A DNA stretch of 64,000 nt from Dimorphilus gyrociliatus (taxonomy: Eukaryota > Animalia > Annelida). The first letter of the stretch is position 1. The number at the start of each line of letters is the position of its first letter. The translations under genes and the position numbers were made by a program. The notes under the pieces are model-generated. The model saw nothing but the letters and a program-made list of their open reading frames with translations. It searched no databases and was not told where the DNA came from. Location: positions 1,736,968 to 1,800,967 of the forward strand of contig CAJFCJ010000009.1 of NCBI GenBank assembly GCA_904063045.1, given 5' to 3'. Below are positions 1 to 64,000 of this stretch, piece after piece.

Positions 1-213
1 AATTCCTTTGATAAATTTAGAGGTTCACATTAGCTTTATATTACGTATATTACATAATTAAAACCTGCTTGACATCACCTATACGATGAATTTTTTCAAA
101 TTTCAATCATTCCATCGAACTGAACAAAGTATTTACTTTGAGCAAAAAATCACTAGAAAAAGTTTAAAATAAAGTTATTAAACGGTTGAAAAATCAATAA
201 ATATCAATATAAT

Positions 214-3111
214 ATGTCTTCTAGTCAATCTGCCGTCGAACTGAATGAAATAGATAATGAAAAGTTGCCTAAAAGAGCTAAATCTCAATCGAAAACATGT
301 TTGTTTTTGTTTGTTTGTTTGTTTGTTGTCTTAATTTTAACTTAAGAAAGATAAATGAATATTTTTTATTCAGCTGGTGTTAATAAGAAGAGTTTATCAA
401 AGTTAAATCAAAAGAAATCGTCGTTAGGCAAGCAACGATCGTCTTCGAGGCAGGCTGTTGTAAGAAATGGTAGAAAGTCTAAAGATAATTTGCGAAAATC
501 GAGACAAACTAAACAGACTAGTAAAATTTCTCTTAGTTCCGTTTCGCCAAAGATCTCTGGACAGAGTAGAGGTAGATCCGTTGGATGTTGTCCTTGCCTT
601 GATGGTGATGACTCGGATTACGAAATTAAGAAGACGAGTACCAATACGAAACCTACAAAGGCAAAGGGTCAGCGAAAGGAGTTATCTAAGAAAGATATAA
701 GGGCTTTAGAAAAAGTTCAAGAGAAAATCATGGCAGCGAAAGAGATTCAAAGAAATGCTAAAGCGCAAAAGGCCGCTGAAGTAGTTGAAAGTACGAAAAC
801 TATTGAGGCTATCGTGGAGAGGAGGCAGGTTGAAAACAATGAAAAGGCAGAGGACGGAACAGAGGACAACCCACCTGCTGAAACTGATATTACAAACGGT
901 AATCAGAATGAAGGAAGCGAAGCAAATCCATCGATGACGAGTGGAGATCAATTACCGTTGACTGAGACTGAGGAGACTATCCCCGAACAGCTTAGAAAGG
1001 ATAACAAAAGGCAATTTGAAAGTATCGAAAAGAAACAGGAACTTTCGCAACAAATCGAAAAGAGAAAAACTCTGACCGAGTCTAATGAATTGGAAGAACC
1101 CTTTTCTACAAACGAAGATGTTGTCATCTATCAACAACAAACCAAAAGAAGAAATGATTTGATTCCATTCTTCTTAAGAAAACAACCAAAGAACGAAGGG
1201 AAGATGAACCGTCACATCCTAGATAATTGGTTTAGGGCTGTTGACGATAGCGAAAATATTCCAACTCACACGAATACACTGTATGATGATAAAGATTTGA
1301 GCGGATTGTTAGACGATGTTGATGAATTAACTGTATTATTTAAAGCGATAAATAGCTTATACAAAGATTTATCTTCCAAAGAGCAAAAGCTTCATTTTGA
1401 ACTATCTAACATGAAAGACGTTAGGAAACAGTTACGAGAACTAGAGCAAGTGTCATCTCTAGGTAGAATTATGAGTGACATTTCCAACTTAAAACAGAGT
1501 AGCATGACGATAAAGGATCAACCTTCTAAGATGTCCAAAACGTCGTCTAGGTGGATGAGGCCCAAGTCCGCAATAGAGATTATTCATAATTTCTCCAAGA
1601 AGTGGAAGGATACGTCTCAAAACGATGAACAACTATCAGTTAGAGAGATATCGAAAACTCCTTTAATAGCGACAGAGGCTTCGGAATCTTCCGATCAGGA
1701 TATTGAACCAACAGCCCCTGTGAAGAAGGGTAATCCTTGTTGGGTTATTGCAAGAGATAGTATGAAATCATCAGAGTTTACATCTAAGAGAAACGATATG
1801 AGAGAAGCCTTTCTTAAAACTTTAGAAGAGCATATAGAATATCCAGGACCCACTTTTGGAAAATATCGTATGCCAATTGCAAACTTTAGAATTCCAATTC
1901 CATTACCAAATTCATCTTCTGTCGGTAGTTTTCAACTTCAAGAATTATATAAACAGCATTTTGCATCTCTGGCATCCAATACGGAAACTAGATATTTTCC
2001 ACCTTTAAAATTTATAAATGCCAATCATATTTCTATTGCCGTCAACAAGGAAACAGAGGGTATTGCTCTCCTGGGAGTTGGTGAAAGGGCTGTTGTTGCT
2101 GGAGGATATTTACAAAATTCCGAAATCGGTTCATTCGAAACTTTTATAGATCAATCAAATTCTGGAGTCATAAATTCTTTGGTCGGTCAGTGTAACTCGG
2201 AAGGTCATGTTGCGGTTGCCATTAAAATTTATAGAACAGGAATACCTAGGGCTAGCGCTGTTGACTTTTTAAAAGAAGCAGTAATGTTAAACTATGTTAG
2301 CAAGAGTGTAAAAGCTGCCTCACCCCAATATTTGGGTATAGTTAATCTAAACCCAAATTCAAGTTTCTTATCATTCGGATTAGTAACTTTACTCATTGGG
2401 GAACCGGAAACCTTTGAAGTTGTTACGTTAGACCGCCTTTTATGGCAGGAAATTCAATCTAGAAGTGAACATAAGATTGAATTGGACAATTGGAGATGGA
2501 TAAAACTTTTATTAAATTTGGCAAAAGTTATCCATAGATTACACAGAAAGTTAATTATTGTAAATAACCTTAAAATGAACTCTATTGTTATGCGTTACGT
2601 TCAAGGAAAAGGTTGGACATCTCCCAAATTAACAAACTTTTCAAAAGCATACGCCTCGGGTGGAGTTGGCGAATGTATTCTTAATAAGAAATATACGGAA
2701 TATATAAGCCATAACAAAATGTTTAATGAGGCAAAATCCTTCGAAACTGACATAACCGCTTTAGGTTGTGTGATTAGAGATGTAAATTTATCGTTAGGTC
2801 TTGGTTTAGATGGAATTGTTGAATATATACAACCGTATACACCTGCTAAAGAGTATTGGTCAACTTGCGAAGTCATAGATGCTTTAGAAGGAGCTATGAT
2901 AGAGGAGCGTAACAATCCTAAACAATTATTCAGCGTGTTTAATAATCAAATAAATAAATTGAATACTATTAACGAACGTAAAGCGGAAAGGAAGAATTCA
3001 TTAACAATAATAAACCGTACGAAATCAAGTCTAGAATCTAATAAAAAACCTAATCAAACAAATACATGGAGCCAAAATTTTAAAGATACCTGTTGCGAAT
3101 GTTTTCCATAA
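214..3111 (+). CDS. Pseudokinase: basic/acidic disordered N-terminal half plus degenerate C-terminal protein-kinase-like domain (~940 aa)
   Basis: 918-aa ORF 355..3111, extendable in frame by exon 214..298 (ATG, GT at 299, AG at 372-373, phase 1). Kinase subdomains are recognisable: LGVGERAVV (Gly loop), VAIK, KEAVML (alphaC Glu), IIVNNLKMNS in place of HRDLKxxN, TNFS in place of DFG, TDITALGCVI (subdomain IX). Confidence 0.8.
299..328 (+). repeat. (GTTT)n microsatellite at the 5' end of the pseudokinase intron
   Basis: gtttgtttttgtttgtttgtttgtttgttg read directly. Confidence 0.85.
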
Positions 3112-3382
3112 GAGACATTTATAAGAAAAACATCTTTTGAAGTTGGGTTATTAGTACTTCATTATATTAGACAATGCGTTATATTTCTTATAAGGAATAC
3201 AGAATAAAAAGTCTTTAAAAGTGTTTTTTATTCATTTTCTTCTATTATATTTTTATATAATGGATAAAAGCTAACTTAAAAGGTTTTTTTATATGTTTAT
3301 ACAAGTTTATTTGATTTGTCATATCAAAATTGTACGAGTTGTCTTAAAAGAGGTCGAAAAAAAACCCAACCGGTCATTTAAA

Positions 3383-4178
3383 ATGACCTTGACATTAGTA
3401 AGCAGAGTATCACGCGGTCTTTGCCGTACAACTCTTTTAAACAATCAGCTAAGCAGTGTACAGTTATTAAAAGTTAGTAATAATGAAAGGAATGTTAGTA
3501 CTACTGCAATTCAGCAATTAAAAACTAGTAAGTCTTGATATATTGAGATGATCTTGTATTTTGCTTATAATATCGCTCATTCAATATTGCAGTTCAAAGA
3601 AAAACTGAGAATGATATAACAACAGTAAGAAATGAACAGTATTTTTTTGCAAATTCAAAAATTAAAACTTTTTTACTATATAGATTGAAGGAGTTTTTGT
3701 GGAATCAGATCGCAAGGATACTGTAGTTAAAGTAGAAAATGAAAAGAATTTATGTCCCTTATGTCCTTTTAAATTAGGCTTTGAAATAAAATATTCAGTT
3801 TGTATTTAAATAAATACTTGATTTCTTAATATATTCAATAATATCTCAAAAAAACAGGACGTCCTCATAATAAGTCAATTTTTAAAAGCCGACGGACACC
3901 TTCTACCTAGAAGAGCTACTGGCCTTTGCGAGAAAGCTCAAAGAAAATTACTATTAACTGTTCACAAGGCTCAACGCGCCGGTAAGACACTTCTTAATCC
4001 AGTTGTTATAAGAAATTTACTCCTTTAAGCTATTTTTATTAACTCTTTTTTCATATTCCATTTATCAAATATAGGTTTAATGCCTGAATTAAGACCCGAT
4101 TTAAAGGATGGAAACTTAAGAACAAGCGTTAAAAGAAACTATAAATGGCAAAAATATTATACATATTACGACTGCTAA
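3383..4178 (+). CDS. MRPS18A: Mitochondrial ribosomal protein S18A (mL66), 5 exons
   Basis: Basic, hydroxyl-rich presequence MTLTLVSRVSRGLCR; spliced exons give IEGVFVES..CPLC..KYS|DVLIISQFLKADGHLLPRRATGLCEKAQRKL..HKAQRAG|LMPELRP..*, matching the S18 family and the S18A subtype; canonical splice sites. Confidence 0.85.
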
Positions 4179-4265
4179 AGAATGAAAAGAGATAAAACTT
4201 TCTTTCAATTTTGTTTTTTTTTGTAATTGTAAAATTTTTAATATAAAAAAAGAAATAAGAAATAT

Positions 4266-6558
4266 TTAATGAGATGATACTGCTTTAAAATATCTGCAAA
4301 ATTTTTCAGTTTCACGAACTGATTTGTCAGATTGACTAAGTTTTTCCAAAGCTAAATCCTTAGCCCTGATTGCCTGAGCGGAACTAAGTCCATTCAACCA
4401 CATTTCAGCAATAGATTTTGCCCTTTCCAAATTTGATAAATCTTGACTCTGATCGGAGAATTGCTGCGAATGATAAGATATTTTACGATTGTCAGGATAC
4501 TTTCTAAGAGTTGCTGAACTTTGTCTTTGACTACCGACTTCGTAAGCGGCTTGAACGACGAGACTATTAGTATCAATATAGGCCAAATTGCTCGTTTGAA
4601 AAGTAATACCCTGTAATCCGCTATGATTTCTAGCCGCTTGTTTAATTTTTACGTATTCTCTAGGGCAATCTCGTACTAGTTTCAAATAATTTAATAACGG
4701 AGTCAAATCTTCTAATTTAAGACGTTTTTCACAAACTTCCTGATTGTTGTGATTCGAAGTGGATGGTCGAACTAGTCTTCGAGTGGAAAAATCCCTGGTA
4801 GATGATTGCAGTTCATACGTTGGTGTTGTTGGTTGAGATCTAATTTGTAAATTTTTTTCCGGTGTGGAGGGTAATACTCGCCTTCTCTGGTAGGAACTGG
4901 AACTGTTCTCGTTTGCTGATTTCGTAGGAGGTCTTGGTAGTATTCTCCTATTTGTAGAACTTAGATTCTTTGCGGGTTCACTCTTAGGTCTATTTGTTAA
5001 AGAGGGTTCAGAAATCCTGAGAATAGGAGTAAATCGAATTTGTTTAGTAAGATGGGTTAAACGATTTTCCACCTCTCGTGGATGTACGCTTTCGGGCATT
5101 GCACGGACATTGTCTATATTCTTCTGAACTTTTTCTGATAGCTTCCGTTCATTAGTCATCATAGTTCTAGGAGTCACAGGAGCGCTCATCGGCCTAGTCT
5201 TTTGTTTACTTTCCGGTAATTTAACAACAGAACCAGTTGGTCCTGTAGCTCGAACGTTTTCAACGTCCCTAGATAAAGATCGCAAATTATCCATTGAAGT
5301 ATAGCTAGTGTGATTTGTTCTAAGGGATGAACAATCGGCAACTTTATTGTTAGTCAAACTACGAGAGCGTTTGGTTAACTTAGCAGCTTTCGGTCTTTTA
5401 AGAACAGGTACTCTCTCCTGTTCCTTCACTGATTTAGTTTGCTTCGTTGCTGATGATTTACGATTTTTCATTATAGATAAAGCCTTTTTGACTGTTTCTT
5501 CCGTGTCTCTTCTTACCTGCTCTCGGCTTGGTGGGGCTTGATATCTATCCGGACTTGCTTCTGATTTTATAGGATTATTGAAACTACGATCCGGACTCAT
5601 TGCAGTTCGAGTGGGGCTCATTGCGCTGCGTCGTGGGTCTACAACACTCCGCTTCGGACTGGAGTTGCTTGGATTGGGAGCTATTCTAACTTGTCGATGC
5701 CTATCTCGTGATCTTCCTCGTTCTTCTAGTATGCTAGTTGTTTTAACGGTTTGGGGAACCTCGACTGTACCGGGGAGTAGTTCTAACGTTGGTTCGGAAT
5801 GAAATTCATCTTCCTGATTTTTGACAATATCATTCAAAGCCGGACGCTTAGCGTTGGGATCTTTCCGGTTACTGTTAGACAGATAACTGTAATTCCAATC
5901 TATATCATCGAAAGTTCTGGGCTTTGCAGGTTTTGGAGGTTCAGTAGCGGTAGAAATCCTTTCAACATGACCATTCATTATTGGCGCATCTTTCTTAAGT
6001 GTTTCATTATTACTTGTATTACTATCTTCTTGAACGTTATCACTGTTTTTCGTATCCGTAACAATACTTGTCTTATCTTCATTAATTGTTGGTAAATTTA
6101 CATCAACGTGAACTTTATCCCGATATTTTTTATGTTTTTTAAAATGTTGATGTTCAATGGTTCTTGCATCTTTCCTCGTTTTGGGCGATTCGCCCGTAAC
6201 AGACACAGTTATCTCACAATTATCAATTAGCTTCTTTTCAGTACTTATAGGTCTACTCTGAATAACTTGATAATCCTGTTGAGATATTAATGTTCTAATA
6301 ACATCTTCTTCCCTCTGCCAGCTACTTCTCGCAACTTTCTTAACTGAGAAAGATCAGCGGCTTAATATATTAAAATATCAACACAAGTGTTTTTCTAATA
6401 CCTTTTATTGAGCTCCAAGCTCCCATGGGACGGGTAGTTTCTTCCGGAGTTTTCGGTAGTTGACGTCTAGGTTTCTGCTTATCATCTGAACTATCCTTAA
6501 ATGGTTCAACTCTATCAGTTTTTGATGATCTTAGTCGGTTATACAGTTTTCCAAGCAT
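4266..6558 (-). CDS. Uncharacterised Ser/Arg/Pro-rich, largely disordered protein (~744 aa, 2 exons)
   Basis: Exon 6558..6402 joins exon 6343..4266 in frame through a 58-nt GT-AG intron; 646-aa open frame in the track; no family recognised. Confidence 0.75.
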
Positions 6559-6894
6559 TTTCTCAACGGCTCTGAACGAAAAAAACACATACGCCGTCGT
6601 CTAGCGAATAATGAACAATTTTTTTGCTAAGCCTCCCCAGATTAACTACGGTTGAATTGTGTTAAGTCTACAATTAACTGGGAGGCACAAAGCCGTATCT
6701 ATACTGTTAATCAATAACTAAAGATCCTATATTAACCTTGCTGTATTTTGTAATGAATTAATAGCATACAGGTTTATGTTTACACTAGTTTTGTATACCC
6801 TCCAGTTATTTCGACGACCGTTTCGTATTCGTTTACAATTAAACGTGAGAACGAGCAATCTAAAGAATACATTGAAATATAATAGTGAATAAGC

Positions 6895-8271
6895 CTAATC
6901 GTCCAGAGGGAATTCATAAATAGTTGAATGTTCATAAACATCTCCACAATTTATAACGCAATTGGGAAAGTTTTTCTGTTTAGGAAGAAAAAGAATAGTT
7001 TGTCAAAAATTCTTTATCAATATTGGAATAATGTTATTTTTATATATAATTGAATCTTATCAATTTACCTGGTTAATGCAATTAGGGAAATTCTGGGCCT
7101 CTAGGCATAAAGCAGCGTGGGAATTATACTTTTCATGATTTTTTCCAACATTATCCAGGTGATTTCCTGTATAAAATTGTAAACCTGCCTGCGTTGTATA
7201 GACATTCATACGACGTCCACTTTCGTTATGACGAACGCTGATAGGCGCATAATATAATATAAATTTGCATAATAATTTATTTATTAAAATTTACAAACCG
7301 TGCAACTAGTTGAATATCTCTTTTAATTTCTTTCCAACCTTTAACGCAATAATTATTGTCGTAACCGTTTAGTTCAGGCAATTCTTTTATCATATCACCC
7401 ATTAACTTTGGTTTCCTTAGATCAAAAGGTCCGGTTACTTGGACTATTTGACCAGTTGGTATATTATTTACGGCAGGCGTATACTCGTCGCATAAAATTT
7501 GAACGCTATGATTATAAACATCTTTCTCTTTCATGCCGCTAAGGTTAAAGTAAGAGTGATTTGTAATATTGCAAGGAGTTGCCTTATCCGTTGTTGCGTT
7601 ATAATCAATCTTTAAACCGTTATTATCGGTTAGTGAATATTTAACGTTAAGGGTCAAATTTCCAGGGAAACCTTCTTCGCCATCAACCGATTTGTAAGTC
7701 ATTGTCACTGCCGAATCGTCCACTACAGTAGTATAGATTTTCTGTTTAGATAATAGATTAAGTGGCTTTATTATAGTTAATCGTATTTCGAAACCTTATT
7801 AAATCCTTCTTTCCCGCCGTGCAAGGTATTAGGGCCGTCATTAGCGTAAAGTTTATCGTAAAGGACTCCGTCACAATAAAATTTTGCATTGGCAATCCGA
7901 TTAGCGAATCTTCCAATTGTGCAACCGATATATGGTATATTCTTCGTATACTCTAAAAAAGCAATTATTCTATTAGGAATGGCGAATATTAAAATCATCT
8001 GTATAGACTGTTCAAACCTTCTAACGTATCGTATCCTAAGACAACATCACCTTTAATACCATGTGCATCAGGTACTTTAATGGACGTTATTGTTGCTCCA
8101 TAATTTATTATAGAAACCTCAATAGACTCGTTTTGTAGTGTATACCTTTCATTAAAAGATTATAATCATTTAACTCGGAATAATGCTATCAAATGTATTT
8201 TATTACTTCTTTATTATGGTTTCTCCATTATGCAATGCACCAAAGACTTCCTCTAGAATTTTAGTAGGCAT
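6895..8271 (-). CDS. GALM: Galactose mutarotase (aldose 1-epimerase)
   Basis: Spliced motifs [77 protein letters not shown]; catalytic His and Glu present. Confidence 0.95.
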
Positions 8272-8672
8272 TTTATACTTGTTTTGTTGATATGAGAAAA
8301 ACGCCCTAAAAGATTGACAATTACTTGAAATGATCAAAATCTAAAAATATAGTTTATTTTTAAATGTTATTCTATTTTCAAGCTTTTCCAGTTGATTAGA
8401 AGTTTTAAGTACAAGATTAATTTTAATTGGTTAATTAAATAATGATCTTATTTACAGAAATATTCTTAAACTTACACAATACGACCAGTATACAAAGCGA
8501 TAATGAATTGAGTAATTGTCAATATCGGACATTGTCCTACATATAACGAACATCGAATAATATTTGAATGTAATATATTTTTTAGCGGGAAAAAACAAGT
8601 TCTTTGCATTAAATAAAAAGGAAAATAGTACATGTACAAGGAAAAATGTGTTTATTGCTATTTGCATAATAA

Positions 8673-10454
8673 TTATTCAAATCCAGTTGTTAGGGCAGTA
8701 TTATGTACTCTAAGAACAACAGGAACGGATGTACAAGGTAACATTCCAATTTCGGTTATGACTAATGAGACTAAATCTGGTGGTGTTACGTCGTAGAGTA
8801 TGTTTAATAAATATAAATTTTCCATTGTTTTCCAATTTTCCAAAGGTTTAACTAATAGACCATTTTCCACAAGATCGCTGGGATCATCTAGAAATGTGAA
8901 AAGAAATTAGGAAGGTTTATTGATAGTAATAAAAATAAATATTCTTGTTAACATACCTAATTCATTAAACACGAATGAATCGGTTTGTACTCTATCGCAA
9001 AATTTATAAGTTTCACAACAAACAAGTACAGGAACATTATAAACTTTGGCAGCTAAGGCAACTTGTCCGCTACCAATTCTACACATTACATAACCATTTG
9101 CCAATAGACCATGTGCTCCTAGAAAAACCTTAGTCACCTGTAGATGACGTATTTTAGAGAATAAATAATTCAGATAGTTTCAATATTGAATACCTCTTTC
9201 ATAGCATATGCTGTCGCGTTAATTAAAGAATAGGAACATTCTATACCTTCTTTCAACAATTTTCTCAACATTTCTTTTCCTAATAGCAGAAGCAGTTGGT
9301 TTTTTTTTTATAGGAAATTGTTAAATAAATGAATGATATCTATACCTTCCATTCTTGGTCTTCCATCAACTACTATCACCCTAAATTGTATCTTTCTTTC
9401 ATGTGCTTTGCATAATACTTTCAGTATAAGAGAAGAGCTGTTAAAAAAATGTAAATTAAACTACTACATTCACTATATATGATTAAACTGAACGGCGATA
9501 ACTTACGCTCCATATGTTAAAATGACATCACCATTTTTTATCTTGTCAGCCGCTGTGTCAGAAATAGCTTCATCGGCAAGGATTATCTTTTCTTTAATAA
9601 AGTCATCAATACATTTACGCAGAGTCTCTTTTGCTTTATCATCGGGTTCTGATGATTTTATGTTATTTAAATTATATTTAAAATATCTGATAGCGTTTCC
9701 CATAGAGACTCCCATTGGCCGTGATTGTTTTAAAAAGCTGATTTGAGGCTTTAACATGGCATCAAAGTCTCTATTTAACTCTTTATGCAGAGGTGTAGAA
9801 TAGTCATTGATAAGTTTTTTCAAAACAGATAAAAGAGCTATGCATCGAGCGTTGGAGCCACAGATCACTCCTTGAGCATATTGCACTCCAAGACGAATGA
9901 CTGCCGGATGAATTGTATGAGAAGCGAATGATATTGTTTCAGTTAACGTATTTTCTCTTTCGAATTGATTCAAGTGCGAAAATAGACCGACTTTGCGCTG
10001 AAATGATTTACGTTGAGGAACCCGTTGTTTCTCTAATCTTTTGGCTTCTTTCTGCTGTGCCCTCTTATCAGACTTAACTTCAGTTGCTATACAAGCAAGG
10101 AAATAGGTTAAATAGAAGATTTAGACTATAAGCATCAACTTTTTTATGACTTACGCTCTTCTTGTTTTTTTTGTTGGTTGTCTTTTTTATTCTGCTCAGC
10201 AGCTTGTTTTTCGGCCTTTAATTTCCTTTGTTTTTCCTAAATTCAACATGTTATGACTTGTATAGAAAACAATAAAATCAAATTTAAAAAATTACTTGAA
10301 GGGCTCTTCTCTCTTCCTTCAATTGCTTTTTGCTTTTCTGAGCAGTTTCCGTATTGTCCTTTTTACCATCATTTAACTTAGAATTTTCATTTCCAGTTTT
10401 ATTTTTCATATTAGAATCCTTTGCAGTATTTGGAGGCTTATTTGATTCTGACAT
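8673..10454 (-). CDS. EIF2B4: Translation initiation factor eIF2B delta subunit
   Basis: Lys-rich N-terminus; [97 protein letters not shown]. Confidence 0.93.
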
Positions 10455-10705
10455 CTTCTGATTTATGTAATGGCAGCCAGACCTATAATAACTTTTCTGA
10501 TGCAAAAAAAAACGATTACAACGCAATGCGATTAATAAGAACCTTGCGAAAATCCAACACGACCTTTCACAATCATGTTTTAATGATTAAAAAAAATTCA
10601 TATTTTATCTCTAAATTGACGTACTGGTTAAATATTAAAATATTAGTTATTAAAAAGTGATTATCTTATGTTATAAAAAATTCGAAGACGTTGCCAAAAA
10701 CCGAT

Positions 10706-10721
10706 TTCCTGTCTCTTTTTC
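10706..10721 (+). promoter_or_regulatory. Pyrimidine-rich 5'TOP/TCT-like start region of RPL19
   Basis: ttcctgtctctttttc lies ~20-35 nt upstream of the RPL19 ATG, as is typical of ribosomal protein genes; the TSS is not known. Confidence 0.5.
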
Positions 10722-10742
10722 GATCGTGGTGAAACACGGAGC

Positions 10743-11608
10743 ATGAGGTTTCTATTTTTTTCTAATTTTACGCTGGATAATTGCTAATAGTGTACAATTT
10801 TTGACTAATTTTTTAAATAAAATTTTTTTCAATCCGATAGAAATTTTTGTATGATGTTTTTTACGGAATTCTTTGAAATTTTGTAATTTTGTTCAAACAG
10901 TACTCTACGGCTTCAAAAGAGGTTGGCAGCCTCCGTGTTGAAGTGCGGCAAGAACAAAGTTTGGTTAGATCCTAATGAAACTAATGAAATCGCTAACGCC
11001 AACTCAAGTAAGAGACTAAATTGATATTAAATTCTAATATCATTTACTATAAATGATTTGTTAATCTTAGGACAAAATGTAAGAAAATTGGTTAAGGATG
11101 GTTTAATCATCCGCAAGCCTGTGGCAGTTCACAGCAGGGCTCGTGTCCGTACAAATGAAATCGCTCGTCGTAAAGGAAGACATACCGGAAGAGGTAAAAG
11201 AAAGGGTACGGCCAATGCTCGTATGCCTGAGAAGATTGTCTGGATGAGGAGGATGCGTGTTCTTAGAAGACTATTGAAAAGATACAGAGATTCCAAAAAG
11301 ATCGACAGGCATCTGTATCACGTTTTGTACTTGAAGTGCAAAGGTACCTTAGCAAAAGCTTATTCCGAGAGAAAAATCTTAATCGTACTTAAATTTTAGG
11401 TAATGTCTTCAAGAATAAGCGTGTTCTCATGGAACACATCCATAAGAAGAAGGCTGAACGTGCAAGATCCAAATTGCTTGCTGATCAAGCTGAAGCTAGA
11501 AGGAATAAAGTCAAGGAGGCAAGAAAGAGACGAGAGCAAAGAGTAGCTGAAAAGAAGCAAGAACAGCTAAGAATGCACGCTAAAGAAGACGCTGCCGCCA
11601 AGAAATAA
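10743..11608 (+). CDS. RPL19: 60S ribosomal protein L19 (eL19)
   Basis: ATG AG|intron|T ACT: [28 protein letters not shown]; [14 protein letters not shown]; [21 protein letters not shown]; [15 protein letters not shown]. Confidence 0.97.
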
Positions 11609-11931
11609 TTTACAGTTTCAAATAAAACACTTGTCTTTGACCGTGGATTTGTTTTTCATAGTAATTTATAAAAGTAGGCGATATTTTACCTGAAGCATAA
11701 GCTCAGTGGAATATTTCATATAAATTAACACAGACAAATGAGATCAATTGTAAGTGGATTCACAGAATGTTTACAACTGTCTAAAAAGCATTTTATGCCA
11801 CTTAACTAAGTATTATTTATACTTGTACAGTTAAGATTTTACCCAGTTAACAATTTTTTTCACAAGTGAACAAGCTGAAAGACTTTCTTGAAAAGCAATT
11901 GATATAAAGTATTGGTTAGTGACTAGAATGC

Positions 11932-13317
11932 TTATGGAAATGCATCGGGATATTCGCACTTCTTGTAAAGATGGCAGTGAAGAGAGAGAAATCTTGAAAG
12001 TAAAAAATTAAGCAAACTTTACTATTTTAGTAAAAAAAAATTTAGAATTACCTTGTCGGATCTTTTGCATAGGTAAATCCCCTAACATTGATCGTATTAC
12101 TAAACGTTCCATCACCCTTGGGATTACTATAGCTAACTGTGATCTGACAGATGAGAAAAGTTTTTCCAATTGTGAAACAAGTTAATTAAATAATTAAACA
12201 GTACCTCATTATTTAGGGCACCTTCCTGATATCTCCATAAACCCTCTAAATGAGAGTGAAACCGTTTGATTTTTGTTAGTTTTGAGTTTGTGAAATCATC
12301 TGTATATTAGTAAAAAAATTATGAGTTAATACTTATGATGCATAAAGAGACAAAATCTTTTCCAATGCTTACAAATAATATAACCAATTACGCAATCATC
12401 AGGAAGGTGGATGCGTTCACATTCGCTTCTTAACTTTCCTCCACTAAAAAAAAAGAGAGTAAGTTTCACTTGCAAAGAAGACTATTGATTCATACCCTGC
12501 ATATGGTTCGATTTTTAGGGCCAAACTCCTACTAATACAAAAGCCAGCCCCACCTGTTGCAAACCAGAAATGAAATGGCTTCTGAAAATTGATTTTGACT
12601 ACTTAGAATTACAACAATTTGAATTTAATAAGTCATACTCGATCTCTATCAATTTCTAAGGGATGAGATGTAGATGGTCGCCCTATATACCAATCTCTAC
12701 TTGGCTCATATCGAGAAAGTAATTCTTTGAGAGCTTTTACATTGACATAGGTATCGTCATCGACATGACACCACCATTTTTTATTTGACTTAAGGAATGC
12801 ATCAAATTCGTATGACATTTTACAGCACAAAGCAGATCGACTATGTAAATTATCGCAATTTGTTTTAATTGATCGAAGTCCAGTTTTTTCGAATATTTCA
12901 TCATTATCATCAGTAAATACTGCAACCTAAAAGAACATTATTTCTTAATAGACGATATTAAATAAGTATTGTAAAACTACAAACGCTGTTAGGTATCAGC
13001 GATATCCAAGTTGCTCTTAGGATATCAATTCTTGATCGGTGAAACTTTTTTGTAGTTTTTATAGATATAAAAACGTCCTTCATTGAAAGAGATTTAACAT
13101 GATTCTCTTTTAAATTGCTTGTTATTACTTTTCTTGGTAGTTTAATAGTTGAAATTACTATTGTACTACTATTAGTTGTACTATTCAACGATTGAAGGTG
13201 CTCCTTTTCTGAAGAATGTTTTGGTAATTGGTACTGATTTCTTAGTAAATACAGCAACAATAAAAAAGAAGATAATAAGGTTATATTTAAACATAGCCTC
13301 TTAAGACGCAATCTCAT
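11932..13317 (-). CDS. fng: Fringe beta-1,3-N-acetylglucosaminyltransferase (GT31)
   Basis: Type II anchor; [73 protein letters not shown]. Confidence 0.92.
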
Positions 13318-13992
13318 GGCGAAGTGAAATGCATATATGCCCTCTTTTTCTTATGTAGATGATAACTGGTCCTAAAACGGAACCGGAAAAACAAACATTT
13401 TGGCGGAATTATTAAATTTTTTCTATGTAGTATAATATATTGTAAATTCATTTGAAATTTATCACGTTTATTTGTAAACTAAAGAGTCATTTTGTGAATT
13501 TTACCAAGGTTAGTTATATCTATTACACTGAACTTTAAACGATAATATAAGTATCTCTGAGATATGCAAGTTTATAAAATATTTAATGATTCTGTTTCAT
13601 ATTTTAGAATTCAACTAAAATGTTTAACAAATTAAAAAACAATAAATACTAGCTTCGGGACTAGTAGATGACACTAGTAATTTCAGGGAATTCTACAATG
13701 TTTTTGTTTCAAGTTTAGTTACTGTTTAAGCGGCTATATCACATTTCCAGGAAAACGAACGATAATAGAGGTATTTTCCAGAATTTAAAATAGACGTGAA
13801 GACACATTTCTAGTATATATATGCTGTATTAAACAGGAATTATTGATAAATAAAAAAAAGTATAATTACTGTACAAGTAATAATGGATCAAACTCACTTA
13901 ATATGTTACTATAGTGATTAAAAGAAGAGAGCGTGAGTATAATTTATTCAAAACATCCATGTACTTTCTCTTATAAGAGTCGTAGAGAATTC

Positions 13993-16060
13993 TTAATTTT
14001 GAAAAATTTCGATATATTCCCTTACTATAAATACTATATTACCAGAGAAAAGGAGTGAAAATAAAGTATGACGAAATATAACAAGCTGAAAAACAAATAA
14101 TGAATAAGATTATATATCATAATTGATATTGAAAAGATGAAGAAATTACCCATTTTGGAAGATTTGCTGAACAGTTCGTTTGGTTACAGTTTGTTTGACC
14201 ATTTGGATAAGCTTGTTGTTCTTTTTCATTCATACCATTCCCTTTTTCCTTCATATCTACATTTTCTGAGCCAGTTATTTTTTTATCTGAAGAAAAAATG
14301 GAAAGTATATTTTCCTGTGATATAAAGTATTGTAAATTTACTTACTATGTGAAGCTGTGGCATAATCAGCTATTCTCATTAATATAGACAAAGCAATATA
14401 AAACATACAGTGACCAAAGTATACCCAAAGCATCCATTTTGGCATGTTTATTTTTCCTAATCTTGTGCCAACCATCATTACAAAAACTGAAGCATACAAA
14501 AGCTTATCAGTAATGGTATTTTGTAACGGTAAAATAATATTTAAATGCATTGTTTTTCAACTACATACATCCGAGTGAATAAGACAGGTATCCTACTATT
14601 GTATGGCAAGTTACGAAGGTGCTTCGATGCTGAGAGTCTAAGCCTGGACGTAGCATTCCCATAATTGGCTGTTTAGTTTAGTTGAAATTTTAATAAATTA
14701 AGATATAAACGGTAATATTTACATTTATCACAGCAAATGACATAACAATTATTCCGACAATCGGATGTGCCTTTGTAAAACTAGTGGCCGGCTGAAGGAA
14801 AAACAATTGGAAATTATCATTTATCAAGATGAAATAGGAAGAAAGAATAAATTTATTTACGCTGGAATATCCTCCAACTTCTACGAATATTAAGATAAAA
14901 GCAATAGAACTTAATAGTACACCGGATAATACGAAAATTCGATGCAACTGAAAGGTAAATCGACAAGTTTTTAAAAAGGGAAATATAATTTGACATTTGA
15001 TTTCTAACTTACCCAAAACCACAATTTAACTCCTTTACAATCTTTATTTCCAATGTAATCTTTGTAATACCTTGCAATAAATACTCCACAAGGAATAAAG
15101 AATGCCCAGGCAAGTGTCATTAGAGCGGCATGAGCTTTAACACGACCAGGCGCCGCATTTGAACCACCAGTATTTTTCTTTGTAGTCAAATCAACTTTAT
15201 CAGTAATTTTTTTATTGTCACCATGATAAGTCAGTTTAGAATCAGATACACTGCCTCTTGCGACAAACAAGTGATATTCTGTTCCTGCGCTAATGTTAAA
15301 AACTTGACTGCCAAATTGCGCTTTATTTCTTGAAAAACTGCATCTTACTCTTGAATCTTCAACTTCAGTTTTAACAGAAGTAATTCCATTATAATTGGAA
15401 ATTGTCTCCGGGGTTGATTGTCCCTTTGAATAAGAAATCTCGACTCTTGGATTTGAGCCGGATATTTTTAAACAAGCGAGTATAGAATCGTCACCCATCT
15501 TCTTATCTTTTGACAAGCCAAGTGCAACATAGTCAGTTTTTGCAGACATTGAAAAATCTACTAAATCCCCATTATCTTTCCAAGTAATCATAGCGTCACA
15601 CTTAAATTCGTCACTACAATCGTCGGGTTCCCGATAGCATCCTATAGTTGTACCACATTCTTTTTCAATATCTCCAGCCTATTAAAGTCTTATATTAGTA
15701 ACAATTCCATAATATATTACATACATCAAATCTAACTATCAGTCATAGTAGGCTAGAGGTGAATTTAAGAAGGTTTTTCAAAGTATTTGATACTAATAGT
15801 ATAAATTATCGATTGGGGTTAAAATTAGGAGCATTTACATTTTAATGAAAGTCAAAGATTCAATAGTGGTATAAACCAAAGCAACTTGTTTCTAATAAAT
15901 AGAAGGAAGATTAGCATAAATATAATTGATCTATCTAATCTAATATTCGAACAAAACAATAAAATTGTTTTAACGACTTCAAATATAAATAGAAAGAGTT
16001 TACAACCTGTATTAAAGTAGACATGCAGAGAAGACATATTATTCTTAGCCGAACTGTCAT
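13993..16060 (-). CDS. FRRS1: DOMON + cytochrome b561 protein, ferric-chelate reductase 1-like, no reeler domain seen
   Basis: Signal exon MTVRLRIICLLCMSTLIQ| (phase 0) joins the DOMON exon (KMGDD, TYHG). The b561 domain keeps all four heme His (KAHAALM, LHRIF, KAHPIVG, TCHTIVG); last exon 13993..~14088 encodes a terminal hydrophobic segment. The symbol denotes family, not proven orthology; the start is inferred. Confidence 0.85.
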
Positions 16061-16707
16061 CGTATCCTCTTTTCTTCTTGTAAATACTGTTAATTTTTAA
16101 GAAAAATTTTATTAAAATCCCTCTCTTAAATCTTATACCAATAAATTATTGCCCAGGTAAGTTCCAATAAAAACAATATCTTTATAATAACCTATGTATA
16201 TATAGAATCATACAATTGTATAAATTAATTCATACTATATATATACGTACTAACAATCCGCCAGACAGTCGTAATATTATGCAGCAGAACTAGTCAAACT
16301 GTAATGTTTATTGAATTTATATTTATATTCTCTACCTTTGCCTGGTTACTGATTCCTCTTCAAATGGTTAACCTGTAATCAGAGCAGCTCAGAATCATAA
16401 TGGACATGGAAACTGATGGCCAACGTATCTTTTGTGTCTAATCTTTAAAAATAGATTTTTATATGTAATTAGTGCATTAAAGATAGTACATAAAATTCCC
16501 ATTGTTTAATTAAAATTTATATGCATTCTTACTAATATATTGCATTCATCATAAAACTATATTTTTAAATTAAAACTATTATCAAGTGAATATAAACAAT
16601 TGTTTTGTTTGCGATGAAATGCGACAAACGTAATATATAGATGAACTTTAATGTCCTGTTTACCTGTTTAATGAAAAGGACGATCCCAAACCTAGAGAGG
16701 GGGGAAA

Positions 16708-16717
16708 GCTGAGTCAT
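16708..16717 (-). promoter_or_regulatory. Candidate antioxidant response element (ATGACTCAGC)
   Basis: Exact RTGACnnnGC core with embedded AP-1 site, ~650 nt upstream of the FRRS1-like ATG; sequence match only. Confidence 0.35.
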
Positions 16718-17002
16718 GGTTAATAGTGGGAAAAAGTGTCTCATTTTATAGGTTTTCAACTTTTATATTATCCATAATTCCTGAGAATTCTAGCTATAAT
16801 TAAGATTAGAAATATGAAATAGATTCGATATTGCTCAGATTTTAATACATTAATTGAGTAATTTAATTAAATATATGATAATCTACTAAATTTTAGTTTG
16901 TAATTGGTTTGTTTTATGTTATGATTAGATAAGATTATACCAATTGTGGGATAGTGAGCTAGTGCTATTGAAGTTATTAACTAATGAAAGAGCTCATAAA
17001 TA

Positions 17003-17005
<3 letters not shown>

Positions 17006-17035
<30 letters not shown>
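17006..17035. repeat. (GA)15 microsatellite
   Basis: Read directly. Confidence 0.95.
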
Positions 17036-17039
<4 letters not shown>

Positions 17040-19235
17040 AGCTTTATTAATCTTTTTTTCATCTTTTTTCTTAAAAACTAAAAAGTGCACTTTTTTTTAC
17101 AGAAAAAAAATCTGCACTGAAAAATCTAGGTGGGTTATTTATGATACAAATGTTTACTACTAAATAACCTTGACCGGGCGCGATGATTGATTAAATTGAA
17201 TATGTTTTTTTACTGCTTTCTGAGTGAAGTACATAACTAACAGTAAAAAATTTTAGCTTTGAAAAGATAGTAAAGATATAGTCTTATATTCTTTTGACGT
17301 AGAAAGTAGGTTTCTATGAGTAGTTGTAACATTTTATTTATATATGATTTCAATCATAAAATATAACGGATCTCTTCTCTTATAACTTAAATTATTGAAA
17401 AGGGTGACAAGAAAGGGAAGATAAGTGATTACGTGAATAGAATCATTGGTCTATTTGTCGCACTATACTGAGCTATATCAGCGTCAACTATCTTCTTTAC
17501 AATAAACATCTGTAAATGAATATGTACTAGGTAATTAAAGTAATCATCATTTTTTCAGCCATATTTTTTGTTGATGGTAGTTTTAGTGCAGGAGAAAATA
17601 AATTGAAAATACTGCACTATAACCCTCTTATGCTCACTAGCTGTTTCCATAATAATCATGATAAAGTGTATATATTTTCCAACAATATTATGAAAACAAT
17701 TCAATAATTTATACTTCTTTATCACCATGAAAATACGAGAGCTAATGTATGATGAATATATAAAAATAACTATAAATAGAAAATATAAGTGATATTAAAT
17801 AGTTCCAAGCTTATTATCTCTTCATAAATATTGCTGGTTAGTTGTTTTCTTTGATGAAGAAGATTCAGTATGTTGCTTTCGTTATAAAATTCTGTCAACT
17901 TGCTCTCCTTACTAATTCAGTTGTTCCTTAATAGTTTAATTTAGCGACTGAGTAGATTCTTCTTACTTGAGAAAACAGTAATTGTCAATGATGTATTCTG
18001 GAAAAATATAGTAAAAATAGTAAAAACAAAAGAATTAAAAGTATACAAAACTTATTTGGAATTATATTACAATCTTTTCTTTAGTATCATCTTCTTTTCT
18101 TAATAATTTTGAGACAATTTGACCTATTTCTTTTCCCTAAGATGAAAAATTTTCTCAACATAGAATAGATACATTATATCTAATTTTGATGTATTTCTAG
18201 TACGAAATATTCAGTCACTGGTGAATTTCTCATCTCATTTCTAATGTGATAAAGAGATTTCATTACACTTGCCAATCAGAATTTAAAATAATAACGCAGT
18301 AGATATTGAGGGTTTATCGTCAAATTTCTGCAAACATACCTGTAATATCTTATTATCTAGAGAGAATTATTGAAGATTATGCAAAAGAGAATAATAGATA
18401 ACTTATCTCTATGTTTCGTTGTCTGTACCATTTTGTCTACTTCAAATTATTAAATATAATAATTACATTTTAAAATTAGTCTTTATTATTCTAATAATAA
18501 TTTTATTTAGTGATAAGAAATGACCTACTTTATATTAATACTATCTAAAATTAATTGTTATGTAAATTAGGTGACTATAGATTTATTGTTTTAAGAAATA
18601 AGACATTATATATATATATATCTGTATATAAAAAAATGAGAGTTCACTTATAGTTTGTATTCTACATAGAAGTTGACAAAAGTTGAGTGCAAACTTTCTA
18701 TTAGAATATTTAATTAACTAAGGCTTTTAGAGATATTTATTAACGTACATATACATACACACATATAAATTTTATACTATATTTGTACGAATTTATATAA
18801 TTGATGGAATTGATGAAATAATAGTGAGATGCTATCTTCAAAGAAACGAAAGCTCCTAACACAGACTAAATATGGTAGTTAGAGAACTGATAGAATATTC
18901 TTTAATCGATAGGTATAGTCTACTTTTGGTGTTTTTCTCTTCAAATATATTTCAGTACTAATCACTAAAACACCCAGAAAATGGAATCTATGTAAAGTAA
19001 CTATAAACAGTCTTTTTTTGTTTATGTACTTTGCCATAGAGCTACGTTAAAGGCGTTAAAACATTATTTATTTGAAGGAATATACCTAAAATTAAGAAGA
19101 ATTTAATTTATTCAAATTTAAACATTAATATTATGAATATGCATAAGGTACAGCATTGACGAATAGAATAAATATATTAACAAAATAAGAACATATCACA
19201 ACAGTGTCTTCAATTAACAATGAGGCAGATATACG

Positions 19236-19970
19236 TTATCTCGTTAAATAGTATAGTTTCTCAAGGACAAAGGGTGTTAAAGCGGAGAATAATATGTTGA
19301 AAAAGTTGCTTTTAATCAAATTTCCTGTAGCGCCTAGTCCATGAGGATTTATTCTAAAGTAAATACTTTCTACCGAATAATCTCTGTCATTGAAATGATA
19401 ACCGACTTTATCATTTCTAGTTTCTCCTCCAGCCGTTAAGAGAAAGAAATTGGTGGAGGTAAAATCAAAGGGCGTAGAAGTATATTTTTTACGTAACAAG
19501 GAAAATCGGCATCGAATGACTGAGTCTCTAATTTCTTCTCTCGCATTTGAGAATCCTCCAAAATCAATTTTACTTAAAGTTTTGTAATATGACCTATAAG
19601 TTTCTAAAGTTGGAAGTCCCTCAGACGTTTTACGGCATAGCTGAATGTGATCTCCACCCATGTATTGATCTCTAGAAAAACCCATAGCAACGTAATCTTT
19701 TTTACCCATCATTTCGAAATGAACGAAATTGTTTTCAGCTTTCCACGTAATAATTCGTTGACAACTCTTCTCACTATTACAATCTGCTGGTACTTTGTGA
19801 CAAAATTTATCCTCGTCACAGTCGGATAGGTCAATTGCTTCACTCTGAAAAAAGTGGATGAAGCAAGTAAACAATTTTTACAGTGGTATGATCGATAATT
19901 GGTGAGAAAATACCTGAACATTTATTACAGTTGTCTGCAGTATAATAATAATAATACTTATGAGCTTCAT
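19236..19970 (-). CDS. Secreted single-DOMON protein, possible GPI anchor or C-terminal membrane tail
   Basis: Signal exon MKLISIIIIILQTTVINVQ| plus DOMON exon (DYVAMGFS, YMGGD, RCRF, GYHF); moderately hydrophobic C-terminus ending in charged residues. Confidence 0.85.
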
Positions 19971-20844
19971 CCTAAAGATGAGATTTTTCTCTATCAAATA
20001 TAAACATAATTCAATTAAATTTATTAAAGAAGATATTAATTTATATGGAATTAGAGACTATTTACATAATCTCCAAGGTGCTACAATCGAGCCCAGTTCG
20101 TTGCTCTCATGCCTTTCTATACGTATTGAACTAAGGAAAGCAATGAATCAGAATAATCTTTAGTATGGTTACCTGCTAAAATTTAAACATAGATATGTCC
20201 TGGATACTGATCAAGGAGTTTGTGACGAAAAACAAGTAAAGCATGCAATGAATCATTCAAGATTCCAAGCTTAAGTGTTCAAAAATTTATTTATTTTTAA
20301 AACATCAGGATGGAAAGTGATATCATTCACTTGTTCAATTAATTAAATACTTAATACATTATGCTATTTTTAGCATTTTCATAATTTAACAAAAGAAAGA
20401 AAACTCCATCAATATTCTATTTCTTTAATGTGCAATCATTTAAAAAGAATTACAGTATTATTCAATGAAAAAAATAAAAAATCTTCATTCTAGCACACCC
20501 TCTCACCCATGTTTCATCTCCCTCTCTCTTTCATTGTCTATCTGTACTTGAATATTTTTTTTTTTTATTGAAAACTCCAATCAATTCTCTTTCGGGCAGT
20601 AACTACAAACACGGTTTGTGCTTTTGTTACAAGGTGTAGTCATTCAGAGCATACAGGCCTACAGTAATATCATTCTAACATAAGGAAAAAACTGTAAAGT
20701 CATTGTGATTAAGAACGAGTACCTATAAATAAAAGGGTATTTGTTTAGAATATTTCAAACGTATGTATTATTATACTACAAAGAACTATTTAAAAGTAAT
20801 ATTTTGGAAGGTTTTAACAGCTATTTGTTGTTCGACCATACATA

Positions 20845-21595
20845 TTAATTAAGAATTGCAGCAAGCACAAATAATAGACTGGTTAAGGTTACAATCTTAA
20901 GATTATTATACGTTGTTATTGAATTTCCCCCAGATCCACCAGATCCGCCAGATCCACCAGATCCACCAGAATTTGGCTTTTTGGAGAAGTCAATTTTAGA
21001 ATCTGTAAAAAATCTTGATGAATGTCGTGTTAGGCCGTTGCCTTCTGTGTCTCCTATCGCCACAAATAGGATATACGACTTTCCCGATCCTATATCAAAA
21101 ACATTGCTATTTCCTGTAGACTTGGGTCTGTCAAATTTGCATCTAAGAACGGCTCCGTCAACTTTGTTACTTATACCAGTTAGCCCATTGTAAGAGACAT
21201 CACTTGGTGGAGATCTGCCGCTAGACTTGTAGGTTTTAACTACTGGACCTCCTGAAGATTGCTTTAAACAGGCGTGAATAGAATCGTCACCCATTACCTT
21301 ATCATTTGAGAAACCAATACCAATATAATCCTTCTTACCAGCCAATTCGAATTGGATTGAATTTCCATTTTCTTTCCATGTAACAATAGCACTGCAGTCA
21401 CCTTCATCTTTGCAACCTGGTGTTTTCCAACAATTTATGGTTTTGCCACATTCAGCCAAATTAATTTTCTGTCCCTGAATTAATTTTCAAAGTTTTTTCC
21501 TAAAAATATAAACATAAAACTATCTGTACCTGAATGAACTGGAATAAAAAGCAGGCTATAAAAACGCAGAAACTGGAATGATTAGTAATTTCCAT
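20845..21595 (-). CDS. Single-DOMON protein with Gly/Ser linker and GPI-like tail
   Basis: Signal exon MEITNHSSFCVFIACFLFQFIQ| plus DOMON exon (GIGFSNDKVMGDDSIHAC, RCKF, TRHS); GGS linker; tail IVTLTSLLFVLAAILN*. Confidence 0.87.
20927..20970 (-). repeat. Coding 9-bp tandem repeat encoding (GGS)n
   Basis: ccagatcca-type unit about four times; translates as SGGSGGSGGSGGSGG. Confidence 0.9.
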
Positions 21596-22193
21596 TTTTA
21601 AATTGAAACTTTCAAATTTTTTTTATAATTTCTTTTAAAATGGGTAATACTGATTAATTGCTTTGTCCCTGTTTACTTTACTGGTACGTTTGGCTCCCTC
21701 CTACAGATTATATACGTTTGCGCCGCAATTGAAGTGTGGTTGCCTGTCCCTGATAATTTACTTATTGGATAATTATAGCAGATTATCTTGAAACATACAG
21801 TATATAGTATTACATCTAATTTACATAAAGATATGCTAATTTTATGGTATATATAAAAGAGAATAGTAAGAACCAGGGTTAGGGTATTTAAACAGTAAAA
21901 TTACACGTAAACCAAACATTACTGTGTTAAAAATAAATATAATGAAGAACTGGAAATTAACGACAATAATTTTCAAGAAATATAATATTTAAAACTAGAC
22001 ATTTTGATAAGAATTACATTCACTGATATATCAATATTTGTATTTCGTATATATCACCAAACAAAACAATTTAGCATGGTTTCAATTATGCAAATTATCT
22101 ATGTTTTGAAGCTAACTGGATATTATTATAATCTCATTATAAATGAAACGTTTCATTATTATCTTAAAGCATATGAAGAAATTATATAAGAAT

Positions 22194-23441
22194 TTAATTG
22201 CTCAAAACTTGAATAACGATGAGGAGAGTGGACGTTAAAAGCAAGATTGATAAATTGCTTTTTATAGCTTCAGCTGAGCTTCCAGCGGGTGAAGAGGTAT
22301 AATCTATTTTACCATCAGAATGACCTCTTTCTGCTTTAACATGTGCTGTTAGTTCGTTTCCTGATAGGTCTCCCATTGCCCAAAACAGAATATACTTCTT
22401 TCCTGAATCCAGATCGAAAACATCTGTATTTCCAGTTTTTTGGGGTCGGGTAAATCGACATCGAAGTACTGAACCCTCACTTTCAATCTTTTTATTTGTC
22501 AACCCATTGTAGGAAACAAGTGGTGGCTTACTTTCGCCAGTTGACTTGTAGGTATTAATAACAGGATTTCCTGTTGATGGTTTCAGACATGCATGAATAG
22601 AATCGTCACCCATAGCTTCATCACTCGAAAAACCAATAGCGGCATATTGTTTCTTTCCCATTACCTCAAAATCTAAATCGTTTCCATTTTTTTTCCAAGT
22701 GACAATACCGATACAATCTGTTTCATCTTTACAGCTGCTTGGTTTCTTCCAACAATTTTTCGTTTTTCCACAGTCAGTCATATCAAGATTTCCAGTTGAG
22801 GGTGAAGAAGGAAGTTTTGTGTAATCTATTTTACCATCAGAATGACCTCTTTCTGCTTTAACATGTGGTGTTAGTTCGTTTCCTGATAGGTCTCCCATTG
22901 CCCAAAACAGAATATACTTCTTTCCTGAATCCAGATCGAAAACATCTGTATTTCCAGTTTTTTGGGGTCGGGTAAATCGACATCGAAGTACTGAACCCTC
23001 GCTTTCAATCTTTTTATTTGTCAACCCATTGTAGGAAACAAGTGGTGGCTTACTTTCGCCAGTTGACTTGTAGGTATTAATAACAGGATTTCCTGTTGAT
23101 GGTTTCAGACATGCATGAATAGAATCGTCACCCATAGCTTCATCACTCGAAAAACCAATAGCGGCATATTGTTTCTTTCCCATTACCTCAAAATCTAAAT
23201 CGTTTCCATTTTTTTTCCAAGTGACAATACCGATACAATCTGTTTCATTTTGACAGCCGCTTGGTTTCTGCCAACAATTTTTCGTTTTTCCACAGTCAGT
23301 CATATCAATTTCGGCATTCTATAATAAATAAACTAGACTTATCTCACCTCGAAGACTTTTTATGAGAAATACTACCTGAATATAAGCGATAGATATAAGG
23401 AGAATTACGGACCAAAGATAGAACATTGCCTCCTTCATCAT
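22194..23441 (-). CDS. Double-DOMON protein with GPI-like tail
   Basis: Signal exon MMKEAMFYLWSVILLISIAYIQ| plus an exon with two near-identical DOMON domains; tail SSAEAIKSNLSILLLTSTLLIVIQVLSN*. Confidence 0.88.
22298..23308. repeat. Direct tandem duplication, 522-bp period (copies ~22298..22786 and ~22820..23308)
   Basis: Seven substitutions counted by eye over ~489 aligned bases. Confidence 0.95.
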
Positions 23442-25221
23442 TGTCAATTGTAGGGAACTGTTTCAATAAACGTGTCTATTAATGTTACTAAAAATAAGAG
23501 AGACAGAGAGAGAATACACTGTACATGTATAGAACAATTAATAATATGAATAACATAAGCTTACGCTTATATATCATCTCATATAAATATCATCTTTCTG
23601 AACATGAAAAAAACGACTAGTTGACTTTCCACATTGATTATTTTAAGGGCGTTTTATGTTTATTAATATTTTATACTATTACTTTCTAACAATCTATTCA
23701 AACTTATAATTTTACGTTTTGTTGATCTTTTCCGGCCATATTTGAATTCCTCCCTACAAGAATTTCTAATAAACTATTGAACTACTTTGAATTCTATTAT
23801 TCAGTATTTGAAACGTCAACGACCTGTTACTGCATCTTAAATCTATGCAGTCCTGTTAAGAGAATTATATATTAGTATATTAATTTGTATTTATATACTG
23901 TATATACTTGTATATATTCTGTAAATTATTTATAAAACAATTCAGCATTTAGAAGATAACAGGAAATTATCAATTATATTAATAAACTTTAGAAAATAAA
24001 ACTTCTTCAATTAGTAAATAAACAAACGAAAGACAAATGACAAAAGAAACAATGCCGAATATCTTAATAAAAAATTATTTCTACATTTAACTCACCTCAA
24101 ATTTTTATTTAAACTATTCTAGAGTTTTCAACGTCTCTCTCAACACTTTTTTGAGAATTGAATGAAAGAAAGTAAATTTATCGAATAGGCCTATATTTAA
24201 TCTGGTTGCTTACCAAATGATATTTTTAATATAAAAAGAGTTGATTTTCCTACAGCAGAAAATTCTAAATAGTATACTTCTGGCTAGATTTTAATAGAGT
24301 GAATTGAATATTAATACGAATGCTGAATATGACTCATTGCATCATAGCAAACCAAGTAAAGTCGTGATATAAGTTTTTTCTCCCCATGTTCAAGTGACTA
24401 TGATTCAAATATAAATGTAAAACGTATTATTCTTATCAATTCCCCATCTCTCAATATTAAACAATTGGCAGTTGAGTTGAAACTTTTGAAATTCACTGTC
24501 GACCCTACTTGTGCTTGTTTAAATATTAAAAGCTGATTTACGTTATATTTAACAGAACAATATAGCTTCAATACCCAGAAGTGGGATTGTATTTCTTATT
24601 GTAGGCTTAAAATTTCAGTTCATTTTCTTACTTTAGCACTGTAATATAGTATTTATATTGTGGAATAAATATCCTTTTTTTTCAATAGGAAATTGTCATA
24701 TACATTTTCTTATTTCTTAGTTGTTTAATTTCTAAGTTGTGCTATAGATTTTGTCTCAATAAATGAGTATTATTAAAATATATACTATATACAGTATATA
24801 CACGTATTTCTTCTACCTATGTACGTGTAAATGTTCTATTATTTAATTATACTTTTCATTGAAATAACTTAAAAAAAATTCTAATGCCTTGAAATGTACT
24901 TGAAACTTTATTTTTCTCCTTGCCCTACAGGTGACCTGAGTCACGTAAGTCACGCAAGTCTGACTATACTTCTAGACTAGACAATTGTTCTCTGTACTGA
25001 ACGAAAAAAGTAATAATACTAGGGAACATACCAATCGAAAAGGACATAAGTGCATGGAAATAATAGAAAAGATGCAAAGCTATTCATTGAAAAAAAAATT
25101 GAATTGATATAACTCATATTTCAATCTTTCTGGTCTATATACTTAAATATTCAACCGTTATTACATTTAAAAAGGAATTATAGTATATAAATATATTTCA
25201 TTCTGTAGTATTTATATTGCA

Positions 25222-28200
25222 TTAGTTTGAAACTTTCTCTTCGTTCTTGTCAGTTTTTATTGAGCTGTTCTTGTGAGCTAGTTTCTTCCATTTTAGTAAG
25301 TTTATACTTTAAGGTTTAAAAAAAAATTGAAGCATTTAGTAGAGAGATTAGACTGTAAAACAAAAACGTACTTTGACCATTCAACGAGACATTTACATTC
25401 TGGTAGAATTTCAGATAATAGTTCGTAACATGGTAAACAAATACCCACAATAAATCCTATTTCTAGTTCGGGAAGTTCGTCCTTTTTCTCTCTATCCATC
25501 ATTGGAATTACTTGCATACCCAATTGCTTTTCTTCGTCACCCTCCATTAAGGAATTGTAGAATGATAGAATGATATAAATAAAAAATGTTAAAAATTATT
25601 CTTATTTGATTAAGGTATTACTTGATTCCAAAATTCTTCCATAACTACAAAGACCAATTGTAATTGTAAGGACCACGGTTTATACATGTTACATAAATCC
25701 GAAGTTGTCATAGTAATAGCCATTGTAAGATTTCTACTTTGTCTATCGTTCCAGCCAAACTTTCCAGAGTCATAAATCTCTCTTAATTTCGCCCTATTAC
25801 CAAAATACAAAGCCAAATCTGTAGCTAAAATACAATGTTTCATTATAAGTAGGACTTCTTCGTATTCATCAGGAGTAAAATATTCAAATATGTTATGCTC
25901 CGGATACTGCAAAATAACTGTTGTTTGTTGAAAATGATGTTGTTCCATTGTACTAGTTGGGTACATTAGGGCAAGAGGAGCTTTTCTATTAACTAGATGT
26001 TGATTTGTGTATCCTCGATGATCAACATCGTGACATAGACAAGCTATATAAATAGCCATGACCTAATTATATATAAATATATAAAATAAGATTTTAAGTT
26101 AAAATAAACAACGATCGAATAATAAAAGAACCTCTAAAGGTCTAAACTGATGAGAAGTAGACTTTAAGATGCTATATGCGGCATTAGCAACACTAAATGC
26201 ATGAGCCCAATTATGATATGGTATATTTCGATAGTGTTTTCTAACGGTAAGAACAAACTTCATCATTGTTTGTAAATTAAACCTAAAAAAAAGTTTCAAT
26301 GTATAGTTAACAGTATTAAATTCTTTATTTATGCATATTTCTCTTACTTCATATCCGGTCTCGATTTCCTTTTATAAAAATATTCCACTGTTTAGTATCA
26401 TTTTATATAAAATACTATTAAAAAATATACATACTGAACCATGACCATTAATTCTTTAAACATGAACAACACTATGACAGGACGTTTTTCACTCTTTATC
26501 GACCAGGGAGAGAAATCGAATTTTGTAAGTACTGGAAAAGATTCAGGTATCTTTTCTTTTCTTAGACTTTCTATCTCTTCTGGAGTTGCTGTTACTTGAT
26601 AATGAAGCGTATCATAGGCTATCTGATTCCTTAATTTTAACGAATTAAACTTATCAATTATCTTTGCGTATTGTAAAGTAAGAGCGCAACAAGTGCTAAT
26701 ATTTTCAATTAAATTCTCATCTTCTTTAAGGAATCTTCCATCAATTTTATTAATAAGTTGAAGAACGCCAATGGTCCTTTAATATATATATATATATATA
26801 TATATGCATATTGCAATTGGAAAATCAATGTTTAAATTAGATACCTTCTCCTTATGATAATTGGGCAACAAAGTGTTGTTTTAATATTAAAATCTAGGTC
26901 ATCGTTCATTGATCCATTACACCTAGAATCTTGAATTGTGTCCGTTATATTTAAAATTTTACCATTTCTAACTGTCCAACCAATACAACCAACATCAGCT
27001 GAATATCGAATTTCTAATGAACCTTTATGAGTTTCATTTGTAAACTCTTCAAAATTTTTACTATAAACTTCATTATTCTTTTGATCTACAAGAAATATAA
27101 GCGATTTTTCGGCACCTAATAATTCCTTAGATATTCTCTACTATGTGGGAAAAAGAGGCCATACTATTTTAAATCATCCTTATTGTTTTTATTAGTATAT
27201 GTATATATATATACGTTACCAAAATCTTATTCAGTACATCGTCTATTGGAAATTTCTCATTATATAACGATCTATTTAATTAAAAAATGATGTTAATGAT
27301 TAAACACAAATTAATAAAACGACTATATATAGTACTAACTTAATTGTAGATATCGTAAACTTGTTTAGTTTATCCTGTTGCCTTTGAAGACGTTTTAACT
27401 AATAATTAAATACAATATATACACAATAGACTGTATAAGGATTATTCATACCTCAAATCCGTAGAATAGCATATCCGATTGATAGCTAATAGTAGTTAAA
27501 AACTACAATATAGTAAATATTTATTATTAACGTAAAGGAAAGATAATAAATCATTAACATTTTCCTCAGTTTCCGTAAAAGGGAAATTTAAGGATATTCG
27601 ATAAATTTCTATTACACCAATTAATTGAGATTCTTCAATATTTATGATTGGACATGTTAGAATTGAAGTTTCTTCTTCATCGCAAATATTACTGTTTAAA
27701 CCCTCCGGAAAGTTTTCATCCTATAAATAAAGTATATTTAATACAGAAGAATAAAAGACTAATTTATCTGAAAGTACAATTTGTAGATCTTTTGAACAGT
27801 TTACTCTAATAACTTGATTTTTAAATGCTGAATAAGCGGCAATATTTCCACCTGGCTCAATTCTCCAAGATAGTAAGCTATTAGCTTTATTTCTATAGGA
27901 ATAGTATAAAATATCAATATATGCTATTTGTTAATTAAATAATTAAACAATTTTACCCTCTATTAGGTGATGAAAAATATATTGTTTGATTTCCATCATC
28001 ATAAGGATAGGCGTTATAACCGTCAGCTGAGAAAACTGTTTAATATAGAATTATATTATGAATATTCAAATTTAATTAATTATCAATTAGTTAATATTCA
28101 CTCTGAGATAGAGTTTCTCCTAATCTATGAAGAAAATTAACGGAATCTGCAGAGTCAGTAATATATTTTGCCGATTCAAAGAATTTCCTACGAATATCAT

Positions 28201-29525
28201 TCTGTTGAGATCCTAAACTTATCCTTCTACCTATTAATAGTATAGTTTTTGAATATTAATTAGCTATAATATATTCATAAATTTAATTAGAAAAGATAAA
28301 AAATAAATCATTACTAGGACGTTTTTTCGTCTCTTTCCATGCATCGATTCTCTCTGAATTAGCATTTTTGGAAACAAACTTATCCAAAAATGATGGATTT
28401 CTAATCAAGTATCTTTCAATTCTCTCTTCTTCATCCTTATCTAAAATATTTCGATATTTTAATGAATACATAAAGAGTATACTTAATTATATGATAAAAA
28501 CGTCTACTTTCATTTCAACAAACCTCTTAGTATACTTGCTCTTGTGCTCATTAATAAATATATAAATATATATACATATACATATGTATATATATTTCTT
28601 TATATTATTGTTATCAATAGAAATTTATTATGCTTTCTATCCTTTAGCATTATATGAAAATTAACAGTGATGTCATAAGATTTTAATAGGCCTGTATTAA
28701 TAATTCTGAAAACTATCGTTCTTACTGTATATACTTCTTTTTCTTTATTCAATAAATTGTTATTATAAACTTTGATTATTAAATTAAACGTTTATTAATT
28801 ATTAATATCTTTGCTTAAGACTAAGTTCTATATCTATTCTTTTCTCTCCTCTTTCTCTCTTCTTCTTCTTCTTCTTCTTCTTATCCTTCTTCTCTTTAGC
28901 TAATCGTCTAGTAATGAATTTCTGTTGATTCTTTTCGTAAATGGTAAATTTAGATCGTTTTTCAATTTTTGGTCACGTGACTCGGGTGAAATTTTAGAAA
29001 GGTTTTGTATAAGTTCTTGTCTTGTATTGCGAATATCCATAAAATAGTAGATCTAATTTAGAACAGATTCAAGATAATAAATAAGATTAATTATTATTAA
29101 AGACAATTTTTCGAGTGTACTTGCGAACAGTCTGAAGTAAAGAGATTAGGAGTGGGATATCGATAATCTTGATATTTCTCGGGATTAAGTACTGTATATT
29201 CCTCACTTGTATTTTTTTTTTGTAATAATTTGATAATTTTATTATATTTTTCCTTCATATCAACTTTTATATTATAATCCTGTAAAAATTGATTATCTCT
29301 AATTTCAGTAGTCCTCTTATCATTCAGATTTGCCCCTTGTCCGTTATCAAGATCAGAAACGGATAATGATGCCGTGCTTAATTTAGTAAGGATTGTTTTG
29401 TTTTTATTTAATAATTTATCGGGTTTATTTACTAGTCTTTCAGTAGGATAAATTTCTACATTATTCTTTTTATTCTTCAAGTGATACTCTTTAGGTTTTT
29501 TGTCGCTTTTCCCTGTTTTTCTCAT
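25222..29525 (-). CDS. PDE10A: GAF-domain cyclic nucleotide phosphodiesterase, PDE10A-like
   Basis: ERYLIRNPSFLDKFVS (PDE10 N-terminal motif), GAF exons, IPYHNWAHAFSVA, CLCHDVDHRGYTN, STMEQHHF, ILATDL, TSDLCNMYKPW, MDREKKDELPELEIGF. First exon 29525..~29110 is inferred. Confidence 0.88.
28858..28882. repeat. (TCT)n microsatellite in a pyrimidine tract within PDE intron 1
   Basis: Read directly. Confidence 0.85.
28972..28981. promoter_or_regulatory. Perfect palindromic E-box/CLEAR motif GTCACGTGAC
   Basis: Exact 10-bp palindrome in the first PDE intron; function inferred. Confidence 0.45.
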
Positions 29526-30097
29526 GGAAAACTATATTTATATTGATAGTTTTATTTTGTGTTTACTTTTTATGGAGATTTTTTATTTTAAAATTCTTTA
29601 TTATTTCATCTATTTTACATATTCTATAAAAGTATTAATAGCGCTATTTATTAATTACTGTAGAGCTGTTTCTGATTTCATATATATCGCTATTATCTTT
29701 GATATTCCCGCTATAAAATGAATATTTCACTAACAATTCTGTTTTTTAGTAATAAAATTTGGAAAGAAAAAAGTTATGGCTGTCATATATGCTTAACAAT
29801 GACCGCCATTTTGGAAATACTCTTTGATAACATTGAGCTGTACAATACGCATGGTACGGTGATTTCTTTAAAAAGTAGAGGGAAATTTAAAAATCTTCTC
29901 TTTGTAACAGACTAAACGATAATTTCTCATTCAGATGTTGTATGTTCAGAGTTAAGACTAAAAATATGATGGACTAATATTTAGACGATTATAGAGAATT
30001 AGATTTTGAGATATCATTTTGAAATAATTTGGGCGATAATACAACACTTCATAAAAACTAAGGTTATTTCTACAGTGGCAGAGAGAATCTGACGAGG

Positions 30098-33000
30098 ATG
30101 ATTGTTTTCAAACAATGCGATAACATCGAACCTTTTGGCAAGTCATTTTTAGAATATCACCCTGCTAGCGGCGGAGATAATGAATCGAGGAGGGCCTCCA
30201 TGGGAATGAACCTCCTACGGGATCTTCATAATTTCAATTTAAGCGAAGATACTCAGGTTTATATAACACTTAAATTTGTGATATCTTGTAAACTAAATAT
30301 ATATTCATTTCATAAATATAACCACCAAACAGCAACATAAGTGGAGAATTCAAAAAATATCTATCTATCCTGGTGATCAAGGTTTAGATGGTTCTGAAGG
30401 ATTATGCAGCGAAGAAGAGTTGTACTATAAAGAAAGGACTGTTGTCTGGAGCACAGGAAGATTTGTCCGTAAGGCCATATGTTCGTTTTCTATGAGAACA
30501 AGTGTTCAACAAGCCTTTTGGTGTTCATTTTTAATTTCCAAGAATACTGGAAACAAAACAAGAGGTACGAAAAAAGATATCAAAATAGTTTTATTAGCCA
30601 TCCTAATTTAAATGTATATTTTTTGTACAGTGGAGACTGAATCTGGAGTTGGTATTGTAGAGAGGAGTGCTTTTTCCTTTTATCAGAAAAATGGATGGCA
30701 TTACAATGTGGCTGTCCCTTTTGCTGTATGTAGTCTATTCTTGCTGCATAAAAACTTTCCTTCTCCACTAAATAAAACATTTATATACTTATATATATAT
30801 ATATATATAGGTTGAAAAAGCGTGGCCTATTATGAATGGAGTGCTCATTGAATATACCCATAGTATATCTCAATCATCCAGCTATGGTGGCTCAGCTTAT
30901 AGAAAGAAACATCCGATCCTTTTCAGTATTTTGCATCCGTTGCAAGAAGTCGTTCCGGTGATTCAGAAAAAATTAAATACGAATAAAGTGTCATACGTAG
31001 ATAATACAGATTGGAGGGTAGTTCATGTTTCCATCGATCCAAGCTTTATAATAATCTTCGATACTCTTCGAAGATCTCATTCCATCTATCTAATAAGAAG
31101 GTGTCGTAATGAAGAGGTACAGCATCTTAAAAAGTTATTTATTCCTGTACAAGATGATGATTATTTAATTTTTATTTCCAAAATAGATAAGATCAGTAAT
31201 GGGTCTTGCTGAAGAAACAACTCAATCAACAACAATTATGTCATCAATGTCGAAATTAACTTTATCATCTTACTCACCCAGTTCATTCTCTCCGTCGTCT
31301 CTTTTTCGCTCTCCGAACATTTCAAAATTGTCAACTTCTAGATTGTCTATATCTAAACCACACTCACCGTCTTTGTCAAGAAGAAGTCCAAAAATTGGAT
31401 TTGGTTCAAGATCTCATCAGTCTACAACTCCGAATCAATCTAGATTTCAGGATGCAACAACAAGTATGCCACCGGATGGTTTAACTCCTCTGCAACCAGA
31501 TGTTTGTCTAGATCAAATGTGGAGCGAAAGTGGCAATTTGGAGAATCATAGAGCATCCAAAGCTTTTACAACATGCGATTTTTGTTTACAAAGATATATA
31601 TGTTTAGTTGTTCCGAAGCAAAATTGTATCAAATGTATTAAATTCGAAGAAACTAACGATAAAATGCAGTTGGTTTTGGGTAGCTTATCTATAGTTTATG
31701 GCTTTGATGCAGTAAACGTAGAAGCTAGAAATATGATGTTAGTATTGGAGACAAAAGGTAGCCTAGTCTTGTACAGTGGAGTCATGAAGATTGGGGAAGT
31801 TTTCCTCAACGGCATAACAACAAACGTTCCATTAGCATCGTCGAGAAGACAATCATTAGCTACAACGGCAATGATGACTGACGACGAAATGCAAGATATG
31901 CAATTATCTCCTGTTCAAACAGTTCAAGATATGGAGGGAGACGACCTACTGTTAAACGTGCTTTCCAGAAAAGGTAGTCTATTATCACTTCATTCAAATA
32001 TAAATGATACAGTGATAATAGAAACTGTTGCCAATGAATATATTAGAGTATCAGTTCCGGCAATTTCGGAAGATTACATTCTGTCAAAAGTTTTAAACGC
32101 TTTGCTATATTCCCTACCAAGGGATTTGGGACTTAATCTTATTCAGAAATGGTATGTTATGAAGACATTTCCAGGAAATGAAAATGGTCGATCAGAATGG
32201 GATAACTTTTGTTTTTGTTTAATAGAATCTTTTGGTATAAATTGTGATCTATATTTTTTTAAAGAATACGACAATGGAGAAGTAATTAAATTTTTCTACT
32301 ATATCTTAGTATAATTATTATATTTTCCGATTTTTTCCTTTTCAGACAGGAAGATACTGCGCAGAAGATACGAAAAGACACAAGAAAACTGATGAACCAT
32401 CTGACGAGGTTGTTATTAAATTGTTATTCTAAGTATTTCTTTTTTATCATTTTTATCTTCTTAACCCAGGATTGGAATATTATTTTGGACTCTCAAATTC
32501 ATCAGTTATTAGACAGCGAATGCTGTAACGTTCTCAATCTACCTCCAACTGAAAAGTCCAACAGGGACACTAATCATTCGACTACATCATATTCTGTTGA
32601 ACCATCAGCATTTCTATTACGCCATATTGGAACTGTTTTATATTCTCTACATATTATTTACAACGAATTAATTCTGGATAATTTCTATTCTAATAGTTTA
32701 AGGCCACTTTCTCAGTTGCTTATGTTCTTAGCAACTCAACTTCAATTGACAAAATATTGCGAAATGTATAAATTAATTGAACCGTCGTTATGGAATACAC
32801 AATACGAGAGTGTTCATCTTTCGGATACAATTAAGACGGCAGCCGTGAGTCAAATTCCAAATAAACCTCAAAATCTATTCGACTGGTGCTTGAATATTTT
32901 AACTAAAAAGGAAATCACTCCTATTGTCTATATTCCTGGACAAACCAATTTAACCATCAACGTTGCTGTAATATATTGTGCGTTGATGGAAGGCAAAAGC

Positions 33001-36000
33001 GATTGTAAGTTTATTTTGAAGAAGCTATGTGCCGGACCAAGAGCAAGGAACATATGCAAAGATTTGATTCTACCGAATATCAAATGCAAAAATTTAACAG
33101 AAAAGCTGGTTCTTTTACTTGATCATTTTGGAGGTGAAGAATTAAAAATGAGATTACCAAACGCCATATTAATACCTGTTCTAGAAGCGGCTTTGTTAAC
33201 TAAACCTACTCCTCCTTTGGATTGGCCTAAGTCAGCGTATTCTTTAATATCGAGACCAGATTTGAAGCAGCAAATGGAATTTGAGTATCATTTTATTGAA
33301 AGTAGACTAGACATGGACGGAAATGAGTTCTCATTAAGATCAGTAAAAAATCCTAAGAGATCCTTAGATGGTATGGAATTTGTAGAGTTTGATGAAGCTT
33401 TGCGACTTCGTTTTCCAAATGATAAACGTACTGGAGAGATAAGAAAACTTCTATGCACTTCCAAACCTGTCTTAATTAATATGGTTCCAGGAAAAATAAA
33501 GACTGAGAGTATGGCGATTGAGAAAAGAGAAGAAATTTTAAAGTCCACCTTACCTCGAAGTATGGCATTATCTGTCGGACGTGGAGCTTTCTCGTTAGGG
33601 ACTTGTAGACCTTTGCCTACAGAACCACATCCTATTCCTGAACTCTGTTTGTGGGGTCGAGTAATTCGTAAGCAAACGCGAGTTGATCTTGGTGAAAAAG
33701 GAGAAATGAAAACAAGAAGAATTTGGCCAGACTTCCACAATGGTGTAGCAGCTGCTTTGAGTATTGGAAGTTCTAAGCATATTGATTCTACATGGATCTT
33801 AAATCATAGACCCAATAGTGGTTTACTTGTTGATCAATTAACTCCATCTCATTCTGGATTCTTATTGGGCCTTGGACTAGGTGGACACTTGGAGAAATGC
33901 ACAGAGGAAATACTCCATGATTACTTTTCAAAGCAACAGGAGCTTGCGACAATAGCTTTAATTCTTGGCTATTCGGCGGCCAAACGCACAACTCAGAATG
34001 AACTTGCTGTCAGAACAATTGCTCTTCATTTACCCGCTTTACTCGTTCCAACTTCTACACAACTCGATTTACCTTTGAACGTCCAGATTGCCTCTATGAC
34101 CGGCATAGGATTACTATATCAGGGAAGTGGACATAGTCATATGGCTAAAATCATGCTCAACGAAATAAATAAGCCAGCAGGTCCTGAATTGGATAATAGT
34201 GGAGATTTGGAAAGTTATAGTTTAGCTGCGGGTTTCAGTTTAGGTCTAATTTGTTTAGGAAAGGGGACATCGTCAATGAATTCATACGAAGTGTTAGATT
34301 CATTACATCATTACATAAACGGCGGTTTAAAACGCGCATATGTAAGTAGCGTTAATATTTTATTTCATAACCTCTTTAAAAATAGTTTGCAAATATTTTT
34401 AGACGGGTACCACTCAAGATTTGTACAAAACTCCGAGCGTACTTGTCCATGATGGAGACAGCGTTAATACAAATGTTACAGCACCAGGAGCTCTGGTTGC
34501 AATAGCTCTTATGTTTCTAAAAACTCATAATAAGTTCGTTTATAACGTAAACATTACAAATTTTTAATGAAATTAACGAAATTTATTATTTATAAATAGA
34601 GCTGCAGTTGATCTATTACGAATCCCCGATACTCAAAAAAATCTAGAATATGTAAGACCCGACTTACTTATGTTGAAGATTATAAGTCGTAATCTTATAC
34701 TTTGGAACGATATTTTACCTACAGAAGAATGGCTACTATCAAACATACCAAAGGTAGAAATTGTATAATTGCAACAATAGTGCCTCCTTATTCGAATTTT
34801 AATTATTTTTTTAATAGGTTGTTAAGGATGCTGCCGATACTATAGAAAATCCAGAAAATTCTGATGATGTTGACTATGAAACAATGTTACAAGCGTACGT
34901 GAATATTATTGCAGGAAATTTATTTTCCTTATCTCTGAAATATGCTGGATCGAGTAATAAAATGGCAGCATCATTAATAAAGCAACAAATGGAGTTATTT
35001 ATAAAATATTTAACATCGGCATCTTATGCTAGATATTTACAATTAGCTGGGAGATATACTGTTGAAAACATCCTAAGTATACTTATAGTAGCACTCGCTA
35101 CTGTTGAAGCAGGTTCTGGAGATTTAGAAGTTCTACGATATTGTAGATATATTCTAATAGGCTTTAATAACTCAAACAAGAACAAGCAATTGTACGGTAG
35201 TTTTATGGCGGCATCTTTGGCAACTGGTTTTATTTTGTTGGGAGCTGGAAAGTAAATTTAATATGTTTTTATCTTATACAATTGAACTGTTCTAATTGTT
35301 TAACATTTCTTCATAGATATACTTTTGGAACAACTAATTCTGCAGTAGCAGCACTCTTTATGTCTCTATTTCCAAAGTGGCCAATACATAGTTCCGATAA
35401 TCGTTACCATTTACAGGCCTTACGTCATTTATACGTTTTGGCTACGGAACGACGTGTATTATTTACAAGACACGTTGATTCTACAGAATTTGTAACAGTT
35501 CCTATTGAAATTGAATTAAACGATTTAAGTATTTTGAATGTTCAAGCCCCGTGCGTATTGCCACCACTTGAATTAATTAGAGGAGTTAGACTAAAATCAG
35601 AAAGGTATTGGCCAATATCATTTGTTGGATGTGAAATTGAAACCTTGAAAAAGATACTTGCAAAATCATCAACACTTTTATTGAAATTGAGATCTGGAAA
35701 TCTATCATATGATCAAGATCCTATGGTAATATATATATATATATGTAGTATATTTATACATTGATTGATTAAAAATAATATAAAATTTAGGGACATCATT
35801 ATCACTCTGATACCGTTGAGAAGGAAGTTGGTAATACACTTTATGACGCTCTTCTTGAGAGAAAATCTGAAAAGAGAGATACAGCCGCTTGTAAACTTAT
35901 ACAAGCAAATGAAATAAAAACATTTACATTCGATCGTCATTTACATGAATTTGTTAGAATTATATTTGAAAATGCTTCAGATTGCGTAAGAATAGCTTTA

Positions 36001-36636
36001 TCTTTGAATAGCCTACAAATTCTTTCTCTAATTACTTCTTTTAATTTATATAGAGAACTCATCCAGTTGAATTTAAGGCAATGATGCATTTATCAACAGC
36101 AATTAGAGAATGTGTTTCTCAAGATAAATTAGAAGCTTTATCCGTCCATTGTCAATTGGTTAATGACGTTTTAGTTAAACCAAAAGCTTCTTTAACACCT
36201 AAAATAATACTTGGAGTTAAATTGATCGATAAGTGGCTGGATAATTGGAAATATCAAGAAAATTCAATTCGTTTTCTAAGCATTGAAATTGGAAGACTAC
36301 TCAAAGAAAATATTAATACAGCTTTGTACGATTGGATGAAAGGTGTGTCTCTCTCTCTATCTTGTGCTTTTAGTACAAGTTTTAAATTGTTAATTTCCCT
36401 TTTTTAATACAGAAAACAAAGATATTATTCTAAAATATCTAAATGGCCAATGTTTTACGCAACTCTCCCAATCAAATGCTAATATGCTAAGCTCAATTGT
36501 TGTTTGGTATGGCCTAGAACACGGCTGCCTCGAAGGAAAAACAATGTCTGGTTCATCTAAATCAGAGATTATGTTTAAACTATTATCAATAGGACTTAAT
36601 AAGGAAGTTGTCCTGCAATTATCTAATTTGATATAA
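30098..36636 (+). CDS. ANAPC1: Anaphase-promoting complex subunit 1
   Basis: IEPFGKSFLEYHP N-terminus; SP-rich loop; WPDFHNGVAAAL, HSGFLLGLGLGGHL, GLLYQGSGHSHMA, ESYSLAAGFSLGLICLGKG (PC repeats), DNRYHLQALRHLYVLATE. Confidence 0.93.
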
Positions 36637-36877
36637 CTACTATTTAATATTTGTTTTTTCTATAACTGTGTCAAGTTATCTACCATCTAAAAACGATAAA
36701 ATAAAAAAAAAATACATTTATTTCTTTTATTTTTTATATTCCTTTTTTCGTTCAGTTCTTTTTAAATTTCAAAACAATATTTTGCTATGTTTTTATCCAC
36801 GTTTTTGCATTAATTAGACGAAAGTATACAAACTTTGACGGAAAATTGACTAATCAGACAAACAAAAATGAGTTTTC

Positions 36878-39800
36878 CTAAGCAAAAAGTAATTTTGGAG
36901 AGTTTATCTTTTTCGATTGAATATTCATTAATTCAGTTCTAAAAGTTCTGTTTTCTAGTTTATTTATACGATCTTCACTTATTTGATTATTATTCTGTAA
37001 TTTATTCATCTCTTCCTCGTATAATTTCAATTTCTCCTTTAGTTTCATTATATCTTCTTGCTGCTTAAGTATTTGTTTACTTTTATCTTTAACAGTCTCT
37101 CTGGATTGTTCAAGATCTATGGCTAATTTTTGAGCTGACTTGAAAAAGGTTACTCTTTCTCTTTCGTAAACGTTTAGCCGTTTTGTCATATCTTCGACTA
37201 GCTTCTCATTTTCTTGATTTCCCATTTGTCCTATACCATATTCAAATTTAAGCCTAAGGGCAGTATTTTCACTGTGGATCTCAGCCAATTGAATTTCTAG
37301 TGTTTGCATATGACATTCTTGCGTTTGTAAACTACTTTCTAGTGATTTTAGTTTGTTATTCATTAAATAATTCTTCTCTTTCTCCTCTTGCAATTTCCGA
37401 TCATAGTCTGTTGAATGATTTTTATCATCTTTTCTCTCTGAATTCTTTCTCATTAGTATTTCTCTCTGACAATTGAACGCTTCTAATCTTTCTTCGTTTA
37501 TAATTCTACGAGTTATTTCTTGATGTAGACGACGTTTCAAAGCGTCAATTGTCTTTTCATAGTTTTCATTAGATAATCTAACATTTTCCATACTGTCGCG
37601 TAGGCTAATAAGAGACGCTTCAGCAGTATTTAAATCTGCCGATAGATTGTTAATTTCAGATTTATAATCTCTAATATCTTGTTCAGTATCAACTTTTATT
37701 TGTTGCAATTCAGCTCTAACGGTGAAAACCTCTTTAGTATATTCCTCTTTAATAATTTTCATACCTTCTTTAAGATGATTTATACTTAATTTCAGCTTAT
37801 TATTCTCCTCTATCGTTTGTTTATGATAATCTTTTTCTTTATCCATCTCTTGTTTGATTGTCTTTAGAAGAACTTTAAGTTGGTTGAGCTCTGCTTCGGA
37901 CGCCATTAATTGGTTTTCTAATTCTTTTCTTCCCTTTGATTCACTGTTAAATTGATCGAGTGTTTGGAAACATGATATTATTTGCAGTTCTTTATCCCGT
38001 AGCTCCTCTCTAAGATTAGTATTGTCGTTTCTTAAACTTTCTATTGTTCCGCCATTAGCCTCTTTCTCTTTAGTAATAAACTTGACATCGCTAATAAAAT
38101 TCTCTTTCATTTTCTCTATCCCGTCTTTAAATCTCTTTCTCTCGGCGGATAAAAGTTTTTCCCGGTCTTCTAGCTTTTGACAAAGAATCCGAACTTCATT
38201 GCGAGCTTCTTGTAGTTCGTTTAGCCCTCTTTCCTGTAAAATTCTTTCTTCTCTAAGTCTTTGCTCCAAAGTTGAAACTTCCATTTCGAGGTGATGTATT
38301 CTTTCAGCGTGTTGAATTTGCTGTTTCTCTTCAAGAATTAATTGTTCTCTAACAGACATATGCAAGTGTTTCTCGTTATTTAGAGTACTCTTAAGTAATT
38401 CACAATCGTTTTGTAATTGATTATTTATCTCATTCAAACATCTAACTTCACATTTGGCTTCGGAACATCTTTGTCTTTCCTGCCTCAAGTGGTTTTGCTC
38501 ATCGTCAAATCGATCTTTAAGCATTTGAATATCCTGCTTTAACAGTCTATTCTCGTCTGAGATCTGTTCAGCTGCTCGGCTAGCCAACTCTTGCTGTTCT
38601 TTATATGCTAATCGTTGAGTCTCTAAGTGTCTAATATCACTTTGTAGAGCAATATTATGATCTTGTGAACTTTGAAAGTCCCTTTCTAAACGATTTATTT
38701 GAGTTCTACAATCTCCAAGACGCCTTCCCGCTTCTACTACTTCGTCTTTTATCCTATAAAGCTCTTCGGATAGCCTTTCAACTTCTCTTTCAAGAGCATA
38801 TCTGTATTTTTAGAAGTAACATTTTTATTTAACATTATCTATAGCAGCCAAAAAGCATTTACTTGTCACATTTTATCTTTTCATTCTCGCTGTCTTTTTC
38901 TTCAAGTTTATTCCGAAGAGTGGCGTTCTCTTTTGCTTTATTATCATACTCATTCATCATTCGCTCAATCTCCTCTCTACCAGTTAGACTTTCGTTCGTA
39001 ATAATTTCAAGCTTTCTGCCTAGATCATCATTTTCGATTGAAAGGCTCTTGAGTTGCTTATCTTTTTGTTTTAATTCATGAGTTTTACCTTCAACTAACG
39101 ATTTGTGGCATGCAATTTCTGCTGTAAGCACCTTATTGTCTTCCTTAAAGAGAGCTACCGCATCTTCGTAATCTCTTTGCATATTCTTCATACGATTTTC
39201 AAGTTCAATTAATTGTCTTTTAGCATCTTGTTCACATCTATGAAGTTGATTATCGTAGTTTTGTAACTGCTTTTTAGTACGATCCATGTCCATTTTGGAG
39301 TTGTTAAATATAGTTTCAAGATTTCTGTTCTGATCTGTTATCTCTGTAAGAAGAGATTGTTTTATCATTAATTCTCTGGCAAATTCGTCTAACTTTCGCA
39401 TAAGCTCAGTGTTTTCTTTAACAACCGTTTCAGTTGCAGTTCTCTGAGATTCGTAGTCGTGACGTAAATTCTCATTGTCTACTTCCATCGATTTTAATTG
39501 TACTTCGGCATCAACTAAAGAAGTTAGTGTATTCAATTGGCCATTTTCTATAAGTTTAACAAGTCCTTGGCGTATTTCCATATTTTTTTCGTGTAGAATT
39601 TTTTCGAGCTTACCAACCTTTTGCCTTTCTCTTTCGTAATCCGCGGCTACAATTCGTAATTTACCTTTTACATCGCCTATTTCTCTTTCAGCTATAGCCA
39701 AACGATTTGCAACATCACTAGTAATTTTATCATTAGATCTCGAATAATTGTTATTACTCTTATTTAGAAATTCAGTATAGACAGATTTTTTATCACTGTG

Positions 39801-39923
39801 AAAGATAGGCCTACTAAGTACAAACATTTCAGGATCATAGTTTCTAGTCGTGACAATATCAAAGCTATCTAGGTCAGTACATTTTTCTTTGCTTATCGAT
39901 ATTTCTACTAAATCTGTGATCAT
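36878..39923 (-). CDS. Long coiled-coil protein (~994 aa, 2 exons), family not recognised
   Basis: Exon 39923..38863 joins 38801..36878 in frame through a 61-nt GT-AG intron; E/K/L/Q/R-rich heptad composition throughout; the true start may lie upstream. Confidence 0.8.
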
Positions 39924-41285
39924 ATATATTGGATTTACGTCATTTCTGTCTAACTTGCCAAATATTTTTACCCATCTCTTATCCTTAACAATAATTGAAA
40001 TTGTGGATTAGTAATCGCCATGTGTTGAATAAATATACATATATGAATATAATATGGAGTATATTAATCAATGTAGGATGGAGTGCTATGTTACAGGTAC
40101 ATTTTATACATCCCGTTAGTAACTACGTAAATATATATGTATATGTATTTATTTATCTATAAGTACACTAATTTAACGACAAGCTTAAAAGGTCTCCATG
40201 CCCTACACATCACATTCTACTACAAATAGAACATAGTGCCTATTTACTTATTTAATACATACAATAACAAACCCTCCCTCAATCAGATAATGAATTTGGC
40301 AATTTCCACTTTTTTTTTCAACTATCATTTTTCTAGTTTTTAAGCTACTTTCTCTGTTCTTTTTTTTTGTTCTTTTTTTGGAAGGTTTTCTCTTATAAAA
40401 AGTGTTTTTTTTTAAAGTTTTTTTTATCTATATTTTAATATTTTGAAATATTTAAATTTATCTAATTCGTGTTAAAAATAATAAAAAAAAATGATATAAA
40501 AAAAAAATCCAAGCCCTAAAAAAATTATTATTTCAGTGAAAGAAGACGAAATTGATTCGTCTGTATGATGCTTACAATATTTTCAATACTCTTTTTTATT
40601 CATGTCGTATTACATTAAAAGGTATAAAAATATGTATATAAGCAGAGGGCGTTCCAAAACACCAAGATATATTCAAAATAGAGCTGAAACAAATACTATA
40701 TTTCCTTAACAACAGTTCACTTGGTACTGCATAAACAGTTCAATAGTAGGGGTATTGCTAGTTTATGTGTTGATCAATGTGATAATGATTGAATATTCTC
40801 TGTTAGCTATATTTTTTGAAGATAAATTAACAAATTAGCTCTTGTTTATTATGTTTGACATATTCGCTAGAATCAAGCTGATTTGTTCACCTAGTAACAA
40901 TCTATGATCGAATGCCGTGCATTTAAAGTGTATTCTATACGAAATTACTGAGCTCTTGTTGTGATCAGCCATAAACTACATACTCGAATATCAAACATTG
41001 GACAAAGACAAGGATTGACAAGGTAGGCTATGCATAAATTAATATCTAGAGTTTATGACTAATATTAGAATGTTAGCATAGTTATTTGACTGAAAAATTC
41101 AGATATAGTAGTAGTGAGCCTGATAACGCGTTATCTCCAACAGTATCATTCAATTTGAGTGAAATTTGCCAGCTTCGATTAAACCTAAAAAGACTATAGG
41201 TAAAAATCTTTTTACTAATATATTCAACATCCACGTTTATATGTTCAGCTGCTTTTGTGTATTGAACAATACATATATATATATA

Positions 41286-42380
41286 CAGTTCCAACAAAAA
41301 ATCTTGGGCAGGGTTGTCTAGCAATGCGAGAGAAAATTGTGGAACTGGACAAAAGAGGGTTAAGCCAAGTAAAGATCTCCAGAGAGCCAAAAAAATTACT
41401 CTCAGAACTATTCAGTACTATCTAAAAAAGAAAGCAGAACATTTTACAATGTAAAATGACCCAGGTCTGCCAGCCCCAAAAAGATTTCAGAAGCAGACAA
41501 GAGAAATCTTATTATGATTCAAAAAAAGAATCCCTTTTATACAGCTAGATAAGCTTATAGCCAATGGGCCATAGCAGATAAGGTGAGTTTATCTTTTGCT
41601 AAGAAGATATTATTCAATAATGGATTAAAAAGCTACATGGCAAAAGTAAAACCTTTAACAAAATTGGAGAATCGAAAAAAGAGAATTCTTTTTGATAAAA
41701 AAAACCCTTAAAACAAGGAGGATGAGCTTGAGAGTTATATTTTTTCTGACAAAACAACATTTGACCTGTTTCCTAAACAGAGAATCAGAGTCAGATGTAA
41801 ACGGGAGGATAAGGACAAGCCAAGAAACACCAGGAGCAGTTTTAAGACATTTTCAAATATGATGGTTCCAGAACTCTGGCATATTACTCTGAATCAATAG
41901 ACTCAGAGAAACATATCTCAACTTTAAAAGAGCATCTACTTCCTATCTATAAGACGGAGAACATCTTTCAACAGGATGGAGTACAATGCCACATCTCAAA
42001 AGTATCTAAATCTTTTTCAGGACGAAACAAGACTGGCCAGCAGAGAGTCTAGACTTGAATATAATAGAAAAGTGGTCAAACGGAGATCTTTACTTGGCTT
42101 AACCCTCTTCTGTCCATAGAAGAGGAATATTTTTTGATTTCTGAAGACGATATAACATTTATATATATATAACTCCAAAAAAAGAAATGCCGCCTTGTCA
42201 CCCAAAAAATAAAAAGGTGTGTGATAAATTATGGAGTCATGTTGGAATTTTATTCATTTGTATAAATGTCTCATCCTTCATTCTAAACAAAAAGATAATA
42301 ATTAAACAAGTCTTTTTAGGTAAATATTTCACTTTTTCCACTTTAAGGATAATCCTGCCCAAGATTTTTTATTGGGACAT
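41286..42380 (+). mobile_element. Decayed Tc1/mariner DNA transposon
   Basis: Left TIR CAGTTCCAACAAAAAATCTTGGGCAG (41286..41311) follows TA; right TIR ctgcccaagattttttattgggacat (42355..42380) matches 22/26; both ends sit in TA tracts; a transposase remnant lies between them. Confidence 0.85.
41327..42215 (+). pseudogene. Tc1 transposase pseudogene with stops and frameshifts
   Basis: REKIVELDKRGLSQVKIS (HTH), FSDK (~41743, for FSDE), FQQDG (~41966), DWPAESLDLNIIEK (~42031, for WPxxSPDLNPIE), IEEEY...KCRLVTQK C-terminus. Confidence 0.82.
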
Positions 42381-42757
42381 ATATATACACGTGTACATGT
42401 TAATATTAAATCAGTATCATAAATAAATTGCATGTAATTCATTTAACGATAATGCAAAAAAAAACAGAAAATCAACTAAAAATGACTAAAAAGTTAAAGT
42501 TTTGTTTATTAACTTCCTTTATTTTTATTAAAAGAATTCAATTAAACAATTTTGTTTAATTATTTTATTAACTACAACGACTAATCATGAAAATATGATT
42601 AAAATTTGTTCCGACATCAATACTAGCAGACAATGGAAGTAATATTAAAGAAACTCTCTTTTGTTCTATTGTCTGCGCGATTCCTAATATAAATATATCC
42701 ACGTTATTAGTATACATGGTAGCTAGTTGTATACTCTTCTCTTTTTCAGCCAAGGAT

Positions 42758-44416
42758 ATGGTAAATAGGCCAGCTTCGGTGTTAACAGTATTTTGTTTTC
42801 TCCTCTGTCTCTTGTACGTCTTTTATTGGAAAATTGGAGAGCCGAATAACGATAGTATTGAATCTATAATCGATTTATCATACAAGAACCCTCATAAATT
42901 CCGAAACCCTTCTCCAAAACTTGCCGAAGGTAGGCAGGCACCTGATGAAAGTGATTATGAGGATATAAAAAATCAGTTAATAGATCTTTTTGACGATGAT
43001 CTATTCAATTTTTCTGCTCCATTACGTTCTTTAAAACGTAAACGAACTATCAGTCGCCAAGTAGTCGCGTTAGAAAATTTTCTAGAGGCTTATCACCATA
43101 ATATTACATCAACAAGAGAAAAATTACTTAAATGGATGGAGGATCCAAAATTTCGAGATTTAGAACCAATTGATAACGTTGCTGACGCATATAAAGACGA
43201 TTTTTTTGATAGAGTCATGAAATTAGACTCTGTGAGTACTATTGTTCTTTGGGGTGAAAGCTTGGAAGAAATGAAAAAGATAGTGCCGGATCAACATTTT
43301 CCTTACACGTCGTCCGACTGTAGAGGTTTGGAAAATCATGCTATATATGGTAACAGCGATGGTAAACGATTCTATAATGTAAGTTGTTCTGATAAATTAG
43401 CTGATCTGTGGAAACCAGCGCACCTGGATATAGTACGATTTGGAATGGGTTTACCATTAAATGGAATGGATACTTTAAGAAAAATATGGAATAAACCTAA
43501 AGCAATACCTGCAACTTATATATTGATAGTAAAAGATGGTGTTTCAAATAGTGAAGGTGACGTTTGGGTCGAATCAACAAAAATTGTTATTCAACGCTGC
43601 TATCAAGATCTGCGTCCAATATTTCCCAGGCACCTCAATATCACAGTAAATTATAAGGAGATATTTGTAATGACCCAATATTTTGGAGGTTCTTTCTTTC
43701 ATTTTAACGTGGAGGGTTTACCCAGACTTACACCTCATCTTAAATGGTTAGAACAGAATCCTCATATACCTATTTTAATCTCCAAACCAAAATATAAAAA
43801 TGCTTTTGATGGATTTATAAAAGTTATTGGACTCCCTCGTGAAAGATTTGTGTTCGATAAAATTGTTAGAGCTAAGGTTTTATATATGCCTGCTGGCGGA
43901 ATTTGTGGAAGATCCGCTGTTTTCGGGTCTGTAGCAACTTCTATTTATTTGAGATCCCGCTTAAATGCTCCAGAAATAGGGAAACAACCAGATTCTGTTG
44001 TTATTATTAAGAGATCATCTCGTGGTCGTCTTTGGATGAATCATGATGAAATTTATAATCAAGTGAAAGCCGAAGCGGATAAAAGAAGCTTCAAAACAGT
44101 TATTTTTGGTGATAAACCTTCGCCAACTTTCGAAGAAGGTATGAAAATGTTCGCTCGGGCAGTGATGATTATTGGTCCACATGGAGCAGGATTGTCAAAT
44201 ATTCTCTGGTCAAGTCCTGGAACTGTAATAATAGAAGGCATGTGTGATATAGTGCCTCGAAAAGTTAATCTGTGTTATAGAAATTTAGCTCAACTACTCG
44301 GTATGAGGTGGTATGGCATTTATCCAGGGTGTGTGCACACTAGAGCATTTCAGGTAATTCCAGTTGTGTCATACAATTTAGATCAATATCTTAAATCAAT
44401 CCGAAAAGGAATATAA
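42758..44416 (+). CDS. Type II membrane glycosyltransferase family 61 (DUF563) protein, coding region intronless
   Basis: MVNRPASVLTVFCFLLCLLYVFYW anchor; FFHFNVEGLPRL; IIKRSSRGR; MIIGPHGAGLSNILWSSPGTVIIE (GT61 HGAGL motif). A splice acceptor at 42749 suggests a 5'UTR intron. Confidence 0.88.
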   Translation: MVNRPASVLTVFCFLLCLLYVFYWKIGEPNNDSIESIIDLSYKNPHKFRNPSPKLAEGRQAPDESDYEDIKNQLIDLFDDDLFNFSAPLRSLKRKRTISRQVVALENFLEAYHHNITSTREKLLKWMEDPKFRDLEPIDNVADAYKDDFFDRVMKLDSVSTIVLWGESLEEMKKIVPDQHFPYTSSDCRGLENHAIYGNSDGKRFYNVSCSDKLADLWKPAHLDIVRFGMGLPLNGMDTLRKIWNKPKAIPATYILIVKDGVSNSEGDVWVESTKIVIQRCYQDLRPIFPRHLNITVNYKEIFVMTQYFGGSFFHFNVEGLPRLTPHLKWLEQNPHIPILISKPKYKNAFDGFIKVIGLPRERFVFDKIVRAKVLYMPAGGICGRSAVFGSVATSIYLRSRLNAPEIGKQPDSVVIIKRSSRGRLWMNHDEIYNQVKAEADKRSFKTVIFGDKPSPTFEEGMKMFARAVMIIGPHGAGLSNILWSSPGTVIIEGMCDIVPRKVNLCYRNLAQLLGMRWYGIYPGCVHTRAFQVIPVVSYNLDQYLKSIRKGI

Positions 44417-44624
44417 CTTTTGAGTTATTATTGTTCTGCTGTTGAAAAAAACTACTAAAAGTTTATATGCAAGAAACGGACATTTTTTTCCGTATTTTGC
44501 ACTCTAATACGTACTAATACTTTCAGAGTTACACATATATTTCAAATTTTCGAAATGTAATAATGATAATGTATTTCGTAAGGTGTATACTAAATACTGA
44601 ATAAAAATAATTCTTTTACCAGAC

Positions 44625-45407
44625 TTAACCATCAGTATTCTTAGAACTTTTTGAAACGATGATTACATCTTCTACAAAGCAAAACAAATAAAGAAAAGCT
44701 TTAAGGTTACCTGAATATTTATCTATCTTACCTGCAACTATACTGGTTATATTTAACGATTTATTCTGATCGTCAGTAGTCTGATAATAAGTCAATGTAC
44801 CAGTTACGTAGCATTTGTCCCTGTGATTGAGTAGCTTTGCATTTAGATTTGAAAGTAGAAAATAAGTTTAGTTCATTTACCCTTTTTCAAGTGTTCTACT
44901 TAAAATATCTCTTAAAGCTGGCCTAAAAACAGCTATTCGGTGCCACTGCGTATGTTGACTGTATTCACCGCTGTCGCTGTCTTTGAAGCTCTGTGATGTT
45001 GCCAATGAGAATAGTGATACTGGTTTTTCAGTCGTACCACGGGTTTCAATGTTTCCACCAACTCTTCCTAATAGAATTACTTTATTGACACCTAACAAAT
45101 AAATTTTCCAGTATACTCTCTATATTACCCTATAACTCTATTTCTAATTATACCTCTTTCACCAGTTAGAACAGGATAGACTTTTCTAGTTTGTGATGTT
45201 GCTTCGGATGAACACAATCTAGCGAGTGGTCTACGCTAAAAACACGGATAATCATTTAGAACAAAAACTGTTATTTTACGAATGATTTAGAAGCGGGGAA
45301 GACAACTTTTAAATAACTTTAAGCGCCTAAATTTCAAGAATGCGTAAAATATTTATACTTATAAGCGCACTTACGGATAAAGTGAATAATTGCCTCAGAT
45401 TAAACAT
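44625..45407 (-). CDS. SSBP1: Mitochondrial single-stranded DNA-binding protein
   Basis: Presequence MFNLRQLFTLS|RRPLARLCSS; GVNKVILLGRVG, FSLATS, TQWHRIAVFRP, CYVTGTLTY; five exons splice in frame. Confidence 0.9.
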
Positions 45408-45858
45408 TTTTCTTTCAAGTGAACACGCGCCTAGTATGGGTGAAGGTCATTTATTTCAACATCCGGTTAGTAACTGAGACCGGTTCTTTTTTCGATTAGA
45501 CGTAACCGGGAAATTTTAATTTCATTCAGAAAATAAACTCATAAAATTTTTTATATCTTATTTGTATTATAACTAAATTCTATAGTCAACTTTAAAGGTT
45601 AAAGGTTAAAAACAGAGACAAATTTTTTATGCTTTAAACGAAAACAAATAGACGAATAATGTTGTTATTGTTTTCTTTTTGAATTTACAATGTCAAATAA
45701 CTCTTACAGGGTTTTTCATCAGTTCAACCATAAAAACAGGTTGATTAAATGAAGAATCACAAATTAAGATCACCATCAATAAATATTGAAAACGACTAGC
45801 TGATTGATTAATGACATAAATAGTATAGTAAAATTTTCTATGCAGAGAGAGAGAGGAG

Positions 45859-45889
<31 letters not shown>

Positions 45890-46143
45890 CTACATGCACT
45901 TAAAGATGGATTACTATACATATAGTAATTACTCGTAAAACAAAAATATCATCTGAAATAAAAAGAATCTCCAATATTGCATAATAGTGAGACGTGAATC
46001 TTCTGAATAGTGTTCAAGTATACAAGCTATTTTTAAATACAAAATGAATTGCTCTTTTCATCACATTGACTTTAATAAATACATATTTTAATGGCACATT
46101 ATTTAGTTGAAATATATAACTGGCAAAACACGTTGTACCTCGT

Positions 46144-49100
46144 TTACTTATATGGAATGTCATTTTGCAGATATTGAATTCTATCATACCATAATGTGCG
46201 CCAGTTGTTATTGCAATTACGTAATTTAGTCAGAAATTCTGTTATCGCTTTGGAGTCAGTATAGTTTGGTAGAAATCTTTGACGTAGCTCTTTAACGCAC
46301 GTTGCAGGCATTCTAAAGCAAGGAAGCTTAGTATCTATCATTAGATGAATAAGGGTCACAAGTTCTTCTCGATATTGCCTATTATAAAATAAATAAAATA
46401 TATTTTTATTATTTTTTTTATTATACCAATTCATTTATAATTGCAAGAAATAATATTCAATAAATTTTTATTCACCTTACGGCAAGGAAACCGTGCACGC
46501 ATAACTCTTCAAAATAATTCAATGAAGCAGGGCCCATTAACTCAATCATCTCGTCACTTATTTTAGCATCAGGTTCAAAATTTATATTGCCTCCAGGAGA
46601 ACTTTGTATAAGGAAACCAAAATCTAAAAATAATAAATTTATATATAATATACGGTTTATCAGCAAATTATCCAATAAGCATATAAATCATAAAACGATT
46701 AAATTTATATTTACCTATGTGTACTATATAACCCTTTTTGAAATCTATCATAATATTGCCATTATGGCGATCCTTTATTTTTAAAATCATACTAAGAACA
46801 GTATAACCTGCCATTGATACAGTAAAATTGCGTCGAGCCATAAGATATTCTGGCGTATTATCGCCAAATGTTTCAATAAAATATTGTTTTAAGCTGCTTG
46901 CTGTTTTATTACCAATTTCCATTCGAGTAATACTGTTTGGAACGCATTCAATAACTCCACTTCCGGGAGACGTTGCTACAACCTTATAAGGGCTAACGTA
47001 TAATTCTATACCAACTTTTTTGAAAATTTTTTGAAATAATTCCATAATCTATTAAAAAAATGTGATTTTTTGTGTATAATAACAGATTTTCAAAATACTA
47101 TATTATTATTATTTATCGAACCTGAAGACAAAGCATATCTTGTCGAACGTCATCACCTACTTTAAAGATGGCACCTTGCATCTTTTCGGGACCTAGTCCG
47201 GCTGCAAGTTCTTTTGTTAGGTCACCGCGACTCATACCGATTTTTTCGAGATCTTTTACTTTACATTTTCGTACTACAAATCTCGCTAAATAAGGTGCTT
47301 TTGCAGCACTTTGCATAGGTGTTCCAGAGTTATAATCAATATTCGTCAACAATGCATCGGTATTTGATGGCAAATAACAACCTTTCCTTAATTCTACTTC
47401 CTTCAAGGCTTGTAGACATTTGGCTTTTCTTAGTGGTCCTTTAGGGTAGGGTCTGCAAGTAAAATGTGTTCATTGTTAAAATATAGATCAGTGTCTTATT
47501 TTATGCTTTTTTCGGCCTAGATTAGTTTAAAGTCACACCTAATTTTTTCAGAAACTTGAGTAATATCATCCATGAAAGAGAACTCTCTCTCATAAAATTC
47601 CTTGGCATCTCCACTTAATTGTTTTTTAATCTCATCTGTCACAAATTCTAGTTGAGGTCCAATAGACTCTGAACGAAATATTTACTAAATTATCAATACG
47701 AAAAAATTAATTTCTCTATTGAGTATTACCGTCGTAGATGAGGCTGGCTTCGTCCATATACGCGTTTGTTTTCATATTCCATATTAGCTGATGGGCTAAT
47801 AGCTGAGAATGGCTGGCTAGCCAAATAAGAAGTTCTGATACATAATATAACTGGAAAAACAATAATATGATTAAATTATTGCCTAAGCAAATAAAAAAAC
47901 TCAAAGAAATTGTAAATATAAATACGAACTTCAATATCATAACGAAGAGCTTGGACGAGCTGAGGTACGTAGAAAAGGAGGATATCTGGAGAATATTCTC
48001 GTAGTACTTGAGTTGCATATTGAACAGTTATTGGATGAACAGGGTATTGTCTTTTATTGAAATAAGATAAAGCCATTACAGGAGAACCAACCGACCATGT
48101 TAGCATATGACTTAATTCCGTAAGATCATTCTCTATAACGTGATCCGTTGCTAGATATTGAACAGCTTCTGGTATGTGAGAGCAAATTCCTGGATTAAGC
48201 CTTACTAATCTAGCCAATTCTGTTGTTAAAGATTCAATACCAGCGAATCTTTCAGGAAGGTATATAGCTAAATCTGGAGAGATACTATTAAAAGCAAAAC
48301 AGGCTATATCTTTCCAATATTTTTGTTTCGTATGTCCGCTTTGAGATACATATTGTTCTATCTTTAATAGCTTCTCCTTGTCCAGTTGTAACTCGGTTAG
48401 TTTAGATGGATTGCTCCAAACTGCCAACCGATCTATTTCTGTGCCTAATAGATGAAGTATTAAGTGTCCCTTTCTTTGGTAGACTTTAGCGTAAGCGTCA
48501 GGGTCTACTTTGCTTTTAGTACTTAATGTACCTCCAGATCGTTTTGATGAGCTAGTGCGACCGCTTGGTACTCTGTTAGTAGGGATTGACGAATGATTCG
48601 AGTCTAGATGAATCGAAATATCGTCATTATTTTTGTTGACACTTTCTCCAAGAGTATCTGGTGTATCACTTTTTAAATGTTTTCTTTCAGATCCTAAAAT
48701 ATTCCAGAATTTAATTAAGTCATTTTCGATTACGTCCTTTAGCTCTGTCCCTTTAAAGGTTGGATATGTTGGCATACTACTGAAATAATCAAACGCTGTT
48801 GAATAAATACGCTCTCGTAAAACGCATTTTGCTGTTGTTTTCGAAACTCCTTCACATTGTAGAAGAGTCAAACCAATATACAATAGCCTAAACCGAGGAC
48901 CAATTGCAGAAGCGTGACGATTCATGAGAGGTCGTTTAGTAATGTTGATGCTAAGACATTTGTGCAGCATGCCAACAAAAACTTCAATTCGATCTTGACT
49001 TGAGTATTTAGCCATTTCAACTTGTTCAACCAGAAACTGTTTGTAAAGATTAAAGTAAATATTTTTCTTGTCTAATTAATCAACAAAAGCAAACCTTTGT

Positions 49101-52100
49101 CCATGTATCGTGTGGTGTAACCCTAGGAGCTGTTGGTTCACAAATATCATCTGGACCAGCAGAGATAGGACTAGTTCCTTCTTCTGTTTCTTCAAAAAGA
49201 CCCATTCTTTTGTCAACTGTATTTTGCCATGCCATTGACATTTCTTGCATAAATTGAGCCACAAATTGTGGTTTAGCACACAAAAGCCATTGCCAGCAGT
49301 CAAGAGCTATTTCCATATATTCTTGACCAAAATATTTTACAGGAGCCCAACAAATGGCGTGAATTAACTTTCTTGCGGGGACCGTTAAATGAACTTGCAA
49401 AGCCGTCACTCTATACAAATAATGCTTAAACTCTTCCAAATCTTTAGCTTTGCAATTACGGTTTAAATTGTCTGTTAATCTGTCAATTAACTCGTCAATT
49501 TTAATATCTAGTGCAAGCATTCCATTTATTTCTCCAGCTGACAAACTTCTCATATTTAACTGAGCCATAAATTTACCCGAATCTTTTTGCACGCAATTCG
49601 GTCTTTTCGATATAACCATATTCTATATTTAAAGGAAAAATAACTTGATATAATAAAATAATATCCTTAATAAATTATTTAAAAGTGATACTGTAAATAT
49701 ATATATATGTATATGGATATTAATCTTTGTGTATACATATGTATATATATAAATTTATACAGTATGCATGGATATAAATGTAAATTGTATAAAGCTACAC
49801 AAATTAATTTCATTTTGATGTAAGGGTTAAATAATAATTAATAATAATAAAACAATCAAAAAAGATTTGGGCTTGTTAGTATAACAATTGTAGTTATAGG
49901 CTTTTTGTCTTTTTTTTAAATTTAATTTAATATTAGAAAATGTAAGATATTTCAACAAAATACATTGATAATCAATATTTCTATCAATATTTAAATGTAA
50001 TTAAATGTTATATATTTTTTATTTATTTTGTGTTTTTTTTTTGTTTTTAATAATAAGAATATTAAAGACAGAAAATGTGTTTGGTTATAAAAAAAGATGA
50101 AGAAAAAATAAAATCTGTTGAGGAAGGAAAAATAAAATAAAAACTGAAAAACGTAAAAATCACGAAGACGAAAGTGAAGAAGAGAATTCGAAAAAATGAA
50201 CCGTGAGAACACTCGAAAATATAGCGTCATACCAAATCGACGAAACTCCCTTTTGTACTGAAACTTCTTGTAAGTTGTTTAAAGGAAGAACCCTTACTCA
50301 AGGTGATTAGAGTCGGTGCAGATCGAATCTTTACAAGAGTCTGCTAAATAGTAATAATTTGCTAGAATAACCTAGTTTATTATTTTGATATACTTTAGTT
50401 CTGCCTCGCGACAACCCTTTTTAATAACACTTTTATTTACCATTCAAGGTTTTAAAGCGTCTCTTTCCTTTTTTTTAGTCTTAATAGGCAATCAATTCAA
50501 AATAGGCATGCAAAAATTATTTTTTTTGCATTCACAACATTGAACAGTTTAAAGAATAAAAAAAATAAGTAGAAATTATAAGAGAAATAGCTACGAACCC
50601 CCAGTGATGCTGACCAAGGTGATACTCTCGTATAACCAGCATATTCCAATACAGTCTCCGTTATGAATGATAGATTCGTATAGCTTTGGGCATTTTTCGT
50701 GTTTGATTCCGTCTTAACTTCCCGAATATATTCAATTAGGTAGGAACGAACAGTATTTGGTGCCCATGTCATAGACTCTTTTAAGATGTCAACAACTCTA
50801 TTGGCGTAATCTTGAACGATTTTCTAAAATTTACGATGAGAACGTAATAAATAATCCAAGTGATAAGTGTTGTTTAAACTTTACCTCTCTACCGTTCATA
50901 TTATCCATTACCCGTAAACAATATGGAGTACCAGGTACTTTAAATTCAGGGGTGTCTTCATGTGGATCCTAAAATATAAATGCAAATAAGGGCATTTATT
51001 TTTTAGAAAAACAAAATTCGTTCATTATACTTACCATATCCAAAGACATGGAGAGAATTTGTAAAATATCTAACATTGTTCTAATTACCCTACCACTCCA
51101 TAGCACATAAGGAAATCTTTAATTTATTTATAAATAGTAAATTAATAATTTAATAAATATAAAAGTACTAGAAATTATTAAAAAAAATACTTACACATAT
51201 ACTAAATCTGTTATGCAGTAATCAGCAAAATACTTAATTCTATCAGTAATATGATTGAATTTAACTAATAAAAATTGAAAATGCTTTTCCATCTCTTGTT
51301 CCCTTTGTTCGCATTTCTCCTTTGACTTTTGAGTTTCTAAGAATATTGTAAAAGCTTTGTACATTGCCGCGCTCATACATTCGCATAAGTAGTCTAAAAT
51401 CAATCAGAAAGTAAGTACTTGTAAAGTTTGTTTCTAAATATATAATTAAGATATTTTCTTACTTTTATTTTTATTTAAGTTATGATCCTCTAAGTATCGA
51501 AAGAGTCTGTCTAGGATATCAGTACCGTTAGTATACTTTGCTCTAATTGTTTCCAATTTCAAAACTGATAAAATATGTCCACATCTATTAAAATCCTGAC
51601 TCATAATTGAACTCCTGATATTTTGAGTAAAGTGTTGATTATATTTCTGATCATTAGAATTTGTAATTTGAATTTCTCTTATTAATGTTTGTCTTAATTC
51701 GGCCAATTCGGTCTGAAAGAAGATTGCTTACTAAAAAAAGACAAAATCATAATTTATTAATACTTACAGCTCCAACAGTCTCATTTTTTATAACGCCTGT
51801 ATAATTTAATGATCTTGCCGTTTCACCCAGAGTAAGCATTGGAGATTTTGTAGCTACTTCGTAAACGCTATCAACCCATTCTGATGGCCATTGAGCTATT
51901 AAAATTAACCTTTAGATTTTCTATAAACTGTTTCCTTTTAATCAACAAACCCTTCTCTGTAAATCCCAAAGTAACGCAATATAACCAAAAGTCTCTAAAC
52001 AGCCCATGTAATCTTATATTTGGATTATCAACAGTAGGAACTGGTAGTCTTTTAATCAACTATAAAGAATAATAAAATTTTAAATATACAAAATAGTTTA

Positions 52101-55100
52101 TACAAATATTAAAATAAATACTTACAACTGCAATGACTGGAATAAGCATCCCCAAACTTCCGGCGAAACTTGAAGCCTATTAAATTAATTAAACAAATTG
52201 TAAAATAGAATAAAGGTTATTACAACAAATTTATATCTATTCCGCGGAAATAAAATATTCTATGCTAAACACGATGCATCTCTGATCTATGCCATTCCTT
52301 ATATCGTGAACAAAATCATGCTTTGTAAATAGTTCGATATGGGATTTACATATATATATATATATATAAATATACTTTATATAAGTAATATAAAGATAAT
52401 AAATACAGATAAAAAAAAACCATTTGCATGTTCATAAGAGATATAGAGATAGAAATAAAAAAAAAGTTTGTAGAGTTTTCAATTCAAGTTATAAAAATTC
52501 CTTATTTAGTTAATTCCCCTTTATATTTTTACTCTGTTTATATATAGTGCAAAGAGATTTTTTTGTAATAGAATAAAAAGCTAAAATATCATTTGGAAGT
52601 TTAAAAAAACAAACCACATTTAAGCATTCATTTCCTTATTTTTTTTATCAACTACCGTATCAAATTTAAACTTACCTTTGCAGTTGGAAAATTTGAATGT
52701 GTCAACTGAATGTGTGTTATAGTATTTTTAGGTGTTAGTTTGTGTACAAGATACAAAAAAAAAAAAAACGTTCAATCTTAGTTATTCATTTCTTTAAAAT
52801 CTAAGGTGATCCATCACTTGTATTGTATGTATAACTACACTTGTGTGTAAACTAAGATAAGTACCTTAAGCGCAAAATGCGCTTTTTCAGTTGCCCTTTT
52901 ACTTTCTAATCCCAATTGAACAAATACTTCTAATAAAGCCTTTAACATATCCATTAGTTCCGTTTCGCCAGTTAAATGGACTGCAATTTTGGCATAAGCG
53001 TCAATTGCAGCGTATGATACATGGCTATATTAAAAAAGAAGGAATTTACATTTTAAAAATAAAATAATAATTGTTAGTATTACCGATATCTGCTGACTTT
53101 TTGGGATTCTGACGTAATGCTACTTTCAACGCATATTGAATTTAAAACTTTAATTATATGTTCCCGAACTTGATCCTGATATGAATATTAAAGAGGGATA
53201 AAGTCAATAATCAATTATGGAAGAGATATAAAAGTTCATAGATAAATTACTTACACAACCACCAATGACCATGTAGGCAAACTGATCAACTATAAGAGTG
53301 TCAATAACTGACGGAGGATTGCAAAATTTTTGATTAAGCAGGGACATAACAGTTTCAACAACTTTTGGAATATGTTTTAATACAACTGCAACTCTTGCCA
53401 TTGTAAATATAGTATTGACGGTTACAATTTTAACTTTATTGTTTGTTAGTTCACTTTCCGTCAATTTACCAATTAGAGATAGAAGAAATGCATCAACACT
53501 GTTGTTATCTATTTCATATCCTGCTTCCAAAGCTCTAAAATATAATAAAATAATTTATATCTACAATAATTTCTAATTAATAATTACTACATACAAGCAT
53601 ATATTCTGTATAGCTGTATCTCTAAGTGTTTCAAATATTGCCGCCATTTTCATTTTAGAATTTTTTTGTAATGAGGTATCTAGTGTATCGAATACAATTC
53701 CTTCTGATGAAACCAATAACGATCCTAATCGTGCATATTTGTCATATTCGGAAGATTGAGAGTATTTTACATATTTAAATAAAATTGGTGCTGGGATAAC
53801 AAGAAAATCTCTTAATTCGCTCACAACCGACGACGCCATATGTGGAAATTTTTTTGCCAATTTACCAATAACCTATTTTAATATTTGTAAGACATCAATC
53901 AATAATATGCCTCTGAATTTATATATGTATACAAACTGATATTGCTGCTAGATGCAGTGGAAAATGCGTAGATAATAATTTAGGATCTAAACTATTTCTT
54001 AATTTCCTTTTTAAAACACCTTCCAACTTTTGAGCTTCTGTTATTTGTTAAATTTTTATTATATAACATGTTGACATAATATACAGTATATACAGTATAC
54101 TGTATTGTTTATCAATATGCTACTAACCTGCTTCGTCTTGCCTTGCCCAAATCATTAATTCAGTACAAGCCCTATTGCCCTGTACAGCTAAATCGCTAAA
54201 ATTATTAGTATGTTTGTCATTTGTTGCACTTGGATGAAGTTCTAGCTGAAGATAACCATTACCAGATAATGTGAAAACGAAATTTCTAATCTTATCATGA
54301 AACTCTTTGGGCAAATCTAAAAAAAGGAAGAAAATAGTATAAAGAGTATTTCAGTCGATTTAAAGAAATACAAACCTTGGCGGGAATGCAGTAAGTCTCT
54401 AAGCATAACTGAAACTGTAAATGTAATAACCTCTCCTAAACTTTTGTATGGATTATTTTTTCTCTTCATCGACTTTTTCGATCGCTAAAAGAATATTATA
54501 AAATATTTTATGGATTATAATATTTCTAGTAATACATTCAATTTTTACCAGTTTTTCATCTTTGCATAGTTGATCGAATTTATTTAATAGCTTCTTATTT
54601 ACTAAATCTTCAACTATGGTAAGTATTTCATCCAATTCGGAGCTTGACAAGTCAATCGCCTTACAAATTCTTATATTTAAAGATGGATCTTCTTTTTCGA
54701 CATCGCTAAAACACGAGCCGACTTTATTAAAATAGTGAGTTGATGGATCGATATTGTTGATATTCTTCACAACAGGTATTTCGAAGTGAGAGCGTCTTTT
54801 ATCATCATTACTCAATCGATTGTTCAAGTCAGATTGACTACTGTTAAAGAGAATTATGCAAGGTATGAAATTTCTTTCAATTTTGTGTTTTATCAGTAAT
54901 AGACAACTATTTAACCACTTTTAAATACAACGTTATAAATACACAAAACAATTAGTTGCTCGTACTATCTGCTTTACCTCACAAAAGATATTCAAATTCA
55001 CAACACTCACCAAAATGTACCCGACCTTATCGTGTCTGAATCCCCTTCACCGACAATGTTTAAATGCATTTGCTGCGACATTACTCGAGGGATAACGCTT

Positions 55101-56411
55101 CTGACCTGAAACGTTTTTTTAGGGGTAGTTGGGATTTTTTTCGGCTGAGCGGGCGTCTGCTTTAGTTGAGTTAATCCACGATGAGAGGTAAATAAGGAGG
55201 AATAAAGAGAAGCATTTTCGTTCAAACTCAATCTTCCAAAAGCTCTGATTGCTCCCAATAATACAAGAATAAGCCTTTTGCATTGTGCATCTAAATTAGA
55301 TAATTTAGTAATTATTCCGTGATTTATACTGCAGTTCCATAATTGACAACTTAAAGCAAAAAAGCTAGTCTTACCGTTTTCAGACGAAGTTAAGGAATCA
55401 GTTAATTGACGTAGAAGCTTAATTTGATAGCTGATTATCTAAAGATTAAAAAATATTACATTGTTGAAAACATTCATTTTCTTATATAATAGAAACTTAC
55501 ACTTGTCTTTAAAGAGTTATCTTTTATAATCACGTCATTTAGTAAGGTTATAATAATAAAGGAAAAACATTCCTGGGGAGGTAGTTCTTAATTGGGACAA
55601 AAGTATGAATTATTAGTAAATCGATAATCTAGAGGAAATTATGACTTACTGTAGTCTTCAGTAAATTGTGTCAAGTCCCACTCAAAATTCGGTAGTATTT
55701 CCAATATTTTTAGAAAGTAAGAAAGAATATCTTCTTTATGCTAAAATTCATAACAAAAAATATTATATCTATTATTATTTATTATCAATTTTGTTAATAC
55801 ACTTTGATTTTTCCATTAAAATCTTATTAAGTTCACTAGATGGCGGATGAATAATGGCAATCCCTTTTTTTATATATACATACATATATATATATATATA
55901 TATACGATATTTGAGACAGGATTTAACTTGTAATAATGCTCACTAAGCATATTTATTAATTTTTTTATTTAAATATAGTTAAAATAGATAAAAATAAAAC
56001 CTGAAGCTTTGATTCGATTAGAAATATTCCCAGGGCAATAATTGCATCTCGAGATCTCCTGTTGATTATTACAGAAGGTTGCGAATTGAAGACAGGACAG
56101 TGAGCTTTCAAACGATCGAGCTGTTCATAAAATAATTATAAATTCAATAAGATCAGATACGAAGACTGATAAAAATTAATAATGCTAAATAACAAATCGA
56201 TTTGTAAAGCGGCGAAAGGGATTTAGAAATTGGAAAATTGAACATATCAAAATAATATCAAAAATAAAAATCGATTTAAAAATTATTTTCACTAAATCTA
56301 ATCTTAAGAATAATATAAAACCTTTGCTAATGGTACTGCTTCTAAACTAGCTAAGGAACGAGCAAAATTCTGTAGATTCTGAGCGAAAAACGCTCGTCTC
56401 CTCTCCGCCAT
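46144..56411 (-). CDS. PI4KA: Phosphatidylinositol 4-kinase III alpha
   Basis: [11 protein letters not shown]-terminus; [14 protein letters not shown]; [14 protein letters not shown]; [14 protein letters not shown]; [16 protein letters not shown]; [28 protein letters not shown]; [13 protein letters not shown]. Confidence 0.95.
52676..52705 (-). other. Candidate 30-nt in-frame cassette microexon of PI4KA ([10 protein letters not shown])
   Basis: cag acceptor, gtaagt donor, ACTAAC branch-like motif upstream, phase 0/0 inside the 688-nt intron 52177..52864. Confidence 0.6.
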
Positions 56412-57012
56412 GTCTGTTTTCCTGTTGTCATCTGCATACGTTTTAGATGCTATCGTAAAAGTTTCTCTACCAGTTTCCTCCACATTCTGGTTTGACTATT
56501 ATAATGTTTTTTTATTAATAAAATAATAGCTATTCTATACATACCATTATATTTGTAAGTTATAAGTTGCACACATTAAACATAGCCGAATTTGTGATCT
56601 TGTTTCGCTGACAGTAGTGGACAAATTATAAAAGCCTACGCATAATTTTAAATAGAACTATGAGTTCAATGCCTCATACATACAAAAAAAAACTAGATAG
56701 ATTACTCAGTGGTCGATATTTTCGTTTAGATTTATTAGGCCTAACTTTTTAAAGTTTTTTTTTAGATATAAACAGTATTCTCGGTTAGTATTTATGACTA
56801 ATAAAATATCGAATTAGATAAATCTATACTAGTTGTTGGCGAAGTAATTATTGATTTTTGAGAACTTTTTTTTTATATTTGACTTTTATTAGAGAGAATA
56901 AATGAATGCGAAAAGAAAGTAGAAGTGAAAAATATTGATAAAACAAAGGTACAAAAACAATTATATCCCTTTGTAGAAGGAGCACTTTTAGTCCGTTATC
57001 CCAGGTTAATAT

Positions 57013-60000
57013 TTAATCAATAACTTCCCAGTCGTCTGTATTCAAACTATTAAGTCTTATAAACTCTTTATTTGTTGTATTTTTTAAGTGATGAGCTGTT
57101 CTTAGCAAATGTGTTTTTCTCTTAATGAGATGTCCTTCCTTCGTTATTGCCCATAGAGTATTGTCGCGGGAAGCTAAACGAGTGAAATAATATGATAAAA
57201 ATAGGAAACAAAAATAATAATAAATATAATCTTGATACGAGAAAAGACCTTTGATTGTTTACCTGATATATGATTAAAGTTACCAGGAATTTGTCTCCAA
57301 TAGTCACCGTGAAGGTTATTTTCATTTATTCCATGTCTAACAAACAGGCCATTACTGGTTGTCAAAGCATATACTGCATTATCACTTATAGCCAATTTGA
57401 CAGCTTTTATACCTTTTTTAATAACGACAAACATATACTGCTAAATTGGAATATATAAGAAAAGAGCTAATCTTTATACCTGGGATATACATCCAATCAG
57501 TTCCAATTGGAAGACTTTCTGTTATACCTTTTCTTGTGTATACACAATTCATAGAATCGATTGCCCAGATCTAATTAGAAAACATATATTAATTGACATA
57601 TTTATTCATAAGTCTGTCTACTATATAGATCTAACCATTTTGAAATTAAAACCGCTAAAAATAGAGGTTAAAAGACTTTGGCCATGTTTTGACAGACTCT
57701 CTTCAATTGGTATCCACGCAGCTGATAGAGAACCTGCAGATGGTGGTTCAATACTCATTCGGAGGTACAGCTTTCCTTTTTCATCAACAGACCAAGCAAA
57801 CTTTGAATTAATAGCTACAGAACATATTTTACTTTGTCCAATGAGCATTAAATCAATTGGTATCCAATTAAGACCTTGTGGACAGCCTGGTGATACACCT
57901 GATCTAGAATATATAGCCCCATCCGTCGATAGTACCCATAAGTACCATTCAACAGCACAAATACTAGATACGTCGAACGGAACGTTTCGAATTGCTAATT
58001 GAACTTCAAAAGCATATTGAGTTTTTGGCGATATACCAAAGAGTTTATTACACACTTGCTGAGACCAAACAAGATTGCCAAGCGAGTGAACGTTACGCCA
58101 AGGTATAGAATCTGCCATTCCAAGTGGAGTTGCTAGCTTCCATCTGTGACCCAACACGTTATCCTTGCAAATAAAAATACTTCTTGAACCAATCTCAGCA
58201 ACAAAAACGGCCGTTTTAGATGAGGAAGCCAGAACGGAAGTAGTGCCTACATTACTTAAGCTCTTGGAGAATGGGGTGGAATAAAACCAACGAGACAAGC
58301 TTCGTTTATTAACGTCATGAACTATAGGACTTTCAAGGGAGACCTGCATAAAATAACACATTGCATTGAAATAAAATAATTTATATATATACAGTATATA
58401 AATATATGCCAATATATTACCTGATAGACATTCCCATCACCGTGAGGATTTTCTTGAGTAACATTTGGAGCAAGCCAGATTAATCCTTTCTTGTCAATAA
58501 TCCATCCAATACCAAAAGAACCAAGACTTATGTGACGAATGTTTAATTGTTCGTTTATTCTTTTCACTTTGCACCACTTCACGGCAGATTCATCATCACT
58601 TGAAGTGAATACAGTAGCCCACAAAATACCCTCTACATCTAGAGCCCAAACAATATTATCTTTAGAAGAGATACTAGTTATCATTTTGGGATGTTCTATG
58701 GTTACAGAACGGAATGCTGGTCTTTGAGCAGATAGATTCTTTTGTAATTTAACAATACCATTATCTTTTTTAACATACCTATTATAAAATAAATGAAAAA
58801 CGAATAAATGAATTTTAATTCTTTTATGTATGCGAACCATGCACAATGCTCCATTACACAAATATCACTAACTTCTTTTAAAATATGAACCCATTTCAAG
58901 CCTGTTGGATATCTTTCAGTAATATGCTGTGCTACGAATACATTATTGTTATATAATCGCCAAAGAATAGTCGAAGAGTCATTAACAGAAATTTTATCAG
59001 CAGGCGCATCTTGAACTAAACGCCACATTGGGGCATTTTTCTGGAAAAAATGAATTGATATTAGTATATTGGCGTACATCTTCATATATGTATATATACT
59101 AATATATTCAATTATTTACCGTTAAATTGCAATAATGAAGCTTTTGTGATTTGTCAGTCAACCATATATATTTTTCGGATATACAAAAGTTTTGCACGAG
59201 TGAAGGAACCGACATTTCCGTCCAAATTTCCTCGTCAAGAATTTCAAATTCATCAGTGCTGGTATATTCGCTAATAGTCTCCTCTTCTACAGTATCTTCT
59301 ATAATCTTTTCCTCTTCCGTACAAGTTTGAGTTTCACGCGCATATATACTATTAAATTCTTCGTCGGATAGCGAAGCTGATGACGATAAAGAAGGCCTAT
59401 TTGATGTATTATCTCCATTGAATATTTCACACGGTAAAGAGAAATCTCTAGTTTCGTCATCATATGCTGACTCTTCTACTTCTAATGATTTTGATTCTGG
59501 CTGCAATTCTTTTTTTTCAACTAATTGTTCAGAATTTGATTTAATAGAGCATTCTTCAGCAGCCTGAGTAGCTTCTTCATTTTTAGCTTCAGTAACTATC
59601 TCCACGTCATCTATATTTGTATTCTGAACAACCGCCTTTTCTTGAACGTCTATATCTGTAGTTTGAGTATCATCTTCTTGAGCGTCTGTGTCTTTATTCT
59701 CAGTAACTTCCTCTTTTTCATTGCATTCCGTTTTAGTCTGGGAATTTGATTCATCTCTCACTTCAATTTCTTTGGGTTGATCCTTCACAAATTCCTTGGC
59801 CTTTAATTCACTGTCACTGTCATTTGTTTTATTATCAGTTAGGTCATTGGGGATGGAATTAACGTAATTAGAATCTTTATCATTATGACTCGATAAACTT
59901 ATAGTATCGGAGATAGAAGCTTCATTTGAACCCGAGCCGGAAGTAGAAGATACGAAACTATGAGAATCTTCATCTACTTTCTTTTTAGCCTTCTTTTTTT

Positions 60001-61548
60001 TCTTTTTCACTTTTACTGTCTTAATTGAAAATACAATAGAATCGTCAAAACTTTTTTTACCAATTAAGTCTAGATCCGGTGTATCTTCTTTAGCTGTGAC
60101 TGACTCTGCTTTAAGGTCAGTAGTAATTGGATCTGTTAATTTTTTATCAACTTGATCGGCGTTCTCAGAGGTTTCTTCCTCGGTCTTTTCTCTTAATTGC
60201 ATATCGGAAAGCATATCATATGCGGAATTGCTCTCAGACGGAGGATCAGATGGACTTTTATCCTCATTATACCTTTTACCTTCAGGGACAGTAAATGCCA
60301 TTTTATCACCAAATTTGGAAATATTTTTCCAAACTTTTGAAGATACGTCTTTAATTTTGTGTACTGCTTGTTCAAACTGTTCAATTTCCTGCGATTTCTC
60401 TTTTGATATAATTGAAAATCTATCATCTGGTTTGACGGCAACCCTTATAATATCAATTTTTGAGAATTTTAGTATAATAAATATTTCAGAGTCATAAACA
60501 CAAACATCTCTTATTGGAATGTTTTCAAGAGAATTAACAATTGTTCCACCAATAGTCATAACGAATAAATGTGAATTGAACCATGTAATTAAAAAGTTTT
60601 CTTGAAATTTTAATACTTTACCAAATTGTATTGTTTCATGCTCGTCCTTTACTTGTTGCTGTGAATTTAGTATTAAGGGAATTTTGGGAAATTTAGCCTC
60701 TTTTATAGCATCTTTAAAGAGTATTGTTTGTTCAACTTTTCCTGTAATATTTGCTTTCCATATTCTCATTCCTGGTCGGGAGGAGAAAATCTTTGGATTT
60801 TTCGGATCTTCAACACTTGAAAAAAAGCATGCGCCAAAATCTAAAAAAATCTTTCTCTCTTTAGATCCAATTTGTATTAGCTGATCTCCTTTATCTGTGT
60901 CAATTAAAATACTCCTTCTTTTCGTTGAAACGAGTAATACTTTTAGGGGTTTATGATAATCTAATTGAACGATTTCTTCGCCCTCCCTTGTTATTATTGC
61001 AGATTCAGTTTCATTGAGGCTAAAAAGCATGTCAGTACAAACAACAGTACCTTCTTCATCGCCAGAGAACAGATGTTGATTATTTTCTGATATACAAACA
61101 GTACTAACTGGTCTTTGATGCATCCCCTGAACTACCCATTGACTACCCTTAATAATATGACCGTTCTCTAATACAGCGGATAGTTGAAAAATGTATAAAA
61201 TACCAGTGCGGGTCCCAGCGAATACTAAGGTTTCGACGCTTTCTTTAATGGTTATGCAACTAACAACATCTGTCGGATCCTAGAAAGACACTCTTTTACA
61301 TAAATGTATAAAGAATACTTTCAAGAATGACTTACTTTACAACATAACTTTTCGATAGTTCTTTTGTCTCTGTTGTAGATGAAAACGCATCCATTATTGG
61401 ATCCTATAGCAATATATTTTGAATTGGCACTTATACAAGTTAATACAACATTTGTTGCATAAAGCATATAACGGCTGGCTCGTGGAATAAGATCTATTAA
61501 GGCATCAAGTCTTTCATGTTCCTCTAACAAAATACTTTCGGAACTCAT
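57013..61548 (-). CDS. TECPR2: Tectonin beta-propeller repeat-containing protein 2
   Basis: N-terminal WD40 (YIAIGSNNGCVFIYNR, LFSGDEEGTV, SSRPGMRIWKA), acidic linker with poly-Lys, TECPR repeats (VWALDVEG, LWVLSTDGAIYSRSGV), C-terminal LIR DDWEVID*. Confidence 0.9.
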
Positions 61549-61741
61549 TTTATTTATTGAGCGATAAAATGCGTATTTATCAAGTTACTCAATTTAAATT
61601 CCTTCAACGCTATATTCGATTCTGTTGTCAAGTTTCTTCATAATACTCAATCAAATTTATAATTCTCTATTCAGCTACAAAAAAAAATTATAGCATTCCT
61701 GTTGAACATCACATGGAAAGTAATTTGTTTACTTGGCAGAC

Positions 61742-61749
61742 TCACGTGA
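61742..61749. promoter_or_regulatory. CLEAR-like E-box TCACGTGA upstream of TECPR2
   Basis: ~195 nt upstream of the TECPR2 ATG; sequence match only. Confidence 0.35.
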
Positions 61750-62060
61750 TCTGTGGCAGACTGAAATGAAATTCGGTAACAATGGCTTAGTAATAACTAT
61801 GTACCTTGTACAAAATCGTTCTATTTCCGTAAACCGAACAAGTATTATTTTCTCATTATATCTATGTATTTAAACTATAATAAGAATTTAGTATCTTTTT
61901 TTCTAACTTTTAAAATAAATGATTTATTTAAAAGAAAAAACTCATTGTTAAATTTTTTGGGTTGAAGATAGTTAGAACGAAAATAACATTCAAAACCGGA
62001 AAAAATATGAACGAAATTGGAAAAACGAAAAAAATATTTGAAGAGAAAATAAAATATGAA

Positions 62061-64000
62061 TTAATCAGCAGTGTTTTCAACACCTTTAAAAAGCGCTTCG
62101 GGTAAATGCAAAGGTTCTTCCAGAGAATCGTGTAGCTCCTCGGAACTTAAAATTTTTTTAATTGGTGAAACTGTTGCACCTGTATCGATTTCTTCCTCCT
62201 CCTCTTCAGTCTTTTCTCCATCGTCTATATCTTTGAATATAGTTTGAACAAGATTGTCTGACCAATGATTGGCGTCCATATTCGGCAGAATATGAGAACT
62301 GGTCTCCCCGTCTTCAACATTCGTCTATTGTTGAATAAATGAAACAGCTATATAACTTAATTGTAAGGCAAAAGAAATGTTTCTAACTTTTGGCACAAAT
62401 CTATAATCAATTAGAGTATCCTCGTCCGACACTAGTTGTCCTTCAGAAGACCATATAGTTTTCCTTACATCAAGTGTTGGTTCAAGCCTAAGACGAAAGG
62501 AGTGGAAATTATTTATTAATAGATTAAGTAGATTATAATACTTTTGACTAGACCATAGTCCAGCACCAATATACATCGATGAATTTCTATCACTATCTGT
62601 TGAGTGATCTCTATTAAATGATCTCAAATCGCTATCTGTCGATATTCTACTGCCGTCAGAAGTGGCCATAGCTTTTGCAGATGGTTTTTTGTAAGGTTTC
62701 GCACCGTTCTGTAAAGAGTCGGCAACCACATCATCCAATTGTGACAAAGTATAATCCTGATTGGAATAATCAAACTTTGCAATGTCGTGTTCAATAGAAC
62801 AACAACAATCTAGTTCGTTCATCTTTGCTCTCAGTAAAAATTCATTAGGTTCGATAGTTTGTAGCATTTCTCTAAAGTAATCATCTTTATTCTTGCAAAA
62901 TTCATGCAAGAGATGAGTAATAATCAAGTCAACGAGAAACATTCGTAAATTCTTATTATTTTTAGATGACTGAAACATGTTTAGCATTCTCAGGAGAATA
63001 CTTTCGCATTCTATATCAGCATCATATCTATAGCTGACCACACACTAAAACAAAATAATTTATTACTTGAATACATTTATCATTGTCTATCTTCAAGTAT
63101 CTTACCAAGACAAGAGTGAATAGAGCATTGTTACTCATTCCATCAGATTCATTATCACACAAAATTGACCACATAGTCTTGACACTCTCTACAAGAATGC
63201 CCTTAGGTTCAAATGACTCACTTCGTAGAGCTTTTAATTTGATATAATGAAAAAAAAATACATTAACATTTTTACTACTCCAACAAAAACGTATTGTATT
63301 TGGTTTCTTATATTTTACCTTCAAAAGCAGTTTCAATCCTATAGCCGCATGATCTAGAAAGAGTTAGTTCCTTCATTTTGCAAATTTTTACAAAGATATT
63401 CATCCATTGTTGACTAACTTGAAAGTATCTAATTTTAGAAAATAAAAACACAACAGCATTAAATAAAAAATAATGCAACCTGTATTCTAATAATAAATCT
63501 AACTGGCTAAATTCATTACCTTTCAATAATTTCATATAAGTATTTCGCTAATTTTTCTTGTTCATGTTTATCATTGGAAGAAGAATCTGTAATTCTTTTT
63601 AATATTTGATAGCAAACGGCAGTGGCATTAGATATGTTTGTAATTAAGAAAAGAATTTCGAACGCCTATTTATAGAAGTATTAAAGTAGAAATGTTGGAA
63701 ATATAAAATTCAAAACTTACTTTTGATCGTATAGAATTATCCTGAATAGTTAAACAGTTAAATAATAAATTCTGGTGTTCAATGCACGACTTTGAATCTA
63801 TTTCAGTCAATTTCAATAAGATATTTAAACCTGAAAATTAAGGAACTTGTTAATATTTTATATAAGAAAATATTTTTTTTTCGTACCAGTTAATAGATTA
63901 TTCGGAAATTGAGATGATAATAACTTCGCGGTGCATTTTTTAATATGGTCAATTAAAAATGGTTGCTCTTTCATTTTAAGAACGCAAATAACGCATTCAT
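62061..64000 (-). CDS. AP4E1: AP-4 complex subunit epsilon, 3' part (5' end beyond the window), divergent and short
   Basis: Adaptin trunk ECVICVL..KKCTAKLL..GLNILLKL..IEHQ..NCLTIQDNSIRSKAFEILFLITN; DYTLSQLDDVVADSLQNGAKPYKKP resembles human DASLSFLDGFVAEGLSQGAAPYKPP; RKTIWSSEG and EALFKG resemble hinge motifs. Confidence 0.8.

Follow-up and report, generated by a model that had tools for sequence, protein, structure and literature searches.

Four consecutive minus-strand DOMON genes (A, B, C and D) lie within 13993-23441 of the window, i.e., the 64-kb stretch of Dimorphilus gyrociliatus DNA analysed here. The stretch, from a miniature marine annelid, matches contig CAJFCJ010000009.1 (GCA_904063045.1) at 100% identity. 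The account that we favor, as somewhat better than even, is that B, C and D are Dinophilidae-specific tandem duplicates from an FRRS1/SDR2-type CYBDOM gene and are now likely surface b-type cytochromes under purifying selection.

Gene models and transcripts

The original prediction described four consecutive minus-strand DOMON genes, one joined to a cytochrome b561 and three DOMON-only, with a signal peptide and a hydrophobic tail. Positions and anatomy are borne out, with a Pfam DOMON match (PF03351) on every DOMON exon; in gene D a second DOMON had been missed. Since gene D has two DOMONs, alongside one each in A, B and C, the array amounts to five domains (Table 1). Five Pfam-significant copies per 9.4 kb are well beyond chance expectation, and no further DOMON copy was found elsewhere in the 64-kb window.

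Table 1. Features of the DOMON array, in window positions (TM1, first b561 helix).
Feature	Position	Strand	Structure	Pfam DOMON	Spliced contigs
Gene A, CYBDOM, FRRS1/SDR2-type without Reeler	13993..16060	-	448 codons, 8 exons	E 1e-14, 55.2 bits	
Gene A exons 1-4	16060-16007, 15678-15013, 14947-14861, 14791-14723	-	Exon 1, signal peptide; exon 2, DOMON + linker + b561 TM1		
Gene A exon 2	15013..15678	-	Six-Cys DOMON, then linker and first b561 helix (VKAHAALMTLAW...); SKDKKMGDD, Met codon 15498-15496; His codon 15225-15223		
Gene A exons 5-8	14668-14569, 14486-14346, 14286-14150, 14085-13993	-			
Gene B, DOMON-only	19236..19970	-	221 codons; exon 1 19970-19914 (signal peptide), exon 2 19844-19236	E 6.7e-08, 33.2 bits vs 32.7 cut-off	19092-19844 + 19914-20095 (runs X2, X5)
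Gene C, DOMON-only	20845..21595	-	231 codons; exon 1 21595-21530, exon 2 21474-20845	E 3.3e-16, 60.1 bits	20350/20380-21473 + 21529-21706
Gene D, two-DOMON protein	22194..23441	-	396 codons; exon 1 23441-23376, exon 2 23318-22194 (374 codons; DOMON 1 ~23306-22785, DOMON 2 ~22784-22263)	E 7.2e-36, 123.6 bits, 2 stretches	
Gene D internal tandem duplication	22297..23118	.	522-nt period; 300-nt cores 22297-22596 and 22819-23118, 99% identity		

The four genes share one plan, in which a signal-peptide exon (closed by CAG|gt in each) is followed by a phase-0 intron and then the DOMON exon, within which the reading frames of B, C and D come to a stop. In gene A, where the introns are GT-AG throughout, exon 1 leads straight into the DOMON without a Reeler domain, and the frame runs on over six further exons to give a four-His cytochrome b561. 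We base this b561 call on exon-by-exon alignment to P0017, an orthologue known from transcripts in which Pfam finds both DOMON and Cytochrom_B561 (PF03188 E 1.4e-07); P0017, like P0035, has the architecture D-b561 in the architecture table. All gene A exons align with P0017, and the four b561 His are kept (KAHA, LHR, KAHP, CHT), as expected of the complete four-His cytochrome originally proposed.

Transcript contigs, which cover B, C and D and speak to presence and splicing rather than to levels or tissues, represent these genes as separate, correctly spliced mRNAs. Their first introns and signal-peptide exons are backed by intron-less contigs from three runs (joints at 19844/19914 in B, 21474/21530 in C and 23318/23376 in D, the gene D intron-1 joint being seen in RNA run X6), and two whole-animal assemblies (X2 and X5) each contain all three genes. 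The public annotation places a 396-aa DOMON model at gene D; it also has two longer models, one of 418 aa across C and B and one of 665 aa across A and Fringe (DgyrCDS7680 is the public model that merges gene A with this downstream gene). Those long models, together with the marginal Pfam support for gene B, would suit a gene-calling artefact (i.e., fewer, longer genes) or a set of functionless, decaying partial duplicates in B-D, a reading to which we give a probability close to negligible. Contigs in two runs break between C and B (20095 vs 20350/20380), each of the two carries its own signal-peptide exon and its own stop codon, and an AATAAA stands directly ahead of the B contig 3' end. The B-D reading frames are intact, as are their orthologues in a related species, with dN/dS of 0.15-0.34 between the two species and dS saturated.

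Origin and truncation of the DOMON-only genes

All local DOMONs fall into one 12-row dinophilid clade (94/90) within lophotrochozoan FRRS1 DOMONs, sister to DgyrCDS2746 (97/90), and B+C+D form a clade of their own (93/93). A clade uniting them with hemichordate FRRS1L-like and FRRS1-like DOMON-only proteins, which represent the FRRS1L-like side of this comparison in place of vertebrate FRRS1L, is rejected by the AU test (p = 0.000135). The original prediction had set local duplication against a grouping of the DOMON-only genes with FRRS1L; given both the tree placement, in which B-D nest with gene A, and the AU rejection, they are local duplicates and not ancient FRRS1L orthologues.

The arrangement is shared with the relative, whose contig L001 carries, in order, PDE, a D-like gene with two DOMONs, a C-like gene, a DOMON-only gene in the B position and an A-like gene with b561 exons; identity between the array genes of the two species is 33-57%. 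Gene B is the most diverged copy (terminal tree branch long, 1.57). Within gene D, DOMON 1 and DOMON 2 differ by a dS of 0.05, while in P0002, the orthologue from the relative, the two domains share just 48% identity.

We propose that gene A represents the intact form, in which a signal peptide precedes an extracellular DOMON (probably with one b-haem on a Met/His pair) and a six-helix, four-His cytochrome b561 follows; this family moves electrons taken from ascorbate in the cytosol to the outer side of the membrane. B, C and D would have arisen from duplicates of the first two exons alone (signal peptide; DOMON, linker and first helix), with the frame stopping inside or just past the former first b561 helix, such that the leftover short C-terminal hydrophobic peptide would now resemble a GPI signal (C, D) or a minimal anchor (B). 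Gene D would then have doubled its own DOMON. The products would most likely be cell-surface b-type cytochromes of AIR12/FRRS1L architecture, under purifying selection.

The tails of B-D occupy the same exon position as TM1 and are alignable to it. Against a profile of the A-type linker plus TM1, the relative's P0025 scores 18.8 bits and gene C 6.7 bits, and 0/200 shuffles reach either score; the D and B tails are not significant against this profile, nor is any tail against a profile from non-dinophilid CYBDOMs. A search for b561 relics 3' of B, C or D found none. These scores point to an origin of the tail from TM1 in P0025 and hint at one in gene C. As to membrane attachment, the C and D tails (NLKIVTLTSLLFVLAAILN in C, after a (GGS)n linker; SSAEAIKSNLSILLLTSTLLIVIQVLSN in D) begin with small residues, then a spacer, and end in 15-17 hydrophobic residues that reach the C-terminus, a pattern that makes them candidate GPI signals. 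The tail of gene B (FFNILFSALTPFVL followed by EKLYYLTR) is atypical: its hydrophobic part is succeeded by eight residues, some of them charged, which makes it a less convincing GPI candidate. It could serve either as a GPI signal or as a short membrane anchor.

Putative haem ligands and function

Six Cys and SxDxxMGxD are invariant in the alignment of all five local domains, as are the putative haem Met (KMGDD/YMGGD/VMGDD/AMGDD) and His (YHG/YHF/RHS/PHV and AHV), which agrees with the intact cysteines and candidate ligands, and with the motifs, on which the original prediction drew. The Met, the His and all six Cys are also kept in the relative's orthologues; family-wide, 359/366 domains have the Met and 294/366 the His at the ligand positions. 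SxDxxMGxD is the haem/metal motif of animal CYBDOMs (PMC10691727). From the alignment and a published HHpred comparison for CG8399, rather than from a haem-bearing structure, we assign this Met/His pair as the putative ligands through which the local DOMONs probably bind haem.

Some members of the DOMON superfamily are sugar-binding or cofactor-free, and the DOMON-only proteins of the array could lack a redox role. They could instead work at the surface or in the matrix (in ligand binding or adhesion, as chaperone-like proteins or as extracellular-matrix components), with the DOMON used for binding in the way suggested for FRRS1L during AMPA-receptor assembly or for the abalone shell-matrix Reeler/DOMON “ferric-chelate reductase-like” proteins. 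We consider this unlikely. The AlphaFold model of gene C (pLDDT 86.5; the fold evidence covers this model alone among the local genes) is a beta-sandwich DOMON fold whose top PDB match by VIA-align is the haem-free DBH DOMON (4zel, Z 13.0), and CBM9 modules match too (Z 7); 6jt6 and 1d7b, both cytochrome b domains, reach Z 11-12, Foldseek gives probability 1.00 to 4zel, 6jt6 and 1d7b, and no PDB chain matching at sequence level was found. An Atlas search on language-model features sets gene C closest to chordate FRRS1L clusters (0.95), gene B is fast-evolving, and secreted FRRS1-like Reeler+DOMON proteins are plentiful in nacre matrix (PMC6003135). Weighing against this reading, the Met, the His, the SxD..MGxD pocket and the six Cys have stayed invariant locally and in the relative's orthologues even though synonymous divergence is saturated, and neither sugar-binding DOMONs nor DBH are reported to have this Met/His pair (PMC10691727).

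If the truncated duplicates are b-type cytochromes, the array could, as the original prediction had it, work as an electron relay outside the cell. Gene A would pass ascorbate-derived electrons across the membrane to GPI-anchored, laterally mobile B-D, whose substrates would be ferric iron or other compounds of the surface or cuticle, an arrangement parallel to plant CYBDOM (CRR/HYP1) plus AIR12. The necessary parts are all present and conserved jointly in two species, B, C and D co-occur in both whole-animal assemblies, and in Arabidopsis the apoplastic iron pool on which AIR12 acts is also that of CRR and HYP1, both CYBDOMs (bioRxiv 10.1101/2024.12.25.630297). However, the linkage is fully accounted for by tandem duplication and is therefore no functional evidence, and the relative has a second DOMON-only cluster (L008) without an adjoining b561 gene, so DOMON-only genes need no linked reductase. 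Transfer from gene A to B-D is something that we purely infer, and we rate the relay as quite unlikely.

A broader proposal would cast FRRS1-type DOMONs as modular extracellular haem carriers, repeatedly built into animal electron-transfer systems either as b561-fused chains or as free GPI-anchored units released by CYBDOM truncation after the first b561 helix; the dinophilid array would then be a working relay from A to B-D, and the same truncation route would have given FRRS1L and plant AIR12. Fused chains with up to eight Met/His-bearing DOMONs per protein occur in echinoderms and other marine invertebrates. Taken as a whole, this proposal strikes us as decidedly doubtful.

Comparison with known systems

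As a homologue of FRRS1/SDR2/CG8399, which is a known animal CYBDOM (PMC10691727), gene A is ordinary. Like these proteins it joins an extracellular DOMON, which bears the SxDxxMGxD Met and the conserved His, to a four-His cytochrome b561, and the named proteins closest to it are lophotrochozoan “ferric-chelate reductase 1” proteins. Among Atlas structure clusters, chordate FRRS1 is nearest (TM 0.79), with FRRS1L second (TM 0.76). Unlike most animal FRRS1 and the worm's own DgyrCDS11159 and DgyrCDS2746, gene A has no N-terminal Reeler, a domain typical of animal FRRS1 and not required for a CYBDOM. It also differs in heading a tandem array of truncated paralogues, and its reductase role is putative.

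Vertebrate FRRS1L is a stand-alone DOMON with a C-terminal membrane segment that acts in AMPA-receptor biogenesis, and the local DOMON-only proteins resemble it as stand-alone FRRS1-type DOMONs with a C-terminal hydrophobic segment. The local genes, however, are dinophilid-specific duplicates of a DOMON-b561 gene in a tree that leaves vertebrate FRRS1L out. The cytochrome domains of fungal cellobiose dehydrogenase (CDH) and pyranose dehydrogenase (1D7B, 6JT6), whose family provided the solved case of haem b held by Met/His, have the fold of gene C (rmsd 3.6-4.0 over ~150 residues) at just 13-16% sequence identity, a likeness at the level of overall fold.

Plant AIR12 is a GPI-anchored, stand-alone DOMON b-type cytochrome, and the array had been billed as an animal parallel to plant CYBDOM/AIR12. 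B and C share the AIR12 architecture (a signal peptide, one Met/His DOMON and a C-terminal hydrophobic, GPI-like signal) and coexist with CYBDOMs; the description is imprecise in that gene A belongs to the known animal family. The origins are independent, as the local domains nest in animal FRRS1 DOMONs; gene D has two DOMONs, and the local haem and GPI anchor are putative. No PF04526 (plant DUF568) match was found in the local domains, and the plant DUF568 family appears only further down the Atlas list. Judged by sequence, the likeness of B-D to AIR12 is one of convergent architecture. Nor is that architecture unique among animals, because DOMON-only FRRS1-type proteins (from hemichordates and others) that have a signal peptide and end in a GPI-like tail are found in many invertebrate gene sets, as are chains with as many as eight DOMONs. 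Set beside these systems, the array is a neat, not revolutionary, instance of gene-family growth.

Structure and transcription of the array

The original prediction placed four consecutive minus-strand DOMON genes, one of them with a four-histidine cytochrome b561, in this AT-rich DNA (about 31% G+C in the window) of D. gyrociliatus, an annelid of the family Dinophilidae, and gene structures, Pfam matches and alignment to P0017 all bore this out. The four genes share a short exon 1 that encodes a hydrophobic signal peptide (18–22 codons) and ends in CAG before gt, a phase-0 intron 1 of 55–328 nt, and then one large DOMON-encoding exon. Each DOMON exon matches Pfam DOMON (PF03351; cut-off 32.7 bits), at 55 bits in A, 60 in C, 124 in D (two stretches) and 33 in B, i.e., barely above the cut-off. 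In gene A, exon 2 encodes the DOMON, a linker and helix 1 of the b561, and exons 3–8 encode the remaining b561. The exons of gene A each align to P0017 (443 aa), its orthologue encoded on a transcript-like contig (1.5 kb) from a related animal, which served as a proxy for the joined gene A protein; Pfam reads P0017 as DOMON plus Cytochrom_B561, and the four haem histidines are kept (KAHA, LHR, KAHP, CHT). No further DOMON was found elsewhere in the 64-kb window. No open reading frame in the gap between A and B (16100–19090, roughly 3 kb) matches a DOMON or b561; around 17000–17040 the gap contains a simple repeat of the (GA)n type, read as REREREREREK in ORF 16984–17163.

Features of the DOMON array, its flanks and its counterpart in the related animal (window coordinates unless a contig is named)
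Feature	Position	Strand	Details
Array	13993–23441	minus	four genes head to tail
Gene A	16060–16007, 15678–15013, 14947–14861, 14791–14723, 14668–14569, 14486–14346, 14286–14150, 14085–13993	minus	8 exons, GT-AG, 448 codons
Gene B	19970–19914 + 19844–19236	minus	stop inside exon 2, hydrophobic tail
Gene C	21595–21530 + 21474–20845	minus	stop inside exon 2, hydrophobic tail
Gene D	23441–23376 + 23318–22194	minus	stop inside exon 2, hydrophobic tail
PDE catalytic-domain gene	25302–26059	minus	upstream flank; also upstream in relative
Fringe-like glycosyltransferase gene	11935–13317	minus	downstream flank
Merged public models	11935–16060 and 19236–21595; L005 (D. gyrociliatus contig with public gene models) 5123–7482 and 10001–14786
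P0002	L001 (relative)		two-DOMON gene, 56% identity to D
C-like gene	L001		Gly-rich linker and hydrophobic tail as in C, 52% identity
P0025	L001		DOMON-only gene between C-like and A-like
A-like gene	L001		b561 exons present, 55% identity

The original count of four genes holds, but gene D carries two DOMONs within one exon, so that the array comprises five DOMONs in four genes. The gene D repeat has a 522-nt period, with 99% identity over 300 nt and a dS of 0.05 between the copies, whereas the two DOMONs of its orthologue P0002 share only 48% identity. This difference suggests that the repeat was recently homogenised in D. gyrociliatus, by gene conversion or re-duplication. Across the repeat, contigs of DNA run X1 have a word depth of 386–689, vs about 190 alongside; the true DOMON copy number in that sample may exceed two, or the assembly may have collapsed.

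Transcription was assessed from contigs of three public runs aligned to 19000–23600 (genes B–D), which give no levels or tissues. The gene B intron (19845–19913) is exactly skipped by contigs of runs X2 and X5, the gene C intron (21475–21529) by contigs of the same runs at a joint that permits a 1-nt shift, and the gene D intron (23319–23375) exactly in RNA run X6. Runs X2 and X5 are labelled “DNA?” and “?”; since they contain intron-less contigs of B and C, they act like transcriptome assemblies. The B contig (19092–20095) and the C contig (20350/20380–21706) are separate, each with a first exon and a stop codon of its own, and genes C and B are thus distinct mRNAs. The public annotation (GCA_904063045.1) merges C and B into a 418-aa model, and A and the Fringe gene into DgyrCDS7680 (665 aa). 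Both merged models look wrong, and the array presented here corrects them.

Fold and candidate haem ligands

All five local DOMONs have in common six invariant Cys, an S-x-D-x-x-M-G-x-D stretch and an invariant His, in agreement with the six cysteines and the Met and His ligands originally proposed. An AlphaFold model of gene C exon 2 (from a 146-domain alignment) has a mean pLDDT of 86.5, with disorder confined to the Gly-rich linker and tail. It resembles the dopamine beta-hydroxylase (DBH) DOMON (Z 13.0) and the haem-b cytochrome domains of pyranose/cellobiose dehydrogenases (Z 11–12, rmsd 3.6–4.0, about 150 residues). The tie to solved structures came from fold comparison only; searching the PDB by sequence and by profile, from 5 and from 146 DOMONs, yielded no credible match.

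In the DOMONs of animal CYBDOMs (CG8399, SDR2), Met and His align to the CDH haem ligands Met65/His163, the Met falls within a conserved SxDxxMGxD stretch, a proposed metal site, and the pair is absent from sugar-binding DOMONs and DBH (PMC10691727). The local domains all match this published motif, and family-wide the Met is present in 359/366 domains and the His in 294/366. By motif fit, the Met/His pairs of the local DOMONs are putative haem ligands.

Local origin of the DOMON-only genes

At E ≤ 0.001, a profile of the five local DOMONs matched 1,688 of 1.84 billion representative proteins, with [Reeler]-DOMON(1 to 8)-b561 architectures and also many DOMON-only proteins. For gene A, the named relatives are lophotrochozoan “ferric-chelate reductase 1” proteins, most of which have a Reeler domain that gene A lacks. 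The same picture emerged from a 366-domain tree and from a careful IQ-TREE analysis of 52 rows, both with vertebrate FRRS1L outside the set. One clade (UFboot 94 / SH-aLRT 90) unites the five local DOMONs with seven others from related dinophilid-like samples; it is sister to the three DOMONs of DgyrCDS2746 (97/90), a Reeler-DOMON3-b561 protein of the same worm, and both are nested in lophotrochozoan FRRS1 DOMONs. Genes B, C and D group together (93/93) in a sub-clade that is nested within a set of gene-A-like sequences. Grouping the local DOMON-only genes with DOMON-only proteins of hemichordates that are labelled FRRS1L-like or FRRS1-like was rejected by an AU test (lnL difference 55.4, p 0.000135), for a group chosen only after the tree had been inspected. 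The choice between local duplicates and FRRS1L orthologues thus fell on a local origin alongside gene A. Gene C lies near the chordate FRRS1L and FRRS1 clusters in language-model features and predicted structure, a closeness that shows common architecture and fold, not orthology. A word-index protein search with gene C exon 2 and the hemichordate FRRS1L-like P0127 gave no useful match, and no b561 gene was found within 10 kb of hemichordate DOMON-only genes, which is uninformative given these large genomes.

Other marine invertebrates have 5–8 DOMONs ahead of a single b561 (P0001, P0003–P0007, P0012), e.g., six in an Amphiura filiformis protein and eight in another protein of 1804 aa. Most repeats of multi-DOMON b561 proteins keep the Met/His pair, and the 5–8-DOMON proteins could be multi-haem extracellular chains; we know of no description of them.

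Genes B, C and D correspond to exons 1–2 of gene A; no b561 relics were found downstream of them. In alignment A3, the B, C and D tails align with the first b561 helix (TM1) of gene A, with the haem His substituted: the region reads VKAHAALMTLAW in A vs IKTYNYLITFT in P0025, KSNLSILLLTS in D and YNNLKIVTLTS in C. Scored against a profile of the linker and TM1 of dinophilid A-type genes, P0025 gave 18.8 bits and C 6.7 bits, scores reached by 0/200 shuffles in each case; the D and B tails did no better than shuffles. When the profile was built from 100 CYBDOMs outside the dinophilids, no tail of B, C, D or their dinophilid orthologues was significant. Homology seemingly running past the P0025 stop codon proved to be AT-rich noise. 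Truncation after TM1 would have created the anchor signal of the DOMON-only genes, a step that is positionally reasonable, has support in one or two copies and is hypothetical for B and D. The tails of C, D and the orthologues consist of small residues, a polar spacer and 15–17 hydrophobic residues to the C-terminus, and look like a GPI signal; the gene B tail, with eight extra residues past the hydrophobic stretch, is ambiguous in this respect.

The relative's 29.9-kb contig L001 has the identical gene order: PDE, D-like, C-like, P0025, A-like. An ORC5-like gene lies downstream in place of Fringe. Between the two species, saturated dS (1.3–2.7) and dN/dS of 0.15–0.34 indicate that every copy has been under purifying selection since they split. 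A second cluster in the relative (L008 200–5500; Logan SRR23372228) comprises some five units that are DOMON-only; an intron interrupts the DOMON, and no b561 lies close by. The DOMON-only family has thus expanded outside the array.

Functional readings and comparison with known systems

The best-supported reading of these sequences is that gene A is predicted to encode a Reeler-less FRRS1-type transmembrane reductase, and B–D surface DOMON cytochromes of AIR12/FRRS1L architecture. What is understood of stand-alone DOMON cytochromes comes, to our knowledge, from plants (AIR12), with hardly anything from animals: FRRS1L has been described solely as an assembly factor for AMPA receptors, and FRRS1/SDR2 has no established role in vivo. 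The originally proposed surface electron relay from gene A to B–D is possible and has a plant precedent, in which the apoplastic iron pool that AIR12 acts on is also that of the CYBDOMs CRR and HYP1 (bioRxiv 10.1101/2024.12.25.630297); the one line of evidence for it here is linkage, which tandem duplication already accounts for. The main rival is a non-redox binding or matrix role for B–D, which has parallels in FRRS1L and in the FRRS1-like proteins of abalone nacre (PMC6003135).

The array captures how stand-alone DOMON genes are born from a CYBDOM gene, and does so within a compact genome. With parent and offspring genes adjacent and conserved in a second species, it offers a clean natural experiment on haem binding by animal stand-alone DOMONs, their GPI anchoring and their cooperation with a b561 reductase, in an animal that can be maintained in laboratory culture.

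The original suggestion that such a linked set is undescribed in animals stands for the locus: no paper was found on D. gyrociliatus DOMON genes, the array locus, the DgyrCDS gene ids or the SRA runs. It does not extend to the architectures. Animal CYBDOMs are well known, and FRRS1-type DOMON-only proteins bearing a signal peptide and GPI-like tail are present in hemichordates and other gene sets, although we found no paper describing such invertebrate proteins. Because both architectures are already known and DOMON-only relatives are common in invertebrate gene sets, the array is not a new kind of system; what is new here is that a parent gene and its truncated offspring form a set of independent origin with conserved synteny.
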